A DNA stretch of 64,000 nucleotides from a virus. Of the stretch, positions 1 through 64,000 are shown piece by piece; positions within the stretch are counted from its first letter, which is position 1; each line of letters opens with the position of its first letter. Position numbers and translations under genes: made by a program. The notes beneath the pieces are model-generated. The model was given only the letters and a program-made list of their open reading frames with translations, did not search any database and was not told the origin of the DNA. The stretch lies in IMG/VR virus record IMGVR_UViG_3300046167_000659, positions 2,608-66,607 of that record; one strand, written 5' to 3'.

Positions 1-915
1 AAAGCCATTCTTAACAAAGTCGGTAACTTCATCTTCAATATCCCTGAATGTTGTAACATTCTCAAGCGGTACTGGTCTTGCTCCTGAAATACGCTCTGAT
101 AGTTTTTCTTTTCCATACTTTTGTAAATATTCATTTGCATCTTTACAATCTTCAAACGATGCTAAGTAACAAGTTTCAGATCCTAATCTTCTAACTAGTT
201 CTGCTTGTAATGCTTGACCTGCTTCGTCTGTGTCTACAGCTAGTATGATTTTTTCTTTGTCTTCGAAATAATCTATACAAGCATCTAAGTAATCAAGGTT
301 ATTGCTATTTAATGTAGCTCCGTTAGGAACTGATATTGCATTTGTTATACCAGCTTCGTGTAGTGCAAGCACATCCATTTCACCTTCAACAATAACACAA
401 TACTCATAACCTATTATACTGTTTATATTATAGAATACTTTTTCAGCACCCTTATATAATTTAAAGTTTTTTCGTCCATCACGATACTTAACATTAATAA
501 GTTGATCGCCCATGAAGTAATTAAACTTTATAACGTTCTCGGTTTTACCGGTCTGAGGCATAAACTCAGGACCCTCACTAATTTTAAGATCAGTGAGAGT
601 TTGCTGAGATATTCCCCTAGTTTTAAACCACTCAACCACTTTGCTAGCTGGAGGCTTATGTACAACCTCTGCAGGTCTTACATATACCTTTTCACTAGCA
701 CCTTTACGCTGATACGTATGTAGTTGAAATGATGTATTACAGTTGTGACAAGTACCGAGACCCCGTTCCCAATCATACGAAGCACATTTTGCTTTTGTAT
801 TCTTAGGTTTTCTATCGTGAGAACAAAGAGGACATATGCCCTGCTTTTTTCCCTCTTCAAGCTTATGTTGATTGAACTCATCAATCAAAAATCCATTGAT
901 CTCTGTTGTCTGCAT
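1..915 (-). CDS. DNA primase/helicase (T7 gp4/Twinkle-like), N-terminal part; runs off the window
   Basis: Manual translation from ATG at 915: zinc finger CPLC...CHNC, TOPRIM motifs IVEGEMDVLAL and ILAVDTDEAG. Missing from the ORF track because there is no stop in the window. Confidence 0.9.
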   Translation of the reverse strand, partial: MQTTEINGFLIDEFNQHKLEEGKKQGICPLCSHDRKPKNTKAKCASYDWERGLGTCHNCNTSFQLHTYQRKGASEKVYVRPAEVVHKPPASKVVEWFKTRGISQQTLTDLKISEGPEFMPQTGKTENVIKFNYFMGDQLINVKYRDGRKNFKLYKGAEKVFYNINSIIGYEYCVIVEGEMDVLALHEAGITNAISVPNGATLNSNNLDYLDACIDYFEDKEKIILAVDTDEAGQALQAELVRRLGSETCYLASFEDCKDANEYLQKYGKEKLSERISGARPVPLENVTTFRDIEDEVTDFVKNGF

Positions 916-966
916 TTAATTTAATTTAATTTGTTAATCTACTCTACTTTACATATGTGTATAGCA

Positions 967-1275
967 TTAGAACGGTAGATCATCTGCAGGTTCTGGCACT
1001 GCCGCTGCTTGTTGAGGCTGACCATCACGTGGCGCTGCTGCAACATTGTCTCCGTTAGTCCACACTACTTTGACATTACCTAAATAAGTCTTAGCTACTT
1101 TAGCTTCGCGTTCTTCTTTAGTCTGCTCAACTACAACTGGTCCTTGATTTCCGTAGTTATCTACTTCATCGTTTAATGTAATTGTGATAGGTAAATACTT
1201 ACCTTTTTTGCCAACATAAATTTTATCCTTTGGGATTTCATTTAAGTTGATACTTGCTTTAATAATACTTGCCAT
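967..1275 (-). CDS. Single-stranded DNA-binding protein (phage type)
   Basis: 102 aa, beta-rich, acidic C-terminal tail ADDLPF; adjacent to recombinase and exonuclease. Confidence 0.65.
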   Translation of the reverse strand: MASIIKASINLNEIPKDKIYVGKKGKYLPITITLNDEVDNYGNQGPVVVEQTKEEREAKVAKTYLGNVKVVWTNGDNVAAAPRDGQPQQAAAVPEPADDLPF

Positions 1276-1277
1276 AA

Positions 1278-2009
1278 TTATAGGGTTTTGTTAATAAAAT
1301 AATTTTCCGGTTTAAAGTCCGGGTTTTTAAAAAATAAATTGTAAGCTTCACTTGCTTGCTGAACTTTATCCTCTCCGTAAGAAAGGAACTTATCAGAACA
1401 GTCATATATACCTATTTGATGCGTGTTCTTATCTATGACCATAAAGATCATTTCATAACCAAACAGCTTTTGGTATATATAAGCTTGACTGTTGTAATTG
1501 TACTTTGATGCTGAATATTGAAACTTAGAAATATCTGCAGTTGTTTTTAGATCAATGATTAACTTCTCATCGTGATTAACAATATCTGCTTTACCTTTCC
1601 ATTGGTTTCCGAATATCTCAGCAATCCCAGGTACTTCGTACTCTACGTTTTCACCACGTATTAAATTTCTACAGATTTCATTAGACATCATTTTGTCTAC
1701 TAATAATTCTGTTTGATCTACTTCGTGTTGTAATAAGCAAAGTTCTCCGTCTGAGATCTCTTTGTACGCTTTGGTATTCCTAGTCGTCGTTTCTATTATC
1801 TTAAAATTCTTGAGCTTATGTGGTTCAAGAATAGCTGTATGAAAATAGCCTCCAACTAGGAATGCGGGGATTGGTTTCATTGGTTTCCCTAGCGCCAAAG
1901 GATTTGTTAATAAGGTCGAGATATCTGAATTACTTAGGAATTGTTTTCCAAACTTACCATAGTAATGTTCATCTTCTCTCAACTTGTTTAACTCATCTTT
2001 TCTCTTCAT
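1278..2009 (-). CDS. PD-(D/E)xK exonuclease (RecE/DUF3799-like)
   Basis: LSNSDI...G.YFH.AILEP, KGKADIV, IIDLKTT, Y..QAYIY motifs. Confidence 0.85.
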   Translation of the reverse strand: MKRKDELNKLREDEHYYGKFGKQFLSNSDISTLLTNPLALGKPMKPIPAFLVGGYFHTAILEPHKLKNFKIIETTTRNTKAYKEISDGELCLLQHEVDQTELLVDKMMSNEICRNLIRGENVEYEVPGIAEIFGNQWKGKADIVNHDEKLIIDLKTTADISKFQYSASKYNYNSQAYIYQKLFGYEMIFMVIDKNTHQIGIYDCSDKFLSYGEDKVQQASEAYNLFFKNPDFKPENYFINKTL

Positions 2010-2533
2010 TATAACGTTTTTAATGTTGCGGCGGGTATGTCGTACTTCTTTTTAATAGCTTCTAGACTACCGCCTGATTTGATGAAAGCTTTTGCTTTCG
2101 TTAATGCAGCTCCTTCTAACTTAGGTTTGACTGCGTTACCTTTACCGTGAGTGTTTGTTGCGTCACTGTCTGCTGTGTCATCGATTAGAAATAAATTTCC
2201 AAGCGCATATTTTTTAGCATAACTAGACGCTGATCCAAACTGCTGAGGTACGTTCATACCTTTTTGGTTTAAATCTACACCAACGATAGCATTAGCGTGT
2301 ATAGCATTGTCGCCGTCACTTATAGACGCAGTAGACTGCATCATAGGTAAAGGGTCAACACTAATGATTTGCTCATTGATTGTTACCGTAACTCCTAACT
2401 CTAACAGAAAGGGCTTTGTTGCTTCAAGGATGTCTTCGGCTGATCTGAAGTTGTATTTGCCGAAGGAGTTAAATCTACTTTTTTTCGATTTAAACTTTGT
2501 CTGGATCGTTGCCAGTTTCTCATTTAAGGTCAT
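2009..2533 (-). CDS. ERF-family single-strand annealing protein
   Basis: NSFGKYNFRSAEDIL and QQFGSASSYAKKYALGNLF.IDD..D.D motifs. Confidence 0.85.
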   Translation of the reverse strand: MTLNEKLATIQTKFKSKKSRFNSFGKYNFRSAEDILEATKPFLLELGVTVTINEQIISVDPLPMMQSTASISDGDNAIHANAIVGVDLNQKGMNVPQQFGSASSYAKKYALGNLFLIDDTADSDATNTHGKGNAVKPKLEGAALTKAKAFIKSGGSLEAIKKKYDIPAATLKTL

Positions 2534-2555
2534 ATGGTTTTTATTGGTATATTAA

Positions 2556-2583
2556 TATAATTACGTATTTTTTTTAATAATTA
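2556..2583 (-). promoter_or_regulatory. Putative class-II phage promoter TAATT-N13-CGTAATTATA
   Basis: Same spacing and -10-like box as the sites at 13057, 15169 and 28497; intergenic, upstream of the ERF gene. Confidence 0.5.
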
Positions 2584-2593
2584 ATCACTAAGC

Positions 2594-3352
2594 CTACAGA
2601 TAATCAATCACTTGCGATGGATCTACATTTTTTATAAGTATATCTATTGCTTCTTTTTTTATCTGTGAAACTCTTATATTTGCAGTAGCTACGCTTAGTC
2701 CTATGTACGATGCTATTTGTTTAGCAGACATTTTATCTTCATCTAAGCCATAAGACAATCTAACAACATCGTACTGCGCTTTAGATAAGTGCTGTTTCAT
2801 TAAACCTAAAATATAAATATTTATTAAGTTTATATTGTACGGCTCTGATTTGTCTTCTACTTGGTAAGCAAAGTTTTCTTCATTGTCTTCATACTTGTCG
2901 TAGCTTGAAAATATAGAATTGAAAAACATAGAAACCATTTTTTCATCGTTAGGTGATTTACGTATTTCATTAAGCTTGTGTTCTGGTATTTTTATATTAC
3001 CTCTGTTTATATCTATAGCTCTACGTATAGCTCCTTTTATTCTTTTAGAGAAAAAAGATTTTAGTGTTTTTTCAATGTCAGGGGAGTCAGCTAGTTTTTC
3101 TTCCCAGTCAAGTTTGTCTACAGCTAGAGTTAAGCCTTTGTTTCCTTCTTGAAGCAAATCGTTAATGCTCATGACACCTGATGCTTGTTGCGTGGTAGAA
3201 AACTTACGTGCTAGATTTTCTACAAGAGGCATAAACTTAATAATAAGCTCATCACGAGTATATTCGTCCCACATTTTACCTTCAAGATTTGCTATTGATG
3301 TCTTTACATCATTCTTATATCTTACGTAGTTTTGTACGTTATATTTCTTCAT
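2594..3352 (-). CDS. Phage-encoded sigma-70-family RNA polymerase sigma factor
   Basis: Region 2 (LVENLARKF...DLLQEGNKGL..AVDK...RIKGAIRRAI), IKIPEH, region 4 HTH (VVRLSYGL...SAKQIA...RVSQIKKEA). Confidence 0.9.
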   Translation of the reverse strand: MKKYNVQNYVRYKNDVKTSIANLEGKMWDEYTRDELIIKFMPLVENLARKFSTTQQASGVMSINDLLQEGNKGLTLAVDKLDWEEKLADSPDIEKTLKSFFSKRIKGAIRRAIDINRGNIKIPEHKLNEIRKSPNDEKMVSMFFNSIFSSYDKYEDNEENFAYQVEDKSEPYNINLINIYILGLMKQHLSKAQYDVVRLSYGLDEDKMSAKQIASYIGLSVATANIRVSQIKKEAIDILIKNVDPSQVIDYL

Positions 3353-3375
3353 AATCTTCTAGTTTTTCAAAAGCT

Positions 3376-3424
3376 TGTGACATTAGCCTGTTATCAGCAT
3401 AGTATATATTACCTATGTTTGCCA
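3376..3424. repeat. Dyad element copy A (degenerate right arm)
   Basis: TGTGACATTAGCCTGTTA...TACCTATGTTTGCCA, upstream of the sigma gene; left arm matches the other copies. Confidence 0.5.
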
Positions 3425-3445
3425 TCCACTCGTTAAAGTCTTGTT

Positions 3446-4066
3446 TCATAATTCTTGATTTAATAATTCTTTTTCTTTCTTAAGATCCATGCCCATATTT
3501 CTATGTATTGTACGAGCTGAACAGTCTAGTAACCCTGCTATTCGACCTATTGTTATTTTCTTACCCATATCGTGTATGTCTAACATGCACTGATAAATAT
3601 CATCTTCGTGTACAGTTTTAGATCGACCTACCATTTTACCTACAACACTTAATTTTTCTTCAGTTGTTAGTTTACAAAACTCTTTGAAGATAATCTTACG
3701 TTGTTTGTTACGCGGTGGGTGATCTAAGTCCATCATACTTACTTCATATACCATTGTGTATAGCAATGATTCATTAACAGTAAATGTTATAAAACCAGTG
3801 CGCTTGTTACATATATACTTAAATAAAGCTTGAAACTCATCTTGATCTAGTTGAGGGTTTAAATACCATAGAACAAGCATATGCCACTTAAGAGATTTAT
3901 ATGTTGTTATCTTAGCTTTGCTACGAAATAATTCATAGCATTCATATGTACCATCTTCATAGTAATCACCCCAGTCAAACGACTCTGTTGGTTGATCCGT
4001 GATCGGTGATCTACGGTATATGATACGTCTCTTGATAAGATAATCAAGGTTTCTATTGTGTGACAT
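3446..4066 (-). CDS. Putative DNA-binding/replication protein with C-terminal HTH
   Basis: C-terminal ITIGRIAGLLDCSARTIHRNM HTH; central helical region reminiscent of PriCT (inference). Confidence 0.55.
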   Translation of the reverse strand: MSHNRNLDYLIKRRIIYRRSPITDQPTESFDWGDYYEDGTYECYELFRSKAKITTYKSLKWHMLVLWYLNPQLDQDEFQALFKYICNKRTGFITFTVNESLLYTMVYEVSMMDLDHPPRNKQRKIIFKEFCKLTTEEKLSVVGKMVGRSKTVHEDDIYQCMLDIHDMGKKITIGRIAGLLDCSARTIHRNMGMDLKKEKELLNQEL

Positions 4067-4104
4067 AAGCCTGTTACTATTTATATTCGAGGGCTGTTGT
4101 CATA
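4059..4104. repeat. Dyad element copy B, overlapping the start codon of the HTH gene
   Basis: TGTGACATAAGCC-TGTTACTATTTATATTCGAG-GGCTGTTGTCATA; its CAT at 4064-4066 is the ATG of the minus-strand gene. Confidence 0.75.
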
Positions 4105-4198
4105 GTCCTCGGTTGGTATTAATTGTTGGTAAAAAATATGATTATTATTATAATCATTTTCTGTCTCCAACCTCATTTGTTCAAATAATTCTCTAGTT

Positions 4199-4673
4199 CT
4201 ACCCATTTGGTCTTGTTATTATTTCTTCACCTTTGTTTCTTACTGAAACTTTTTCAGCTTCATAATAATTCCAATACGCTGATATACTATCGCCTTCAAC
4301 TTTGTATTCATCAGGCATACACTGCGGTGGCTCTGTAAAGCCAGTATCAGGTATACCAGCTGGAGCAAACGCTAGAGCATCTCTGCATTTTTCAATACTA
4401 AGATGATACTTACCGTATCGTTTAGTATACTGCTTACCGATACCTAGCATATGCTCATACAACCAATAGTAGTTTGATCTACTAGATCTAGCCCATATTG
4501 TAGACGGGATGGTTTAAATGAGCTTTCTTATAAGGCACATTGTCACCGTTGTCGTGCACGTGATGAGCTGTACAAAGCATTTGAGCACACTCTAAGATCA
4601 TCTTAACTTTATGTTTATCGTAAAAGAATGTTGCAGCTTTGTATGGGTTATGGTGTAAATAAAATATATTCAT
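4199..4673 (-). CDS. Pyrimidine-dimer DNA glycosylase/endonuclease V-like protein (split by a probable sequencing frameshift near 4507)
   Basis: MNIFYL...DKH..KMILECAQMLCTAH, YKKAHLNHP, then PPQCMPDEYK...AYWNYY in the next frame. Confidence 0.75.
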
Positions 4674-4776
4674 TAGTATTTTTTATTATTAACTCTGTTA
4701 TAATGACAGTCAAGAAGTTGATGTACAACCTCTTCACTTATCATATTTTCGTTGTATAGTTTCCATATTAATTTAC

Positions 4777-5049
4777 TCATAATCCTGATTTTTGTAAGAA
4801 ATAGTTATAAACTTCTGGTATATGCTTTTTGTAATAAGGCTGTTCTGATGCAACCCATTTTTTAAGCTCTGCTTTAGACTTAAAGCCTGCACTATGATCC
4901 CAAAATCCATCAGATCTTTGTATAGTATTAAAACTTGGCTCTATGTCGTCTATAAAGTCGCCGACTGTCCAGCCTTCCCATATGTGTTTATCTCTATTTA
5001 CCATGTCTTGTATTGTATTAAAATATCTATCTGCTAGTGGATCATTCAT
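4777..5049 (-). CDS. Hypothetical protein (start probably at 5049, MNDPLADRYF)
   Basis: ORF; ATG overlaps the ligase stop; HIWEGWTVGDFI motif. Confidence 0.6.
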   Translation of the reverse strand: MNDPLADRYFNTIQDMVNRDKHIWEGWTVGDFIDDIEPSFNTIQRSDGFWDHSAGFKSKAELKKWVASEQPYYKKHIPEVYNYFLQKSGL

Positions 5050-5878
5050 AATTTCTAAGTGTTTTAAATAGCGGGTGTCTGTAAGAACCTGCTTGTGTTC
5101 GTTGAAAATAAGTAAAGGTAGCACGCTGACCGATATAGTCGTGTATATTGTCTAGTATATTTTTACGATCTGCAAAGTTGTAACCTTTACCGATAGGGCA
5201 GCCAAACATTATGCCATCATCATCTAGCATTAAGAACTTGCCAATAAGACCTGTAAACTTACCTTTGCCAGCTTCATAGCCTACAATAGTAGCTTCTGTG
5301 TCACTGAAGTCTTTGAACTTCTGCAAATTGTAAGAACGTTTATGCTCATACTTTTTGTTAAGACGTAACATAGAGCCTTCGTAACCTTGAGCTAAGTGTA
5401 CATTGTGTAACATTTTAGCTTCATCATAGCTATCAACAACTGTATTTTTAATAAGTGTCATTGTAGCTGCGATAGGCAAGTAACGAGTTAGCCAATTAAA
5501 ACGATCTTCGTAATTAACGTCGTGTAGCATATTGTGAATACCATCATACACATGATATTGTACAAGATGCTGCGCGTCACGCGCGTCCTGATCAGTTGGT
5601 TTTTGTTTTCTAACTAATGATATGATCTTTTCAAAATCGTCCTTTAGAGCATGATTATACAGCTCACCGTCTAGTATTACGTTAGGATGTTTTCTGAAAA
5701 AATCTGTTAGATCATACTTAATATGAGCTAGGTTTTTAAATTCTTTACCTGTACGAGAGTACGCACCGTCTTTAGTGAATATACAACGAACACCGTCAAG
5801 CTTAGGTTGTATGAATACTTTCTCGGACCAGTCGACAGGTTTTTTGTCTACTTTGTATGCGAGCATTGGTTTTATCAT
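5042..5878 (-). CDS. ATP-dependent DNA ligase
   Basis: Motif I QPKLDGVRC, LDGELY, YHVYD, GYEGSMLR, LQKFK; OB-fold end with RHPLF. Confidence 0.95.
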   Translation of the reverse strand: MIKPMLAYKVDKKPVDWSEKVFIQPKLDGVRCIFTKDGAYSRTGKEFKNLAHIKYDLTDFFRKHPNVILDGELYNHALKDDFEKIISLVRKQKPTDQDARDAQHLVQYHVYDGIHNMLHDVNYEDRFNWLTRYLPIAATMTLIKNTVVDSYDEAKMLHNVHLAQGYEGSMLRLNKKYEHKRSYNLQKFKDFSDTEATIVGYEAGKGKFTGLIGKFLMLDDDGIMFGCPIGKGYNFADRKNILDNIHDYIGQRATFTYFQRTQAGSYRHPLFKTLRNYE

Positions 5879-6153
5879 AGTTTATATTTGTTTTTTAAGT
5901 GTTTAATTTTATTTGCTACGATTCTTGCAGCTTCGTAATTTTCTTCTGTTTCTAGTCTGTCTAATGTTTCTTGAAGACCGTCAATCTCTTCGATTATAAG
6001 CTCGTCTTGAGTTATAGTGCCGAACTCAATATTGGTATTTTCATCTACCATTGATTGAATATCGGCCTTAAACTCTTCGTCATAAGCTTTTTGTCTTTCG
6101 ATTATCTTGTCTACAATAAGATCAGCCAACTTGCTCATTTCTTTATCTGTCAT
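5875..6153 (-). CDS. Hypothetical protein with UvrB/C-like C-terminal helix
   Basis: ENYEAARIVANKIK resembles the UVR motif. Confidence 0.5.
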   Translation of the reverse strand: MTDKEMSKLADLIVDKIIERQKAYDEEFKADIQSMVDENTNIEFGTITQDELIIEEIDGLQETLDRLETEENYEAARIVANKIKHLKNKYKL

Positions 6154-6387
6154 TTACGATACTCTTCTATAGTTATAAGTTGATAGTACGTGCTTGTTAA
6201 TAAACTTGCCTTTAGATTGAGATAATCTCAAGCCTTCGAATACAAAGTTTGGAACTTTAGTATAGCTGTAAGAACTACCGTTTGTATACGTCAAGGTTAG
6301 TTTATAGCTATCATACTCATAATCAGCCTTTTGTATAGCGGTTGAGTTGACTTCTACAGTCTGCATTGGTAAAATTAATTTGTTCAT
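6154..6387 (-). CDS. KTSC domain protein
   Basis: VNSTAIQKADY...L.LTYTNGSSYSY..VP...F..L..SQSKGKFINKHV. Confidence 0.9.
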   Translation of the reverse strand: MNKLILPMQTVEVNSTAIQKADYEYDSYKLTLTYTNGSSYSYTKVPNFVFEGLRLSQSKGKFINKHVLSTYNYRRVS

Positions 6388-6416
6388 AAGTTATTTAATT
6401 TAATTGTTAATAATTG

Positions 6417-6489
6417 TTGTCTCACTAGGGATCGAACCTAGACTCTTTGGTACCAAAAACCAACGTGTTGCCAATTACACCATGAGACA
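6417..6489 (-). tRNA. tRNA-Gln(UUG), CCA not encoded
   Basis: TGTCTCA acceptor pairs with TGAGACA; D arm TGGTGTAATTGGCAACAC; anticodon arm TTGGT-TTTTGGT-ACCAA; T arm CTAGG-TTCGATC-CCTAG. Confidence 0.93.
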
Positions 6490-6496
6490 TTTGTTA

Positions 6497-6537
6497 TTAC
6501 ATATATATTATCCGAAGACAATCGTATTTAGTTTGTA
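6497..6537 (-). promoter_or_regulatory. 41-bp early promoter-like motif, copy 1
   Basis: TACAAACTAAATACGATTGTCTTCGGATAATATATATGTAA, 7 nt upstream of tRNA-Gln. Confidence 0.8.
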
Positions 6538-6538
6538 A

Positions 6539-6802
6539 TTAATCTAGTAAAGCCATGTAAGCTTCAGGGTTATTTTGCCTGAACCATCTAACACCTTTTT
6601 GGTAGTCATCTATCATCTGATCGTTAACTCTATTAGAGGATCTTTCAAACAACATAGCACAACCCATCAAGAAGTCATACATACTAAGCTCTACATTATT
6701 TAATTCATATACCTCTCCACTGAAAGGATTTTTAACTGATTCACCTGTCTTATATAAAGATCCGTTGAACCAACTTGGTAATTTTTGTTTTGTTTCTGTC
6801 AT
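6539..6802 (-). CDS. Hypothetical phage protein
   Basis: 87-aa ORF in the operon; NPFSGE...WFRQNNPEAYMALLD. Confidence 0.7.
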   Translation of the reverse strand: MTETKQKLPSWFNGSLYKTGESVKNPFSGEVYELNNVELSMYDFLMGCAMLFERSSNRVNDQMIDDYQKGVRWFRQNNPEAYMALLD

Positions 6803-6807
6803 TTTAT

Positions 6808-6958
6808 TTAATTATTATTTATATAGTATTCGCAACCGTTATTTTCTATAGGTGTAGGCACGAAGTATGATTGGTATTCACTTGGCTTTAGCTGTGAAAC
6901 GATAGCAAGTATGCTTCGCCTCACAACCGTCTCCATTGCACATTGATATATCTGGCAT
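6808..6958 (-). CDS. Small Cys-rich protein (one-base frameshift)
   Basis: MPDISMCNGDGCEAKHTCYRFTA, then +1 frame KPSEYQSYF...GCEYY; span 151 nt = 50 codons + 1. Confidence 0.55.
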
Positions 6959-6960
6959 GG

Positions 6961-7473
6961 TTAACTTAATATATTATTTACTTCGTTTATTAATTCTGCT
7001 GTTGTTTTAGGTGTAGGTTCATCATACACATAGCCTTCGTCTTTTAGCTCGTCTATAACTTCTTCTTCGAATCTTTCAGCTAGATACTCGAACAACTGCA
7101 CGATAGCGTCGTCAATGAATTGCTGGTGAAGATCATCTACATATATAATGTCAGGGAAATCTTCAGAACCGTTAGAATATCTAATATGTTCTTCAAGGGC
7201 ATCGCCTAGATCGCTGTCATAATAGTATACGTTTTCGTTTATATTAATAGAATTCTGGTCATACGTAGCTATAAACACTGAATAGCCATCGGCTGTTGAC
7301 TCTTCGTATATATAGAAGTCTGCGTTGCTAGTCCATTGATCGGTGAATTCTACACCAAAATGTTTTAATACTGATTCTTTAGCTAGATCTTCGTCATTAA
7401 TCTGCTTTTCACCGAAGCCTTTAGCTTCTAGTCTTTCGTTAATTAGTTCGTCTGTGATTAGTTTTTTACTCAT
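6961..7473 (-). CDS. Highly acidic hypothetical protein
   Basis: 170-aa D/E-rich ORF in the early region. Confidence 0.7.
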   Translation of the reverse strand: MSKKLITDELINERLEAKGFGEKQINDEDLAKESVLKHFGVEFTDQWTSNADFYIYEESTADGYSVFIATYDQNSININENVYYYDSDLGDALEEHIRYSNGSEDFPDIIYVDDLHQQFIDDAIVQLFEYLAERFEEEVIDELKDEGYVYDEPTPKTTAELINEVNNILS

Positions 7474-7731
7474 ATTATTGTTTTTCTATTAATTCTGTTA
7501 TGTAATTCCATACTTGTAGTTCTTTTTATAACCTTCTAGTACTTGTTCAAACTCCTCATATGTAACACCTCCGATGTTACCTGTTCTCAAGTCTTCCTTG
7601 TAAGTTTCAACATCTAAGGTTAGTATTGTAACTTTTGCAAAAGCTTTATTGCTTGCTCTATTCTTAATATCTGCAAGCGTCCATTCGCACATAGCCATTA
7701 TGCTACGTTGTTTTCAAGTTCGAATACGTCT

Positions 7732-7947
7732 TCACCATAACGCCAGTTCGAATGATTCTCTGTCAAGGTATTCCATGTCAGAGAACACAAAGATGTTTAA
7801 CACTTGACGAACAGTTAAGTCGTCGTAGTAAAATAATTGAGTAAGCAAGAACTCAATATCGTTAGTCATATCAGGATATCTAACCTTGTTGTCTTCCAAG
7901 CCTTTTTTAAACTCGGGCTTTAGCCGAGATAATAAATTTGATCTCAT
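7732..7947 (-). CDS. Hypothetical protein
   Basis: 71-aa ORF in the early operon. Confidence 0.6.
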   Translation of the reverse strand: MRSNLLSRLKPEFKKGLEDNKVRYPDMTNDIEFLLTQLFYYDDLTVRQVLNIFVFSDMEYLDRESFELALW

Positions 7948-8260
7948 ATGTTTATTCTTCTATATATTTTGCAATTTCTTTACATGTTTCTAAAATGTCT
8001 TCGAAGTATAGATTATCACGTAGATCATCTAAGCCGTCTTCGTCTGAGTACATAATAGTACTTAGTAAGCTGTCTAACTCTTGATAAAGGTATTTCATAT
8101 TTAGTAAGTTTTAAATTTTTTAGCAATTTGGTAGACATCATCTACATCTTGTTCGTCGTAATTTTCATGGTTTTGTGACCAGTCTCGTAAGACATAGTAT
8201 ACAAAAGCGCAGTCTTGTTCTGTTAATCCTTTAATTTTCATAGTTATAATTTTTTATTTG

Positions 8261-8301
8261 TTACATTAATATTATCCATTAGTCGTCGTATTTTGTTTGT
8301 A
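8261..8301 (-). promoter_or_regulatory. 41-bp early promoter-like motif, copy 2
   Basis: TACAAACAAAATACGACGACTAATGGATAATATTAATGTAA. Confidence 0.8.
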
Positions 8302-8422
8302 CATCTCGCTTGTTGTTCTTATGTTGTCTGTTACTTTTACAATAAGGACAGCTTCCGTTGTTTCTGCAAGTTTTATCAAACCTTTTTGAACCAGTGTAGG
8401 GCTTTTTTTTAGTCCTGCTCAT
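8279..8422 (-). CDS. Small basic Cys-containing protein (47 aa)
   Basis: MSRTKKKPYTGSKRFDKTCRNNGSCPYCKSNRQH; below the ORF-track size cut-off. Confidence 0.6.
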   Translation of the reverse strand: MSRTKKKPYTGSKRFDKTCRNNGSCPYCKSNRQHKNNKRDVQTKYDD

Positions 8423-8426
8423 CTAA

Positions 8427-8699
8427 TTAATTAAGATCTGCTAGTTTATACTCGCCTGATTCTATTTTAACTCTAGTGTCTGCAATACCTTCACCTAAAA
8501 ACTCGTTACGATATTTACTAGTTGTACGTGAGTAGTCCCAATAGTAATCATCTAACGTTATTTTACCATTATTGTCACGTAAAGCAATAACACTGTCATA
8601 ACTTTGAAAATAAGTTCCGTAGTTCGTATATATAACGAACTGATTAGCTACAGGTCTTCCTGAGCGGTTGCTTGTCATTTGTCTAACTTTTGCTGTCAT
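8427..8699 (-). CDS. Hypothetical protein (true start probably 8699, MTAKVRQM)
   Basis: VANQFVI...FQSYDSVIA...WDYSRTTSKYRNEFLG; the upstream extension in the track overlaps the mini-tmRNA. Confidence 0.7.
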   Translation of the reverse strand: MTAKVRQMTSNRSGRPVANQFVIYTNYGTYFQSYDSVIALRDNNGKITLDDYYWDYSRTTSKYRNEFLGEGIADTRVKIESGEYKLADLN

Positions 8700-8711
8700 A
8701 TTTAATTGTTT

Positions 8712-8792
8712 TAGTGGAGGTGGAGAGATTCGAACTCTCTTCCGCAATAGTTCCATATAGGCTTTCTATCACGTCAATACCAGGTCACCCCC
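8712..8792 (-). ncRNA. Mini-tmRNA: tRNA-like domain only, no tag reading frame
   Basis: GGGGGTG/CACCTCC acceptor with G3-U70 and A73; unpaired D loop ACCTGGTATTGA; helix CGTGATAG/CTATTGCG closed by a 15-nt loop; GAA linker; T arm GAGAG-TTCGAAT-CTCTC. Confidence 0.8.
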
Positions 8793-8795
8793 GTG

Positions 8796-8871
8796 TGTGC
8801 AGTCATTTCCTAAGCGCGGTGCACCACTGTCGTTAGACCGGTGCGCGTCTTTGTTATTTATTCGCTGCACA
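8796..8871 (-). ncRNA. Putative structured small RNA (array element 4)
   Basis: Closing stem TGTGCAG/CTGCACA; internal hairpin GCACC-G-GTC-TAAC-GAC-AGT-GGTGC. Confidence 0.55.
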
Positions 8872-8875
8872 TTTG

Positions 8876-8963
8876 TAACTAGTGGGGGAATCGAACCCTC
8901 ATACTCGTCAGTAGTAATGAACTCTGGTTAATTTAATAACTCCTGTTGCATCCACACCTAGTT
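8876..8963 (-). ncRNA. tRNA-like RNA without canonical D or anticodon arms (array element 3)
   Basis: AACTAG/CTAGTT acceptor-like stem, T arm GAGGG-TTCGATT-CCCCC, 3' ACAA. Confidence 0.6.
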
Positions 8964-8966
8964 GCC

Positions 8967-9039
8967 GCTAGAGTCGGCCTCTGAGAGCAAACGCAGAATT
9001 TATTCGTCGCGATTGCCCTGATTAAACCTCTCATCTAGC
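8967..9039 (-). ncRNA. Putative structured small RNA (array element 2)
   Basis: Nested stems GCTAGA/TCTAGC, TGAGA/TCTCA, GCAATCGC/GCGTTTGC. Confidence 0.55.
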
Positions 9040-9044
9040 TATTT

Positions 9045-9115
9045 ACTACCTTAGAGGATCTTCGTTAGCTTAACAATTTAAAATACCATTGCCGTACTAA
9101 TCCCTCCACAGTAGT
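9045..9115 (-). ncRNA. Putative structured small RNA (array element 1)
   Basis: Nested stems ACTAC/GTAGT, GAGGGAT/ATCCTC, TTAG/CTAA, CAAT/ATTG. Confidence 0.45.
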
Positions 9116-9303
9116 TACTTACGCCGCCAAGCTCTGTGCACTGATGCACTTACTTCTTGGCTGACTATTTGTATTGTATTGCCTGTCTTGTGCTCGATAA
9201 TAGGTACATACGAATATGTTTGAGTTGTCGAGTGCTCAACACACGTTTTATAACCTAATTCCAACCTCACAGGGTGTACTTCATTTCCACATTTACAATA
9301 CAT
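9115..9303 (-). CDS. Small zinc-finger-like protein
   Basis: CKCG...RLELGYKTCVEH; first gene after promoter copy 3 and directly upstream of the RNA array. Confidence 0.65.
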   Translation of the reverse strand: MYCKCGNEVHPVRLELGYKTCVEHSTTQTYSYVPIIEHKTGNTIQIVSQEVSASVHRAWRRK

Positions 9304-9322
9304 AGTTTATTATTTTTATTTG

Positions 9323-9363
9323 TTACATATATATTATCCAGAGATAATCGTATTTTGTTTGTA
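9323..9363 (-). promoter_or_regulatory. 41-bp early promoter-like motif, copy 3
   Basis: TACAAACAAAATACGATTATCTCTGGATAATATATATGTAA. Confidence 0.8.
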
Positions 9364-10257
9364 ATAATCAATATCTACAAGATCCACTTGTTCTAGTAAT
9401 TTAATCACAGTTTGGTAGACAGTGTAATCTCTTAGATTATAAAAGTCATCACCGTTTAAATCATAGTCCGCTATGGACCATTCCACCTGTTCTTTCAGGG
9501 TTTCTAGTATAACATCAGCTTGATACTGAGCTATCTCATCTATTTCGTTCATTTTACTCATTTTACATTTTTCTTTACCCAGTTAATAATATATTCTAGT
9601 CTATCCATTTCGTTTGGAATTAGTATACGCTTGTAATTGTATATAATTGTATCGATGTTACCTCTACCGTGATGATAACCTGTCCAGTATTTGTTTATAG
9701 ATTTAGTTTTTTTGTTTATTTGATACAATCTATCAAGGTTAAAGTTGTTAATTCTTATATAACCTGATTGATAAGACTTTATTTCACGCCCATCATTTAA
9801 TAAGAACGTAGATGTTCCGTTTTTGTTTACTTCTATTAGTTTCATAGTTTATTTGTTTTATAGTTTACTTTGTAATCATTCCATCGAGCAGTGTAAGCGA
9901 ACGACTTGCCTTTAGCGAAAGAGCTTTTTTGCCTTGTAACCACGGCGTTCCACTCTTTATCAGTCAGTCCGCTACACACCTCGTGTTGGTGCTTGAGTCT
10001 ATGCCCTCTTGCACGATTTCTTCTCGCGTCTATCATAGTTTGACACGCTTCCTTCATATTCATATGGCGAAAGGGTTTTCAGTTTTCTCGACAAAAGTTA
10101 GACCTTTGTAGTTGAACCACTCAGTGATACCTTCTTGGTCTTTGTCTTCGTTGTAGATAAACGCGAAGCGTTTTGGTAACTCGCCAACAGGATAACCTTT
10201 GTAATCTTGGCCATTAAATCTGATGGTTGTTGAGTTGATAAATTTAATTTTTTTCAT
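9334..10257 (-). CDS. Four overlapping small hypothetical ORFs (9334-9561, 9558-9845, 9842-10063, 10060-10257)
   Basis: 4-nt ATGA-type start/stop overlaps indicate a coupled operon. Confidence 0.7.
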
Positions 10258-10274
10258 AGTATATTATTTGTTTG

Positions 10275-10315
10275 TTACAGTATTATTATCCAAAGATAAT
10301 CGTATTTTATTTGTA
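10275..10315 (-). promoter_or_regulatory. 41-bp early promoter-like motif, copy 4
   Basis: TACAAATAAAATACGATTATCTTTGGATAATAATACTGTAA. Confidence 0.8.
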
Positions 10316-10449
10316 TTATTGATACATCTCTTGTTGCCATAAAGGTATTTCAGAGTTATATCTCATCGCCCATTCACGTTCGATCGCTTCGATCTCTGCT
10401 AATTTAATCTTATAGTGACTAAATTTACGCTTAGTTCTTTTAGTTTTCT

Positions 10450-10860
10450 TCATGGTTTTAAGATATTTAATATTTCTCGCCAGTTAGAGTGTTTACCTAC
10501 GCCGAACTGTATTAGTTCGCCATCAAATTCACTTGCGCCGTTTACTGTTCTGTCGTCTATTAAATAGTCGCCACGTAATAGATTCTTGTGATTAGAAAGT
10601 ATTAATCGTTTGTAAGCGTTATTACCTAAGTATTTACTCACCCATTGGCGCTTATGCGTCCAAGAAATAGGCATATTCCATGGAGCGGTAGATAAGATGT
10701 ACACATCATACTTATCTGACTCACATAATTTATTAAAGGATTCCACTGCATCTTTCATTGGTGGAAGGTCTTTAAATATACTTTGATACCAACCTTTTTT
10801 ATTAAGTGTAGGTTGTAAATCAACGAGTACACCGTCCATGTCTATATATATTGTTTTCAT
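10450..10860 (-). CDS. 5'(3')-deoxyribonucleotidase (NT5C, HAD family)
   Basis: IYIDMDGVLVD, YILSTAPW, KNLLRGDYLIDDR. Confidence 0.9.
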   Translation of the reverse strand: MKTIYIDMDGVLVDLQPTLNKKGWYQSIFKDLPPMKDAVESFNKLCESDKYDVYILSTAPWNMPISWTHKRQWVSKYLGNNAYKRLILSNHKNLLRGDYLIDDRTVNGASEFDGELIQFGVGKHSNWREILNILKP

Positions 10861-11047
10861 ATTAATCCGAGTTTTTTGTTAGTATATTGTTTTATCATAA
10901 TGACTCATCCACTCAATATTACTTAAGCTAAAACCTTTAGATATTATAAAATCTATTAAATCTTGATGTCTTTCATATTGGTCTTCTTGTATCTCATATT
11001 GGTGTACATGTCCCATTGAGAAATCTAGTATTGTTATATATTTCATA

Positions 11048-11260
11048 TTAATCGCCTTTATAGTTTAATGTTTTATAGAATTCACCTGCCGCTTTGTTAT
11101 TTGATTCTTCAAGCGACTTGTAATAGTCTTCGTTTTTTAGTTGGTCATCTCGCCACTGATTTACTTCATCGAGCGTACCGAACTTAGTAGTGTATCGTAT
11201 AGTACATTTGTAAGTTTCACGCTCTGGAAAGTGTGGATTGAAGTGTTTAATTATTCGCAT
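11048..11260 (-). CDS. Hypothetical protein
   Basis: 70-aa ORF with AACTATG start context. Confidence 0.6.
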   Translation of the reverse strand: MRIIKHFNPHFPERETYKCTIRYTTKFGTLDEVNQWRDDQLKNEDYYKSLEESNNKAAGEFYKTLNYKGD

Positions 11261-11410
11261 AGTTATTTAGTTTAGTAGAAGTCGTAGTAGATATCGATTA
11301 CTTTAGATTTTTGTTCGTCAGTTAATTTATCAAAGTCAGTATCGAAAAGATTCCACGAGATTTTTAGTAGAGTATAAGATTTAGTACACATAGTTATTTG
11401 TTTTTATTAG

Positions 11411-11451
11411 TTACATTTATATTATCTAAAGATAATCGTATTATATTTGTA
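11411..11451 (-). promoter_or_regulatory. 41-bp early promoter-like motif, copy 5
   Basis: TACAAATATAATACGATTATCTTTAGATAATATAAATGTAA. Confidence 0.75.
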
Positions 11452-11525
11452 GACATTGGTGGAATCGAACCACCTCACAAAGTAGAGCTCACGTAGTCAA
11501 AATGCAGAGTGAAACCGTTATGTCT
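11450..11525 (-). ncRNA. tRNA-like RNA without canonical D or anticodon arms
   Basis: AGACAT/ATGTCT acceptor-like stem, perfect T arm GGTGG-TTCGATT-CCACC, 3' ACAA. Confidence 0.6.
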
Positions 11526-11581
11526 TTATTTCTATCCAGTTTGATGTCCCACTTCATGGTTCGGATAGTCACCATATTTAT

Positions 11582-11836
11582 TTATTTGTTTATAAAGTGT
11601 CCGTCAAGTGCGAGTTGACAGTCTTCTAATGTATCTTTTAACGCCTCAGTAGTTACATTACCGTTTAAGTATTGGCGTAGTTCATCTATAGTAGATAAAA
11701 CTTCAGTTCTAGTTTTAGAATTTATTTCTTTTGTTACTGTTAAGTTTACTTGTATGGTATGGTTTCCCACAGAAGTATATTCTATTTTATTATTGTTTAA
11801 ATAGTTTAGTAAGTCAGTTCTAGTATCATTGTACAT
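11582..11836 (-). CDS. Hypothetical protein; C-terminal half paralogous to 12426-12557
   Basis: NSKTRTEVLSTIDELRQYLNG. Confidence 0.7.
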   Translation of the reverse strand: MYNDTRTDLLNYLNNNKIEYTSVGNHTIQVNLTVTKEINSKTRTEVLSTIDELRQYLNGNVTTEALKDTLEDCQLALDGHFINK

Positions 11837-11854
11837 AGTTATATTTTTTATTTG

Positions 11855-11895
11855 TTACATATATATTATCCAATAAGAAACGTATTTAGTTTGTA
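11855..11895 (-). promoter_or_regulatory. 41-bp early promoter-like motif, copy 6
   Basis: TACAAACTAAATACGTTTCTTATTGGATAATATATATGTAA. Confidence 0.8.
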
Positions 11896-12115
11896 TTTTT
11901 AAATTACCACTTAGTTTCATTCGGAGCGAAACCATCTTCAAAGTAATTAGATAGTTTAAAGTTACTGATTCTTAATACAATAGTGTGTATGAATTTTCTC
12001 ATATTAGTTTTATTTATAGATTTTAAAAGTATATTATTTGTTTAAGTGTAAAAATTAGTTAGAGGGTATAATACTACACCTCTAAGTGTGTGACAGTATG
12101 TCATGACAAGAAGTA

Positions 12116-12343
12116 TTATATAACTTCTTTGTCACGAAGAATTACTGGTACTGAAGTAGACGATGTATAAGATTTATACTTTTCGAAACAGTTCATAGTT
12201 TCAAGTTTACTTTTCATAATTTCATATACTTTATCATGATTATAAGTAAATGATTTTCCATTTTTGAAAGTTACTTCAATGATTTGATTTTTTCCAATTA
12301 AGGATTTTCTTACGACGAATCGTTTTGATTGTAAATTTGACAT
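12116..12343 (-). CDS. Hypothetical protein
   Basis: 75-aa ORF directly after promoter copy 7. Confidence 0.7.
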   Translation of the reverse strand: MSNLQSKRFVVRKSLIGKNQIIEVTFKNGKSFTYNHDKVYEIMKSKLETMNCFEKYKSYTSSTSVPVILRDKEVI

Positions 12344-12379
12344 AGTTATTATATTTAAGTTATTATTATTATTTATTAG

Positions 12380-12420
12380 TTACATTATTATTATCCAATA
12401 CGTATCGTATTTAGTTTGTA
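12380..12420 (-). promoter_or_regulatory. 41-bp early promoter-like motif, copy 7
   Basis: TACAAACTAAATACGATACGTATTGGATAATAATAATGTAA. Confidence 0.8.
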
Positions 12421-12425
12421 AATTA

Positions 12426-12557
12426 TTATAGTTTATTTATTAATTCGTCGAGCGTTATTTGTAAACTACTTTTAGTTACGAAGCCGTTTAAGTATTGGTT
12501 TAATTCGTCGATAGTAGACAGTATTTCGATACGAGTTTTAGAATTTAGATTTTGCAT
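12426..12557 (-). CDS. Small protein (43 aa), paralog of the C-terminus of 11582-11836
   Basis: MQNLNSKTRIEILSTIDELNQYLNGFVTKSSLQITLDELINKL. Confidence 0.65.
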   Translation of the reverse strand: MQNLNSKTRIEILSTIDELNQYLNGFVTKSSLQITLDELINKL

Positions 12558-12593
12558 AGTTATTTTATTTAGTTATTATTAGTATTAATTTGC

Positions 12594-12634
12594 TTACAGT
12601 ATTATTATCCGATTATACTCGTATTTAGTTTGTA
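12594..12634 (-). promoter_or_regulatory. 41-bp early promoter-like motif, copy 8
   Basis: TACAAACTAAATACGAGTATAATCGGATAATAATACTGTAA. Confidence 0.8.
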
Positions 12635-12656
12635 ATATTTATTCTTTATTAAAAAC

Positions 12657-12704
12657 TGTGACATTAGGGTATTAAGCTAAGTATAGTAAGGGGCTATTGT
12701 CACA
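12657..12704. repeat. Dyad element copy C
   Basis: TGTGACATTAGGG-N22-GGCTATTGTCACA. Confidence 0.8.
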
Positions 12705-12742
12705 CTTTTTATTCGGTTCATAGTTGTTAGTTTGTTTGTTAC

Positions 12743-12783
12743 TTACATTATTATTATCCAATGCAAACCGTATTACCTCTGTA
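12743..12783 (-). promoter_or_regulatory. 41-bp early promoter-like motif, copy 9 (most divergent)
   Basis: TACAGAGGTAATACGGTTTGCATTGGATAATAATAATGTAA. Confidence 0.7.
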
Positions 12784-13008
12784 TGATACCTAAAAATATA
12801 GAGTGAATTTAAAAATAGTAGTAGCATCTCGGGCCCGATATAGCTGAGGTGGTATCGAAACCAGGGGCTAAAATCGTGGGAATTCGGTGGGGGCTGGGAA
12901 AAACAAATGGGTTTTACTAAAATATTACGGAAGAGAGAAGGAGGGTGCAACACAAAATCCCTATATATCTAACAAAAAATTTTTTACTATATTTTTTTTT
13001 ACAAATAA

Positions 13009-13055
13009 TGTGACATTAGGTAGTTATATATAAATAGTAGCAGGCTATTGTCACG
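13009..13055. repeat. Dyad element copy D
   Basis: TGTGACATTAGGT-N21-GGCTATTGTCACG, immediately before the first late promoter-like site. Confidence 0.8.
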
Positions 13056-13056
13056 T

Positions 13057-13084
13057 TAATAACCTATAAAATAGCGTAATCATA
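13057..13084 (+). promoter_or_regulatory. Putative class-II (late) promoter TAATA-N13-CGTAATCATA
   Basis: At the start of the plus-strand block; shared motif and spacing. Confidence 0.55.
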
Positions 13085-13090
13085 CAAAGT

Positions 13091-13333
13091 ATGACAAAAC
13101 AAAAGCTTTCACCAGCCGCTAGGCGCGCAAAAGCAGCTCGGGATTTGGCATTTGCTAAAACTCCGGCTAGAAAAGCAAAAAAAGCGCACTCACAAAGAGA
13201 GCGTAGAAAGAATCCGTGTCCAAAAGGGTATGATTATGACCACAAAAGACAAAAATGCGTGACTATAAAGTCTAATAGAGGCAATGAAGGTAAAGGTACT
13301 AAAGAAGAATCAGGAAAAAATTATAAAACATAA
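13091..13333 (+). CDS. Small basic protein
   Basis: K/R-rich, with YDYDH...SNRG (degenerate HNH-like). Confidence 0.6.
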   Translation: MTKQKLSPAARRAKAARDLAFAKTPARKAKKAHSQRERRKNPCPKGYDYDHKRQKCVTIKSNRGNEGKGTKEESGKNYKT

Positions 13334-13338
13334 CATAG

Positions 13339-14451
13339 ATGGCAAGAATTAAAACATATAACATCGATGCTGACATATCTTCAGAAGATAAAGTAGTAGG
13401 TACAGATGGAAACCCAGGTAATAACTTTGGAAAAACAAAAAACTTCACAATAGGGGCGTTATCTGGATTTATAGGGGCTGGATCTCAAGGTCCCGTTGGT
13501 CCCGCAGGAGAACCAGGAGCTACTGGACCTGCTGGAGCAGACGGAACAGACGGAGTAGACGGAGTAGATGGTGCACAAGGACCTGCTGGTAATGACGGAG
13601 CAACTGGAGCACCTGGACCTGCTGGTCAAACAGGTCCTGCTGGGGCAACTGGAGCACAGGGTGCTACGGGTGACGTGGGTCTAACTGGAGCAACTGGGGC
13701 TCAAGGAGCTGTAGGTCCTCAAGGAGCTATTGGTGCAACTGGTGCGCAAGGAGCTACTGGAGCAGATGGAACATCAATAAACGTATTAGGTACTAAACCT
13801 ACCGTAGCTGATTTACCCGCAACAGGTAATACAGTGGGAGATTTGTGGGTTATAGATCAAACAGGTGGAGGTGCCACGGCTGGTGATGGTTATGTTTGGA
13901 CTGCTGGAAATACTTGGTTGAACATTGGGCCTTTAAGAGGACCTCAAGGAATACAAGGCGTACAAGGTCTACAGGGAATTCAAGGCATTAAAGGAGATCA
14001 AGGTGATCAGGGACCACAAGGTATACAAGGTTTACAAGGGGAGCAGGGTTTACAAGGAGATCAAGGAGCTGCGGGAACAAACGGAACAAATGGAGAACAA
14101 GGAATACAGGGAATTCAAGGAATACAAGGTCAGCCTGGACAAAATGGTAGCAACGGCCCACAGGGTGAAACTGGAGCTCAAGGTGAAACCGGAGCGACTG
14201 GCCCGCAAGGCCCAATAGGATTGACAGGTCCTCCGGGAGCAGTAGAATCAGTTAACGCTGGGGTAGGAATAACTGTAACGCCAAATACTACAGGCAACGT
14301 AATAGTTTCGGCTCCAGATGCAGTTTTAAATAACCAAGATACTTTTACAACCCCTAAAGTGAAATACATCGTTTCTTTAACACAAGCGGAGTATGATGGT
14401 TTAGTAAGCGGTGGAACAATAAACGCTAACACATTATATATAATATTATAA
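13339..14451 (+). CDS. Collagen-like fibre protein
   Basis: Two long Gly-X-Y runs; C-terminal LTQAEYD.L.....NTLYII motif seen in phage fibres. Confidence 0.85.
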   Translation: MARIKTYNIDADISSEDKVVGTDGNPGNNFGKTKNFTIGALSGFIGAGSQGPVGPAGEPGATGPAGADGTDGVDGVDGAQGPAGNDGATGAPGPAGQTGPAGATGAQGATGDVGLTGATGAQGAVGPQGAIGATGAQGATGADGTSINVLGTKPTVADLPATGNTVGDLWVIDQTGGGATAGDGYVWTAGNTWLNIGPLRGPQGIQGVQGLQGIQGIKGDQGDQGPQGIQGLQGEQGLQGDQGAAGTNGTNGEQGIQGIQGIQGQPGQNGSNGPQGETGAQGETGATGPQGPIGLTGPPGAVESVNAGVGITVTPNTTGNVIVSAPDAVLNNQDTFTTPKVKYIVSLTQAEYDGLVSGGTINANTLYIIL

Positions 14452-14452
14452 T

Positions 14453-15160
14453 ATGGCAGATTTAAAACTAAATGGGGTTACACCAGATGGTGTTGGTAAG
14501 ATAAAGCTAGGTAGCAGTAATGTGCAAAAAATATATAGTGCCGAAACCCTTGTCTGGCCTTCATCTTTAGGGCCCGGTGAAGTACAAGTATGTAGCTTGA
14601 TATGGAAAAAAACAAACTCAACAACATTAGCTAAAGTAGGGGGTGGAGCTATAGACTTTGCAAACAATGCAGACGATTGGGCTAATGCTCATGCAAACCA
14701 AATTCCTACCGCTTGCTATTTTGAATTTGATAGTAGTAAAGCTAGTTATGGATTAATTTATAATTATTGGGCAAAGAGCGTTATACAACCACCAACTGGT
14801 TTCAGGCTTCCATCGGGTGGTGACTTTTCTAATTTAGTAACGTGTTATGGCACCAACGACAACCCATTAGGAGCAGACCCTGGTGTATGGGACACGAGCT
14901 TATTGACAAATACAATTGGGCTTGGAACCTCTGGATTCAATGCTCACGGCTATGGATATGCTCATGTCGGCTACACGCTTAATGAACCAATGGCTTGGGT
15001 TAACAAAAAGAAAGTGGAGATTTATTGGACAGGTGATAACTATTCACAACTTACAGGGTTACACGTAGAATTTTATACCAATGGCCACTTACGACAAGTG
15101 ACTTATTCTAATGATAACAAAAAAATATCTACTTTTATTCGATTTGTTAAAGATGAGTAA
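14453..15160 (+). CDS. FISUMP (Fibrobacter succinogenes major paralogous) domain protein, probable fibre tip
   Basis: YGLIYNYW...PPTGFRLPS..DF..L, SGFNA..YG, YWT, IRFVKD. Confidence 0.7.
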   Translation: MADLKLNGVTPDGVGKIKLGSSNVQKIYSAETLVWPSSLGPGEVQVCSLIWKKTNSTTLAKVGGGAIDFANNADDWANAHANQIPTACYFEFDSSKASYGLIYNYWAKSVIQPPTGFRLPSGGDFSNLVTCYGTNDNPLGADPGVWDTSLLTNTIGLGTSGFNAHGYGYAHVGYTLNEPMAWVNKKKVEIYWTGDNYSQLTGLHVEFYTNGHLRQVTYSNDNKKISTFIRFVKDE

Positions 15161-15168
15161 CTCTAGAT

Positions 15169-15196
15169 TAAATAAAAAGCTAAGTACGTAACTATA
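15169..15196 (+). promoter_or_regulatory. Putative class-II promoter TAAAT-N13-CGTAACTATA
   Basis: Intergenic, upstream of the chaperonin operon. Confidence 0.55.
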
Positions 15197-15228
15197 TAGA
15201 TATTAATAATAACCAAAACCAAAACCAA

Positions 15229-15519
15229 ATGACACTATTTTACCAGACTGAATCGTGGAGTAGTCACCCACCTGCGGAAGAAAACCAAGTTAAACTATGG
15301 GAGCACATAGCTAATAAAGAAAACTGGAGGATTGTCCAGCTCATTAACGGTTTTTACCAAACAGAGTACCAAGATCTTCGTAATGGAGAAAACTGGAAAG
15401 ATGTTACACGGCGAGAAACATTACAAGAAGCTGAAACCTCAATAGATAAAACTATTGAACATTACAAAAAAAAGCTTGAATTTATAGACGGGCCGAAAGT
15501 AGTAAAAACATTTAAGTAG
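15229..15519 (+). CDS. Hypothetical protein
   Basis: 96-aa ORF preceding groEL. Confidence 0.7.
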   Translation: MTLFYQTESWSSHPPAEENQVKLWEHIANKENWRIVQLINGFYQTEYQDLRNGENWKDVTRRETLQEAETSIDKTIEHYKKKLEFIDGPKVVKTFK

Positions 15520-15541
15520 TAATAAAATATAATTTAATTTA

Positions 15542-17109
15542 ATGGAATTTAACAACCCTAGTCAGATTGTAAAAGATTTGACATTTGGCGATAAAGCCAA
15601 TAGTAAAATAATGACAGGCGTCGAAAAATTAACAAGCGCAGTAAAAAGTACGTTAGGTGCTTCAGGAAAATGCGTAATATACGAAGATGCCTTAGGTAGA
15701 CCGGTAATAACAAAAGACGGTGTAACCGTTGCAGAAAGCGTAGTCTTAATAGATCCGGTCGAAAATATAGGTGCAACCTTAATAAAGGAAGCCGCAAGCA
15801 ATACAGTTAGAGAAGCGGGGGATGGTACAACAACAGCGACTGTCTTAGCGCACTCATTATTAAAAACAACAACAGAATCAGAGCATGAAGAAACGGCTAG
15901 AAGCATTAAGAGCGGCATTGAAAAATGCAGCGAAAAAGTTATGGTTTATCTTGATAAAACCAGCATACCAGTTAAAGGGGAAATGCTTAAAAGCGTTGCT
16001 ACAATTAGCTGCAACAACGATAAAGAACTTGGAGCCAAAATTGGCGAAGCATACGAAAAAGTTGGCAGAGATGGAGTCGTTTTAATGGAAGAGTCTGATA
16101 CGAATGAAACTTATGTAGAATTCGTTGATGGCGCTCAAATTGATTCCGGTTTAAAGTCTCAGCACTTAGCAACCGACAAAGATAAACTTACATGTACTTT
16201 AGATAACCCGTACGTGCTTATAATAGGATCTACAATACCTAACATCCGTAAGATACAAAGTGTCTTAGAGTTTATTATAAAAGAAAAGAGACCACTACTT
16301 ATTATAGCAGACATAGATCAACAGCCTTACGCTACTTTAGTAGCTAACAAGGTTAAAGGTAACATTAAAGGTCAATGTAATAGATCCTCCAGGGTTTGGG
16401 ACCTACCAGGTTAGACTCCATGGAAGATTTAGCTTTTTTAACAGGGGCTAAGCTTATAAACGAGGAGCTAGGTGATGACTTAGATCTTATCGAGCCTTCT
16501 GTACTAGGTGAAGCCGTTAAAGCTGTTACTGATAATAAATCAACAGTAATGCAGGTTTACGACAAAGGTGAAGAACTGGAAGATAGAATTACACATGTTA
16601 AAGAACAGATTAAAGATGAAAAAAATGGATTCTTTAAAATGAAACTAGAACAAAGGCTAGCTACTTTAGCAGGCACTGTAGGTATTGTAAGAGTTGGGGC
16701 TGATTCTAAGGTAGAGTTAAAAGAAAAGAAAGATAGAGTTGAAGATGCAGTTCACGCTACTAAAGCAGCCTTGAAAGAAGGTATTGTTGCCGGCGGTGGT
16801 GTAGCACTCTTAAATGCAGCAAACAACATTAAGCCTAAAAACAAAGGAGAGGAATTATTGCTCGAAGCTATAAAAGCTCCTTATAAAACTATATTAGACA
16901 ACGCTGGGCTTGACTTTCAAGACCTGAATAAAAAAGGCTGGGGTATAGATGTAGTAACAGGCAAGCCAGTGAACATGGTCAAAGCAGGTATTATAGATCC
17001 GGTTTTGGTTACAAAAGCGGCGCTGAAAAATGCTGTGAGCGTAGTTAACACAATTGTGTCTGCAGATTGTATAATCAGTAATAAAAGGTTAGACGATGCA
17101 AGCAATTAA
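15542..17109 (+). CDS. groEL: Chaperonin GroEL (split by a probable +1 sequencing error near 16368)
   Basis: ITKDGVTVA, AGDGTTTATVLA, KEKKDRVEDAVHAT, GIVAGGGVAL, GIIDP; no GGM tail. Confidence 0.95.
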
Positions 17110-17353
17110 TTTTTACGTCGTTATAGACAAAATAAAAGAAGCTCCGAAGAAAGTAGGAGGCTTAGAGTTAACAGAAAAGCAAGACAGTGACGTTAGGTAC
17201 TTAAAAGGTAAAGTTATAAGCGTAGGAGATCAAGTCCCTATTGTTAAAGAGGGTGATATCGTAAGATATGACAAACACGCCGGAAGTGGTATAGAGCACG
17301 AGGATCATCTTTACTACGTAATCAAAGTATCAGACATTGTTGTTGTAGAATGA
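17096..17353 (+). CDS. groES: Co-chaperonin GroES
   Basis: Mobile loop KKVGGLELT, GKVISVG, VKEGDIV; overlaps the groEL end. Confidence 0.85.
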   Translation: MQAINFYVVIDKIKEAPKKVGGLELTEKQDSDVRYLKGKVISVGDQVPIVKEGDIVRYDKHAGSGIEHEDHLYYVIKVSDIVVVE

Positions 17354-17790
17354 GAATAGAAGCAAATGATTTGCGAGAATTAAATTTATTAAAGTATTAC
17401 AGGCTTGTCAGAAGATGGGCCTGTAAAACTTATGATTTAAAAGATGCTGATCTAGAATTACTAATATATTTAGATTGTAAAGTACATTTTACACGTAATG
17501 ATTTTATAGATGGTGTTTATACTTACTCTTGGGATAAAGCAAGATGGGAGCGCTTGCGTAAAGGCGGATGGATTGATGTTTGGCGTGAACGTAATAGAAC
17601 TACTATTAAATATAGTGTGTACAAAACATCGTCAAGATGCAAAAGATTAATAAACAGAATATATAGAATATTGCTAGCGGAAGAGGATTTACCTACTTCA
17701 CATGCAAGCGTGTTTTACAAAAACAAGACATATACAGATAAAGTCTTTAATAAGGCTATTGATGATATGATAAAAGACAAAGAAAGATAA
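17350..17790 (+). CDS. Hypothetical protein, possibly winged-helix
   Basis: 146-aa ORF; DLELLIYL...RLRKGGWIDVW. Confidence 0.6.
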   Translation: MRIEANDLRELNLLKYYRLVRRWACKTYDLKDADLELLIYLDCKVHFTRNDFIDGVYTYSWDKARWERLRKGGWIDVWRERNRTTIKYSVYKTSSRCKRLINRIYRILLAEEDLPTSHASVFYKNKTYTDKVFNKAIDDMIKDKER

Positions 17791-17792
17791 CT

Positions 17793-19581
17793 ATGAAAGC
17801 TAACAACCCAATTACAGCTAGAGTACAAGCTGCATTCAAAAACTTAACCACACCAACCAACCAAGAGGTTACATTAAACGCTGATGGTTCAGGAGGTCCT
17901 ATTGTAGCTCCAGACGGAAGAGTTGTTAATAAACCAAAGAAAAAACAAAAGTCTTCTACAGAAGATTGTGGATGTGCTGGTAGTGCTAAAGGTGCTGCGG
18001 CTCCTGCAAAAAACTATAAAAAAGGTTACTACGGAAAATAATGGCGTTTAAACTTAAAACTAAAGGCGAAATATTCGGGTACAACGAAGAGCTTTCTGAA
18101 TGGGGTAGACCTGTTTTTGAAAAAGACTTAAAAGGTAACATTATGGCTGAGGCTAATAATGATGGTACAACTTTCATAGATAAAAGCTTATCACCTTCTC
18201 AAAAGAAAGAGGCTGTTGAACACGAAAATGTGCATCACTGCCAAATGAAGCAAGGTAGATTACACTACGACGACAATATGGTAACTTGGAAAAAAGATAC
18301 TAAGTCGCCTTCTAGAGTGTATAAGAGAGATCAAGGTAATTTAATAGCTATGGATTCCGGTCAAAAAGATGTCGAGGGCGGCAACTTTGAGTGGGAAGAC
18401 GAAGCTTACTCATAACAACTAACAACTAACAATAATGAACAAAACAAAACCAATCACGCAGAAAGCTAAAGAATCAGTCGCTGCTAACTGTGATTCGCCT
18501 AATAAATATATGGCTGCTTTAGTGAATGATTTAAAAGGCATGTACCAGAGTAAAGGATTTATAGATGCAGGTAAAGAAATAGGTAAAGGAATAGACAGAG
18601 CTACTCAACTTTCAGAAGACTTCACAGGAGGTATAGGTAGAAAAGGACCAAACGATTAAAACTAATAATATGTATACACCAATAACTAAAAGAGTAAAAG
18701 TAGCTCAACATAAATCTTCTATTGCTAAGCAGACTACTGAAACAGCGCAGACCGCTGATCCATCAGGTAATTTACAATCTACAACAGGAACCGGAACAGG
18801 CTCAACCTACACTCCCCCTGTGGCATATGAAGGAAAAGACGCTTGTGAGGATCCCAATTCAGCTGCGTGCAAGAAATGGACATCTGAGAACGAAAGATGT
18901 AAAGACCCTAACGCGGAAAATTGTAGTGGCTTTAGAAAACATGAAACCGGAACAACTACGCCTGGAAATGCAGATTTTGAATCTAAACCCGTAGTACAAG
19001 ACGCTAAACCAGCTTCAAGAATTGATTTAATGGGACCTCAAGAACTTAGAGGTAATACACGTGCTGGAAAAGTAGCTGCAAGAAACGTGAAAAAAGCTTC
19101 TAAGCAACTTAAGAGAATGCAAAAAAAGTTCAAGGCTGGTAAAATTAATCAAGAAACTTTAACAGCTTATGAAGACGAGCTAAAAAACACTGTTGCAAGA
19201 AGTAAAAACATAGGCCAACAAGCGACTGGCATGCGTAATAGGTATTTGAGCCAAACCATGGATTATGATCGCGATCTAACTAAGGGTAGAGAAGCTGGAC
19301 CTGTTAAAGCCCCAGAAGGAACACAAACAGAAGACGAGTTTAAATCTAGATTTAAAAAAGAGCTAGGTGTTAGCAGCGACTCTACTGCTCCGCAAACTAC
19401 AACAACTCCTACGTCAAGCTTTAGTGCAATGGCATCACAAAACGGCGTTAGCTACAAGCCTATCACATTAGATAATGGAGCTTTGTTTCAAGGATTAGAT
19501 TCATCAATATCAGCTTTTGGTAATAAAGTAAAAAAAGGAACAGTGTCTTTCAAAATGAAAGGCTACGGATCTAAAATATAA
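17793..19581 (+). CDS. Four small/low-complexity basic proteins (17793-18041, 18041-18415 with HExxH, 18435-18659, 18670-19581)
   Basis: Contiguous ORFs; three share an N-terminal PIT[AQK][RK] motif; 18041 has AVEHENVH. Confidence 0.7.
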
Positions 19582-19584
19582 ATT

Positions 19585-19878
19585 ATGGCATACCAGCAAG
19601 AAAACTCACCTTTCGCAAGGGTTAGAAAAACTACTAAAGGTAAGGGAAGGAATTTTAGAACAACAGAAGAAGGCGCTGGTATGACTGAAGCTGGTGTAAA
19701 AAAATATAAAAAACAAAACCCAGGTAGTAAATTAAAAACAGCAGTAACGAAATGCGATGTAAAAGTTGGAACAGCGGCTTATAAAAGACAAAAAGCATTT
19801 TGTTCTAGATCTAAAAGCTGGACAGGTAAAAGAGGTAAAGCTGCTAGAAAAAGATGGTGCTGTAGTAGACATTCTTAA
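19585..19878 (+). CDS. Small basic conserved phage protein (copy 1; copy 2 at 22312-22605)
   Basis: GAGMTEAGVKKY...NPGSKLKTAVT...AFCSRS. Confidence 0.7.
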   Translation: MAYQQENSPFARVRKTTKGKGRNFRTTEEGAGMTEAGVKKYKKQNPGSKLKTAVTKCDVKVGTAAYKRQKAFCSRSKSWTGKRGKAARKRWCCSRHS

Positions 19879-19889
19879 AATATAATAAA

Positions 19890-20030
19890 ATGAAATCAAA
19901 AGGATTAGGGGATTCAGTAGAAAAATTTACAAAAGCAACTGGTATTAAAAAAATTGTTGAAACAGTAAATCCCGACTGCGGCTGTGGTAAAAGAAAAGAT
20001 AAGTTAAATAAAATATTTCCATATAAATGA
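19890..20030 (+). CDS. Small protein GLGD...DCGC (copy 2 at 22617-22757)
   Basis: MKSKGLGDSVEKFTKATGIKKIVETVNPDCGCGKRKDKLN; below the track cut-off. Confidence 0.6.
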   Translation: MKSKGLGDSVEKFTKATGIKKIVETVNPDCGCGKRKDKLNKIFPYK

Positions 20031-20425
20031 AAAAGATTTGGCAATGGCTTACAGGTTCCGTCATAAAAGAAGTTGGCGAGGTTTTAGATAACCTTACGAC
20101 TACTAAAGAAGAGAAACTAGAGGCTCAGCGCTTAATCACAGAGATACTAGAAAAAGCAGATAAAGAAGCTCAAGAGCAGGTTACAGCTAGGTGGAAGTCT
20201 GATATGGAGTCTGATAGCTTTTTATCTAAGAACATACGCCCTATGGTACTTATATACTTAACTGTTATATTTACTGTATGCGCGTTTTTTGACGGTAACG
20301 TAGGAGAGTTCACTATAGCTGAAGAATACGTGCCAATATTTCAAACTTTACTAGTAACTGCATATGGAGCTTATTTTGTAGGTCGTACTTGGGAGAAGGC
20401 GAAAGCTATAACAAAAAAAGATTAA
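20027..20425 (+). CDS. Holin (GTA 3TM-like) (copy 2 at 22754-23152)
   Basis: RWKSDM.SDSFLSKNIRP, hydrophobic helices, AYFVGRTWEK. Confidence 0.75.
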   Translation: MKKIWQWLTGSVIKEVGEVLDNLTTTKEEKLEAQRLITEILEKADKEAQEQVTARWKSDMESDSFLSKNIRPMVLIYLTVIFTVCAFFDGNVGEFTIAEEYVPIFQTLLVTAYGAYFVGRTWEKAKAITKKD

Positions 20426-21142
20426 ATGGCTAGAATTAGTACATACGCAATAGATACAGTAGTAACACTACTAGATAGATGGATTGGCACCGATTCTAAT
20501 AGCGGTAATGCTACAAAAAACTTTACAGCACAATCAATAGCGGACCTGTTTAACGACAATGGCTCCATAGGTATTGTTAATCAAAACAACTTTAAATTTC
20601 AAACCAACCTAACTGGAGGTAGAAGACCAGGTACAGTGAGTCTTATATCTGGAGGTGGAAATAATACTGCCTTTAGTGACTTAACTAGTTTTAGAATAAG
20701 CAAAGATTCTTTAGCTAATACTTTAGCTTCAAACTACCTACTTACACTAGTTGATGAACCAATCATGCTAGCTCAAGTAGATGACTTAAATAATTTTGGC
20801 GTATACAAGCTTGATTCTTTAACACAAGACGTTACTGAAACAGATTTTTATAACGCCAATCTTACATTAATAGAATCAAATGGCTATTTGTTTTCTGAAG
20901 AAACTTATGGTTTAATAACTTATCCTAAAGCTAAAGAAGATGAAAAAGATAAGAACTATGTGCATCCACAAGACCAAGCATCTGCTACGTGGACTGTTCA
21001 ACACGACTTAAACAAATTTCCTTCAGTAACTACCGTTAATACAAATAATATAGAAATGTACGGTGAAGTTGTGTTCAATGACTTAAATAACTTAACAATA
21101 AACTTTTCAGCAGCGTTCTCAGGACAAGCTTTCATAAACTAA
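20426..21142 (+). CDS. Virion structural/fibre-associated protein (copy 2 at 23153-23869)
   Basis: N-terminus shared with the collagen fibre; C-terminal W.V.H.LNKFPSV...F...FSG.AFIN. Confidence 0.65.
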   Translation: MARISTYAIDTVVTLLDRWIGTDSNSGNATKNFTAQSIADLFNDNGSIGIVNQNNFKFQTNLTGGRRPGTVSLISGGGNNTAFSDLTSFRISKDSLANTLASNYLLTLVDEPIMLAQVDDLNNFGVYKLDSLTQDVTETDFYNANLTLIESNGYLFSEETYGLITYPKAKEDEKDKNYVHPQDQASATWTVQHDLNKFPSVTTVNTNNIEMYGEVVFNDLNNLTINFSAAFSGQAFIN

Positions 21143-21155
21143 CAAAAACAAACTA

Positions 21156-22301
21156 ATGGCAATTAATTTTTTAAACAACGTTGATTACAATAAAAATCAA
21201 CTTTTAAACCCAAGAATTCAAAACGAAGCAAACGACACCGCTGCTGGAACACCTGTAGAGGGTCAGTTATATTATAACACAACAAGCAACGTGCTTAAAG
21301 TAGGTAGAGAAGTAACACCTGTTACAAACCCTCCAACTTACCAATGGGCTGAAGTATCGAGCTCTTACGGATTCAGTTTAAGTGATAGTGCAAACCCTGC
21401 TATAACCGGTTCGATAGCATCAGGCGACACTGTTAAAATAGCTGCAACTGAAGATTTAACATCTAATTTAACAGGTGAAACAACTACAGCTAAAACCCTT
21501 ACTGTAGGCTTAAAAGTAGATGGAGGCGTTGGTATATCTGATAATTATGTGGTTAATCAAGGTTCGGCTACAGCTGCAGCGGATGATACAATACCTTTCA
21601 ACAACTACACGGATGTAGGCACTCCTGCTACAAGTACCAATGTGGTTAAGAAAACAACTTTTGGAAGTATACCAGTAGATGCTTTGACATTAGTTAAAAG
21701 CTATATTGATAGCTCTGTTACTGGAGGTTTAATATATCAAGGTGGTTATGATGCAGTCAATAACCAGCCTGATTTAACAACTTCGCCAAACACTATTAAA
21801 AAAGGCTGGACTTACACAGTAACTGTAGGTGACACGTTTTTTGGAGAAGTTCTTGAGGTTGGGGATGTACTTATAGCAGAACAAGATGATCCAAGCTCTT
21901 TAGCGGACTGGACAACAGTTCAAAACAATATAGATATTGCTACAGCTGGAACTGACACTGGCGCTGGCGCCGCTGTCATTGGGATATCTCGCTACGATGA
22001 AGACGACTTTACAGTTAGCGCCTCTGGTTTTGTAGAACTAAAATCAACGTCTGCAACTGGTGTAATTACAGCAGGTTCTTTATCTGGAACTGTGAATCAC
22101 ACTTTTGGATTAAATACATTAGTTCAAACTATAAACTCTTCTGGAGATACAGTGCACTGTGATGTTACTAGAACAACAACAAGTGGAGTGGGAACCCCTT
22201 CAACTTCTGTAGCTACTATAGCTGCAGCAGAAGCAACAGACATTACTATCCTAGTTAAAAAAAGGAACAGTGTCTTTCAAAATGAAAGGCTACGGATCTA
22301 A
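21156..22301 (+). CDS. Fibre/structural protein, copy 1 with C-terminus altered by the duplication junction
   Basis: Identical to 23883-24998 up to ...ITILV. Confidence 0.65.
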   Translation: MAINFLNNVDYNKNQLLNPRIQNEANDTAAGTPVEGQLYYNTTSNVLKVGREVTPVTNPPTYQWAEVSSSYGFSLSDSANPAITGSIASGDTVKIAATEDLTSNLTGETTTAKTLTVGLKVDGGVGISDNYVVNQGSATAAADDTIPFNNYTDVGTPATSTNVVKKTTFGSIPVDALTLVKSYIDSSVTGGLIYQGGYDAVNNQPDLTTSPNTIKKGWTYTVTVGDTFFGEVLEVGDVLIAEQDDPSSLADWTTVQNNIDIATAGTDTGAGAAVIGISRYDEDDFTVSASGFVELKSTSATGVITAGSLSGTVNHTFGLNTLVQTINSSGDTVHCDVTRTTTSGVGTPSTSVATIAAAEATDITILVKKRNSVFQNERLRI

Positions 22302-23882
22302 AATATAAATTATGGCATACCAGCAAGAAAACTCACCTTTCGCAAGGGTTAGAAAAACTACTAAAGGTAAGGGAAGGAATTTTAGAACAACAGAAGAAGG
22401 CGCTGGTATGACTGAAGCTGGTGTAAAAAAATATAAAAAACAAAACCCAGGTAGTAAATTAAAAACAGCAGTAACGAAATGCGATGTAAAAGTTGGAACA
22501 GCGGCTTATAAAAGACAAAAAGCATTTTGTTCTAGATCTAAAAGCTGGACAGGTAAAAGAGGTAAAGCTGCTAGAAAAAGATGGTGCTGTAGTAGACATT
22601 CTTAAAATATAATAAAATGAAATCAAAAGGATTAGGGGATTCAGTAGAAAAATTTACAAAAGCAACTGGTATTAAAAAAATTGTTGAAACAGTAAATCCC
22701 GACTGCGGCTGTGGTAAAAGAAAAGATAAGTTAAATAAAATATTTCCATATAAATGAAAAAGATTTGGCAATGGCTTACAGGTTCCGTCATAAAAGAAGT
22801 TGGCGAGGTTTTAGATAACCTTACGACTACTAAAGAAGAGAAACTAGAGGCTCAGCGCTTAATCACAGAGATACTAGAAAAAGCAGATAAAGAAGCTCAA
22901 GAGCAGGTTACAGCTAGGTGGAAGTCTGATATGGAGTCTGATAGCTTTTTATCTAAGAACATACGCCCTATGGTACTTATATACTTAACTGTTATATTTA
23001 CTGTATGCGCGTTTTTTGACGGTAACGTAGGAGAGTTCACTATAGCTGAAGAATACGTGCCAATATTTCAAACTTTACTAGTAACTGCATATGGAGCTTA
23101 TTTTGTAGGTCGTACTTGGGAGAAGGCGAAAGCTATAACAAAAAAAGATTAAATGGCTAGAATTAGTACATACGCAATAGATACAGTAGTAACACTACTA
23201 GATAGATGGATTGGCACCGATTCTAATAGCGGTAATGCTACAAAAAACTTTACAGCACAATCAATAGCGGACCTGTTTAACGACAATGGCTCCATAGGTA
23301 TTGTTAATCAAAACAACTTTAAATTTCAAACCAACCTAACTGGAGGTAGAAGACCAGGTACAGTGAGTCTTATATCTGGAGGTGGAAATAATACTGCCTT
23401 TAGTGACTTAACTAGTTTTAGAATAAGCAAAGATTCTTTAGCTAATACTTTAGCTTCAAACTACCTACTTACACTAGTTGATGAACCAATCATGCTAGCT
23501 CAAGTAGATGACTTAAATAATTTTGGCGTATACAAGCTTGATTCTTTAACACAAGACGTTACTGAAACAGATTTTTATAACGCCAATCTTACATTAATAG
23601 AATCAAATGGCTATTTGTTTTCTGAAGAAACTTATGGTTTAATAACTTATCCTAAAGCTAAAGAAGATGAAAAAGATAAGAACTATGTGCATCCACAAGA
23701 CCAAGCATCTGCTACGTGGACTGTTCAACACGACTTAAACAAATTTCCTTCAGTAACTACCGTTAATACAAATAATATAGAAATGTACGGTGAAGTTGTG
23801 TTCAATGACTTAAATAACTTAACAATAAACTTTTCAGCAGCGTTCTCAGGACAAGCTTTCATAAACTAACAAAAACAAACTA

Positions 23883-24998
23883 ATGGCAATTAATTTTTTA
23901 AACAACGTTGATTACAATAAAAATCAACTTTTAAACCCAAGAATTCAAAACGAAGCAAACGACACCGCTGCTGGAACACCTGTAGAGGGTCAGTTATATT
24001 ATAACACAACAAGCAACGTGCTTAAAGTAGGTAGAGAAGTAACACCTGTTACAAACCCTCCAACTTACCAATGGGCTGAAGTATCGAGCTCTTACGGATT
24101 CAGTTTAAGTGATAGTGCAAACCCTGCTATAACCGGTTCGATAGCATCAGGTGACACTGTTAAAATAGCTGCAACTGAAGATTTAACATCTAATTTAACA
24201 GGTGAAACAACTACAGCTAAAACCCTTACTGTAGGCTTAAAAGTAGATGGAGGCGTTGGTATATCTGATAATTATGTGGTTAATCAAGGTTCGGCTACAG
24301 CTGCAGCGGATGATACAATACCTTTCAACAACTACACGGATGTAGGCACTCCTGCTACAAGTACCAATGTGGTTAAGAAAACAACTTTTGGAAGTATACC
24401 AGTAGATGCTTTGACATTAGTTAAAAGCTATATTGATAGCTCTGTTACTGGAGGTTTAATATATCAAGGTGGTTATGATGCAGTCAATAACCAGCCTGAT
24501 TTAACAACTTCGCCAAACACTATTAAAAAAGGCTGGACTTACACAGTAACTGTAGGTGACACGTTTTTTGGAGAAGTTCTTGAGGTTGGGGATGTACTTA
24601 TAGCAGAACAAGATGATCCAAGCTCTTTAGCGGACTGGACAACAGTTCAAAACAATATAGATATTGCTACAGCTGGAACTGACACTGGCGCTGGCGCCGC
24701 TGTCATTGGGATATCTCGCTACGATGAAGACGACTTTACAGTTAGCGCCTCTGGTTTTGTAGAACTAAAATCAACGTCTGCAACTGGTGTAATTACAGCA
24801 GGTTCTTTATCTGGAACTGTGAATCACACTTTTGGATTAAATACATTAGTTCAAACTATAAACTCTTCTGGAGATACAGTGCACTGTGATGTTACTAGAA
24901 CAACAACAAGTGGAGTGGGAACCCCTTCAACTTCTGTAGCTACTATAGCTGCAGCAGAAGCAACAGACATTACTATCCTAGTGCAGAAAATAGGGTAA
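23883..24998 (+). CDS. Fibre/structural protein, copy 2 (native end)
   Basis: T/S/G-rich beta protein; EGQLYYNTT; GGLIYQGGYDA. Confidence 0.7.
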   Translation: MAINFLNNVDYNKNQLLNPRIQNEANDTAAGTPVEGQLYYNTTSNVLKVGREVTPVTNPPTYQWAEVSSSYGFSLSDSANPAITGSIASGDTVKIAATEDLTSNLTGETTTAKTLTVGLKVDGGVGISDNYVVNQGSATAAADDTIPFNNYTDVGTPATSTNVVKKTTFGSIPVDALTLVKSYIDSSVTGGLIYQGGYDAVNNQPDLTTSPNTIKKGWTYTVTVGDTFFGEVLEVGDVLIAEQDDPSSLADWTTVQNNIDIATAGTDTGAGAAVIGISRYDEDDFTVSASGFVELKSTSATGVITAGSLSGTVNHTFGLNTLVQTINSSGDTVHCDVTRTTTSGVGTPSTSVATIAAAEATDITILVQKIG

Positions 24999-25020
24999 CA
25001 ATAAAAATAAAATTTAATTT

Positions 25021-28000
25021 ATGAAGTTTAAAAGTAACATAGAGTCTCAAGCTGGTATTGAAGATTCAGCTGGTTCAGCTGGAACCGATGGGAAAATACT
25101 TTCTTCACTAGGAGTAGACGGAAACGGCGTAGCTGGCGTCGAGTGGATAGACCAAGGTGACGTTGTAGCAGGAGAAGCTGATAAAGCTAAGTCTGTTATC
25201 TTAAGAGTTAAAAACTCTACGTTATCTGCAATGACCAAAGGTCAAGTTATATGCGAAAATGTATCTATCTCTCCACCAAGCGGCAACTTAATTGAAGTTG
25301 CTTTAGCTGACAATAACGCTGCAGGCAGAATGCCAGCTTTAGGTATACTAAACGAAGATTTAGATGCGGCTGGCGGTAACAACGACGAGGGTGATGCTAT
25401 CATGTTTGGTAAGGTGTCAGGTATTGATACATCTGCTTTTCAGGTTGGCGACGAGGTGTTTGTAAGTGACGCTCCAGGAGGTCTTACTACTACAAAACCA
25501 ACTGGAGTAAAGTATATTCAAAAAGTAGGTGTTGTAATTAGAGATGATAATACTAATGGTACTATAGAGGTATTTGGCGCGGGACGTGTTAACGACGTGC
25601 CGACTCCATTATATGTAGACCACGCTAACCAGAGATTAGGTATTGGAACAACTACTCCAACTAGTAGACTTCACTCAGTTACTACAAATAGCGGCCCAGT
25701 GGATTACACAAACCGTGCGGCAGTATTAGGAATAAACGATAGTACAGATACATTATACGCTAACTCTGTTGGTGTAGCTGGAAAAGTAAGTACTTCAGGG
25801 GGTTTCGCTATATATGGAGATGCTAGCGGAGCAGGTGGATGGGCTGGATATTTTGATGGTAAAGGATTTTTTTCAGGTAACGTCGGCATTGGAACAACTA
25901 GCCCAAGTGAAAAACTTACTGTTAGAAATGGAACTTCTAATACTGACGTAAAAATACTAGCTTACAATAGCGCCGCTGGAACAGAGGCTACTTTAAAGTT
26001 TAGCACTATTGCTTCTGAAACCAATTATGAAAAAGCAGCTATTATAGCTAGAAATGCAGCGGGTAGTTTTGGAAGAAGTGACATGCACTTTGCTTTAGAC
26101 TCTACAGCTGACTCTGGAAACGTTCAGTTTTCAGACACAAAAATGACCATACTAAACGGCGGCAATGTTGGTATTGGAATTACTGACCCAAGTCATACCC
26201 TCGAAGTTAAAGGTACTGTGCAGATAAAAAATGGAGTCAGCGGTTATTTGTATTTTCATAATACTAATAATTTTATATATGGAGACCAATACAACTCTTT
26301 AAGAGCTTATGCAGGTGACAATTTTAGAATCGTAACAAACACCGGTGAAAGAATGCGTATATTAAGCAATGGTAACGTTGGTATTGGAACTACTAGTCCT
26401 CAAGCTAAACTTCACGTAGCAAACGGTAATTTAAGAACTTGGACACCTAGTTCTGGAACATCAGCTATATTTGAAAGCACAGTCAGCAATAGGAATTTTG
26501 TTACTTTAACAGCAGCTAATGAAGCTGAGCTTTGGTTTGGTAACGCTTCAACTCAAACTTTAGGTAGGATTAGATATGAGATGGCCAATAATAACATGGA
26601 GTTTTGGACCAACGCAACTCAAAAAATGGTTATAAATAGCTCTGGCAACGTTGGTATTAACACTACTGACCCAAAGACAAAACTCCACGTGGCTAGTGCA
26701 AATGGGAGCGACGCTCCTACAGCAGGAACTGCGACTGGAGGACTTTTTGTTTCTAACACAAATAAAACCTACGGCATCAATATGGGTGTTGCAGGCGCCG
26801 GATGGAGTTTTATTCAAAGTCAAAGAGCAGATGGCAATACCACATTATACAACCTAAACCTTCAACCGCTTGGCGGCAACGTTGGAATCGGAACGACTAC
26901 TCCAGACGTTAAGCTTGAAGTGGAATCTACAGCAAGTGCTAGTGGCATAAGAATAAAAAACACTAATAGCGGTTATGCTTCTTTAGATATAGAATCTAAT
27001 AGAGGCACTGGCGCCAATCTAGGTGGTTTAAGATATAAAAAAACAGGACAAGCTAATAGTCAAGCAGAAATTAACTATGTAGCTGGTACTAGATTTGACT
27101 TCTTGTCTGGCTCAGGAACTTCAGCTCCTACTCAAAAACTTTCAATACTTAATAATGGCGATGTTGGTATTGGAACAAACAGCCCTTCAGAGCTATTGCA
27201 TTTACGCTCAACTGGTCCAGCTAGACTACTTATAGAAGCTGATAGCGATAATGTTACCGAAACTGATAATGCCCAAATAATACTAAAGCAAGATGGAGGA
27301 GCAGTTGTAAGCAGATTAGGCTATAAAACAAATACAAACGATTTAGAGTTGTTTAACGAATTTAGTTCTAATATATATTTAGGAACATCAAACTCTATAA
27401 GAGCAACATTGCACGCTAATGGCAATTTCGGTATTGGTACGACTGGTCCTAGAACTAAATTACACGTATCAGGTTTAACAGGTGACGACGATCCATCTTT
27501 AGGATCTTCTACAGCTCCGCTATTTGTTAGTAACACAGCTAACAGCTATGGATTAAATATAGGTGTAAACAATGTTGGGGCTTCTTGGTTGCAAGCTCAA
27601 AGCAATACCTCTGCAACAGCTTATAACATGTTATTAAATCCACTTGGCGGCAACGTAGGTATTGGAATGACTAGTCCAAATTCTAAGCTTTATATACAAG
27701 GATCTACATCTACAACATCTTCTCAGCTAATGAGAATAAGATCTACAGCGTCTTCTACCAGCACTCCGCTACGAATTATAGAATTCATAAGATCTAGCTA
27801 CGCTGTTAGGGGCTACATATCTATGAACCAATACGGGGTTCAATACAATACGAGCTCGGATTATAGACTTAAAGAAAATATTACACCTATAAACGACGCT
27901 CTAGATAGATTAAATAAATTAAAACCTAATAGGTTTAGTTGGAAAGAAGGACCAAGCGATTATAAAGTAGATGGCTTTATAGCTCACGAAGTGGCTGAAG

Positions 28001-28173
28001 TAATACCAGAAGCTGTATCAGGTGAAAAGGATGCGGTTGATGAAAATAATAAACCATCTTATCAAGGAATAGATCAAGCTAAAATAGTACCTTTATTGAC
28101 AGCAGCTCTTCAAGAAGCTGTATCAAAAATAGAACAACTAGAAACAAGAATTCAAAATTTAGAAAATAAATAA
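25021..28173 (+). CDS. Tail fibre with repeated GNVGIGT modules and C-terminal S74 intramolecular chaperone
   Basis: About nine G[ND]VGIG.T.P-type repeats; TSSDYRLKENI...GFIAHEV...IVPLLTAALQE coiled coil. Confidence 0.9.
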   Translation: MKFKSNIESQAGIEDSAGSAGTDGKILSSLGVDGNGVAGVEWIDQGDVVAGEADKAKSVILRVKNSTLSAMTKGQVICENVSISPPSGNLIEVALADNNAAGRMPALGILNEDLDAAGGNNDEGDAIMFGKVSGIDTSAFQVGDEVFVSDAPGGLTTTKPTGVKYIQKVGVVIRDDNTNGTIEVFGAGRVNDVPTPLYVDHANQRLGIGTTTPTSRLHSVTTNSGPVDYTNRAAVLGINDSTDTLYANSVGVAGKVSTSGGFAIYGDASGAGGWAGYFDGKGFFSGNVGIGTTSPSEKLTVRNGTSNTDVKILAYNSAAGTEATLKFSTIASETNYEKAAIIARNAAGSFGRSDMHFALDSTADSGNVQFSDTKMTILNGGNVGIGITDPSHTLEVKGTVQIKNGVSGYLYFHNTNNFIYGDQYNSLRAYAGDNFRIVTNTGERMRILSNGNVGIGTTSPQAKLHVANGNLRTWTPSSGTSAIFESTVSNRNFVTLTAANEAELWFGNASTQTLGRIRYEMANNNMEFWTNATQKMVINSSGNVGINTTDPKTKLHVASANGSDAPTAGTATGGLFVSNTNKTYGINMGVAGAGWSFIQSQRADGNTTLYNLNLQPLGGNVGIGTTTPDVKLEVESTASASGIRIKNTNSGYASLDIESNRGTGANLGGLRYKKTGQANSQAEINYVAGTRFDFLSGSGTSAPTQKLSILNNGDVGIGTNSPSELLHLRSTGPARLLIEADSDNVTETDNAQIILKQDGGAVVSRLGYKTNTNDLELFNEFSSNIYLGTSNSIRATLHANGNFGIGTTGPRTKLHVSGLTGDDDPSLGSSTAPLFVSNTANSYGLNIGVNNVGASWLQAQSNTSATAYNMLLNPLGGNVGIGMTSPNSKLYIQGSTSTTSSQLMRIRSTASSTSTPLRIIEFIRSSYAVRGYISMNQYGVQYNTSSDYRLKENITPINDALDRLNKLKPNRFSWKEGPSDYKVDGFIAHEVAEVIPEAVSGEKDAVDENNKPSYQGIDQAKIVPLLTAALQEAVSKIEQLETRIQNLENK

Positions 28174-28175
28174 AA

Positions 28176-28499
28176 ATGGCAGCAACTTACGATTGGAATT
28201 GTAAAACAGTAGATGTATACCCTCAAGAAGAAGGGCAGACGGATGTAGTATATAACGTACACTGGACAGTAACAGGGGTTAATGGAGATTATTCAGTAAC
28301 TAATATAGGTACTCAAATTGTACCTTTAAATGAAGGTGGTGATTTTATACCATTTAAAGACTTAACTAACGAAATAGTTGTTGAGTGGACAAAAGAAGCT
28401 ATGGGCGAAGAGCAAGTAGCATCTATAGAAGCTAATATTGCTGGTCAAATAGAAGCTTTAATAAACCCAACATCTGTAACAATGACAATAGGGGAGTAA
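28176..28499 (+). CDS. Tail-fibre-associated small protein
   Basis: WNCKTVD...VVYNVHW...FIPF.DLT...V.W; follows the fibre gene. Confidence 0.6.
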   Translation: MAATYDWNCKTVDVYPQEEGQTDVVYNVHWTVTGVNGDYSVTNIGTQIVPLNEGGDFIPFKDLTNEIVVEWTKEAMGEEQVASIEANIAGQIEALINPTSVTMTIGE

Positions 28500-28524
28500 A
28501 TAATTAAGTTTACACGTAATAATA
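28497..28524 (+). promoter_or_regulatory. Putative class-II promoter TAAAT-N13-CGTAATAATA
   Basis: Intergenic, upstream of the packaging operon. Confidence 0.55.
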
Positions 28525-28554
28525 AACTTATAAATAACAATTAAATTTAATAAA

Positions 28555-29005
28555 ATGAAAAAAGTGCAAGAAATTAAAAAAGAAGAGTTAACTGAATTAC
28601 AGGATTTAGTTAAAAATTTCAACCAGCATCAACTAAAATTAGGTGAATTAGAAATTGAAAAACACCAAGTACTACACGGGGCAAGCAAGATTCAAGAAGA
28701 TTTACAAAAATTTCAAGATGGGTTAAGAGAAGAGTATGGAGATATAACCATCAACATAAATGACGGATCTTTTGAAAAAATAGAAAATGAAGCTGATACG
28801 AAAGATTAGTATTGGAAGAGATTATAAAAATGACGCTATGCACTACTCTATTGGACAGGAAGTGTATGGCGGTCATATTATAACTAGTATATTAGAGGAA
28901 GAAAATAAGTACTCTATATATATAGAAAAAAACAAAGAAACTTTATCCTGGAAAGACTTCAATAAAAATATGGCAATAGCTGTAGAATATGATTTACATT
29001 ATTAA
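28555..29005 (+). CDS. Two small hypothetical proteins (28555-28809 coiled-coil; 28787-29005)
   Basis: Overlapping ORFs in the operon. Confidence 0.7.
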
Positions 29006-29595
29006 TGAAGTCAATTTATAATTTTATAGTAAAGCCTAAAAGCGGAAGATCAACGTCTTTGGTTAAAATTGATAATAGTGAGTTGTTATTAAATACTGAA
29101 TTACAAAACCATAACTACGTAAGCAGGCACGGAATAATCTTAGCTACTCCTATGTTAGGCGAAACTAATGTAAAAGAAGGAGACGAGGTTATACTGCATC
29201 ACAATGTGTTTAGAAGGTTTTATGACGTTAGAGGTAATGAAAAAAACAGCAAAAGTTACTTTGAAGAAGATAAGTACTTTGCTCAACCAGATCAAATATA
29301 TGCTTATAAATCAAATGGCAAGTGGAAGTCTGAAAAAGGTTTTTGTTTTATAAAACCTATAAAAGAAGATAAAATGTTTTCTACAGATTTTGAAAAACCA
29401 GGTCTTGGTATTGTAAAATACACAGACGGAAGCATAGATAAAGGAACATTAGTTTCTTTTAAAGTAGGTATGGAATACGAGTTTTTTATTGAAAAAGAAA
29501 GACTCTATAGAGTACCAACCAATCAAATTAAAATTAAATATGAATATCAAGGAAACGAAGTCGAATATAATCCAAGCTGGACACAAGGCAGTTGA
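29005..29595 (+). CDS. GroES-like protein with two beta-barrel-like halves
   Basis: FIVKP...GIILATP...VKEGDEVILHHNVF, then CFIKP...GIVKY...GTLVSF. Confidence 0.5.
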   Translation: MKSIYNFIVKPKSGRSTSLVKIDNSELLLNTELQNHNYVSRHGIILATPMLGETNVKEGDEVILHHNVFRRFYDVRGNEKNSKSYFEEDKYFAQPDQIYAYKSNGKWKSEKGFCFIKPIKEDKMFSTDFEKPGLGIVKYTDGSIDKGTLVSFKVGMEYEFFIEKERLYRVPTNQIKIKYEYQGNEVEYNPSWTQGS

Positions 29596-29815
29596 GGAGT
29601 TGATCAAAGTAGCTAAAGAAGCTATTGTTGATTCAGATGACGATATATCAGCAGACAGACTTAAAAACGCTGCTGCTACAAAGAAGTTAGCTATATTTGA
29701 CGCTTTCGAAATATTAAACAGAATAAAAGAAGAGCAAGACATGCTCGATAACAAGCCTAAAGAAGAAGTAGCTAAAAAATCATTTAGTGGATTTGCTGAA
29801 AAAAGATCTAAATAA
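29540..29815 (+). CDS. Probable terminase small subunit (start MNIKETKS)
   Basis: Helical, directly upstream of and coupled to the large terminase. Confidence 0.55.
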   Translation: MNIKETKSNIIQAGHKAVEELIKVAKEAIVDSDDDISADRLKNAAATKKLAIFDAFEILNRIKEEQDMLDNKPKEEVAKKSFSGFAEKRSK

Positions 29816-32026
29816 TGTACGAGCAAACTTTATATAAAATAGTTGAACCCGTAAAGCTTACTACTATTTCTAGATTAAATAAATCTAAAAAATGGGATTA
29901 TGGTTACAATAAAGAAAACGATATTGTAGTTATAAGTAAAACAGGTCAAATAGGTGATATATACGAAATACAGGGATTAAGAATCGCGCTTCCAAAAACG
30001 CCTTCTAAAATAAACAAATCTACAGATAAATGGACCGTAGAAGAATATCCTAAAGAGTTAAAGCAAATACAGAGTGTATTCGAGTGGAGAGAATACCCTG
30101 AAGAATTTCAAAATAAATGGGAACCATATATAGATGAACAATTTAAACGCAGAGAAGAAGGCCATTGGTTCAATAATAAAGGCGTGGCTACTTACATTAC
30201 TGGCACTCACTTTATGTACTTGCAGTGGTCTAAGATTGACGTTGGCAACCCCGAATTCAGGGAAGCTAACAGATTATTCTACCTATTCTGGGAAGCTTGT
30301 AAAGCAGACAGAAGGTGTTACGGCATGTCTTATCTCAAGAACAGACGTTCAGGTTTTTCGTTTATGGCTTCAGGAGAGACGGTCAACATGGCCACAATAT
30401 CAAGTGATGCACGGTTTGGGATATTGTCCAAATCTGGCTCCGATGCGAAGAAAATGTTCACGGATAAAGTCGTACCCATATCTGTCAATTATCCGTTCTT
30501 TTTCAAACCGATACAAGACGGTATGGACCGACCAAAGACCGAATTGGCCTACAGAATACCGGCCTCGAGGCTTACAAGAAAATCGATCCAAAACAAGCAA
30601 GACCAAGAACTACTCGAGGGTCTCGACACAACAATCGACTGGAAAAACACAGGGGACAACTCTTATGACGGAGAAAAATTAAAACTACTAGTACACGATG
30701 AAAGTGGAAAGTGGGAAAGGCCAGATAATATATTAAATAACTGGCGAGTAACAAAAACGTGTTTACGTTTAGGTGCTAGAATTATAGGTAAGTGTATGAT
30801 GGGATCAACATCAAACGCTTTAGATAAAGGAGGAGAAAACTTTAAGAAATTATACTACTCTTCTGATGCTACAAAAAGAAATAAAAACGGCCAAACAAAG
30901 TCTGGTTTATATTCTTTATTTATACCTATGGAGTGGAACTACGAGGGTTTTATAGATGATTACGGACATCCTGTGTTTGACACACCTACCGATGAAGTTA
31001 AAGGTCCATACGGCGACGTTATAGACACTGGAATTATAGAACACTGGAACAATGAAGCTGAAGGATTAAAAAGCGACCAGGACGCTTTAAACGAATTCTA
31101 TAGACAATTCCCACGTACGGAAGAGCACGCGTTTAGGGACGAAACAAAAAGCAGTCTATTTAACTTAGCGAAAATATACGAGCAAATTGATTACAACCAA
31201 GATTTAAGAAATACAGGAGTAGTTAGTACTGGTAATTTTAGCTGGGAAAATGGAATTAAGGATTCAAAAGTTTTATTTACACCAAATCCCCAAGGAAGAT
31301 TCAAAATAACTTGGGTTCCTACTCACGATATTCAAAACCGTCAAGTTTTAAAAAATGGAATGAAATACCCAGGTAACGATCATATGGGTGCTTTTGGATG
31401 TGACAGTTATGATATATCCGGAACAGTTGGAGGTAATGGATCGAAAGGAGCTTTACACGGGTTAACTAAGTTTAGCATGGAAGATGCTCCACCTAATACA
31501 TTTTTCTTAGAGTACGTCGCGAGACCTCAGACTGCTGAGATATTTTTTGAAGACGTTCTTATGGCTTGTGTATTTTACGGAATGCCTATATTAGCTGAAA
31601 ATAATAAACCTAGGTTATTGTACTATTTTAAAAGAAGAGGTTATAGAGGTTATTCAATGAATAGACCAGACAAGCTTTGGAACAAACTTTCTACGGCAGA
31701 AAAAGAAATAGGAGGAATACCAAACTCAAGTGAAGATATAAAGCAAGCTCACGCTGCGGCTATAGAATCTTATATAGATAAATACATTGGCTTAAAAGAA
31801 GACGGCAACTATGGGGATTTATACTTTAGCGAAACTTTAAATGATTGGGCGAAAATTTGATATAAATAACAGAACAAAGTATGATGCTGCTATAAGCTCT
31901 GGATTAGCTATAATGGCTTGTAATAAAAATTTATACAGACCTAACCCTATTATGCAAAAACGAAAATTAAACTTAAGTATCGCTAAATATAGTAATGGCG
32001 ATTCAATTTCAAAAATAATAAAATAA
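29815..32026 (+). CDS. Terminase large subunit (probable frameshift error near 31853)
   Basis: Walker A LKNRRSGFS, Walker B LVHDESGK, nuclease GCDSYD, ILAENNK, YDAAISSG. Confidence 0.9.
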
Positions 32027-32028
32027 AT

Positions 32029-34456
32029 ATGGCTGAATCAGTTGTAAAAAGTACTTTTCCTAGTCAAGTAGCTAGTGATGCTGAAAAAATGTCGCCTGAG
32101 TATGGACTTAAGGTTGGTAGAGCTATTCAAGACGAGTGGTTTCAATTAGATTCTGGTACAAATAGATATAGAAGCAATCAACATACGTTTCACAAGTTAA
32201 GGTTATACGCTAGAGGCGAGCAGCCTATACAGAAATACAAAGATGAGCTTTCTATTAACGGTGATTTATCTTACTTAAACTTAGACTGGAAGCCCGTACC
32301 TATTATACCAAAATTTGTAGACATCGTTGTTAACGGTATATCTGAAAGAGCTTTTGATATAAAAGCGTACTCACAAGATCCTTATGGAGTCAGTAAAAGA
32401 ACTGATTACATGGAAAGCGTACTTAGAGACATGTACACTAAAGATCTTAACAACTTTGTACAAGAGAATTTTAATATAGCTTTATTTGAAAACCCAGAGG
32501 AAGATTTACCTGAAACTAAAGAAGAGCTAGAGGTTCACATGCAGCTAACATATAAGCAAGCTGTTGAGATGGCTGAGGAGCAAGCTATAAACACTTTACT
32601 TGACGGTAACAATTATGATCTAACTAAAAAGCGTTTTTATTACGACCTAACTACAATAGGTATTGGCGCTGTAAAAAATAGATTTACATTATCGGAAGGG
32701 CATTGTGGTTGAATATGTAGATCCTGCTAATCTAGTATATTCTTACACTGAAGACCCTAACTTTCAAGACGTATATTATGTTGGCGAAGTAAAAGATGTC
32801 ACTATAAATGAAATAAAAAAGCAATTTCCAGATTTAACAAACGATGATTTAGAAAAAATATCTAAAACATCATATCAAAGTAATAGCTATTACGATCGAC
32901 CATTAAATAACTCTGCTAGCCCAGACGTTAATACTGTTCAAGTTTTATACTTTAACTTTAAGACTTACATGAATGAAGTATATAAGGTTAAAGAAACAGC
33001 TACTGGAGCTTCAAAGGTGGTACTTAGAGACGATCAGTTTGATCCACCAGTTGAAATGCTTGAAGAACAGTTTGGAAAATTATCTAGGTCCTTAGAAGTG
33101 CTGTATGAAGGTGTATTAATATTAGGTACTGACTACTTGCTTCAATGGGAGTTGGCAAAAAATATGATGCGTCCTAAAAGCGATCATACTAAAGTTAAAA
33201 TGAACTATAGTATTGTAGCTCCAAGAATGTATAAAGGTAAAATTGAATCTTTAGTAAGCCGTATAACTGGATTTGCTGATATGATTCAATTAACTCATTT
33301 AAAGCTTCAGCAGGTGTTATCAAGAATGGTACCGGATGGAGTCTACCTTGATGCTGATGGTTTAGCTGAAATAGATTTAGGTAATGGAACAAATTATAAT
33401 CCGCAAGAAGCATTAAATATGTTCTTTCAAACAGGATCTGTAATTGGTAGATCATTTACTCAAGAGGGTGATATGAATCCTGGTAAAGTACCTATACAAG
33501 AAATAACTAGTGGAGCTGGTGGTGGCAAGATGGCTGCGTTAATACAAACGTACAACTATTATCTACAAATGATAAGAGACACTACGGGATTAAACGAAGC
33601 TAGAGATGGATCAACACCAGACGCTAAAGCTTTAGTTGGTGTACAGAAAATTGCAGCAGCTAATTCAAATACAGCCACAAGGCATATACTTACAGGTGGT
33701 TTGTTTTTAACAGCAGATTTAGCCGAATGCTTGTCTTTGAGAATTTCCGATGTATTAGAATACTCTCCAACTAGAGAGGCTTTTATACAAAAGATTGGAG
33801 GACATAACGTTGCTACTTTACAAGAAATGGGTGATCTTCATTTGTATGATTTTGGTATATTTTTAGAACTTACACCTGATGATGAAGAAAAACAAAGGCT
33901 AGAAAACAATATACAAACAGCTTTATCTGCTGGACTTATTGATTTAGAAGATGCAATTGACATTAGAGAGATAAGAAGCATAAAACTAGCTAATCAAGTA
34001 TTGAAGATTAGAAGAAAAAAGAAGCTACAGAGAGATCAAGCTATGCAGCAGCAGAATATTCAAGCTCAAGCACAAGCAAACGCTCAAGCTCAACAAGTGG
34101 CGGCACAAGCAGAAATTCAAAAAAATCAAGTTATTACAGATCAAAAAGCTCAATTAATGCAAATAGAATCTCAGCTTGATGAAAGAAAAATGCAGATGGA
34201 AGTGCAATCTAAAATGCAGTTAATGCAATTGGAGTTCCAATACAATATGCAGATTAGAGATATAGACGCTGCTAAAGCAGCTAATGATGAGTCTGAAAAA
34301 GAAGATAGAAAAGATCAAAGAGTAAAAATACAAGGTACTCAGCAAAGTGAGCTGATAGACCAAAGAAAAAACAATACACCGCCTAAAAACTTTGAATCCG
34401 CAGGTAATGATATATTAGGTGGTGGATTTGACTTAGGTTCTTTCGAGCCTAGGTAA
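32029..34456 (+). CDS. Portal protein (probable frameshift error near 32699)
   Basis: Follows terminase; PIIPKFVDIVVNG, IRDTTGLNEARDG; Q-rich C-terminal coiled coil (P22-like barrel). Confidence 0.85.
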
Positions 34457-34488
34457 TAATAGTAATAATAATTATATAATATTTTATC

Positions 34489-35670
34489 ATGGAAGAACAA
34501 TTACAAGAAGGTGTTCCACAGGAAGAAGTTAAAGTGGAAGAAACACCTGTAAACGAAGACAACTCCCCTATGTCTTACGAAGACGGGGTAATTAAGGTAG
34601 ACTTAGCAGAGTTAAACAAAACACAAGAAGATGCCGTTCAAGAGCAAGAAGCAGATGCAGTGGATGTTAATAAACCAGCCGAAGCTAGCGAAGAAGTGGT
34701 TGAAGAAGTACCACAACAACAAGAGCCCGTTCAAGCTGAACAACCCGTTCTTGAAGAAATAACAGAAGAAGAGGTTGCAGAGCAAGCTGAAGAGCTTGAA
34801 GATCAGGTAGAACAAGCTTTGATAGAAGCTGATGCAGGAGTTGAGTTACCAGAAAACATACAAAAAGCTGTTGATTTTATGAATGACACAGGCGGAAGCT
34901 TGGAAGATTATGTAAAACTTAACACTGATTACTCTGCGTTAAACGAAACTCAATTGCTAAGAGAGTATTACGAAAACACTAGACCTCACTTAGACAAAGA
35001 AGAGATTGACTTTTTAATGGAAGATAATTTCGCTTATGATGAAGAGCTAGACGAGGAAAGAGATATACGTAAAAAGAAAATAGCTCACAAAGAAGAGTTA
35101 GCAAAAGCTAAAAATCACTTAGACGGTTTAAAGTCTAAGTACTACGAAGATATTAAAGCTGGATCAAAATTAAATCCAGAACAACAAAAAGCGGTTGAGT
35201 TCTTTAACCGATATAATAAAGAGCAAGAGGAAACAACTAAATTAGCTGAAAATCAAAAAAATGCATTTTTAAACCAAACTAATAAAGTTTTCAATAATGA
35301 TTTCAAAGGTTTTGATTATCAAGTTGGTGACAAGAAATACAGGTTTAATGTTAAAAATGCAGAAGAGGTTAAAACAAACCAAAGCGACATTAACAATTTT
35401 GTCAAGAAGTTCTTGAATGAAAAAAATGAAATGTCTGATGCTTCTGGTTATCATAAATCTTTATTTACAGCTATGAATCCTGACGCAGTAGCAAAACACT
35501 TTTATGAGCAAGGCAAAGCTGATGCAATAAAAGATAGTATGGCTAAGACAAAGAACGTCAATATGGACCCGAGAGGGGTTCATGAAAATACGACGGCTCC
35601 TAATGGCTGGACTGTGCGATCTGTAAATGGTGTTGATTCTTCTAAATTAAGAGTAAAAATTAGAAAATAA
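34489..35670 (+). CDS. Capsid scaffolding protein
   Basis: Very acidic N-terminus, coiled coil, located between portal and capsid genes. Confidence 0.7.
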   Translation: MEEQLQEGVPQEEVKVEETPVNEDNSPMSYEDGVIKVDLAELNKTQEDAVQEQEADAVDVNKPAEASEEVVEEVPQQQEPVQAEQPVLEEITEEEVAEQAEELEDQVEQALIEADAGVELPENIQKAVDFMNDTGGSLEDYVKLNTDYSALNETQLLREYYENTRPHLDKEEIDFLMEDNFAYDEELDEERDIRKKKIAHKEELAKAKNHLDGLKSKYYEDIKAGSKLNPEQQKAVEFFNRYNKEQEETTKLAENQKNAFLNQTNKVFNNDFKGFDYQVGDKKYRFNVKNAEEVKTNQSDINNFVKKFLNEKNEMSDASGYHKSLFTAMNPDAVAKHFYEQGKADAIKDSMAKTKNVNMDPRGVHENTTAPNGWTVRSVNGVDSSKLRVKIRK

Positions 35671-35691
35671 CAAATTTAAAAATTAAAAATT

Positions 35692-37176
35692 ATGGCTGGA
35701 GAATTTCCAAACCCGGGCACAGGTGCCCAATTAAACCATTTAACTCCACGTCCTATTAAAGGATTATTTGGAGACAATTATTTATCAATCGGTGATTTAG
35801 ATTTTACACAACAATTCTTACCAGAAGTGTATGAGAAAGAAGTAGAGCGTTACGGAAACCGTACGATCTCTGGATTCTTACGTATGGTAGGTGCTGAAAT
35901 GCCAATGGCTTCAGACGTTATTGTATGGTCAGAACAAGGAAGATTGCACGTTGCTTTTGACGATTGTACTATCGATCAGTCAGTTGCTGCAACAAACACA
36001 ATTACTTTTGTAGATGACGCTGCTGGAACTGCTGGTGCTCAAACTGCCACTCAAAAAGCTGGGTTATTAGCAACAGGCGCTACTATTAATATCACTGTAG
36101 GTGTTGTATCTGTAAAAGCTAGAGTAAGTTCTACTTACACTGCAGGAGACACTACAGTAACTGTTACTCCTTATGGAGCTGCTGATTTAACTGCTTTAGG
36201 TTTATCTGCTTTAACAGGTGTTAAGATTTTCGTATACGGTTCTGAGTATGGAAAAGGATCAGGAGATGTAGGTAATTCTATTGACGCTAAATTCACACAA
36301 TTCAACAACAAACCAATTATTCTTAGAGATAAGTATAACGTAAACGGTTCTGATGTTGCACAAATTGGATGGGTTGAAGTAGCAACAGAAGCTGGAACAT
36401 CTGGTTACTTATGGTACTTAAAATCTGAGCACGAAGCTAGATTACGTTTTGAAGATCAATTAGAAATGTCTATGATCGAAGCTGTTAAAGATGACTCTGG
36501 TATTGCTGGAGGAGCTGGAGCTGCTGGATTCACAGGTTCTGAAGGATTATTTGCTGCTATCGAAGATAGAGGTCTTATCTATAACGATCAAGATTTTGGA
36601 GCTGCTGCAACTGCAGGTGCGCCATTTGGAGGATTAACTGAATTTGACGATATTTTAGCAGAGCTAGACAAGCAAGGAGCAATCGAAGAGAATATGTTAT
36701 TCTTAGATCGTTCAACTTCTTTAGCTATTGATAACATGCTAGCACAAGCTAATAACACAGGAGTAGGCGGAACATCTTACGGTGTATTCGAAAACTCTGA
36801 AGATATGGCGCTTAACTTAGGCTTTTCTGGTTTCCGTAGAGGATCTTACGATTTCTACAAAACTGACTGGAAATACTTAAACGATTCTACAACTCGTGGA
36901 TTAGTTAACGACGTTCAAGGTGTTATTGTACCTGCTGGAGTATCTACTGTTTACGATCAGCAATTAGGTCAAAACATTCAACGACCATTCTTACACGTAC
37001 GCTACAGAGCTTCTGAAGCTGACGATCGTAAAATGAAGTCTTGGATCACTGGATCTGTTGGTGGTAACTTTACTTCTGCTATTGACGAAATGAACGTACA
37101 CTTCCTTTCTGAAAGAGCATTATGTACTCAAGGCGCTAACAACTTTGTATTGTTGAAGAAAACAACTACACCGTAG
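35692..37176 (+). CDS. Major capsid protein
   Basis: 494 aa after the scaffold; codon bias of a highly expressed gene; followed by a terminator. Confidence 0.8.
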   Translation: MAGEFPNPGTGAQLNHLTPRPIKGLFGDNYLSIGDLDFTQQFLPEVYEKEVERYGNRTISGFLRMVGAEMPMASDVIVWSEQGRLHVAFDDCTIDQSVAATNTITFVDDAAGTAGAQTATQKAGLLATGATINITVGVVSVKARVSSTYTAGDTTVTVTPYGAADLTALGLSALTGVKIFVYGSEYGKGSGDVGNSIDAKFTQFNNKPIILRDKYNVNGSDVAQIGWVEVATEAGTSGYLWYLKSEHEARLRFEDQLEMSMIEAVKDDSGIAGGAGAAGFTGSEGLFAAIEDRGLIYNDQDFGAAATAGAPFGGLTEFDDILAELDKQGAIEENMLFLDRSTSLAIDNMLAQANNTGVGGTSYGVFENSEDMALNLGFSGFRRGSYDFYKTDWKYLNDSTTRGLVNDVQGVIVPAGVSTVYDQQLGQNIQRPFLHVRYRASEADDRKMKSWITGSVGGNFTSAIDEMNVHFLSERALCTQGANNFVLLKKTTTP

Positions 37177-37193
37177 TGAGTTAATGTAATTTT

Positions 37194-37222
37194 TACCCTC
37201 GTTGTACTGACGGGGGTAATTA
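37194..37222 (+). terminator. Rho-independent terminator-like hairpin
   Basis: TTACCCTCGTT-GTACT-GACGGGGGTAA followed by TTATT. Confidence 0.65.
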
Positions 37223-37231
37223 TTACTCTTA

Positions 37232-37277
37232 TATGACATTAGCCCCTTACTAGTTATATACTATGGCTATTGTCACA
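37232..37277. repeat. Dyad element copy E
   Basis: TATGACATTAGCC-CCTTACTAGTTATATACTAT-GGCTATTGTCACA. Confidence 0.8.
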
Positions 37278-37304
37278 ATTTAAACTATTTAATTATATTA
37301 TATT

Positions 37305-38129
37305 ATGGCTAAAAAAGCTACAAAAGCAGAAGCTAATGAGGTTGCACCTCAAGAGGTAGCAGTTAAAACTGCACCAGTTCAAAAACCAGCTAAACCAAGT
37401 TGGGAAATTAAAGATAGATTGTATCTATTAAAAGGCAATAAAAAACCTGTTATTTTTACGTTACCAGCAAAACACTCAACTATTAGACCTTTACTATGGT
37501 TTAATCAAGAGACTGGGGAACAGAAAGAAATAAGGTATGCTACAAATCAAAACTCGCCCTTTGCCGAGGATCAGCAAGGAACGGCTACATTAGGTCGTAT
37601 TATCTTTAGAGATGGAGCTTTAACAGTTCCAAAAGAGATGCAGAATTTACAAAAAATACTATCTCTTTATCACCCTTTAAAAGATCAACTATATACAGAA
37701 TATAATCCAGTGCAAGAATCTGTTGACGAACTAGAGTATATCAACATGGAGATTGATGCATTAACATTGGCTCGAGAGCTTGATATAAACCAAGCAGAAA
37801 GCATTTTAAGAGTAGAGTATGGCAACAAAGTAGATACATTAAGTAGCTCTGAGTTAAAAAGAGACTTAATAATCTTTGCTAAAAGAAACCCATATTTATT
37901 TATTGAGCTAGCTAATGATGAAAACGTAGAGCTTAGAAATATTGGTATCAAAGCCACTCAAGCTGGTATTATACAATTATCACCAGATCAAAGAACATTT
38001 ACATTTGGTGATACTAAAAGGAAATTAATGACAGTTCCTTTTGACGAACATCCTTACTCAGCGTTAGCTGCATTCTTTAAAACAGATGACGGTATGGAGG
38101 TTTACAAACACTTAACTAAAAGACTGTAA
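37305..38129 (+). CDS. Conserved hypothetical protein
   Basis: 274-aa ORF after the capsid gene. Confidence 0.7.
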   Translation: MAKKATKAEANEVAPQEVAVKTAPVQKPAKPSWEIKDRLYLLKGNKKPVIFTLPAKHSTIRPLLWFNQETGEQKEIRYATNQNSPFAEDQQGTATLGRIIFRDGALTVPKEMQNLQKILSLYHPLKDQLYTEYNPVQESVDELEYINMEIDALTLARELDINQAESILRVEYGNKVDTLSSSELKRDLIIFAKRNPYLFIELANDENVELRNIGIKATQAGIIQLSPDQRTFTFGDTKRKLMTVPFDEHPYSALAAFFKTDDGMEVYKHLTKRL

Positions 38130-38140
38130 GTCACTTATTA

Positions 38141-38178
38141 TAGTAGCTAGGCCGCTGTAATGGTGGCCTAATTACTAT
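38141..38178 (+). terminator. Hairpin, possible terminator
   Basis: TAGTAGCTAGGCCGC-TGTAATG-GTGGCCTAATTACTA. Confidence 0.5.
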
Positions 38179-38199
38179 AAATAATAATAAAAAAACAAT

Positions 38200-39825
38200 A
38201 TGGCAGTAAGCATAGATACTGTATATCAAAAGGTTTTAGGTATACTTAACAAAGAACAACGAGGGTATGTCACAGCTCAAGAGTTTAATTTATTTGCTAA
38301 TCAAGCACAACTCGATCTTTTTGAGCAATACTTTTATGATATAAATCAGTTTGGTAGAATACCTGGCAATAGCACTGAGTATTCCGATATGCTTAATATA
38401 TTGAATGAAAAAATTAATGTATTTGAAACTACAGCTGAGCCAACTCGTCTTGGAAACTTTTTTGACGAGCCAACTGACTTGTATAGACTAGGAACAGTAG
38501 TATATAAAAATACAACAACAAATGCCTTTGGCGCAACATCTACAGAAAGCATCGAAGCAGAGCGTATTAACGCTAATGAATTTTTATACATAAATTCATC
38601 TCCACTAACTAAACCAAAAAATGTTAGACCTGTGTTTGTGTCAAATACAAGCGGAATCAGAGTTTACGGTGACAATGAAATAACAGACGTTACTGAAGTA
38701 GAGTTTCAATATATAAAGAAACCAGCTAAAGTACAATGGGCTTACCAAATGGTATTTGATGAACCTTTGTATGACGCAGCAAACTCTGTTAACTTTGAGT
38801 TGCATCCTTCAGAAGAAGTTGAACTAGTTGTAAAAATATTAGAGCTGTCAGGTTTATTAATCAAAGACTACAACTTGTATAATGCTGTTAATCAAGAAGA
38901 AATAGAAACTATCCAACAAGAAAAATCTTAATAAATGGGACTTATAAATCAAACAAACGAAGACTACTACTTAGGTCCTGATGGGATTTGGAATAGTTTA
39001 GACGAGAACTACGGCGATTACCAATCTATTTCCTTAAAAGATATTGTAAATAACTTTATAATTTCATACGTTGGAGAAGATAAAATTATAAGTAAGATAA
39101 AAAGAACTGATGTTGCTTTTCACGCTCAGCGAGGAATACAAGAGTTAAGCTTTGATACTTTACCTTCTTTCAAGTCTCAAGAGATTGAAATATCTCCTCA
39201 ACTATATTTTGTGTTACCACAAGACTATGTAAACTACGTAAAAGTAACATGGACAGATAAGGACGGTATTGAAAGAGTTATATACCCTGCTCACAAAACA
39301 AGCGACCCCTTACCTATTATACAGGATAATAACTATGAGTATACTTTTGATGAAAATGGTGAGATATTATACGCTCAAGATTCTGAAACTTGGAAACGGT
39401 TTAACAATCCCCGTAACTCAGAAGACAGCTTAGAAGGTCAGCTTCACAGAAGAGTTAATGGTGAAAGATATGGACTAGACCCTCAGTATGCTCAATCAAA
39501 TGGCGTTTTCTTTATAGATCAAATAAAAGGCTTAATAAGGTTTAGCTCTGATATGGTAGGTCGCATAGTTACATTAAAATACATAAGCGATGGTTTAGCA
39601 ACCGATGGAGAGATGATTGTTCACAAACTAGCTGAAGAAGCTATGTACAAGTATATCGCACACGCTGTTTTAGCAACAAGAGCCAATGTTCCAGAATACA
39701 TGGTTGCTAGATTTAAAAGAGAAGCAGCTGTTGCGAAAAGAAATGCTAAGTTAAGATTATCAAATATAAAACTAGAGGAAATCACTCAAGTAATGAGAGG
39801 TAAGTCTAAGCAAATAAAACACTAA
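38200..39825 (+). CDS. Two head-tail/tail tubular (ring) proteins (38200-38931, 38935-39825)
   Basis: Position; P.DLYRL and LPQDYVNYVKV motifs typical of tubular/adaptor proteins. Confidence 0.6.
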
Positions 39826-39828
39826 TAT

Positions 39829-42800
39829 ATGCCAGAGTTTATTCATAATTTTACTAAAGGTAAAATGAACAAAGACCTTGACGAACGTTTAGTTCCGAAT
39901 GGAGAATATAGAGATGCTTTAAATTTAGATTTAGCTAACTCTGATGCTAGCGATGTTGGAACTATGCAAAACATAGCTGGTAATTTAGAAATTAGAAATA
40001 AAATAGGTGCAGGTGCAACCTGGACCGGGGGCTACATAGATTCTATGACAAACCCTGTTTGTATAGGATCTTATAGAAACGACATAAACGAAAGAATATA
40101 TTGGTTTATAGCTAGCGACGGAGTCAGTGCTATTGCAGAGTATGATGAAGTTAAAAATGCAGTAAGCCCTGTGTTAGTGGACACTGCAGGGATTTTGAAT
40201 TTTTCAATTGATTATTTAATTACAGGTATAAATGTAATTGATAAGTTTTTGTTTTGGACAGACGATCAAACTGAGCCAAAGAAGATTAATATTGAAAAGT
40301 TTAAAACAGGATCTACCAATTTCTCAACACATAGTAAAATACCTAAATGGGAACCCAACCAAGATAGCTATAACACAAACTTATCTGGACGCCCTGATTT
40401 CGTAGAAGCGGATATCACTACAATTAAACTATCACCTTTAGAAGCTCCAACTCATTTTATGGGAGCTAGTGCTTCTGATAACCCGGGGCAAGCACCCCAA
40501 CCAGGTACAGGTATAGACCCGCTTACTACAAGCTGGGGCTACTTAAATATTGAAAACTTTACTTACAAGCCAAACATTATAATTAATCCAATAGGGTTTG
40601 AATCATTACCTACGTACGCTCAATACTTAGATCTTATAGATCCAGTTACAGGTGACCCAAATGTTTTTGAAAACTCAAGCTTAAATCCCGCAAATTCTGA
40701 GTCATACCCTAATGGGTCTAACACAGCCCCTTATTGGGACGGAAGAGTTACTTTTCAAGTAAACCAAACACCTGGCAGCGCTTTACAAGTTGGAGAGATA
40801 TTAATATTATCAGGAGAAATGGTTAACCAATTTGGGCCAAACGACGATTATGAAATAAGTTTAAAAATACATGCTATAAATGGTGTTTCTATAACTGGTG
40901 AAATACAAGGCTATTTCTAAAAACATAATTAAATCTTTAGACAGCGAAGGTGAGGTTGAAGCTATATCTTGGGATGTGCTTTTAGTAGAAAAAAAGCCTT
41001 TGTTTGAATACGTTTTTCCAAGATTTGCATACAGATGGAAATATATAGACAACGAGTATTCTTGTTACTCTCCGTTTTCTTCAGTAGCCTTTATTGGCAA
41101 TGATTTTGAGTATCTTTCATCCGACGGTTACAATGTTGGAATGACCAATAACTTAAGGAAAGCTTATAATTCAGGATTTAGTTTGGAACGCTGAAGAAAT
41201 TTCTGAAATTGACATACTTTATAAAGAGTCTAACAACACAGCTGTTTATGTAGTTGATACATTGAAAAAAAGTGACTATCAAAACACTACTTTACCCACG
41301 GAGTATGAAATAAAAACAGAGTTAATTGGAGCAGTGGTTGAAAGCAATCAACTGCTTAGACCTTGGGATAACGTGCCTCGCGAAGCTAAGTCTCAAGAGA
41401 TAATTGGCAATAGAATTGTTTATGGTAATTATTTACAAAATTATGACACCGTAGGTGTTGTTAACGAAAGTACTGGTGAAATTTCAACACCAGTTAAATT
41501 AAACACGACATTGTTTTCTACAGAATATCCTGATTTATTAATTACCGACGAGGGAGCTACAGTTTCTACAACATTGCCATATGCATCTCTAAAGTCAATA
41601 AGAACATACCAAGCTGGTGTAGTTTATAAAGATGCTTATGGAAGAGAAACACCTGTTTTTACGAGTGAAAACTCAGGGCTTCAAGTAGATATTGTTAACT
41701 CTTCTACTGTAAATAAACTAGCAATACAACCTACTAACATACCACCTAGCTGGGCAACACACTATAAGTTTTTTGTAAAAGAAACTTCAAATGAATATTA
41801 CAACTTAGCTTTAGATAGATATTATTTAGCAGAAGATGGAAATGTTTGGCTATCTTTTCCTTCTTCAGAAAGAAATAAAATAACTGAAGAATCTTATTTA
41901 ATATTAAAAAAACAGCACGATAATAACGTTGCTGTAAAAGAATTAAATAGATACAAAATATTATCTATTGATAATTCTGCTCCAGACTTTATATCTAAAT
42001 TTGACAATTTCGTAGCTTCAAGAGATGTTGTGGCTGAAAATGAAATTGAGCCTGGTAGAATAACTATAGAGTTTGGGACAGGTAGTGATCCTGGTGCTAC
42101 TTTTAGAGGTGGCTTAAATAGTAGTGCAAATAAATTAACTATAACATATCAAGGAATAACGTCTAATAAGTATGATATCTCAGGGCTCAACCCCTAGCGA
42201 AGACAACACAAGCTTTGATGTAGTTTTGTCACAACCCTTAGGCAATGAAGTGCCTAATATAGATAATGGATCGGATTTAACTATAACTATATATGAAGAA
42301 GTAACCAAAAAACTGCCTGAATTTGAAGGTAGATTTTTTGCAAAAATAAACAGAGACTTTGCTTTTGACACTAATATTATAGATTCATTTGATGCTCAAA
42401 AAACTGATTATGCTGTTGTTGATGAAATTGACTTTGACCACGCAGTTGCAGAAGGAGCTGGCTACGATGGAAGTTATCATTACGCTGATAACGGAAGAGG
42501 TTCTTCATCGGATGGGTGTCCTTCAAGGCCTGAATGGTACAGGTTATTAGGATGGACAGGTTATAGTCAAACTTATGGTGACAGAATGGGTGACGAGCGA
42601 GATTTTGGATATACACCTCCCACAAGACAAAGCAACAAGTTTGGGTACGTATTCGTAGGTCGACGCGATGGGGTTGTAGATAAAATGACAGGTAGAATTT
42701 TAGAAGGTGCTTTAACAACTCCAACCGGAACAATAAATCCAGGAGCTAAAATAAGGTTTGCTAATAGCGATCCAAACGCCGCCTTCAGTGATAAACTATC

Positions 42801-45350
42801 AAGACCCTACACTATAATTGAAACACAGTCAAAACAATCTGCTAGAGGTGGAAGGCAAAAGCCTGGTTATGAAACCAATTGCTTTGATAAAAATTTGGGG
42901 CCAAACTGGAAATACGCTGTGATGATTGTTTTGGATAAGCCAATAACAGAATCCTGGATGCCTAACGCAAATGAATGGAATGTTTTAGAAACAGTACTAC
43001 CTAGTATACAACTTATACGACCAGTTTATGAAGGCGGTAATAAAGTTTTAACCTCTAGCAATCCCGCTATTTTTGAAACAGAACCTAAAGAATCTATTGA
43101 CTTAGACTTATACTATGAAGCCTCAAACGCGTTTCCTATTTCTGAATATAATACAGAAAAAACCTTAGACTGGTTCAACTGCTATATTTACGGCCAAGGT
43201 GTTGAGTCTAACCGTATAAGAGACGACTACAACGCTCCTTTTATAGACAAAGGACCTAAAGTATCTACAGTGTTAGATGCTCCTTATAGTGCTGAAAGAA
43301 GAGGTAGTGGATTTATATTTTCACAAATATACAACTCTACCTCTGGAATAAACAGATTAAACCAGTTTATACAAGCAGAACCAATTACAAAGGATCTTAA
43401 TCCAATACATGGTACGATACAAAAATTGCACGCTAGAGACACTGATTTAATATCTCTGTGTGAAGATAAATGTTTCCGTATATTAGCTAATAAGGACGCT
43501 CTATTCAACGCTGATGGCAACGCAAACTTAACATCTAATCAAGCTGTATTAGGTCAAGCTGTTCCTTATGCTGGAGAATTTGGTATATCTAAAAACCCAG
43601 AGTCATTTGCATCTTATGGCTTTAGATCTTACTTTTCAGATAAAAACAGAGGTGCTGTAATTAGACTTTCTGCTGACGGTATAACTAACATAGCAGAAAA
43701 AGGGTATGTCTAGCTTTTTTGCAGATAACTTAAGAACTACCTACAAAAGCTATAGGTAGTTATGACGATGACAAGGATATATACAACCTTACATTGAACA
43801 ACTTGTCTAGCTATTGGCAAAAGAGATTAAGCCTTGATGCTAACTACCAATTAGACCCAGACTGCGAAGACGCTCCTGATAGCCTAGTACCTAATACAAC
43901 GGTATCGTTTAAAGAAGGTGTAGATGGATGGACTAGTAGAAAAGATTTTATACAAGAATCAGGTGTAACATTAAACAATAATTACTACACTTTTAAAGAT
44001 GGTCGTTTTTGGTTACATGGGGTTAATCCTTTACATAACAACTTTTATGGAGTTCAATATGACAGCTCTTTTAATGTTGTTTTTAATGAAATGCCTCAAG
44101 TTGTAAAAGGCTTTAGCACTTTAAATTATACAGGCACAGCTTCTAGAGTACTTGAATACCAAGGGCCAAACGAAAAATGGTATTCTATAGCAGAAGTTAA
44201 TGCTAATCAAATAATACCTGAATTTTCACAGATTAAAAAGCACGGCTGGTACACTAGCTTTATTAGAACTGATCTTGAGGCTGGTAAAATTAAAGAATTT
44301 CAAAAGAAAGAAGGCAAGTACTTTAATTACATAAAAGGCACTTTAATTGGATGTGAACCTGATGGTGGGGGTATTGGACCTTGTTTAGACTGTGGAGATG
44401 ATACACCTCAAGACTACTTATTAACAGTTACTATTGACGAAACTTGTAGCAGCTCAGGCTCTCCTACCCCAGATACTACTTTTGAAGGTTGGTATGAATG
44501 GAATGCTAAAGGAAAAGACTCTTCAATAAAAAACTCACCAACAGCCGAAGAGGCGAAATGTATTATAGATGATTTTTACACTTATATAGGAGGCGGCTAC
44601 TCAAGTATACAACAGCGTAGAAGAAACTACTTTAAGTATGTTTTTTCGGATGGAATTCAACCAGGCACTCAAATGTACGACTTTTATACATCAGGAACAG
44701 AGCCGGATGTTATTCCTAACGGAGGTACTTTCTTATGGACTAAACAGCCAATAGAAGCAATTCCAAGCGATGTAGCTTTAGACTCTAGCAATCCCGCTAC
44801 AGTACCTGACGCTTACAGTATAGTTATAATTGGGTCTGATGGAATTGTTGATTCAGTTACACAATATAATACGTTAACTAGCTGCGCTCCTACAACCCCA
44901 GACATGTCTAGAAATTTTAATAGCACCCTAAAAGCAAACAATTCTGACCCTCAAATACCTCCTTTTCTTGTTTCATCAGGGCACACCAGCGCAGATAACT
45001 TTTTATGTAGCTTAAGGTCATTTATGAATTTGTTTTGGGAGCAAAAAGATGATCCAAACATAGACGGACCTAATGGGGGATGGTCAGGCGGTACGCTGTG
45101 GTGGCATGGCCCAGGAGAAATTGAGCTTGGTAAGGTTCTTTATACAAATCCTGATTCTTTAACCGTTGCTCTTTTACGTTCTTATTTGGTGACTGGACCA
45201 GTGGGAGGTAACATTGAGTACGATGCAGCTAACAGGTGGACTGATGTATCTGTGTTACCTGATAGTTATAAGTTAATTAAAACGGACGAAAATGGGGTGG
45301 TTATTGAAATTACTCAAATGAATCAAATCCCAAACCCTTCATGCAATTAA
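39829..45350 (+). CDS. Tail stabilisation/nozzle protein (fragmented by several probable single-base errors)
   Basis: GKMNKDLDERLVPNGEYRDALN start, GNRIVYGNY, GVESNRIRDD, FGISKNPESFA, GWTSR, KEGKYFNYI spread over five track ORFs. Confidence 0.7.
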
Positions 45351-45364
45351 AATAAAAAATAAAT

Positions 45365-47411
45365 ATGCCAAGTTTAAATAATTATACATTTACAAATGTT
45401 CAGTACACTATACCAGAAGGAACCGATGTTGTTTCATTATACCCTACAGCGCAAATAACAATTGTGCCAAATAGCGGGTATACAGCAAACGCTGCAGATT
45501 TTTCACTAGACCCTAGCTTTTCTGACAACGCAGTACAATCCGTGGTTTTTACTCAAGATGGTTTAAACGTACTTTGTACAGTAACGTTCAATACAGGGAT
45601 TTGTTATGCCATCGGGTAATTACACAATACCGCTTTGTGTTGTAGGACAATCAGAAGTAGCTTTAATTATTATAGAAGGAACATTTACTGCTAACGTAGG
45701 GCCTAATATTTCAGGAGACGTAAACGAAAGTGTTCCTTATGCGAGCTCGGGAAACGCTGGAGAACTTGAATTGCTTTTTACTAAAAATTACACAGCTGAT
45801 CCCGGTTATTACTTAACATCAACTGGACTTCAAGTTGTCGCAGGTAACGCGTCTAATTACAATATAGTTCAAGCGCCTACTTATGATGGGGATAACAATT
45901 TAACAGGTATTAGTTATGCCGTTAATTATTTATATCCTAATCAAAGTATATATGACGACGAGTTACGAATAAATCAAGTTTCAGCAAATGAAATATTTGT
46001 CGCTCCTCAGTATATTACAAGTTACTCTAGCTTACCTGGCACGGTTAACGGCTTTGGGCAGGAAGTTACTGGTTGGCGAATATATGGAGGTGAAGGAGCT
46101 AGCGTTACGGCTACTTTAGTAAGCGCTAATCACTCTGCCATTATTTGCAGCGACACCATTGATAGCTCCGGCTTTATAAGCGCTGACATTTTATTTCCGT
46201 CTATAGCAGGAGGTAGTAGTGCTATTGAAGTATACCAAATAACATTAACAGGAGATTTAGATCCGGATTTTTCCCAAGCAAATCCTGTAACAATTTGGCA
46301 AAGCACAATGATACCTAGAATAGAATTTACAGCAACAACAACTGGAAATATAACAGGATTCACTCCGGTGGTTAAAACCTCGTCAGCTTTTAGTGATTTC
46401 CAAAATGGCCCTCAAGTGGTAAACATACAATGGACATTAACATCTCCTGATACTTTAGTGGTAGATCAAGTTGCAGACGCAGTTACACTAACCAATGTAG
46501 GTTCTGTGGTGGTTACTACTACAGCTGCTTCAACTAATTCACCTACCATAACAGTAGATGATACATCAAATGTAGTTGTAGGTAGTAAGTTTAGCTTAAG
46601 CGGTACAGATAGAGGGGTTTATGACTATGAAATAACTGGAGTTAATTCACCCACTGAAATATCTGTATCTCCTAACATCACTATAGCAAACGACTTTTCA
46701 ATTTTCGCTTATACAAACAACGGCAATAAAGTTGACGACGTATCTTTTAGTATGACTGAAAACTCAGATGGTTCAATAACTTTTAACGCTGAAGCATCAA
46801 TATATTACTTTGGCGCAGCAGACACTACTTTTACATTCTTGTTAGATAACTTAGTAAAAGAAATACCTTCAATAGCATGTGCATCATCTGCTGTTAGTGG
46901 AGGCGAAGGTATAACAGACTATTCTTTAAGCTTAGATCCAACAGGAGGCGTTATAGCGTTTTTAGTTAACGGGCAAGGTTTACCTGATAAGTTTGAAATA
47001 TTGCACGGAGGAGCGTCAGGCGACAAGAAGGCAACCTCTAGCATGAGCGCTTCTGGAAACTTTGGACCGTTTGACAACGTTTTTGGAACTGAACCTAACA
47101 ACTTAATTCCAACTTCAGCACAGCTAAATGCAGATCAATTTATAGGCTCTTATAAATACGCGCCTTCACCGTTTGCTCCAAGTAGAACTTCAGAATTTTT
47201 TAATGATACTGGATTTATTATACCAAGTATGACTGTAGGTGGAACTACTTATCAACAAGTTGTTTGGTGGCAATACACAGCAGCCGATTATACTAGTAAT
47301 CCAAATGCAACAATGAGAATAACAGGGCCAAGTGGAACTGGGTGGGATATATTAAGAGTATGCTGCTTAGACCCGTCTGATCCTAATTGCACGCTACCTC
47401 CTTCACCTTAA
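45365..47411 (+). CDS. Beta-rich structural protein (probable frameshift near 45597)
   Basis: T/S/V-rich; the two track ORFs join with one base removed. Confidence 0.6.
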
Positions 47412-47422
47412 AAAATAAAAAT

Positions 47423-47761
47423 ATGGCAAATATAACTTTAACATTTTCAAACCCCTTACCTGAAGGAATTCAAGTAGGAGACATCGCTTGGTATTTAGAT
47501 GTTGATGCCGAACCTGCACCTGCAGAAGTAGAAATGGGACCAATACTTTCAATAGGAAGTAACCCTGTTTCTATAACTGTAGACGCAGCAGTAGGCGTTG
47601 GTTCTCCCTCGCAAGATGATTTTATTTTTTATGCTGAAAATCCTATTGGTTTTTTAGGACAGCTTAAAGGCTACTACGCTGAAGCTCAATTTAGGAATAG
47701 CTCAACAAGTTCTGCAGAGTTATTTTCTGTAGGCTCAGAGATATTTGAGAGTAGTAAATAA
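47423..47761 (+). CDS. Structural protein
   Basis: LKGYYAEAQFRN...ELFSVGSEIFESSK. Confidence 0.65.
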   Translation: MANITLTFSNPLPEGIQVGDIAWYLDVDAEPAPAEVEMGPILSIGSNPVSITVDAAVGVGSPSQDDFIFYAENPIGFLGQLKGYYAEAQFRNSSTSSAELFSVGSEIFESSK

Positions 47762-47792
47762 CGTGTAATAATAATATATAAAGCAATAGAAT

Positions 47793-48404
47793 ATGATACC
47801 AATGGGAGCAATAATGGCTGGAGCACAAGGAATCGCTGGAATAGCAGGTGGTTTAATTGGCTCTCGCAAAAGAAAAAAAGAACAAAGAGCTGCTCAAGCG
47901 GAGTTTAATAGAAGAAAAGGGCAGTTTGAAGATTTAGATACATCAAACTTGTATACTAATTTAGAAAACGTATATGAAGATTTAACTGTGAACCAGCAGC
48001 AAGCAGAGTTCACTAATAGAGCCCAACAACAGTCAATGGCTAACACAATGGCTGGTATGCAAGGTGCTGCTGGAGGATCAGGTATTGCCGCTTTAGCTCA
48101 AGCTATGGCTAATCAAGGTTCGTTAAATGCTGAAAGAGCAGGTGTATCAATAGGACAACAAGAAAGAGCTAATCAAGCTGCTCAAATGCAGCAAGAAGCA
48201 CAGAACCAATTATTAGAAAGACAAGGTGAAGGTCAATCAAGAGCTGCAGAACTAAATAAAGTAAGTACGCTAATGGGTATGGCTGGTCAAAGGTTAGGTG
48301 CTGCTAACCAAGCGAGAGCCGCTGGTAAACAAGCCATTTTAGGCGGAGTAGGAGATATACTAGGTGGAGCCGGGCAAGCACTTCCTGGAATGATGCGGAA
48401 TTAA
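47793..48404 (+). CDS. Internal virion (ejection/pilot-like) protein
   Basis: G/A-rich hydrophobic termini with a Q/A-rich core. Confidence 0.65.
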   Translation: MIPMGAIMAGAQGIAGIAGGLIGSRKRKKEQRAAQAEFNRRKGQFEDLDTSNLYTNLENVYEDLTVNQQQAEFTNRAQQQSMANTMAGMQGAAGGSGIAALAQAMANQGSLNAERAGVSIGQQERANQAAQMQQEAQNQLLERQGEGQSRAAELNKVSTLMGMAGQRLGAANQARAAGKQAILGGVGDILGGAGQALPGMMRN

Positions 48405-48416
48405 ACTTAAAATAAA

Positions 48417-49588
48417 ATGACAGAAGAACAATTATTATCAAAAGACAGGCAGAAAGTAGCCCAGTTTTTAAGTTTAGCAGATAGTGGTACTGTGCAAGCA
48501 GGGCTAACACCTAAGCAGAAGCAACAGCAGACAGAATATATAATGCGCCAAAGAGATATATATGCTAACGCAGCGTTTAGAGCTCAAGACAAGCTTATCT
48601 CAAAAACATCACCTGCTTACCTACAGAACATACAAGAAATGAATCAAGTTAAAAGTAACTTAGAAAACTTGGCTGTGCAACAAAAAGCTATAGGGGATAA
48701 CCAACAGCAGTATCTTGACGATGTAGAAAATGGTAGAATATCTAAAGCTAACTACGTAGACGGTAAGTCAAATGGTTTAGCTGACATTTATTCAGGCGTT
48801 GCTAACATGAACATTGATGATTTTGGAAATTTAACGTTTGAAATTGACGGTGAATACAAACCATATGCTCAAGTCGCTGATTATTCTTTAAAGTCAATAG
48901 ATACAGCTAATGGTATTTTAGATTTAGTAGATAAAGTAGCTAGTTCTAAAAAACCAATGAATAAAGCTCAAATGGGTATGTTTGACAATAGAATAAAAAG
49001 CATTATCAATGAAGCATCCAGATCTGATGTTGTGTCATTAATTAAAGACGACTTACTGCCAGGTTTTGAAAGCATTGATATTGACAGCGAAATGTTTAAA
49101 ACAGAAAACCTACCTGCGTTAAAAGATATTGTTATAAATACAATAAACAGCGCAGCTAATGATATCAATAGTAGCATTCCAGTTCACGTTGATGGACCTA
49201 AAGAAAACACTCCAAAAAAAACTCAAGCTGAGATAAATAGAGAAGAGAAACAAGAGACAATAGAATATAGAGGAAAAACAATTGTCAACGGTTTATTGGA
49301 AAATCCAATGAGTCTACAATAAGACAATACTTTGGTCTTGATGGAGTTGATATAAAAGGCAAGGTAATAACAATAGGTGAAGGTGATGACGCGCAGGTAT
49401 TTGATATGAATAGAGCTGAGGATATAGCTAATCTAGCTGGTCAAATGGATGCGTTTAAGTATGGATCTGATAACATAACAGACTTAGTAGCAGAGCAAAT
49501 ACCATTGTACATTGACAACAGAAGACTAAGTCGTGGAGAAAAAAGAATAATGACAAGTGGTTTACCAGGTTCAAATAAACAAAATTAA
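48417..49588 (+). CDS. Probable internal virion protein (possibly frameshifted near 49320)
   Basis: Helical ORF(s) between the pilot-like and giant genes. Confidence 0.55.
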
Positions 49589-49591
49589 ATT

Positions 49592-52500
49592 ATGTTCGAA
49601 TACGAAGGAAATGAATACTCATTAGAAGATGTAAAACAAGCTGCTTCAAATCTTGATATGGGATTTGACGAGTACGTTAAAAAGTATAATCTTAAAGAAA
49701 AGGGAAAAGCAAACGGTGTTGCACAACAGGATGCAACTGTAGCACCTCAACCGGAAATAGCATCCGAGAATATGGACTTAGAGCCGGAAAATGGTTCTTT
49801 GGATTTAAAAGAAATTGATCTTGACACGTATATAACCTTACAGCCACAGCAGAAAATGGGCGTTCCTTACGAGCGCAGAAAAGAGCTAAATAAAGAGCGT
49901 AGAAAAAGAGATTTTCAGATAAAAAAAGATAGAGCTACTTCAACAGAAGAAGCTAAGCTATTTAAGGATATGACTGAAGGTTATTTCAGTAATCCTTCTT
50001 TATATGAAAACGTACAAGACAAAGGCTTCTTTAATAAATTAATTACTAAAATAGCATTTCCTACTTTAGAGTGGGGTACAGATGCTGGGGTTAGAGTTTT
50101 TGATGAAGAAAATATTGAAGCTAAAGGTAGGATAGATGGTACTGTGTCTGAGCTTAATAAAAATCCAGAATATAAAGAAGAAATAGTAGAAGGTTTAAAG
50201 AAAAGGTTTAAGTTTGAGCATCCTGACATGGAGCTTCCTGATGTCTTAGCTATAGATAACTTTGTAGACAACGCTATAGATAAGAAAATAAGCGAAGAGC
50301 GTAACATAATAATTACAAAAAGACAAGAAGCTAAAGAAAAAGACGAAGCAGTTGTTGATACATATAAAAAAGGATTGCCGCTATATATGTCTAAAGGTAT
50401 AGTTTCTGAAGAAGAAGCACCTGGTATAAAAATAACGAATGAAATATTAGAGCTAGAAGAACAAAAAGAAAAATTACTAGAACAAGATCCTGCTTTAGAC
50501 GCTAAAATAAAGGCTAAACAGAAAGAGCAAGAAGAAATATTTAAAAAAATTGATGAAAACTACACGTCTTACTTTGACATATCAACTAATAAAAGACTTA
50601 CGGCTCTAGAGAAGCAAGCTAGAGAGGACGCTGGCGAAGAGGAAACTATGGTTGACAAATCTAAAGAATTAACAGCTTTAGAAAAGTTCTACTCTTCACA
50701 GCCTAGAGAGAAATTAAAAACACAATATTACGGCAACATATCTGATATTGAAAACTTAGAACAAGAATATAAAGATATATGGAATACGGTCTCAGCTGAA
50801 GACACTGATGTTTATGAAAAAATAAAAAATACTGATTTTTTCAAAAATTTAAGTAATAGAGAAAAGGCTATAGAGTCTTTAAACTACCTTAGCGATGAGC
50901 AAAGAGATAGAGCTAAAAAAGAACTAGGTTTTATTGATGAAGATTTAAAAACATCGTTATTAGAAGCTGAAGCTCTTAAAACAACCTTACTGCTCAATAG
51001 GGATCCAGCTAGCGTTAAATCAGACGGTGTTACTAGGTTTTTTGAATCTGCTGCTGAAGCCACTTTTGGTGAAAAAGATATAGTTCTAGATTTTGGTACT
51101 TCAAAAAGAAAAGAACTAGATCAGCTAGAAAAAACACTAAAAGATGCAGATATAGATCTTACTAAAGATCAAAAAGAAAATTTTGAAAGAAGCATAGCTA
51201 TGGAAGTGACTGAAGGCGTTGGTGCTTTTGTTCCTGAACTAGCTAAGTTCGCTGTCGCTAATAAAGCACAGGGCGCATTAGGTATGACTAAGGTTTTAGG
51301 TAACTTAATGAAGTCTAAAAAAACTATAGATAGAGTAAAAGGCTTTATGCTTGGAGCTGTTTTAGAAGAAGCTAAATTTAAAGCTGTAACAGTAGGTGAG
51401 TCTGAACTAGGTGCTGGTGCTTTCTTTTTTGTGGGTGGCGCTGGTGCTAGAGCTTTAACGCCTTTTAGATTTACAGGTAAAGCAGCTGCTTTTAATCCTG
51501 CGTTAGAAAAGATTGCTTTAGCAGGTGTTGGTGGAGCAACAGCTAGTGAAGTAGCTTTAGTAGGCGAAGGTTTTTTAAAGTCTTTAGAAGGCAATGTTGA
51601 CTTTGAAGCATATATGAACGAGAACTTTGGTGAAGATGCTAAAGCTATGAGAAGGTTTGCTGTAAACGTTGGAGTTTTCGGTTCTATTGGAGCAACTGGC
51701 ATGAAAGGCACGGATTGGATGTCTATGTCTGGTAAGTACAAACTTCTTGACAAGCTTAAAAACGATTTATCTACTGGTGAATTAAATTCTTCTCAAGAAA
51801 AGCAGAAAATAAACAGCATAGAAACCTTAACAAGAGACATAGCTATATCGGAAAGAAGCTACGACAATCTTGTTATGTCTGATCAATTAGAGAATAAAGC
51901 TAACGCTGAAAAAGCTTTAGCCGAAGGTAATCTTACTTTTATAGAAAAAAGACAAGCTAAAAAAGCTGTGTCAAGGGCTAATGCAAACATTGACAGAATA
52001 AGAAGAAAAGTAAACACGTTTAAAACAAACGTTGAAAAAAGCGGAATACTTGTTGGTGATAAAAAACTAAAAGTAATTGTCACTGAAAATGGTAAAGACG
52101 CACAAGGTAGAGATCTTATAGCTAGTGACTCTAAAGCAGAGTATATATCAGAAAAAGATGGTATACCAATGAACGCTATAGTTGTTAACATAAGCAAAAT
52201 GCGACCTGGCGTTGGAGGTCACGAGCTTGGTCACGCTTACTTTAAAGCTGCTTTTGACGCTAACCCTAAAGCTGCAGAAGCTCTTAGAAGTAAAATAGAG
52301 ACTCAAGTAGAGCCTATTTTAGATCCATTTTTTAAAGAAGCAACAGGGTCAACATTTAAAGAATTTTTAGACAAGACGTACGAGAAAGATTTAACAGCCG
52401 AAGAGTATGTTTTTAACGTTGTAGAGCAACTTTCTAAGCCTAAGTTTAGAGATGTTTTGTTGAAACAAGGTGTATTACCAGGTCTAAAAAGAGCTATAAA

Positions 52501-55500
52501 CAATACAGCAAACTCTATGGGTCTTGGCTTTAAAGAAAAAGACCTTAAAACAGCTGGTGATGTTTTAGAGTTCTTAAGTAGTATAGAAGATATAGCTAAA
52601 AGAGGTAGTGCTACAGCTTTAAAAAAGAAGTTTGATCAGTTTAGAACAGTTAAAGTGGATGGTAACAAACTTACTGATTTCCAAGGCAGTGAAATAACAC
52701 CTGAAAAAGCTGAAGAAGCAAGAGCATCTAAAGACTTAGAAGCGTCAGCAACCGATTTAATTAAAAAATACCAGACCAACAAGGAGGGTATGACATCTAA
52801 AGAGTTGACCAATTTAAAAAGTCAATTTGTTAGTATAGGAGTAGAAGCTGTAAGTAGGTGGGCGGCTAAAAAAGGTGTATCTGTTAGTGCTATTAAAGGT
52901 AATCCTGAAATAGCAGGTAAAATTTTAGATCAGCTTGGAAGTGTAACTAAAAACTACAAAGAGGTAAATCCAGTAACTAAACAGAAAAGAGAGCTTAGTA
53001 CTTACATGGAAAGTTTTTTAGGATTAAGAGTTGGTACTAAAATAGTGGAAGAATACAGTAGAAAACTAAAGACTACAAGCGCTGATGCTGACTTCGTTAG
53101 AGAGATTGAAGATAAATCTTCCAGCGGAAACTTAAGTAAGAGAAAAGCTAAAGAAGAAGCTGAATACAGAGATCTAATAGACGTTAGAGAGTTTACACCC
53201 GCAAGAATAAAAAAAGAATTATTAGAAGAAGCCGTAGACGTTGGTAAAGACGCTGGTAGTGTTTCTAAGTTAACATATAAAACTACAGAAATTGATTATG
53301 CGCCAAAAGTAGCCGAAGCGCTGTTAGATATGCCTTATGATAGAGCTACCGGTAAATCTACGTTAAACTATGGTAAAGGCGGTGGCGCAGCTGAAGTTTC
53401 TAGAATGCAAGGTCTTTTTAGAAATATACAAGAGTTTAAAGAGTTTATAAAGACGATGCCAGAATACAACGTTGCTGGCCCAGAAACTGTACTTAAAACT
53501 ATAGAAGGTCAAGAAAAAATTATAGATGTTTCACCTGACGCTAAAGGTTACGCCACAGGTTTAAACAACAAACTACTTAAATTGATGTACGACAAGGTTA
53601 ACGTTCAAATACCTGGTATATCATCTCCTAAAGGTAGAAGCTTAGGTAAAACGTCTCAAACTCAGGTGTGGAGATTAAAACCTGAGTTTAGAAAACCGTA
53701 TGCAGAAACTTTAAGAAAATTACAGCAAGATATAGGTATTACTCCAGCTGGTGAGCTTAGTATACCCATGAAAGCTGCTAATAGAACTAAGTTCGGTACA
53801 CTCTTACAGGGTTTAACAAAGGTATATGTTAGTAATCTTACAAACAAAATAGTAAGATCTAAGATTGAAGAATCTGGCATTAAAACAGCTAAGGGAACAA
53901 AACAGGTAATAGCTGATATTGCGGCTGGTAAGTCTAAGCGTATGGCTAGTAAAGATATTAAAGAAAATATAGCTAAGTTTAAGCCCAGCTTCTTAAAGGA
54001 CCTAAAAGACATAAAAATGTATGAGGAAGGTGAGTCTGATTTTTACAACGCTCTATCATCTGGTATGAGTGTTGAGAAAGCTTTTAACTCTTCCTTTGAT
54101 AAAACTTTTTTAACCAGTAAGAATGGCAAGCCTTTAAAAACTAAAAACGATTTAATAAAGTCTATTGAGTGGATTACTGGCGAATATGATAGGGCTAGTA
54201 GAGCTCTTTCTAAAGGCACTGAGCCAAAGTCACTTCAAAGATTTTTATACGAACAAGTTTCAGAGCAAAGAGCTATTGAGAACTTAAAGTACATGTTAGA
54301 TATAGGTAAAGACGGCATAGATTTTAACGACGCTAGTCAAATAAACGCTAGTGTAAAAGCGCTTGAAAAAGCTATTGGCGAAATATACAAAAAAAAGACA
54401 GACGCTGAACTCGCTGAAGCAGGTGCGTTTTTAGTTAAATCTTACGCTACTAACGCTAAAGTTGGTAGTGGTTTATTTGAGTGGGCTGAAACAGCGTTTG
54501 GAAGACAATTAGAACTATCAAATGGTAAAACAGGTACTCTTAGACAAAGTATATTTGGTAAAGCTGAGGATTTTATAGATCTTATTATAAAACCTAACAT
54601 GACTAACCCTGAGTCTATTAAAGTTGTTAGAAAACAAAAAAAGACTAAAGAAGGTCCTAGAATGGATTTTTCACATGTGGAGTTTAATGGTGAAAGAATA
54701 GATGTAGAAAGAGCTAAGCAAAGCTCAACAGCTGTGAAAGCTGCTATAAAAGAGGTTAAGGAAAGCGGCGTGATGTCTAAGGAAACACTAGACACTTCTT
54801 TAGACTACGCTAACTCTAATAGAGACTTATTTGTAGACATACTAGAGCAATTTAAGGAAAATGGAGACAGAAATGCCTCGGGTATGTTTTTATCAGGAAG
54901 TACGTCTTCTATGGAAGGCATACTAAGAGCCGCAGCTAACCTAAACAGTATTGCTATAAAAGGTAAAGATTTCAACCCTGACAACTACAGGTATGAACAC
55001 AACCCTCCAGCAAACGTCATGAAAGTTTACGCTGTAGATTACTTAAATGGCAATATAACCAAGGCTGAACTTAGAGCTAAGCTAAACGACTACAACGCTA
55101 GTATTATCCCTAAGGAAATGGATAATATTATAAACGAAAAATACCAAAGCTCCCTGCCTTTAGAAGCTATTATAAACACTTGGAAAAGATATTATAACTT
55201 TAGTCACTACGGTAGAGACATAACGGAGCTTACTCTTTACGAAAAGCAAGCTGATGGAACTTATACAACTACTAGAAAAGGAGCTGGGTTTGAACAAGCC
55301 TATAAAGACGCTCAATCTGCCTTAAAGCAAAACACGTCTACAAAAGCTTCTAAGGAATTTTTTGAAAAACCTAAAAGCGTTCAGGAAAGCATAGAAAACT
55401 TAAAATCCTTAGACAAAGCTTTAAAAGCCGGTAATGACGCTAAAGCCCCTGTTAAAAAGATTAGAGTGTTTGACTTTGACGACACGTTAGCTAGATCTAA

Positions 55501-58500
55501 CAGTAAAGTAAATTATACTGCACCAAATGTAGAAGGTGGCTTCTCGCAAGGTGCTAATAAATATAAAGCTATATTTATGGTTGGTGGTCCTGGAGCTGGT
55601 AAAACCAATATAGGTAAAGGATTACAATTAGGTAGACGTGGATACAAAGTAGTTAATCAAGATATAGCTCTAGAGGCTATGAAAGCAGAATCTGGTTTAC
55701 CTGCCAAAGAAAGCGAATACAATAAAGAACAAAGATCTATGAGATCTAAGCTTGGCGCTGCAGCTAGAAAAGCAGCTGTAGCCAAGTTTGATAAGTATGC
55801 TAAAAATGGAGACGGCATGGTCATTGATGGTACTGGTGCTTCTTACAACGCTACAATGAAAAAAGTAAAACAACTTGAAGACGCAGGTTTTGAAGTTCAC
55901 ATGGTCGTAGCTAATACACCTCTTGAAACTGCCATATCAAGAAACAAGGCTAGAGTAGAAAGATCTTTACCTGATTTTGTTGTTAGAAAAACGTGGGAGC
56001 AAGTGCAAGAAAGCGCTAAGAAGTATAGAGAAGATTTTTCTGATAGATTGTATGAGATCGAAACAACTGATATAGGTTTTGGCGAAGCACTTCCTGAAAG
56101 GTTTTTACAGAAGGTTTACTCAGGTATAACAAGAAATAAAGTTGGTAAAATCAATGCATCTGAGTTTGCAAAGCAATCCGATTTATTAGAAAGTCAAGGA
56201 GCTAAGTTTGATTTTAGAGAATTTAGTAAAGTTATAGACGGAGAAAAAGGACCTTTGTTTAGTGTAGCTGAAAAAATAGCTGCAGCAAGAGGAACTGAAG
56301 ATGTATTTATATTAACCGCTAGACCACCTGAGTCTGCTGTAGAGATACAGAAATTCATGAAAGAGTCTGGTATATCAATACCACTTGAAAACATAACTGG
56401 ATTAGGTGATGGTACTGCTAAAGCTAAAGCTAAATGGGTTTTAGATAAAGCAGGTGAAGGTTATAATGATTTTTACTTTGCAGATGACGCTATTAAAAAC
56501 GTTAAAGCCGTTAAAGACATACTAGGTCAAATAGATGTAAAGTCAAAAGTACAACAAGCTAAAGCGTCTAAAGACATAGATCTTAGCAAAACGTTTAACG
56601 AATACTTGGAGCTTAAAACTGGTATTGGAGCTCAAAAGAAATACGCTAGAGTAAAAGGCGAGGTTGCTGGAAAAGGAAAAGGTAAATTAAACTTTTTTGT
56701 TCCTTATTCTGCCAATGATTTTACAGGTTTGCTATACACAACTTTAGCTAAGGGTAAAAAAGGTGAAGCTCAAATGCAGTTTTACAAAGAAACAATGCTG
56801 GACCCTTACGCTAGAGCTATGAATAACATATCTAGAGACAGAATCGCTATGCTAAACGACTTTAACGCATTAAAAAAAGCAAATAAACTCTGTACCTAAA
56901 AATCTAAAGAAAAAACTACCTGGAGAACCTTTTACCCAAGAGCAAGCTATTAGAGTTAACTTATGGAGTAAGCAAGGTATGGAAGTTCCTGGCTTAAGTA
57001 AGGCGGATTTAAAATCACTTAACGAATTTGTAGAAAAATCTCCAGAGCTAAGCTCCTTTTCAGATCAGTTATCAAACATATTAAAAGGAGATCAATACGC
57101 TAAACCTGGAGAAGGTTGGGTTACTGGTACAATTACCACAGATTTACTACAAACTTTAAATACAACTAAGAGAGCTAAATACTTAGAGCCTTGGAAGCAA
57201 AACGTTAGTGAAATATTTTCTGAGCAAAACTTAAACAAGCTTGAAGCTGCCTTTGGTAAAAATTATAGATCTTCTATGGAAGGTATATTGAAACGTATGG
57301 AGACTGGTAGAAATAGAGGTAACAATGCAGATAAGTTTTCAGGCAAGCTAGTCGATTGGTTGACAGGTAGTATTGGTGTGACTATGTTCTTTAACACTAG
57401 ATCAGCAGTACTACAGACGCTTTCTTCTTTTAACTATTTAAACTTTAAAGACAACAATATATTTGCCGCAGGAAAAGCTTTTGCTAATCAAAAACAATAC
57501 TGGAAGGATTTTTCTACATTGATGAACTCTGATTTCTTAAAAGAAAGAAGAAGTGGTTTACGTATAAATGTAAACGAAGCAGACATTGCTGATATGGCTA
57601 AGAAAGGTGGCGTAAGAGGTGTTGTTAATAAGCTTCTTGAATTTGGTTTTACACCAACGCAGGTTGCTGATAGTTTTGCTATAGCATCTGGAGGTTCTAC
57701 TTATTACAGAAATAGAATAAAAAAATACGTGAAAGAAGGTATGAATGAGGCTGCTGCAGAAAAGCAAGCTCTTAAAGACTGGAGAGAAACATCGGAAGAA
57801 AACCAACAGTCATCTAGACCTGACAGAATATCAGCTCAACAATCTAGTGATTTAGGTAGAGTTGTTTTAGCTTTTGCTAACACTCCTATGCAGTACAACC
57901 GTATAATGAAAAAAGCCTATATGGATCTTAAAGATGGTAGAGGTAGTAAAAAAGAAAACATATCAAAAATACTTTATTACGGAGCTGTTCAAAACTTGAT
58001 CTTTAACGCTCTTCAAAATGCTTTGTTTGCGATAGCTTTTGATGAAGATGATGAAATGTCTGAGCAAGAGAAACAAAGTTCTTATAGAACATTAAACGGT
58101 ATGGCAGATTCTGTTATGAGAGGTTCTGGTTACGTAGGTGCTATAGCTAGTGTCTTAAAAAACACGGCTATAAAGCTAAACACTGAGCTTGATAAAAAAC
58201 GACCAAACATAGAAAGAGTCTTAGTTTCTGACTTGTTAAAAGTATCACCACCTTTATCAGCTAAAGTTTCACAGATTCAAAACGCTTCTAGAGCTTACCA
58301 ATGGAATAAAAATGAAATGATGGAAAAAGGTTTTAGTTTAGATAACCCAGCTTATTTAGCTGGCGGTCAAGTTATATCCGCAGCTACTAACTTACCATTA
58401 GATAGATTAATTAAGAAGGTAAATAATATAGATGCTGCTTTGGGAGAGAATGTAGAAGAATGGCAAAGAATTGCTTTGCTAGCAGGTTGGAATGAATGGA

Positions 58501-58592
58501 ATTTGGGTATGCAGGAAACTAGTAAAAAAACAAAAAAATCAAAGAAAACTAAAGGCATAAGTAGAAAACTTAAAAAAAGAAAATTAAGATAA
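49592..58592 (+). CDS. Giant (~3000 aa) polyvalent internal virion protein (probable frameshift near 56880)
   Basis: HELGH zincin motif, HAD motifs (FDFDDT, ILTARP, FADD), P-loop GGPGAGKT, helical C-terminal region. Confidence 0.8.
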
Positions 58593-58614
58593 ATCAACAT
58601 TTAAAATAAAAAAA

Positions 58615-59042
58615 ATGAGTTCACCATTGTACGCAAAAATAAGCGGAGCCTGTAAGTCCGCTGCTAAAAAAAAGTTTAAAGTTTGGCCAAGCGCTTATGC
58701 TTCAGGTTGGGGTGTTAGATGCACTAAAGCTGGAGGCCCAAGTAATTTTGGTAATAAAAAGAAAAAATAATGTATAAGCAACCAGGAAATACACCTTTAA
58801 ATAAAGCTAAAGGCGGAGGTACACGTAAAGTGTGTTTACCTTCAGCTAAAGTAAAATCAATGAGTAAAGAGGCTAAGGAAAAAGTTGTCAGAGCTAAAGA
58901 ATCTGCTGCCTCGCAAGGTAAAAGAGAAAGATCTACAAAGTCAGAAGTTAAAGGCGCACGTAAAAAAGGAGCTACACTACGTGATTGGTTTGAAAAAGAA
59001 AATTGGATTAATGTAAAAACAGGGGAACCTTGTGGTAAATAA
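58615..59042 (+). CDS. Two small basic proteins (58615-58770, 58770-59042)
   Basis: AKKKFKVWPSAYASG; KVCLP...LRDWFEKENWINVKTGEPCG. Confidence 0.65.
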
Positions 59043-59048
59043 CATAAA

Positions 59049-59204
59049 ATGAATATATCAGATATAAAATTATACGCTATGAATGGTGGTACATTAGGCG
59101 TAACTACTTTTACTCAAATAGAAGATTGGTTGAAAATAATATTATTAGTAGTAACCATAGGTTATACTATAACCAAGTGGTCTAGAGTTAAAGAGGAGGA
59201 GTAA
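59049..59204 (+). CDS. Putative small holin (51 aa)
   Basis: Hydrophobic WLKIILLVVTIGYTITKW, charged tail; TAATG overlap with the endolysin. Confidence 0.6.
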   Translation: MNISDIKLYAMNGGTLGVTTFTQIEDWLKIILLVVTIGYTITKWSRVKEEE

Positions 59205-59557
59205 TGAGGTATTTTAAGTTAGAAGAATTTGATTCGCCTGACGAGAAAGGTAGTGGTGGCAAAATGAGTGAAGAGCTTTTAAGCATGCTTGATATTGCTC
59301 GTAAAAAGTTTGGCAAACCTATAAAAATAAACTCAGGTTACAGAACTGTGGAACACAATAAAAAAGTAGGTGGGAAACCTTCGTCTTCTCATCTTAAAGG
59401 ATTAGCCGCGGATATTGCTTGCGCAAACTCTGTAGATAGATTTAAGTTAGAAGGTATATTAAGAGAAGTAGGATTTAATAGATTAGGCGTAGCAAGTACG
59501 TTTATTCACGTAGACATAGATAAAAACAAATCACCCAATGTAATGTGGGTATATTAA
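59204..59557 (+). CDS. Endolysin, peptidase M15A family
   Basis: INSGYRT..HN..VGG...SSHLKGLAADI, FIHVD. Confidence 0.9.
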   Translation: MRYFKLEEFDSPDEKGSGGKMSEELLSMLDIARKKFGKPIKINSGYRTVEHNKKVGGKPSSSHLKGLAADIACANSVDRFKLEGILREVGFNRLGVASTFIHVDIDKNKSPNVMWVY

Positions 59558-59700
59558 AACATGTATAGCATATGAAAACAAAAGGAATAGGACCTCAAGG
59601 TCTAGGATTAAAAGGAAATAACGGGTATAAAATAGGCTCTGAAGATGCCGCGCCTACAAAGAAAAAATATAAAAAAAAAGGAAGTAAATGTAATAAATAA

Positions 59701-59733
59701 AAAAAAGGGTGCCATTTCTGACACCCTAATTTT
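59701..59733. terminator. Bidirectional terminator between convergent blocks
   Basis: A-run, AGGGTGCCA-TTTC-TGACACCCT, then AATTTT. Confidence 0.65.
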
Positions 59734-59748
59734 CAACTAACTAACTAA

Positions 59749-61467
59749 CTAACCATCGCATGCAAGACAATCTTCACTCATCGCTTGCTGTGCAATATCT
59801 CCACGTAGAACACTCTCTGTTCTCGTATAATATAGAGTCTTAACTCCGTTTTTCCAAGCATCAAAGTGTACTTTATTAAGCCACTTAGGTGTTGCTTCAC
59901 TAGGAAAAGCTAAATTCAAACTAACTGATTGATCTATGTACTGCTGACGTAGTCCAGCTTGATTAACTAACTCCAATTGGTTAATCTCCTTAAAAGTCTT
60001 AAATACCTCTTTTGCTGGTATGTCGTGGCCCATAGTGATATCATCAAGCTCAGCAATATCTTGAACGCTACCACCATCAGCAAGGATTTTATTCCATATT
60101 TCATTTGTATTCAGTTTATGTTTCCTTAATAACTTTAAAAGCGTAGGATTTTTTCTTATAAAAGTTCCTTTAGCTGATTGCTCTGTAAACACATTAGCAG
60201 CCCAAGGTTCAATACCTGCACTTACATTTCCCGACAATTTACTATTAGATACAGTAGGAGCAACGGCGCGCAAATGAGTATTGCGCATACCAGTGCCAAC
60301 GCACCACAGAGGCTCACCATAAGTTTCAGCAAGATCCATGGAAGCTCTTTCACTTTCGATTTTAATTTGCGAAAAGATTTTCCTAGTTTCAAACTGAGAT
60401 AATAAACCTTCGAAAGGAATACCCTTCTCTTGTAAGTAAGTATGCCAGCCGAGGACTCCCAGTCCCAATGCTCTCCCTTTCTGTGCAGATCGTATAGAAT
60501 TCTCGAATCCGCGTAGTCCTTTCGCCCTTTGAATAAATTCTTCCATAACACCGTCAAGAAACCAAGTGGCGTCATAAATAAGGTTAGTGTCTTTCCATTC
60601 GTCATATTTTGCTAAGTTTAATGATGACAAGCAACAGACAAAGCTGTGGTTCTCATCGGTGTGTAATGCAATTTCTGAACATATGTTCGTCATATGTACT
60701 TTTAATCCGTTTTCTTTATATGCTTTTGGATTTGCTTTGTTAACGTTTCCTTTAAATAATATATACGGTTCTCCAGTTGCCTTTCGCTTTCTAAGTAGTT
60801 TACTCCATCTAGTCCTAGCATTCGCATCTCCTTGTTCAAGGCGTCGCATAAACTTATCACCCACAACTGCGCATTGATGTAAGTTAAGCGATTGTCTATT
60901 AACATCTCCTTTAGGTTCTCTGATCTCAAGCCACTCTTCGAAATCATCGTGTTCAATATTGATGTTAACCGATGCTGCTCCTCTTCTGACTGATCCTTGA
61001 TTAGTCGCGAGTATTGTTGAGTCATATATTTTACAAAAGGGTACAACTCCGTCTGATGTTCCATTTCCTGTTATTGTTGCGCCAGCGGGTCTTATTTGAT
61101 TAACTCCGATACCAACTCCACCGCCGTGCTTAGCGAGTAGCATCATCTCTAAATTCTTTTGTCCTATGTCTTGTATACTATCAGCCACATCAATCCCAAA
61201 ACAACTGATAGGCAAACCCCGATCAGTACCTGTATTAGATAATACTGGGCTAGCGAGGCAAAGCCAGCCGTTCCAGATGTACTCGAAGAAAGTCTCTGCC
61301 ATTTCTGGCTTATATAATCTACGAGCAACTGTTTTAGCGACGCGATGGTATGCTTCTCTAGGTGACTCTCCGTCAAATAGATATCCCCCGGATATTGTCT
61401 TCTTGTATACGTCCGTATTACCCCACGTAGGGTAATCTTCTCCTTTTTTCCAATTTTCATTCCACAT
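59749..61467 (-). CDS. nrdA: Ribonucleotide reductase class I, alpha subunit
   Basis: SPVLSN, PISCF, TNICSEI, VCCLSSLNL, APTVSNS, IDQSVSLN, KTLYY, C-terminal CLACDG. Confidence 0.95.
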   Translation of the reverse strand: MWNENWKKGEDYPTWGNTDVYKKTISGGYLFDGESPREAYHRVAKTVARRLYKPEMAETFFEYIWNGWLCLASPVLSNTGTDRGLPISCFGIDVADSIQDIGQKNLEMMLLAKHGGGVGIGVNQIRPAGATITGNGTSDGVVPFCKIYDSTILATNQGSVRRGAASVNINIEHDDFEEWLEIREPKGDVNRQSLNLHQCAVVGDKFMRRLEQGDANARTRWSKLLRKRKATGEPYILFKGNVNKANPKAYKENGLKVHMTNICSEIALHTDENHSFVCCLSSLNLAKYDEWKDTNLIYDATWFLDGVMEEFIQRAKGLRGFENSIRSAQKGRALGLGVLGWHTYLQEKGIPFEGLLSQFETRKIFSQIKIESERASMDLAETYGEPLWCVGTGMRNTHLRAVAPTVSNSKLSGNVSAGIEPWAANVFTEQSAKGTFIRKNPTLLKLLRKHKLNTNEIWNKILADGGSVQDIAELDDITMGHDIPAKEVFKTFKEINQLELVNQAGLRQQYIDQSVSLNLAFPSEATPKWLNKVHFDAWKNGVKTLYYTRTESVLRGDIAQQAMSEDCLACDG

Positions 61468-61746
61468 TTATGATAAATATAATATTGTGTAGGCTATTGC
61501 TACGTTTAAATTAACTGCTACTAAGTTCCATTGTTTTGCTACAAACACTTGAGGTATTGATAATGTACCTGCTATCATGTATGTAACTATTCCTATTTGA
61601 TCCGGTAATAAATGGGGAGACATCATCATAAATGCCGTCCCCATATATCCTAATCTACTTGACAGTCTTTCTACTGGCGTTAGCTTCTTCTGCCTTACTA
61701 GACTCTTCAGCCATTTTCTTCTTAAGGTCTTCGATCGCTTGTTCAT
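61468..61746 (-). CDS. Small membrane protein
   Basis: Three hydrophobic segments. Confidence 0.55.
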   Translation of the reverse strand: MNKRSKTLRRKWLKSLVRQKKLTPVERLSSRLGYMGTAFMMMSPHLLPDQIGIVTYMIAGTLSIPQVFVAKQWNLVAVNLNVAIAYTILYLS

Positions 61747-61885
61747 AGTCGTCCATCTGTTTAATTGTTTCTAATGTACCTACAGCTAGATCTTTTAACT
61801 GAGGTACCTCTCTCATTAAAAATTGAACAGCTTGACCAAGCGTTTCAATTTTGTTTTTCATTTCTATTAAAGTTTGTTCTTTCAT
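61655..61885 (-). CDS. Small coiled-coil protein
   Basis: 76-aa ORF between nrdB and nrdA. Confidence 0.6.
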   Translation of the reverse strand: MKEQTLIEMKNKIETLGQAVQFLMREVPQLKDLAVGTLETIKQMDDYEQAIEDLKKKMAEESSKAEEANASRKTVK

Positions 61886-61924
61886 TTATATAATTGTTCG
61901 TATAATTCGTTTTCAGTTATGACA

Positions 61925-62893
61925 TTACCAAATGTCTTCGAAGTCTTCACCTTCCCCAGCTTTCGAGTAATCAGTCGGCCTAGTCGCGAAAAAATCAGTA
62001 TGAGTGACCCCGCCGGTAAGATGATAGAACCAATCAAGATTACCTGCTGCTTTGGCGTCATACGCAAAATACGAGCCCAAGTCAACGTAACCGAGTTCCA
62101 CAAGTTTTTCATTTGTTCTCTTTTTTATAAAGTGTTTTAAGTCATTAGCTGATATACCTTCGATATCACCAGCTTCAAACATTTTGTCAATATATTTTGT
62201 TTCTAATTTAATCATGGTTTCCGCAGCTTTTATTATATCTTCTCGACATAAGTTTAGCAATTGCCCATTTTCACTGCACATATCGCGGAATAGCTTGCAA
62301 CCCATTTTACTGTGTAATGATTCATCTCTCACTGACCATTTCATTTGCTGTCCAATACCTTTAAGCAAATTGCGTAACTGAAAAGAATACAGCACTGCAA
62401 AAGCAGAGTATAAACTAACTCCTTCAGCAAATGCTGAGAAGACAGCAAGTGACTTAGCAATGCCAATTGGGTTATCACCATCGTAAGCAACAAGATTATC
62501 AAAGCGCTCAGCCGTAGCAGGCTCATGTAAAAATGCTTCATAGTCTTCTAGTTTTAATGTTTCGTTTAAATAACTATACGCTACAGCGTGAATAGTCTCT
62601 TGTGACCCGAACATCATAGCCATTTGTTGTATCTCGTGCTTAGGAAACCAACCAACTACTTTCTGTGTCCAATAATCCGATACCGCGCACTCCGTCTGTG
62701 CAAAGCCGAGTAAAATGTTACCGACCAAGTGTTTTTCTTTATCATCTAATTTTTCGTTCCAATCTTTAATGTCGCTCTGCATAGATATTTCGGTATGTAA
62801 CCAAAATGCTTGAGCCTGTTTTAGCCAGCCTTCTGTGTAGTACTCAGGGTACTCAAAAGGTTTATAAGCTACTCTTTTATCAAATAATCCCAT
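61925..62893 (-). CDS. nrdB: Ribonucleotide reductase class I, beta subunit
   Basis: FWLHTE, ETIHAVAY, EGVSLYSAF, RDESLH, TDFF. Confidence 0.95.
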   Translation of the reverse strand: MGLFDKRVAYKPFEYPEYYTEGWLKQAQAFWLHTEISMQSDIKDWNEKLDDKEKHLVGNILLGFAQTECAVSDYWTQKVVGWFPKHEIQQMAMMFGSQETIHAVAYSYLNETLKLEDYEAFLHEPATAERFDNLVAYDGDNPIGIAKSLAVFSAFAEGVSLYSAFAVLYSFQLRNLLKGIGQQMKWSVRDESLHSKMGCKLFRDMCSENGQLLNLCREDIIKAAETMIKLETKYIDKMFEAGDIEGISANDLKHFIKKRTNEKLVELGYVDLGSYFAYDAKAAGNLDWFYHLTGGVTHTDFFATRPTDYSKAGEGEDFEDIW

Positions 62894-63332
62894 TATATAT
62901 TTATTATGTGTTGTACAGTCTTTAATTCGGTCTTCCAGGCATCAATATAAGCCATTATATCGATCTTTCGCGTAGACTTTGATACTTTATCCATATCATC
63001 TAAAACAGACCGTATAAACAGGTCTATCGTATGGAATTGTGTTTCTACATCTTGATCCATTATTTAAAAATTGTTAACGCAAGATCTACAAAAGGTAGGT
63101 ACAACACGTGCGTTGTTTGTTCAGGCTCAGGATATGTCCTAGCACCTATTAATACTCCAGGGTAAAACCCTATTTCTATTGACCATAATGCTTTGTTTTC
63201 TTCTTTATCCATAAACTTTTATTTTATATTCATCTTGTAATTCTACTAATTCATTGTATTTAACTTTACCTCGTATTTCCCAGCTCCATTTAACAAACTT
63301 TTCAATTTGACGCTCGGCATACTTTTGTCTAG

Positions 63333-63794
63333 CTATCCTTTTTGCTTCGAAAGGATTATGCTTACTGTCTCGTCGCATTCTTTTTGATTTTGTGGTTTGT
63401 ATAATGTAATACCTGGAAATTGCCTAACAATTAATTGTTTAAACAACTTCCAACGCATTGGAAAACTTTCGTTTGCTCGACCTTTAGTTTCTATAATAAA
63501 ATCATCGCCAATAAAATCAGGAGTGTATTTAATAGGAAGTATTCTTTTACAACCTCTATTTTTGTACTCGCCTTTACCATTAGCTTGTCTTTCATATACT
63601 TCGTTTTCAAAATGAAAACCATTAAGCAAAACAAAAGTTTCTCCTTCATACTTAGATTTTATTTTAGCTTTTTTTAAAGCCATATACATATAACGCTCTA
63701 GCCCTGAGGCGAAGTTGATGCCATCATATGACACCTTCTTCGACTGCACTGGACCTTTTTTTCTACTTCGTTTTTTATAGGGTAGTCTCTTCAT
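63333..63794 (-). CDS. Endonuclease I-like Holliday junction resolvase
   Basis: FASGLE, YEGE, YTPDF, IIETKG. Confidence 0.8.
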   Translation of the reverse strand: MKRLPYKKRSRKKGPVQSKKVSYDGINFASGLERYMYMALKKAKIKSKYEGETFVLLNGFHFENEVYERQANGKGEYKNRGCKRILPIKYTPDFIGDDFIIETKGRANESFPMRWKLFKQLIVRQFPGITLYKPQNQKECDETVSIILSKQKG

Positions 63795-64000
63795 TTACTT
63801 CTATGTCTTTAACCATATCATTTAAAACTACGTCTAACGCATGATCTTCATCGTAAGGATCTAAAGCTAGATCTTTATCGTAATGTAAACCATCATTACC
63901 GTTTTGACCAATGATATTATTTCTATTAATCATAGCTTGTTCAATCTCATCTGACAAGCATCGTTTAGCAGCTTCAATGTACAACAACGCGTCCATCAAT
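63775..64000 (-). CDS. Hypothetical protein, partial
   Basis: ORF enters from beyond the window end. Confidence 0.5.
   Translation of the reverse strand, partial: LMDALLYIEAAKRCLSDEIEQAMINRNNIIGQNGNDGLHYDKDLALDPYDEDHALDVVLNDMVKDIEVNEETTL

Follow-up and report, generated by a model that had tools for sequence, protein, structure and literature searches.

The sequence studied here comes from IMG/VR virus record IMGVR_UViG_3300046167_000659, which has 66,607 bases, an estimated completeness of 64%, and a GC content of ~33%. The window that we analyzed is a stretch of 64,000 nt from this record. The record carries genes for a primase, an Erf-like annealing protein, a sigma-like factor, a DNA ligase, and a ribonucleotide reductase, and its terminase large subunit has relatives in 90 records of annotated phages, including 68 from Flavobacterium phages, 15 from Cellulophaga, 2 from Tenacibaculum, and 1 from Maribacter. 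The closest match from a cultured phage has 44% identity. The phage is a marine tailed phage of the Flavobacteriia-phage type, and because the terminase relatives are nearly all phages of Flavobacteriia, its host is probably a marine flavobacterium.

Results

A non-coding RNA array in an early operon

The array that is our subject belongs to a block of small, early-type genes on the minus strand, and a repeated 22-mer punctuates this block. Five minus-strand copies of the 22-mer are present at up to 3 mismatches, where 0.00 are expected, and we infer that it functions as a phage promoter. The features of the region are as follows.

9317-9338, minus strand: promoter-like 22-mer, the copy nearest the array, ahead of the zinc-finger-like ORF; the operon presumably starts here
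6491-6512, 8255-8276, 11405-11426, and 11849-11870, minus strand: the other copies of the promoter-like 22-mer (up to 3 mismatches)
9115-9303, minus strand: 62-aa zinc-finger-like ORF, with a stop codon that abuts unit 1 and two Cys pairs in its relatives
9045-9115, minus strand: unit 1, a 71-nt long hairpin RNA with internal loops
8967-9039, minus strand: unit 2 (type "2b"), a 73-nt stem-closed RNA with conserved ends and a variable inner hairpin
8876-8963, minus strand: unit 3, a tRNA-like RNA without a D arm
8796-8871, minus strand: unit 4, a stem-closed RNA of 76 nt whose 5′ motif is invariant and whose 3′ motif is conserved, with an inner hairpin that varies
8712-8792, minus strand: unit 5, a tmRNA reduced to its tRNA-like domain, 81 nt in all
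8427-8699, minus strand: gene of 90 aa on the downstream side of the array (phrog_21575, of unknown function)

Read along the minus strand, the order is the 22-mer at 9317-9338, the zinc-finger-like ORF at 9115-9303, the array, the 90-aa gene, and the next 22-mer at 8255-8276, which agrees with a first-pass annotation that had put the array behind a promoter copy and a small zinc-finger-like gene. A consensus scan of the minus strand from 8200 to 9700 found no terminator-like site, and this, along with the promoter-like repeat upstream, upholds the earlier description of a non-coding array within an early operon. The zinc-finger-like ORF falls in no family in Pfam and PHROG scans, and its protein has no tblastn match among annotated phages. 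Of 64 testable instances of unit 3 (duplicate contigs included), 32 are preceded by a homologue of this ORF at a distance below 900 nt, so its link to the array is frequent but not obligatory. The same Pfam and PHROG scans gave no RNA-related family for the flanking small ORFs, and the only ARAGORN call in the window is a true tRNA-Gln at 6416-6489.

The array itself is a minus-strand, non-coding, modular set of units within this operon, and two of its members are tRNA-like. The first-pass annotation had tiled the region with five minus-strand units separated by spacers of only 3-5 nt, and both the coordinates and the spacers were borne out. It had also proposed that the ends of each unit pair with each other, and folding confirms this for all five. 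GC is enriched as claimed, at 0.405-0.475 over 8600-8999 compared with mostly 0.28-0.35 in neighboring windows. There is likewise no credible ORF: the frames wholly within the array are at most 33 aa long, apart from one 44-aa ORF on the plus strand (8797-8931). A 109-aa frame does start within unit 5, but its relatives align only from the ATG at 8699.

When compared with 200 shuffles, the minus-strand folds of units 1 through 5 have z-scores of -3.19, -2.39, +0.61, -2.20, and -2.24, and the corresponding values for the opposite strand are -0.50, -0.85, -0.29, -2.49, and -0.16. Strand specificity is thus seen for units 1, 2, and 5 but not for unit 4. The expectation that the units would fold better than shuffled controls therefore held for units 1, 2, 4, and 5 (z from -2.20 to -3.19) but failed for unit 3, whose folding energy is no better than chance and whose support comes from conservation instead. 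The comparison of strands bears on the notion that the region acts as DNA or in cis, as a replication origin, a packaging site, or a UTR structure regulating the flanking genes. The location between two genes of one operon would suit such an element, as would the equal folding of unit 4 on either strand, but units 1, 2, and 5 fold well on the minus strand only, many of the conserved pairs are G-U and hence valid solely in RNA of the minus strand, and the units move independently of the flanking genes. We regard this reading as barely credible.

ARAGORN calls none of the five units, and the scan of each unit against Rfam that the first-pass annotation had recommended identified unit 5 as a tmRNA but left units 1-4 without a family. 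Units 1, 2, and 4 match no Rfam family, Rfam E-value scans of the window otherwise gave chance-level T-arm matches, and scans of seven related loci gave nothing beyond tmRNA and tRNA. In DNA similarity searches against annotated phages, neither the window cassette nor the cassette of related locus L101 had a match. In a search of the rest of the window for antisense targets, the array's best match is 14 nt long with an E-value of 0.08, which is chance level.

The sole direct repeat in the stretch is a 9-mer found at 8856-8864 in unit 4 and at 8998-9006 in unit 2, and the array stretch has no tandem repeats. With no tandem repeats and this single 9-mer as a direct repeat, we rejected a repeat array of the type III antitoxin RNA or CRISPR-like kind. 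Hammerhead, k-turn, and tetraloop-receptor readings of the conserved motifs were also rejected, owing to misfits at the consensus positions.

Unit 5 is a tmRNA reduced to the tRNA-like domain

Unit 5, which had been noted earlier as a "mini-tmRNA," matches the Rfam tmRNA model RF00023 with 64.1 bits, well above the gathering cut-off of 47, at an E-value of 1.1e-22. The match spans model positions 1-374 and includes both ends, with 304 internal positions replaced by 11 nt. As in the canonical bacterial tmRNA (RF00023), unit 5 has an acceptor stem (7 bp) with G3-U70, a GG-containing D-loop analogue, a P2 helix, and a T arm. The P2-equivalent helix is 7 bp long and is closed by a small hairpin. 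Unlike the canonical molecule, unit 5 is missing 304 of the 374 model positions and has no resume codon, tag reading frame, pseudoknots, or encoded CCA. The mRNA-like domain is absent, no ORF of any kind lies inside, and at only 81 nt, there is no room for pseudoknots PK1-PK4, all of which are missing. At the 3′ end, the discriminator A is followed by C-U-A. The tRNA-like domain is all of the tmRNA that unit 5 retains.

A pattern search (70-95 nt overall, starting with GGG and with the alanine-type 3′ strand fixed) found such domain-only tmRNAs of ~80 nt in at least 120 viral stretches. Their GC contents span 0.40-0.74, and hence they come from many kinds of phage. ARAGORN calls a tRNA at 5 of 119 pattern loci, and these five may be tRNAs. 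A plain MAFFT alignment of 76 domain-only tmRNAs analyzed with RNAalifold gave 12 pairs, in the P2 helix and the T stem, and 11 of the 12 show compensatory changes. We built a covariance model (R1) from the MAFFT alignment and re-aligned 101 matches, 86 of them distinct; in the R1 alignment, which is fitted to the model and so favors structure, with the plain MAFFT/RNAalifold result as the unfitted control, 94.1% of cells are paired compared with 60.7% in shuffles, the covariation score is 0.765 compared with 0.163 for shuffles and 0.085-0.125 with partners slid, and both sides change in 18 of 22 pairs.

The G3-U70 pair calls for a pattern-independent sample, since in the 91 pattern-derived sequences it was fixed by the pattern and is hence not evidence. 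Among the 24 distinct tmRNA-like elements at loci found via unit 3, which were reached independently of the pattern, 20 have G3-U70 and 4 have A3-U70. No alanine charging would be possible for these four, and this fits titration of a host factor rather than a need for charging. The 5′ 21-mer of unit 5 occurs in eight bacterial contigs of mixed taxa, and the matches include three full-length tmRNAs (two in Pseudomonadales MAGs and one in a Bacteroidetes MAG) and one domain-only element. Because the taxa are mixed, the 21-mer is uninformative on the host and gives no support for mimicry of a specific host tmRNA. An SmpB gene is absent from the record, which is 64% complete.

A phage precedent exists for unit 5. 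Hudson, Lau and Williams (2014) list the tmRNA of mycobacteriophage DS6A as "TLD only," and they report that a molecule similar to the DS6A form, whether chargeable or not, strongly inhibits tmRNA, perhaps via SmpB titration (PMC4131195). According to a 2025 tmRNA database paper, the DS6A form inhibited endogenous tmRNA in Escherichia coli (PMC11915505). Unit 5 fits the definition of the CDS-less (DS6A-type) tmRNA as given there, with its ends joined directly, no coding part, and a phage genome around it. From the DS6A precedent, we propose that unit 5 would compete with the host tmRNA for SmpB, and probably also for AlaRS and EF-Tu, and that the competition for SmpB would damp trans-translation and tagging during infection.

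The main rival to SmpB titration is that unit 5, charged with alanine and acting with host SmpB, frees stalled ribosomes without adding a degradation tag, which would spare phage proteins when phage mRNAs are cut. The retention of G3-U70 and the full acceptor/T-arm helix in 20 of the 24 independently found relatives speaks for this, as does the conservation of the P2 helix and small hairpin over 86 distinct sequences, seemingly beyond what simple titration needs. The database paper also notes that organelles with CDS-less tmRNAs have SmpB as well and that these tmRNAs are believed to assist when mRNAs are incomplete (PMC11915505). However, unit 5 offers a ribosome nothing for resuming, as it has neither a resume codon nor a frame, G3-U70 is lost in 4 of the 24 relatives, and DS6A, the sole tested phage example in these two sources, inhibited tmRNA (PMC4131195, PMC11915505). 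We thus consider tag-less rescue unlikely and titration of SmpB the better account of unit 5.

Unit 3 is a tRNA-like frame around a variable insert

The 3′ half of unit 3 is present in 10 + 62 viral stretches, and the family comprises 55 distinct full units of 52-117 nt. The first-pass annotation had seen a T arm in unit 3, and the T arm is indeed there, within a tRNA-like frame common to the 55 sequences. On its 5′ side, the frame has a 6-bp acceptor stem, a G-U, and a short GG-containing D-loop-like stretch without a D stem. At the position of the anticodon arm is an insert, or "cargo," of 0 to ~60 nt with a hairpin of its own, and this is variable among the 55 sequences. The 3′ part of the frame then has a 4-bp hairpin with a GACG loop at the variable-arm position, a T arm, the 3′ acceptor strand, and a discriminator A. 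The T stem is 5-6 bp long with a canonical T loop, and the acceptor and T helices together come to 11-12 bp, as in tRNA.

The closing pair of the variable arm is C-G in 27 of the 55 sequences, U-A in 27, and U-G in 1, and the search pattern fixed only one side of this pair. In the acceptor stem, both sides change in four of six pairs; because the 5′ end of each unit was picked by complementarity, the 100% acceptor pairing is partly by construction. The 5′ 6-mer nevertheless always lies immediately before the conserved G-U/GG motif.

By the features that define a tRNA, unit 3 has an acceptor stem stacked on a T arm, the T-loop consensus, and a discriminator base, but it has no D stem and no conserved 7-nt anticodon loop. 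It receives no ARAGORN call and no match to Rfam tRNA (RF00005) even at E-values up to 10, and CCA is not encoded in its genomic 3′ context. Judged from its predicted structure, unit 3 resembles the upper half of a tRNA yet is not a tRNA.

Differing covariation in hairpin units 1, 2, and 4

Unit 1 has 10 homologous loci, and 7 of the 22 pairs predicted from 10 sequences have compensatory changes. Unit 2 is the weakest of the five, as its 5 homologues give 16 predicted pairs with just 1 compensatory change. Unit 4 has 13 distinct relatives that share an invariant 5′ motif containing the 9-mer mentioned above, and compensatory changes are seen in three of the six pairs of its closing stem (closure was required at extraction, and for units 3 and 4, closing-stem pairing is partly a product of how the search was constructed). 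An unpaired motif said to be shared by units 2 and 4 was thus confirmed in the window as this 9-mer, but it is altered or absent in the relatives of unit 2 and so is not conserved there. Likewise, the covariation looked for at homologous loci was found for units 1, 3, 4, and 5 and is almost lacking for unit 2 (1 of 16 pairs).

These results also bear on whether the array consists of functionless, decaying remnants of tRNA or tmRNA genes or of attachment-site debris. ARAGORN and the Rfam tRNA model reject units 1-4, as they might a remnant, and phages often carry tRNA clusters and ssrA fragments, as stated in PMC9004378. Yet compensatory changes maintain helices in every family except unit 2, the scaffolds hardly vary over 55 to 86 distinct sequences, the two tmRNA ends both occur and are connected by a covarying helix, as they would not be in a 3′-only attachment-site fragment, and the units are found in RNA-library contigs (see below). 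We find decay highly improbable. The covarying helices, the strand-specific G-U pairs, and the near-invariance of the scaffolds over dozens of sequences make both the pseudogene and the DNA-element readings unlikely.

Units and hairpins are exchanged among related phages

Every unit of the array recurs in other viral contigs of the Flavobacteriia-phage type, in differing combinations. With the downstream 90-aa gene (phrog_21575) or unit 3 as the anchor for finding related loci, we scored twelve family motifs over the loci reached and found 35 motif architectures among 66 arrays (loci on the same contig were counted separately). The order in the array is kept, running from the zinc-finger gene through a small hairpin, a hairpin called "fA," unit 1, units 2a and 2b, unit 3, "X," a second "fA," and unit 4 to the tmRNA-like element, and it is within this conserved order that members come and go.

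The exchange extends to the inside of the units. The inner hairpin of unit 4 in the window is also found inside the unit-3 scaffold of locus L008, and the "fA" hairpin sits on a plain stem in L084 and L091 and in a unit-2a frame in L009. Longer tmRNA-like elements hold modules in the P2 loop, and in L109, the module is a whole unit-4-type element within a domain-only tmRNA. By these comparisons, both the predicted units and the hairpins inside them form interchangeable modules in related phages.

The turnover bears on a reading, raised in the first-pass annotation, in which the units and hairpins serve as anti-defense decoys that mimic host tRNAs or other RNAs and absorb tRNA-targeting or RNA-sensing defense nucleases. 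Phages that are otherwise close have rapidly diverging hairpin content (35 architectures among 66 arrays), the array lies in the early region, and the acceptor/T-arm mimicry is intact, all of which counts in favor of such decoys. However, anticodon nucleases usually target the 7-nt anticodon loop, which none of the units retains, and no defense system or target has been identified. As a general account of the array, we judge decoys of this kind decidedly unlikely. Apart from any particular target, an arms race would be expected to shuffle hairpins quickly between close relatives in this way.

Array units in RNA libraries and candidate processing signals

Twenty public runs contain part of the 1-kb stretch around the array, and six of these are on record as RNA. 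Four marine RNA libraries were examined, and their contigs contain array units; all of the data are contigs, which cannot prove RNA ends, and DNA is possible in RNA libraries. A variant array is seen in two of the runs, X17 and X18, which share a joint that places unit 4 beside unit 1. Records of 65 letters from X18 fall entirely inside 9050-9114, in unit 1. Binned depth in X18 is zero for 8200-8760 and 9322-9700 but non-zero for the bins from 8761 to 9321; since these gaps in cover are in contig data, we draw no conclusion from them.

A 118-letter record in X18 covers 8875-8963, which is unit 3. Beyond 8875 in the RNA sense, it has C-A-A where the genome has A-A-A, and with the templated C at 8875, it reads discriminator-C-C-A compared with C-A-A in the genome. 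The string after the C-A-A resembles what we take to be a sequencing adaptor. A CCA-like end is what CCA addition after 3′ trimming gives, and we see it as a hint of that, as it could also be encoded in that related strain. Unit 3, unit 5, and the true tRNA-Gln have a common 3′ context, namely, the discriminator A, then C, then A or U, then A. For the tRNA-type end processing put forward in the first-pass annotation, this shared context and the one CCA-like contig end from a related strain are faintly suggestive.

Discussion

The explanation that we favor, and think probable though by no means assured, is that the array is co-transcribed and cut by host tRNA-processing enzymes, that its tmRNA mimic competes for SmpB, and that its tRNA-like parts scaffold variable hairpins. 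In this model, transcription would start at the repeated phage promoter and include the zinc-finger-like gene, and the tRNA-maturation machinery of the host would cut the transcript into units. RNase P would cleave on the 5′ side of units 3 and 5, the tRNA-like members, whose 3′ ends would be trimmed and receive CCA after the discriminator A, while cuts in the A/U-rich spacers would release the intervening hairpin units. The tRNA-like parts would supply processing signals and stability, and the variable hairpins would be the working parts, with the binding or titration of host proteins as the best guess for what units 1-4 do.

A bolder version, which we offer tentatively and with some doubt, is that the domain-only tmRNA and the tRNA-like frames of units 2a, 3, and 4 are natural "tRNA scaffolds" that display a library of hairpins shuffled by recombination. 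The host tRNA machinery would excise, CCA-tag, and stabilize the units, and the hairpins would be fast-evolving decoys or aptamers against host proteins, including SmpB and perhaps defense or RNA-decay factors. If this were true, the use of domain-only tmRNAs against ribosome rescue would be common among viruses rather than an isolated oddity.

The anatomy given in the first-pass annotation is correct, and its functional reading is plausible as a hypothesis. The annotation had also ranked the array as an undescribed system, and this was overstated in part. A tmRNA reduced to its tRNA-like domain is known from DS6A (PMC4131195, PMC11915505), so unit 5 is a new member of a known, little-documented kind. 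Full-text literature searches, whose coverage is incomplete, turned up neither widespread viral domain-only tmRNAs nor such arrays, and the tables of the tmRNA database may list further domain-only forms from phages. As far as these searches reach, an array with interchangeable hairpins in tRNA-like frames is undescribed.

As described in the DS6A papers, the DS6A tmRNA is of the same class as unit 5, phage-borne and with no coding part. It differs in that it comes from a different lineage of phage and host, whereas unit 5 is the last unit of a multi-RNA array, and the unit 5 class is found in at least 120 viral stretches with the P2 helix and small hairpin conserved; we have compared the two by description only. 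CDS-less tmRNAs also occur in jakobid mitochondria and some plastids, as noted in the database paper (PMC11915505), and these too retain the tRNA-like domain (~65 bp in plastids) after loss of the mRNA-like part. Unlike unit 5, the organellar forms are vertically inherited, are thought to act with imported SmpB, are non-viral, and belong to no array.

Other known systems are related to the array as a whole. The Y RNAs (YrlA) of bacteria and phages are non-coding and have a tRNA-like module, as here, but they are encoded beside Ro60 (TROVE) genes, whereas the record with the array has no TROVE gene, and the Rfam Y-RNA families have no match in the array at E-values up to 10. In murine gammaherpesvirus, tRNA-like elements drive the processing of attached hairpin RNAs, and laboratory "tRNA scaffolds" are used for RNA expression. 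In both, the tRNA-like part gives processing and stability to a hairpin, but one is from a eukaryotic virus and the other is artificial, so the likeness is one of analogy only.

Phage tRNA genes are usually read as codon-usage helpers, and the array shows tRNA mimicry put to another use, as it holds a tmRNA stripped to its SmpB-binding part along with a tRNA-like frame that does not decode and bears variable hairpins. Should the model of processing and titration hold, this would be a simple and testable route by which a phage interferes with ribosome rescue, a class of ~80-nt viral RNAs missed by annotation (as by ARAGORN for all five units here), and a natural counterpart to the engineered tRNA scaffold. 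Given the rapid shuffling of its hairpins, the array is also a good place for seeking RNA-based counter-defense.

Another phage example bears on the presumed mode of release. Species 1 and 2 of phage T4 are small stable RNAs other than tRNAs that are transcribed together with the T4 tRNA cluster and freed from a tRNA-containing precursor by host tRNA-processing enzymes, and their function is unknown. The array would be like them in its mode of release, but its tRNA-like members are non-decoding and its units are modular and shuffled. Domain-only tmRNAs can also have tRNA genes as neighbors, as 24 of the 119 pattern loci have another tRNA gene on the same strand within 500 nt.

Reach of the domain-only tmRNA class

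A variant sequence pattern matched elements resembling the domain-only tmRNA, which consists of the tRNA-like domain alone, in four unrelated viral contigs (L092, L094, L096 and L095), one of which is high in GC. These predicted elements show that the class reaches beyond the acceptor sequences fixed in the main pattern search. A domain-only tmRNA scoring 73.7 bits with R1, the covariance model built from the class alignment, is also carried by L282, a contig 1660 bp long in the genome_contigs collection whose MAG is labelled Alphaproteobacteria, and the window's own element closely resembles it. L282 is probably a phage fragment that was binned into a bacterial MAG.

Structured elements of related arrays

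Arrays related to that of the window contain a conserved, structured RNA, here termed RNA 'X', at the following positions:

L008:2366-2500
L019:1133-1210
L025:205-330
L009:2715-2860

Its closing stem covaries, two single-stranded motifs are near-invariant, and a single peripheral hairpin is of variable length, a layout like that of a riboswitch or ribozyme; RNA 'X' had no match in Rfam at E up to 0.5. Two related loci carry mini tRNA-like units of 55–59 nt, made up of an acceptor stem, one hairpin and a T arm:

L019:1245-1303
L025:366-500

These units are single or duplicated, and the arrays that host them have no zinc-finger gene.

Within unit 3, the tRNA-like RNA without a D arm, the insert of about 20 loci (L099, L107, L110, L113, L114, L116, L134, L140-L142, L144, L150 and others) holds a near-invariant 16-nt loop motif, 'K', which is presented in every case by a covarying stem and looks like a putative binding or pairing site.

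Other features of the window

6416-6489, minus strand, tRNA-Gln (anticodon UUG), the sole canonical tRNA of the phage
11451-11533, minus strand, sixth tRNA-like unit, with a 6-bp acceptor stem and a T arm, then A-C-A-A
20027-22301, plus strand, three-gene set (132, 238 and 381 aa)
22754-24998, plus strand, successive three-gene set (132, 238 and 371 aa)

The tRNA-Gln is also present in locus L004, and in the window it lies immediately downstream of a promoter-like 22-mer copy (6491-6512, minus strand). The sixth unit, which drew no ARAGORN call, is 94–100% identical to sequences in L101, L099, L091 and L140; it lies immediately upstream of another 22-mer copy. The nearly equal ORF lengths of the two three-gene sets suggest that a structural or tail-fibre module was duplicated in tandem. 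A collagen-like 370-aa ORF (13339-14451) lies upstream of both sets.

Follow-up and report, generated by a model that had tools for sequence, protein, structure and literature searches.

Nearly all bacteria have trans-translation, a pathway that is also a drug target, and to our knowledge it is largely unknown how phages deal with it. A tmRNA reduced to its tRNA-like domain (TLD) is an RNA of a kind that is already known and was described once before, in a phage: Hudson et al. (2014) list "Mycobacterium phage DS6A (TLD only)" (PMC4131195), and in the passages cited from the tmRNA Website/database this molecule falls in the class "Standard, no CDS" (PMC11915505). A DS6A-like TLD-only molecule is stated in these sources to inhibit tmRNA strongly in E. 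coli (PMC4131195, PMC11915505, citing Mao et al. 2009), and the relevant passage of the former adds that it does so "whether or not chargeable" (PMC4131195). The excerpted text of the 2025 tmRNA database paper gives 79 phage sequences and nine "Standard, no CDS" forms (PMC11915505), and a close relative of the RNA described below may already be in that database. The same excerpts report frame-less tmRNAs in mitochondria and two plastids, the mitochondrial ones being retained together with SmpB (PMC11915505). From laboratory work, the portions cited here report a truncated tmRNA that was crystallised on the ribosome with SmpB and EF-Tu (PMC8363625), as well as peptidyl transfer to a TLD-only tmRNA (PMC3895274).

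The locus considered here lies in a 64,000-nucleotide stretch of viral DNA (the window, by which we mean the whole of that stretch), part of a 66.6-kb IMG/VR virus record that is possibly incomplete. An earlier note, made from the letters alone, had read a short segment of it as a tmRNA with an alanine-type TLD and without any mRNA-like domain. Sequence, strand and coordinates are as it gave them (minus strand, 8792 to 8715, then CTA). Since the note missed DS6A, the novelty of the molecule is below that which it implied. Window 8715-8792(-) is a real RNA gene, and very probably a functional TLD-only tmRNA gene. Its parts and surroundings are as follows.

8715..8792, minus strand: mini-tmRNA (TLD-only tmRNA), mature length 78 nt (RF00023, 64.1 bits; family model R1, whose training set includes the window, 83.3 bits; MFE fold; conserved island in 21 loci)
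8786..8792, minus strand: 5' strand of the acceptor stem, positions 1-7 including G3 (pairs with 8716-8722)
8774..8785, minus strand: stemless D-loop region, positions 8-19, with G12 G13, U16, G18 and A19 (aligns to the conserved 5' part of RF00023)
8743..8773, minus strand: helix 2a (8 bp, positions 20-27 with 43-50) and 15-nt apical part (28-42) (fold)
8740..8742, minus strand: linker G51 A52 A53, in which G51 and A52 face A19 and G18 (tandem G-A; RF00023 alignment)
8723..8739, minus strand: T arm, 5-bp stem and 7-nt T loop (fold)
8715..8722, minus strand: 3' strand of the acceptor stem with U70, and discriminator A73 (scan with positions 70 and 73 free)
8712..8714, minus strand: 3' trailer CTA, CCA not encoded (sequence)
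8427..8699, minus strand: downstream ORF of 90 aa, phrog_21575 (unknown function), no overlap with the RNA gene
about 970-12950, minus strand: block of small ORFs and DNA metabolism (exonuclease, Erf, sigma factor, DNA ligase, tRNA-Gln; PHROG)
plus strand: structural block (terminase, portal, virion proteins, tail fibres, holin, endolysin; PHROG)

In the Rfam scan the tmRNA model RF00023 matches window 8712-8792(-) at 64.1 bits (E 1e-22; gathering score 47 bits). The alignment spans model positions 1-374 with both ends paired to the gene, while 11 nt stand for 304 internal positions and pseudoknots PK1-PK4 are missing. tmRNA is the top match of the tRNA clan at these positions, and no tRNA match is retained. 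The earlier note had expected Rfam models and ARAGORN alike to match the two ends; RF00023 does so, but ARAGORN has no tRNA or tmRNA call at 8712-8792(-) at its default and 90% thresholds, the tRNA-Gln at 6416-6489(-) being its only call in the whole window. When the threshold was lowered to 80%, 13 calls appeared in a 7.5-kb early region, among them three permuted tmRNAs with implausible tags, and these were taken as noise. Models of permuted and organellar tmRNAs (RF04321, RF01849-51, RF02544) have no match in the window, either at the gathering score or at E up to 1. An ordinary tRNA-Ala, the alternative that the note had named, is ruled out by the lack of an ARAGORN tRNA call, the rank of tmRNA as best in its clan and a fold without a 7-nt anticodon loop.

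The minimum free energy fold is identical to the centroid fold (-26 kcal/mol; z -2.24; 2 of 200 shuffles fold equally well), and it agrees with the structure that had been drawn. From 5' to 3' it consists of a 7-bp acceptor with G3-U70, 12 unpaired nt, the 8-bp helix 2a, a 15-nt apical part in which a 2-bp CC/GG stem is possible, a 3-nt linker, the 5-bp T arm and the discriminator A. In the RF00023 alignment G18-A52 and A19-G51 fall on the tandem G-A pairs of the model, at the base of helix 2. The TLD is complete, with G3-U70, A73, the T arm, a stemless D-loop carrying GG, and the G-A pairs. The mRNA-like domain, that is, a resume codon and a tag reading frame with its stop, is absent: the two strands of helix 2a are separated by just 15 nt, where a full tmRNA has about 300 nt of pseudoknots and tag frame, and ARAGORN finds no tag peptide.

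The gene behaves as a discrete unit among its closest relatives. We aligned it, with 340 nt upstream and 120 nt downstream, over 21 related loci; at least 20 related viral contigs carry the gene. Conservation covers 78-79 nt, from the first G through the discriminator, and ends sharply at the gene ends; the flanks on both sides are mosaic and frequently unrelated from locus to locus. Within this clade the T stem and helix 2a each come in two versions, all of them fully paired through compensating changes. Downstream of the gene the relatives carry varying ORFs, with tRNA genes in two of them (L017 and L027), and genes other than the phrog_21575 ORF occupy its place. In the window the PHROG match of that ORF starts at residue 21 if the ORF is read from ATG 8756 (109 aa) and at residue 2 if it is read from ATG 8699; the start is most likely ATG 8699, outside the RNA gene. 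In one contig the RNA gene and the downstream ORF are separated by about 330 additional letters.

The stretch is contained in seawater and marine metagenome runs of many studies (14 rows with at least half of its words). In two of the four metatranscriptome runs compared, contigs are colinear through the whole gene, which shows its presence in RNA libraries, where such libraries can hold DNA and their contigs carry no strand or end information. One of these contigs (X15, record 2) covers 8711-8884, and another (X16, record 11) covers 8710-8963 with 3 differences; a third run (X17) gives patchy cover over 8327-8936, and the fourth (X18) gives none there. Both colinear contigs break off at 8710-8713, where the gene has its 3' end, and these breaks fit the mosaic flanks. 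Positions 8710-8713 are a recombination or insertion hot spot, at which the two RNA-library contigs and many relatives turn to unrelated sequence. A longer form of the tmRNA was found in none of the 21 related loci. Assembly deletion of a full-length tmRNA, which the earlier note had named among the outcomes that would refute its reading, is excluded by the short form shared among these loci and by the RNA-library contigs that run colinear through it.

The short form extends far beyond this clade. A strict pattern, in which only the tmRNA-type positions of the two ends were fixed and 20-50 free bases were allowed between them, returned 112 IMG/VR contigs with 84 unique sequences of 63-90 nt. 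Applied to 185,579 prokaryote species genomes (596 Gb), it found 8 stretches only, all of them in MAGs; the pattern specifies about 24.5 bases, and by our own arithmetic ~0.07 chance matches are expected in a collection of that size. A looser pattern added at least 75 further viral loci, and 72 of those listed match R1, the family model built from the 84 IMG/VR sequences, at E ≤9e-7. In total, at least 184 IMG/VR contigs carry a mini-tmRNA gene, and more exist. The E-value of the RF00023 match, together with covariation in a family that counts 184 or more viral loci, excludes a chance match. R1, in whose training set DS6A is not included, finds the DS6A gene at 28478-28557 of JN698994 with 58.9 bits. 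The DS6A gene sits in the gap between gp33 and gp34, has no feature in the GenBank record JN698994 and scores below the Rfam tmRNA cut-off.

Diversity in the family is considerable. Single-linkage clustering of 93 sequences at 80% identity gives about 59 clusters, of which the window's holds 15 sequences. The G+C content of the contig stretches examined is 27-69%, with a median of 43%. The 3' trailers among 114 family rows include CTA (33), CCA (32), CAA (13) and CGA (8). CCA is thus often not encoded in the family, nor is it in the tRNA-Gln of this phage, and addition by the host is presumably needed. On one unrelated viral contig of the family a type II hammerhead ribozyme (RF02276, 44.1 bits against a threshold of 37) lies 1.3 kb from the mini-tmRNA, at L007:974-1038(-).

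In an Rfam scan of 20 loci related to the strict pattern, 17 pass the RF00023 cut-off as two-end matches, and L019, L072 and DS6A miss it. ARAGORN calls a tmRNA in only 3 of the 112 strict-pattern contigs. Phage tmRNA surveys based on ARAGORN, such as those cited here in part (PMC9004378, PMC7162821), would probably miss the class. When the 84-nt gene was compared by blastn with 50,697 phage records, T-arm-sized pieces alone were found, the best in Maribacter phage Panino. We found no report of many mini-tmRNA genes in phages or viromes, only ARAGORN surveys of full-length and two-piece phage tmRNAs, as far as their cited passages go (PMC9004378, PMC7162821), subscription literature being beyond our scope. 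The breadth of the family appears not to have been described previously in the literature searched.

Two analyses of covariation were made. The first, an anchored count over the 84 unique sequences, used no structure model. In helix 2a, pairing at the seven variable pairs holds in 73-84 of the 84 sequences, with 4-6 pair types at each, and at the eighth in 52. The T stem is paired in all 84, and acceptor pairs 5 and 6 in 81, with four pair types (GC, CG, AU and UA). The pattern had left the 3' partners of G18 and A19 free, and A stands opposite G18 in 84/84 and G opposite A19 in 71/84. The second analysis used A2, a model-fitted alignment of 91 distinct rows, which leans towards the model and in which kinship inflates shuffle tests; with these reservations, 96.3% of its cells are paired against 66.2% in shuffles (0/500 reach this value), and covariation scores 0.739, where shuffles give 0.154 and slid partners no more than 0.125. 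In A2, 13 of 20 pairs vary on both sides. Helix 2a is 91.5% paired with 7 of its 8 pairs varying on both sides, 4 of the 5 T-stem pairs covary, and the two gene ends covary with each other. The anchored count and the slid-partner controls argue the same way as A2, for an RNA structure that appears to be under selection. Covariation among homologs, which the earlier note had asked for, is therefore at hand, and its structural reading agrees with the RF00023 match, the fold and the family alike.

These results bear on whether the locus could be a relic, be it an attP-type ssrA fragment, a decaying pseudogene or a full-length tmRNA shortened in assembly. Fragments of ssrA in prophages are known, according to the passages cited (PMC9004378, PMC4131195). 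Here, however, both gene ends are present and covary, no integrase family was found among the 84 ORFs scanned with PHROG, the strict pattern is nearly absent from prokaryote genomes, and the short form recurs in many independent contigs as well as in RNA-library contigs. A relic is contradicted by this evidence and is extremely improbable.

The determinants of alanine identity were examined by repeating the strict pattern with position 70 and the discriminator left free. The same 112 loci were returned, and U70 opposite G3 as well as A73 is present in 112/112. A single transition at G3-U70 would yield a stronger G-C pair. That this pair is never G-C in the 112 loci suggests selection for charging by AlaRS. 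The conservation of G3-U70 could in part stem from recent descent from host tmRNAs.

The gene shares a 400-nt non-coding stretch with two other elements. Element B, at 8874-8963(-) and 80 nt upstream of the mini-tmRNA, is a second tRNA-like RNA. Its acceptor-like stem measures 6 bp and its T arm, with canonical T loop, 5 bp; it also includes an inserted arm that is hypervariable (0-50 nt), a hairpin of 3-4 bp whose loop reads GACG, and the tail ACA, and it lacks an anticodon arm. Neither Rfam nor ARAGORN calls it. It is present in 15 of the 21 related loci, with 99.5% of cells paired and 4 of 15 pairs varying on both sides (0/500 shuffles). Element B as a general partner of mini-tmRNAs was considered and rejected, its model R2 being strong in 15 of 95 sources, all from the window's clade. 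Between the two RNAs lies a 7-bp stem (8865-8871 with 8796-8802, minus strand), seen by eye in 8 of the 21 loci, which encloses a segment wholly different among relatives; its strands are invariant, with no covariation by which to judge it. This stem could be a processing site. A third tRNA-like candidate occupies an ORF gap at 11450-11525(-), combining an acceptor-like stem of 6 bp with a perfect T arm and an ACA tail; it has no recognisable D or anticodon arm, scores 13.6 bits with R1 and is not called by ARAGORN. This candidate and element B contain the two occurrences of the T-arm motif GGTTCRANTCC in the window, where 0.08 are expected.

Such surroundings could be taken to mean that the RNA has a role unrelated to trans-translation, as a tRNA-like processing signal or punctuation, as a decoy for tRNA-acting enzymes or defence nucleases, or as a primer-like RNA. 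In its favour are the non-coding stretch shared with element B and the conserved stem, and a tRNA gene within 1 kb in 29 of the 112 loci. A generic tRNA mimic, however, would need neither the tmRNA-specific D-loop nor the tandem G-A pairs nor G3-U70, all of which are kept across about 59 clusters, and we consider such a role very unlikely. The more particular proposal of the earlier note, a decoy for host RNase toxins, found no support.

The PHROG scan of the 84 ORFs gives two blocks, one per strand, and the mini-tmRNA gene sits in the minus-strand block, which is taken to be early. A scan for sigma-70 promoters and terminators found nothing adjoining the gene; the consensus used is perhaps unsuited to the inferred host. 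In its terminase the phage shares 62.7% identity with the uncultured freshwater-spring phage MW202828, 37-44% with podophages of Flavobacterium, Maribacter and Cellulophaga, and 32% with Tenacibaculum phage Gundel_1. From this terminase similarity alone, the host is probably a member of the marine Flavobacteriia. No mini-tmRNA was found with R1 in seven named relatives (Panino, MW202828, Flavobacterium elemoF, Cellulophaga phi18:3, phi19:3 and phi38:1, and Tenacibaculum Gundel_1), which indicates that the gene is dispensable for that phage group. The best scores there are 25, 22.6 and 20.9 bits. The match in MW202828 overlaps an Rfam tRNA and the one in Panino a permuted tmRNA, and phi38:1 has a further match.

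The plus strand has peculiarities of its own. At 19529-22255 and 22256-24982(+) 2,727 bp are directly duplicated in tandem, with a single mismatch; the duplication contains four ORFs including a holin family and is either a very recent event or an assembly artefact. The genes for GroEL, for the portal protein and for a large virion protein (phrog_14478) are broken up, so that in each case 2-4 consecutive ORFs match successive parts of the profile (15542-17109, 32029-34456 and 39829-43713, plus strand); MW202828 has all three as single genes, and the splits may be frameshifts or sequencing errors. An ORF of 2,435 aa at 49592-56899(+), within the structural block, includes a polynucleotide-kinase-like stretch at residues 1988-2159 (phrog_12810, phrog_505).

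With regard to function, we favor, with a probability of about 0.6, an alanylated, SmpB-bound RNA that competes with host tmRNA at stalled ribosomes and does not tag. This reading starts from the observed anatomy, conservation, covariation and restriction to viral sequences, and its steps would run as follows. The RNA would be cut from a longer transcript by tRNA-like processing, a host enzyme would add CCA, and host AlaRS would charge it with alanine by way of G3-U70 and A73. Host SmpB would bind its elbow. SmpB (PF01668) was not found in the possibly incomplete 66.6-kb record, so a partner from the host would be needed. In E. coli tmRNA the nucleotides G19, U17 and A334 contact SmpB, as given in the cited portion of the structural work (PMC8363625), and these probably correspond to G18, U16 and A52 of the window RNA. 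EF-Tu would then bring the RNA into ribosomes stalled at mRNA ends, where it would take over the nascent chain and have neither resume codon nor tag frame on offer, and it would compete with host tmRNA for both SmpB and stalled ribosomes. Nascent chains would gain one alanine and no degradation tag, and release would be left to other factors, ArfB for example, or to drop-off with subsequent action of peptidyl-tRNA hydrolase. Among genomes of the FCB group (Fibrobacterota, Chlorobiota and Bacteroidota), smpB is present in 1,913/1,956 and arfB in 1,426/1,956, according to the excerpt cited (PMC11633108). The net benefit to the phage might be inhibition of the host pathway, shielding of its own stalled chains from tagging, or faster recycling of ribosomes. 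The earlier note had likewise proposed sequestration of SmpB or tag-free entry into stalled ribosomes, which matches what the available passages report on the DS6A-type molecule (PMC4131195, PMC11915505).

The main rival to this mechanism is a pure SmpB sponge, an RNA that would titrate host SmpB, and perhaps AlaRS or EF-Tu, and so shut down trans-translation with no need for charging or ribosome entry. The features of the elbow are conserved, as a sponge would have them, and the passage of Hudson et al. counts for it as well (PMC4131195): with tmRNA inhibited "whether or not chargeable", charging is perhaps dispensable. Yet an RNA that served to bind SmpB and nothing else would need neither G3-U70 and A73, kept in 112/112 loci, nor an acceptor stem that covaries to remain paired, and for this reason we regard the sponge as unlikely.

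The same conserved charging determinants would also suit a more benign role, in which the phage adds rescue capacity while mRNA is being degraded by host shut-off or defence RNases, and the chains stay unmarked for proteolysis. This is the role assumed for the mitochondrial tmRNAs without reading frame, which are retained together with SmpB (PMC11915505, in the passage cited), and the frequency of arfB in the FCB group, which contains the inferred hosts, would fit it too (PMC11633108, as excerpted). Yet without a stop codon the RNA itself cannot release a ribosome, the sole cited experiment on such a molecule reports inhibition and not help (PMC4131195, PMC11915505, same passages), and the observations made here fit rescue and competition alike. 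Beneficial rescue is, in our judgement, distinctly unlikely, and we retain competition at the stalled ribosome as the preferred mechanism.

On the evidence of the family as a whole it can tentatively be proposed, as a view somewhat short of even odds, that TLD-only tmRNAs form a large virus-restricted RNA family, kept alanine-chargeable, and act as a general phage tool against host trans-translation that ARAGORN surveys have overlooked. Such a tool would stop the tagging and degradation of phage chains stalled by defence RNases or by tRNA depletion, or would recycle ribosomes untagged. The interest of the locus lies mainly in the fact that its kind proves common, virus-specific and, to judge from its sequences, still chargeable. 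The role of tag-less tmRNA, in phages and in mitochondria, becomes testable across many hosts for two reasons: the gene is carried by no fewer than 184 uncultured viral contigs and hardly ever by cellular genomes, and the alanine identity pair is never lost in the family. A natural RNA of 78 nt with apparent features for charging and SmpB binding, and without a tag template, is moreover a ready-made probe and a possible natural inhibitor.

Among known systems the DS6A RNA is the most similar. Both molecules are phage-borne, about 80 nt long, in one piece and without a tag frame, and their parts stand in identical order: a G3-U70 acceptor, a stemless D-loop, a helix 2a capped by an A-rich internal loop and a mini-hairpin, and the T arm. 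They differ in setting, DS6A being a siphophage of mycobacteria with 70% G+C, whereas the RNA of the window has 48% G+C and belongs to a marine phage whose terminase resembles those of Flavobacteriia phages. They differ also in the length and sequence of the D-loop, and DS6A lies outside the strict pattern and under the Rfam cut-off. With the standard bacterial tmRNA (RF00023) the window gene shares the acceptor, G3-U70, A73, the GG of the D-loop, the G-A pairs, the base of helix 2 and the T arm, but it has no resume codon, tag frame or pseudoknots, and its CCA is not encoded. Full-length and permuted phage tmRNAs (those of Bxz1-type mycobacteriophages, Bacillus phage G, Melnitz and Maribacter phage Panino) are likewise parts of trans-translation encoded by phages, yet they keep the tag reading frame and the mRNA-like domain. 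The Panino tmRNA is a permuted two-piece gene at about 27590-27798 of PP540027 (L116:1531-1739; RF04321, 62.2 bits against 47), where the record annotates a 333-nt SsrA overlapping tRNA-Asp and tRNA-Thr.

The tmRNAs of jakobid and oomycete mitochondria and of two Mallomonadaceae plastids (about 65 bp) also consist of little beyond the tRNA-like domain and presumably act together with SmpB, as far as the cited passages describe them (PMC11915505). These organellar forms are mostly permuted two-piece genes (RF02544), whereas the window gene is a one-piece phage gene. Engineered TLD constructs are practically the same molecule as the one described here, with helix 2 closed by a loop, and they bind SmpB and EF-Tu and accept peptide, according to the portions cited (PMC8363625, PMC3895274). 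In contrast to these laboratory truncations of bacterial tmRNAs, the gene of the window is natural and evolutionarily maintained.

What the first reader, a model, noticed from the sequence alone, without database searches (positions are those of the whole stretch)
55440..56560. P-loop kinase nested inside a HAD phosphatase within a virion protein
Seen: HAD motif I (RVFDFDDTL) is followed by a complete zeta-toxin/AAA_33-like kinase (IFMVGGPGAGKT, MVIDGTG, ETAISRNKARVERSLP), after which the HAD fold resumes (FILTARP, K, YFADD). The kinase sits at the cap-insertion position. Established: T4 polynucleotide kinase-phosphatase joins these two folds in tandem to heal tRNA ends cut by anticodon nuclease. 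Inference: an injected end-healing or nucleotide-modifying enzyme with unusual nested topology, possibly complementing the early tRNA/tmRNA mimics. No RNA ligase is visible in this window.
Basis: partly seen in the sequence, partly recalled or inferred. Interest (0 to 1): 0.7.

Follow-up and report, generated by a model that had tools for sequence, protein, structure and literature searches.

The report
Kinase nested inside phage phosphatase domain
A giant protein of an uncultured marine phage carries a phosphatase domain with a complete kinase inserted into one of its loops; both halves look most like the enzyme phage T4 uses to repair cut nucleic-acid ends, and the phage probably delivers it ready-made into the host.

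Summary
Window 55439-56566 encodes a 376-aa module. A ~200-aa P-loop kinase (AAA_33/Zeta_toxin, above the Pfam cut-offs) is inserted at the tip of the flap hairpin of a small HAD phosphatase domain. AlphaFold2 (pLDDT 94.6, pTM 0.86) reassembles the two HAD pieces into one domain. Its best solved match is the T4 Pnkp 3'-phosphatase (Z 13.0). The kinase's best match is the Clostridium thermocellum Pnkp kinase (Z 16.9). Natural controls exist among 264 homologs: 62 are nested and 134 have the same HAD with no insert. Another 17 carry a different insert at the same point. In others the kinase lies elsewhere or replaces the HAD. All four HAD motifs and the kinase P-loop, catalytic Asp and RNxxRxxR lid are at least 98% conserved in 62 nested sequences. 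The host gene is one ~3000-aa gene (49592-58592). In the window it is broken by one extra base, which is absent from two relatives and from contigs of 4 of 4 public runs. It ends the structural operon of a Flavobacteriia-type podovirus, downstream of a crAss-muzzle-like gene. No RNA ligase was found. The end-healing function and virion delivery are inferred, not shown. I rate it a new variant of a known kind.

The parts
49592..58592 (+). One giant gene of about 2990 aa. In the window it is read as two ORFs (49592..56899 and 56979..58592).
   Evidence: ORFs. The frame switch is read. Intact relatives of 2953 aa and similar lengths are. Homologs run straight through the junction.
56872..56879 (+). 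A7 run plus one extra base that breaks the frame. It is probably an assembly error or a rare variant.
   Evidence: The window has one more base than L081 and L094. Contigs of 4 of 4 public runs lack one letter at 56872.
55439..55528 (+). HAD N-terminal piece (q1-30): strand 1, motif I, squiggle and first flap strand.
55472..55486 (+). HAD motif I, DFDDT (D12 nucleophile, D14, T16).
   Evidence: Invariant in 36 of 36 insert-free HADs. D12 and D14 are at least 98% conserved in 62 nested sequences.
55529..56140 (+). P-loop kinase inserted at the flap tip (q31-234).
   Evidence: Pfam AAA_33 and Zeta_toxin. Insert limits come from homologs that lack it. VIA Z 16.9 to the CthPnkp kinase 4gp6_A.
55583..55606 (+). 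Kinase P-loop GGPGAGKT (K55, T56).
55661..55663 (+). Asp75 of NQD, the candidate catalytic base.
   Evidence: Aligned to the first Asp of NRDD in T4 PseT. At least 98% conserved.
55826..55837 (+). DGTG (D130-G133), the Walker-B-like strand end.
   Evidence: At least 98% conserved. Aligned to VVDATN of CthPnkp.
55940..55963 (+). Lid motif RNKARVER (R168, N169, R172, R175).
   Evidence: Same spacing as RNKNRTDR of CthPnkp. At least 98% conserved.
56141..56566 (+). HAD C-terminal piece (q235-376): second flap strand and the Rossmannoid core with motifs II-IV.
56315..56323 (+). HAD motif II, T293-A294-R295.
56426..56428 (+). HAD motif III, Lys330.
56483..56488 (+). HAD motif IV, D349-D350 of FADD.
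43794..45350 (+). Context: protein with a crAss muzzle C-terminal domain, upstream in the same operon.
   Evidence: PF25729 E 1.3e-6, 29.2 bits, cut-off 27.
5042..5878 (-). Context: small ATP-dependent DNA ligase, the only ligase found in the record.
   Evidence: phrog_114 E 4e-74. PF01068 and PF14743.

Best explanation
The module is a two-enzyme unit built by domain insertion. A small, essentially capless HAD phosphatase of the Pnkp 3'-phosphatase type had a polynucleotide-kinase-like P-loop kinase inserted at the tip of its flap hairpin. The kinase therefore sits where a C1 cap would sit, over the phosphatase active site. Both active sites are intact. I read it as a nucleic-acid end-healing enzyme: it removes 3'-phosphate and adds 5'-phosphate, turning 3'-P/5'-OH breaks into ligatable 3'-OH/5'-P ends. 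It is carried inside a ~3000-aa protein that is probably packed in the virion and ejected with the DNA, so it could act before any phage gene is expressed. No phage RNA ligase exists but a phage ATP-dependent DNA ligase does, so the more likely clients are breaks in the incoming phage DNA, or host RNA sealed by a host enzyme. Shown here: the topology, the fold, the conservation, the natural variants and the intact gene in the population. Inferred: the substrates, any coupling of the two sites, and virion packaging.
For: Fold: the AF2 model has pLDDT 94.6 and pTM 0.86, and the two HAD pieces form one domain.
Best solved matches, by VIA-align against 48,161 chains:
- Kinase: 4gp6_A, CthPnkp kinase, Z 16.9, rmsd 2.9, 164 aligned.
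- HAD: 5uj0_B, T4 Pnkp 3'-phosphatase, Z 13.0, rmsd 2.4, 126 of 142 aligned.
- Insert-free homolog P0164: its top three matches are all Pnkp phosphatases (5uj0_B Z 13.4, 4xrp_A Pnkp1 Z 12.8, 1ltq_A Z 12.5). The next generic HADs score at most 11.2.
Foldseek on the nested model also puts 4gp6 and 1ltq first, at E about 1e-7.
Sequence evidence:
- phmmer finds the CthPnkp kinase first in the PDB, at E 1e-3, with the shared lid RNxxRxxR.
- hhalign of the kinase against T4 PseT gives probability 91.8%, E 7e-7.
- phrog_505 (polynucleotide kinase) matches at E 4e-11, and phrog_415 (polynucleotide kinase) matches the HAD piece at E 5e-4.
- The weak best NCBIfam hits are bacter_Pnkp and DNA-3'-Pase.
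Conservation: both catalytic sets are at least 98% conserved in 62 nested sequences that are 41-95% identical to the query.
Age of the arrangement: 66 of 86 complete kinase domains are nested, and nested forms lie in both deep clades of the kinase tree.
Position: the gene is last in the structural operon, after the portal, capsid, tail and muzzle-like genes. In PhiCrAss001 the genes after the muzzle gene encode virion cargo proteins, including giant ones (PMC10172136, passages read). A related podovirus record has a 3859-aa gene at the same place.
Ligase: an ATP-dependent DNA ligase is present in the window and in 4 of 5 near-complete relatives.
Against: - No RNA ligase was found. PF09414 and PF01139 gave 0 matches in 5 relatives rated 92-100% complete, and PF09414 and PF09511 gave 0 in the window's own record. 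The PF09511 control rang in no control genome, so that search is uninformative.
- The Arg three residues after the catalytic Asp (T4 R38, recalled as essential for binding the acceptor) is Leu here.
- At sequence level the HAD is not significantly like the T4 phosphatase: hhalign probability 24%, motif I only; the profile search of the PDB found nothing; Foldseek on the insert-free model reached only E 4e-3.
- The Z margin of the Pnkp phosphatases over generic HADs is only about 2.
- The two domains are not obligate partners. HAD alone occurs in 134 of 264 homologs; 14 of 86 kinases have no HAD downstream; 4 of 86 kinases lie about 1000 aa upstream.
- Pfam Zeta_toxin also passes its cut-off, and a BFVD homolog carries the automatic name UDP-N-acetylglucosamine kinase.
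- DNA ligases are common in lytic phages for replication, so the ligase here says little.
- No virion proteomics exist for this clade. The giant protein has no match in 50,697 cultured or deposited phage records apart from the kinase part.
- I could not read the model coordinates, so whether the two active sites face each other is unknown.
Confidence: 0.5

Rival explanations
1. A zeta-toxin-like small-molecule kinase. It phosphorylates UDP-GlcNAc to block cell-wall synthesis and ease DNA entry, and it sits beside a sugar- or nucleotide-phosphate HAD phosphatase. On this reading the module acts on metabolites, not on nucleic-acid ends.
For: Pfam Zeta_toxin E 7.6e-11, 42.3 bits against a cut-off of 22.3. 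Zeta and PezT appear among the structural matches at Z 14.4 and 13.2. Iyer et al. 2017 (PMC5512222, passages read) describe zeta-like kinases in phage polyvalent proteins and propose cell-wall weakening. A BFVD homolog is auto-named UDP-N-acetylglucosamine kinase. DGTG resembles the EGT of zeta toxins (recalled). The acceptor-binding Arg of T4 Pnk is missing.
Against: AAA_33 scores higher than Zeta_toxin (57 against 42 bits). The best structural and sequence matches are polynucleotide or tRNA kinases: CthPnkp Z 16.9 and PSTK Z 15.7, against zeta Z 14.4. The lid RNxxRxxR has the spacing of bacterial Pnkp. The partner HAD is nearest to Pnkp phosphatases and is capless in its basic form. Capless HADs are recalled to take macromolecular substrates.
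Confidence: 0.15
2. The two domains are independent effectors of a mix-and-match giant cargo protein. The flap tip is simply a permissive loop, and the nesting has no mechanistic meaning and implies no shared substrate.
For: Many arrangements exist: HAD alone in 134 of 264; other inserts at the same point in 17 of 264 (15, 46-50 and 137-153 aa); kinase far upstream in 4; kinase replacing the HAD (P0069, P0071, P0075, P0091); and a tandem HAD-then-kinase form (P0074). The kinase tree needs at least 3 well-supported changes of arrangement.
Against: The nested form is the majority state of this kinase family (66 of 86), lies in both deep clades, and persists down to 41% identity. The pTM of 0.86 suggests a fixed mutual orientation. 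The pairing reproduces the Pnkp domain combination.
Confidence: 0.2
3. An anti-defence enzyme against small signalling nucleotides. It phosphorylates or dephosphorylates an immune second messenger or a nucleotide pool on entry.
For: The only support is context. The protein is probably pre-packaged, and injected polyvalent proteins have been proposed to carry signal-targeting enzymes (PMC7824862, passages read).
Against: There was no match to any PADLOC model. No structural match points to a nucleotide-signal enzyme. A capless HAD is a poor fit for small substrates (recalled principle).
Confidence: 0.08

Closest known systems
Phage T4 polynucleotide kinase-phosphatase (PseT / Pnkp; PDB 1ltq, 5uj0)
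   Same: It has the same two folds, with a P-loop kinase and a DxDxT HAD phosphatase in one polypeptide. It is the best solved match for the HAD (Z 13.0-13.4) and a good match for the kinase (1ly1_A Z 13.9; hhalign probability 91.8%). The P-loop, catalytic Asp, RNxxR lid and HAD motifs I-IV are all present.
   Different: T4 has the domains in tandem, kinase then phosphatase. Here the kinase lies inside the phosphatase. The relative domain orientation differs (rmsd 21.9 when both domains are aligned). The R38 equivalent is Leu. T4 Pnkp is a free 301-aa early enzyme with RNA ligase partners. This module is one part of a ~3000-aa protein in the late operon, and no RNA ligase is present.
Bacterial Pnkp kinase domain (Clostridium thermocellum Pnkp, PDB 4gp6/4gp7) and Pnkp1 of the Pnkp1/Rnl/Hen1 RNA repair complex (4xrp)
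   Same: The CthPnkp kinase is the best structural and sequence match of the kinase (Z 16.9; phmmer E 1e-3 with an identical RNxxRxxR spacing). Pnkp1 matches both domains (Z 13.2 for the whole module; Z 12.8 for the HAD).
   Different: CthPnkp pairs its kinase with a metallophosphoesterase and a ligase-like domain rather than a HAD. Pnkp1 is tandem and works with Rnl and Hen1, neither of which was found here.
Zeta / PezT toxins (UDP-GlcNAc kinases)
   Same: They belong to the same P-loop kinase clan. The Pfam Zeta_toxin model passes its cut-off, and VIA gives Z 14.4 and 13.2.
   Different: They score lower than the PNK-type kinases in both sequence and structure. There is no antitoxin context. 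The fusion partner here is a Pnkp-like phosphatase.
Giant injected phage proteins: polyvalent proteins (Iyer et al. 2017) and crassvirus cargo proteins (Bayfield et al. 2023)
   Same: It is a very large multidomain protein encoded at the end of the structural module, downstream of a muzzle-like gene, with a mosaic and shuffled domain content.
   Different: No MuF or LPD domain and no RNA polymerase motif was detected. The Atlas gave only LPD38/LPD39 leads at 0.93-0.94. In the main text of Iyer 2017, 'polynucleotide kinase' and 'phosphatase' each occur 0 times.

Membership tests
HAD superfamily phosphatase | Motif I DxDx(T/V) at the end of strand 1 | tested here: met
   DFDDT at q12-16. It is invariant in 36 of 36 insert-free homologs. 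D12 and D14 are at least 98% conserved in 62 nested sequences.
HAD superfamily phosphatase | Motif II (S/T), motif III (K/R) and motif IV (DD or similar) | tested here: met
   T293 (in TAR), K330 and D349-D350 (in FADD) are invariant or at least 98% conserved.
HAD superfamily phosphatase | Rossmannoid fold with squiggle and flap; the two sequence pieces form one domain | tested here: met
   AF2 pLDDT 94.6. The HAD pieces q4..376 align to 5uj0_B at Z 13.0 and rmsd 2.4, and to many other HADs at Z above 10. The insert-free model gives the same result.
HAD superfamily phosphatase | A Pfam or NCBIfam HAD model above its curated cut-off | tested here: not met
   Window protein: only DUF2608 at E 0.096. 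Homologs fall just below cut-off: PF00702 at 23.7 bits against 26.4, and DUF2608 at 22.2 against 22.6.
Pnkp-type 3'-phosphatase (T4 PseT C-domain, DNA 3'-phosphatase) | Closest structural relatives are Pnkp phosphatase domains | tested here: met
   The top three matches of the insert-free model are 5uj0_B, 4xrp_A and 1ltq_A (Z 13.4, 12.8, 12.5). Other HADs score at most 11.2, so the margin is modest.
Pnkp-type 3'-phosphatase (T4 PseT C-domain, DNA 3'-phosphatase) | Significant sequence similarity to the family | tested here: not met
   hhalign against T4 PseT: probability 24%, motif I only. TIGR01664: 15.3 bits against a cut-off of 107.65. A PHROG annotated polynucleotide kinase (phrog_415) matches the HAD piece at E 5e-4, which is a weak positive.
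Pnkp-type 3'-phosphatase (T4 PseT C-domain, DNA 3'-phosphatase) | Hydrolysis of 3'-phosphate (and 2',3'-cyclic phosphate) ends of nucleic acids | not testable with these tools
   This needs an enzyme assay.
Polynucleotide 5'-hydroxyl kinase (T4 Pnk / CthPnkp type) | P-loop GxxxxGK(S/T), catalytic Asp after strand 2, and an RNxxR lid | tested here: met
   GGPGAGKT, D75 aligned to the Asp of NRDD in T4, and RNKARVER aligned to RNSKR of T4 and RNKNRTDR of Cth. All are at least 98% conserved. The residue roles are recalled from the T4 and Cth literature.
Polynucleotide 5'-hydroxyl kinase (T4 Pnk / CthPnkp type) | Arg three residues after the catalytic Asp (T4 R38), which binds the acceptor nucleotide's 3'-phosphate | tested here: not met
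   The aligned residue is Leu78 (NQDIAL). The role of R38 is recalled.
Polynucleotide 5'-hydroxyl kinase (T4 Pnk / CthPnkp type) | Family model above its cut-off | tested here: not met
   TIGR04075 bacter_Pnkp is the best NCBIfam hit, but at 19.4 bits against a cut-off of 750 for a whole-protein model. phrog_505 (polynucleotide kinase) matches at E 4e-11; PHROGs have no curated cut-off.
Zeta toxin / UNAG kinase | Pfam PF06414 above the gathering score | tested here: met
   42.3 bits against 22.3, but below AAA_33 at 57 bits on the same stretch.
Zeta toxin / UNAG kinase | UDP-GlcNAc binding residues and a cognate antitoxin | not tested
   No residue-level comparison with zeta or PezT was made. 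No antitoxin context exists, because the domain lies inside a 3000-aa protein.
Phage polyvalent / ejected cargo protein | Presence in the virion and ejection into the host | not testable with these tools
   The only evidence is position: last gene of the structural operon, after a muzzle-like gene, by analogy with PhiCrAss001.
Phage polyvalent / ejected cargo protein | MuF, LPD or similar signature domains | tested here: inconclusive
   There were no Pfam hits other than P-loop kinase/NTPase families in 22 giant homologs, apart from one sub-threshold QueC match, or in the window ORFs. The Atlas gave leads to LPD38 and LPD39 clusters at 0.93-0.94.

The most novel reading that the evidence does not exclude
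The flap tip of a conserved, capless, Pnkp-like phosphatase in the giant cargo protein of a very widespread clade of marine phages works as an exchangeable 'cap cassette' site. It can hold nothing, a 48-aa helical piece, unknown 140-150-aa domains, or a polynucleotide kinase. Each insert would re-aim or extend a pre-packaged enzyme that is ejected with the DNA. The kinase version would be a single-domain-footprint end-healing machine whose two active sites are held over one another. It would repair 3'-P/5'-OH breaks made by host defence nucleases, in phage DNA or host tRNA, before any phage gene is expressed.
Probability: 0.25. Interest if true: 0.8.

Novelty: new variant of a known kind. Interest (0 to 1): 0.6.

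Why it matters
Kinase-phosphatase end-healing enzymes are known only as tandem fusions (T4 Pnkp, Pnkp1, mammalian PNKP). This is a natural case in which the kinase occupies the C1-cap position of the HAD fold. The same protein family supplies built-in controls: no insert, other inserts, kinase moved, and HAD lost. That makes it a good system for studying how domain insertion creates bifunctional enzymes and how HAD caps evolve. The family is abundant. There are 2639 cluster representatives at E up to 1e-3 and at least 553 IMG/VR loci. Near-identical DNA occurs in seawater runs of many studies. Almost all of it is unnamed. If the protein is ejected, it would be a pre-made nucleic-acid repair or anti-defence activity delivered with the genome, which has not been described for podovirus cargo proteins in the papers I could search.

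Tried and rejected
- Pfam, NCBIfam and PADLOC scans of the rest of the giant protein, and Pfam scans of 22 giant homologs. They found no family other than P-loop kinase/NTPase ones, apart from one sub-threshold QueC match.
- Atlas look-ups. The C-terminal ORF gave only weak LPD38/LPD39 leads. The stretch upstream of the module gave nothing, with a best score of 0.76.
- tblastn of the giant protein against 50,697 phage records. The N-terminal 1900 aa and the C-terminal 537 aa gave no match. Only the kinase part matched, in 9 records. megablast gave no match.
- A profile search of the PDB with the insert-free HAD alignment found no HAD. Foldseek on the insert-free model was weak, with a best E of 4e-3.
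- A crAss- or N4-type RNA polymerase motif (DxDGD) in the giant protein: none. No strongly hydrophobic 19-residue window either.
- RNA ligase searches. All were negative. The PF09511 search is uninformative because its control rang in no control genome.
- The search for related loci with alignment A2 failed for lack of a conserved stretch. I used A3 and the single protein instead.
- PMC5062991 (Burroughs and Aravind 2016, RNA repair systems) is not held. It and the supplementary files of Iyer 2017 may describe related HAD-kinase architectures that I could not see.

Full report
**What is there**

The window is 64,000 bases of a 66,607-base IMG/VR virus record. That record is linear and CheckV rates it 64% complete. 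ORF 49592..56899 on the + strand encodes 2435 aa, and a 537-aa ORF follows at 56979..58592. I set the module at window 55439-56566. This is 376 aa, numbered q1-376, and corresponds to residues 1950-2325 of the ORF.

**The kinase**

- Pfam places AAA_33 (E 3.4e-15, 57 bits, cut-off 27) and Zeta_toxin (E 7.6e-11, 42.3 bits, cut-off 22.3) on residues 1990-2142.
- PHROGs gives phrog_12810 (unknown function) and phrog_505 (polynucleotide kinase, E 4e-11).
- Against PDB sequences, the best match is the kinase domain of Clostridium thermocellum Pnkp (4gp7, E 1e-3). The lid RNKARVER aligns to RNKNRTDR.

**The HAD and the nesting**

No Pfam HAD model reaches its cut-off on the window protein. The case for the HAD rests on relatives and on the predicted fold.

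A full-library HMMER search found 2639 cluster representatives at E up to 1e-3, and 742 at E up to 1e-30. Most are proteins of 2500-4000 aa. I mapped the query onto 264 homologs. The result is a natural experiment:

| Arrangement | Number of 264 |
|---|---|
| Whole nested module | 62 |
| q2-30 directly followed by q235-375, 1-2 residues between | 134 |
| A different insert at the same point (one of 15 aa, thirteen of 46-50 aa, three of 137-153 aa) | 17 |
| HAD present and kinase about 1000 aa upstream in the same protein | 4 |
| Partial or other | 47 |

The last group includes giants in which the kinase replaces the HAD at the same place (P0069, P0071, P0075, P0091). It also includes one tandem HAD-then-kinase protein, P0074. 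These counts come from the best-scoring hits of two searches, so they are not an unbiased census.

In 36 of 36 insert-free HADs, DFDDT, TAR, the motif III Lys and the motif IV DD are invariant. The insert-free sequence reads ...SNVLYTMPDGTTGKxxA..., which is a hairpin. In the window the kinase sits exactly in the turn of that hairpin.

**Fold**

AlphaFold2 with a 42-sequence alignment gave pLDDT 94.6 and pTM 0.86. The flap strands are at q23-29 and q233-239, and the kinase lies between them. I ran VIA-align against 48,161 chains:

- Kinase: 4gp6_A (CthPnkp kinase, Z 16.9, rmsd 2.9, 164 aligned), then 2rhm, PSTK (Z 15.7), zeta (Z 14.4) and T4 Pnk (Z 13.9).
- The two HAD pieces together: 5uj0_B (T4 Pnkp 3'-phosphatase, Z 13.0, rmsd 2.4, 126 of 142 aligned).

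An insert-free homolog, P0164, modelled at pLDDT 83.8. Its top three matches were 5uj0_B (Z 13.4), Pnkp1 4xrp_A (Z 12.8) and 1ltq_A (Z 12.5). Other HADs scored at most 11.2.

Foldseek agrees for the nested model, with 4gp6 and 1ltq at E about 1e-7. It is weak for the insert-free model, with a best E of 4e-3.

The insertion point is the C1-cap site of the HAD fold, and capless HADs tend to take macromolecular substrates. Both statements are recalled from Burroughs et al. 2006 and were not read here.

**Conservation and history**

In 62 nested sequences that are 41-95% identical to the query, these residues are at least 98% conserved:

- HAD: D12, D14, T293-A294-R295, K330, D349-D350.
- Kinase: G49, G52, G54, K55, N73, D75, D130-G133, R168, N169, R172, E174, R175.

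hhalign against T4 PseT (fetched) aligns the kinase at probability 91.8%, E 7e-7. D75 falls on the Asp of NRDD, but Leu falls where T4 has R38. The HAD aligns only at motif I, at probability 24%.

I built a tree of 86 complete kinase domains (quick IQ-TREE, midpoint root for drawing only). Nested forms lie in both deep clades, 46 of 47 rows in one and 20 of 39 in the other. Non-nested forms are embedded among them. Well-supported branches force at least 3 changes of arrangement. So the nested state is old and dominant for this kinase family (66 of 86), and it has been undone several times.

**The gene is intact in nature**

The frame shifts at an A7 run. Frame 56801 reads ...NDFNALKKANKLCT*. 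Frame 56802 continues with the sequence that homologs have at that point. The window has one base more than L081 and L094, which are 93-94% identical relatives. Contigs of 4 of 4 public runs laid on the stretch lack one letter at 56872; three are DNA runs and one is an RNA library. The true product is therefore about 2990 aa, spanning 49592-58592. Other genes in the window are also split (GroEL, portal, phrog_14478), which suggests assembly errors.

**Context**

The phage is a podovirus of the Flavobacteriia type.

- Its terminase is 44% identical to those of Flavobacterium elemo phages, and Cellulophaga, Tenacibaculum and Maribacter phages also match. It is 63% identical to that of MW202828.1.
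- The + strand operon runs terminase, portal, capsid and virion proteins, a protein with a crAss muzzle C-terminal domain (PF25729, 29.2 bits, cut-off 27), four small ORFs, the giant gene, and an M15 peptidase.
- MW202828.1 has the same gene order, with a 3859-aa gene at the same place.
- In PhiCrAss001, the genes after the muzzle gene encode cargo proteins found in virions, including proteins of 154-277 kDa thought to be ejected (PMC10172136, passages read).

Packaging and ejection of this giant protein are therefore inferred from position only.

**Partners**

- RNA ligase families: PF09414 and PF09511 gave 0 matches in the window's own record.
- PF09414, PF09511 and PF01139 gave 0 of 5 in relatives that carry the nested module and are rated 92-100% complete. 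The PF09511 control rang in no control genome, so that search is uninformative.
- An ATP-dependent DNA ligase is present in the window (5042..5878, minus strand) and in 4 of 5 of those relatives.
- ARAGORN finds one tRNA-Gln. Rfam finds an 81-nt tmRNA match. Nothing ties either to the module.

**Literature**

- Iyer et al. 2017 (PMC5512222, passages read) note zeta-like kinases in polyvalent proteins. In the main text, 'polynucleotide kinase' and 'phosphatase' each occur 0 times.
- Iyer et al. 2021 (PMC7824862, passages read) describe PKN-HAD as a tandem fusion.
- Three full-text searches found no report of a kinase nested in a HAD, or of a Pnkp in an ejected phage protein.
A description there cannot be excluded.
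- BFVD holds unnamed homologs, one of which is auto-named UDP-N-acetylglucosamine kinase.

**Verdict**

The best-supported function is a Pnkp-like end-healing module carried by a probable cargo protein. The weak points are the substrates, the missing acceptor-binding Arg, the missing RNA ligase and the unproven virion location. The family is large and marine: at least 487 and 553 confirmed IMG/VR loci in two scans, and seawater runs of many studies. It is almost entirely unannotated.

Noticed in passing
window 8712-8792 (-): Rfam tmRNA (RF00023) match of only 81 nt, scoring 64.1 bits against a gathering score of 47. It spans model positions 1-374, so only the tRNA-like ends seem to be present. 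It overlaps the start of ORF 8427..8756. ARAGORN did not call it.
   Followed up: no
window 6416-6489 (-): tRNA-Gln (anticodon TTG) in the early or replication region.
   Followed up: no
window 19529-22255 and 22256-24982 (+): A head-to-tail duplication of about 2.7 kb with a single mismatch over about 2700 bases. It duplicates a holin-like gene (phrog_3427) and two further ORFs. It may be an assembly artefact.
   Followed up: partly
window 15542-17109, 32029-34456, 39829-43713 (+): GroEL and the portal gene are each split into two ORFs, and a phrog_14478 virion protein is split into three. These look like frameshifts of the same kind as the one in the giant gene.
   Followed up: partly
window 52220-52234 (+), residue 877 of the giant protein: An HELGH zincin-type motif, which could be a self-processing peptidase of the giant protein. 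No family match was found.
   Followed up: no
homologs P0079, P0086, P0169 (about 48 aa); P0124 (137 aa); P0017, P0180, P0240 (144-153 aa); P0193 (15 aa): Unidentified alternative inserts sit at exactly the same flap-tip position of the HAD. Pfam found nothing significant in the proteins scanned (P0124, P0169, P0180, P0193, P0240).
   Followed up: partly
L101 and L113 (one IMG/VR contig of 50,058 bases): Two nested kinase-in-HAD modules lie on one contig, on opposite strands and about 12 kb apart.
   Followed up: no
window 10450-10860 (-): A second, unrelated HAD-superfamily gene: an NT5C-type 5'(3')-deoxyribonucleotidase (PF06941, E 1.2e-12).
   Followed up: no
window 56405-56538 (+): When public contigs are laid on the window, depth rises several-fold over the motif III-IV part of the HAD, and many contigs run on into unlike sequence. 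This fits the HAD being the most conserved part shared by many different phages in the same samples.
   Followed up: no
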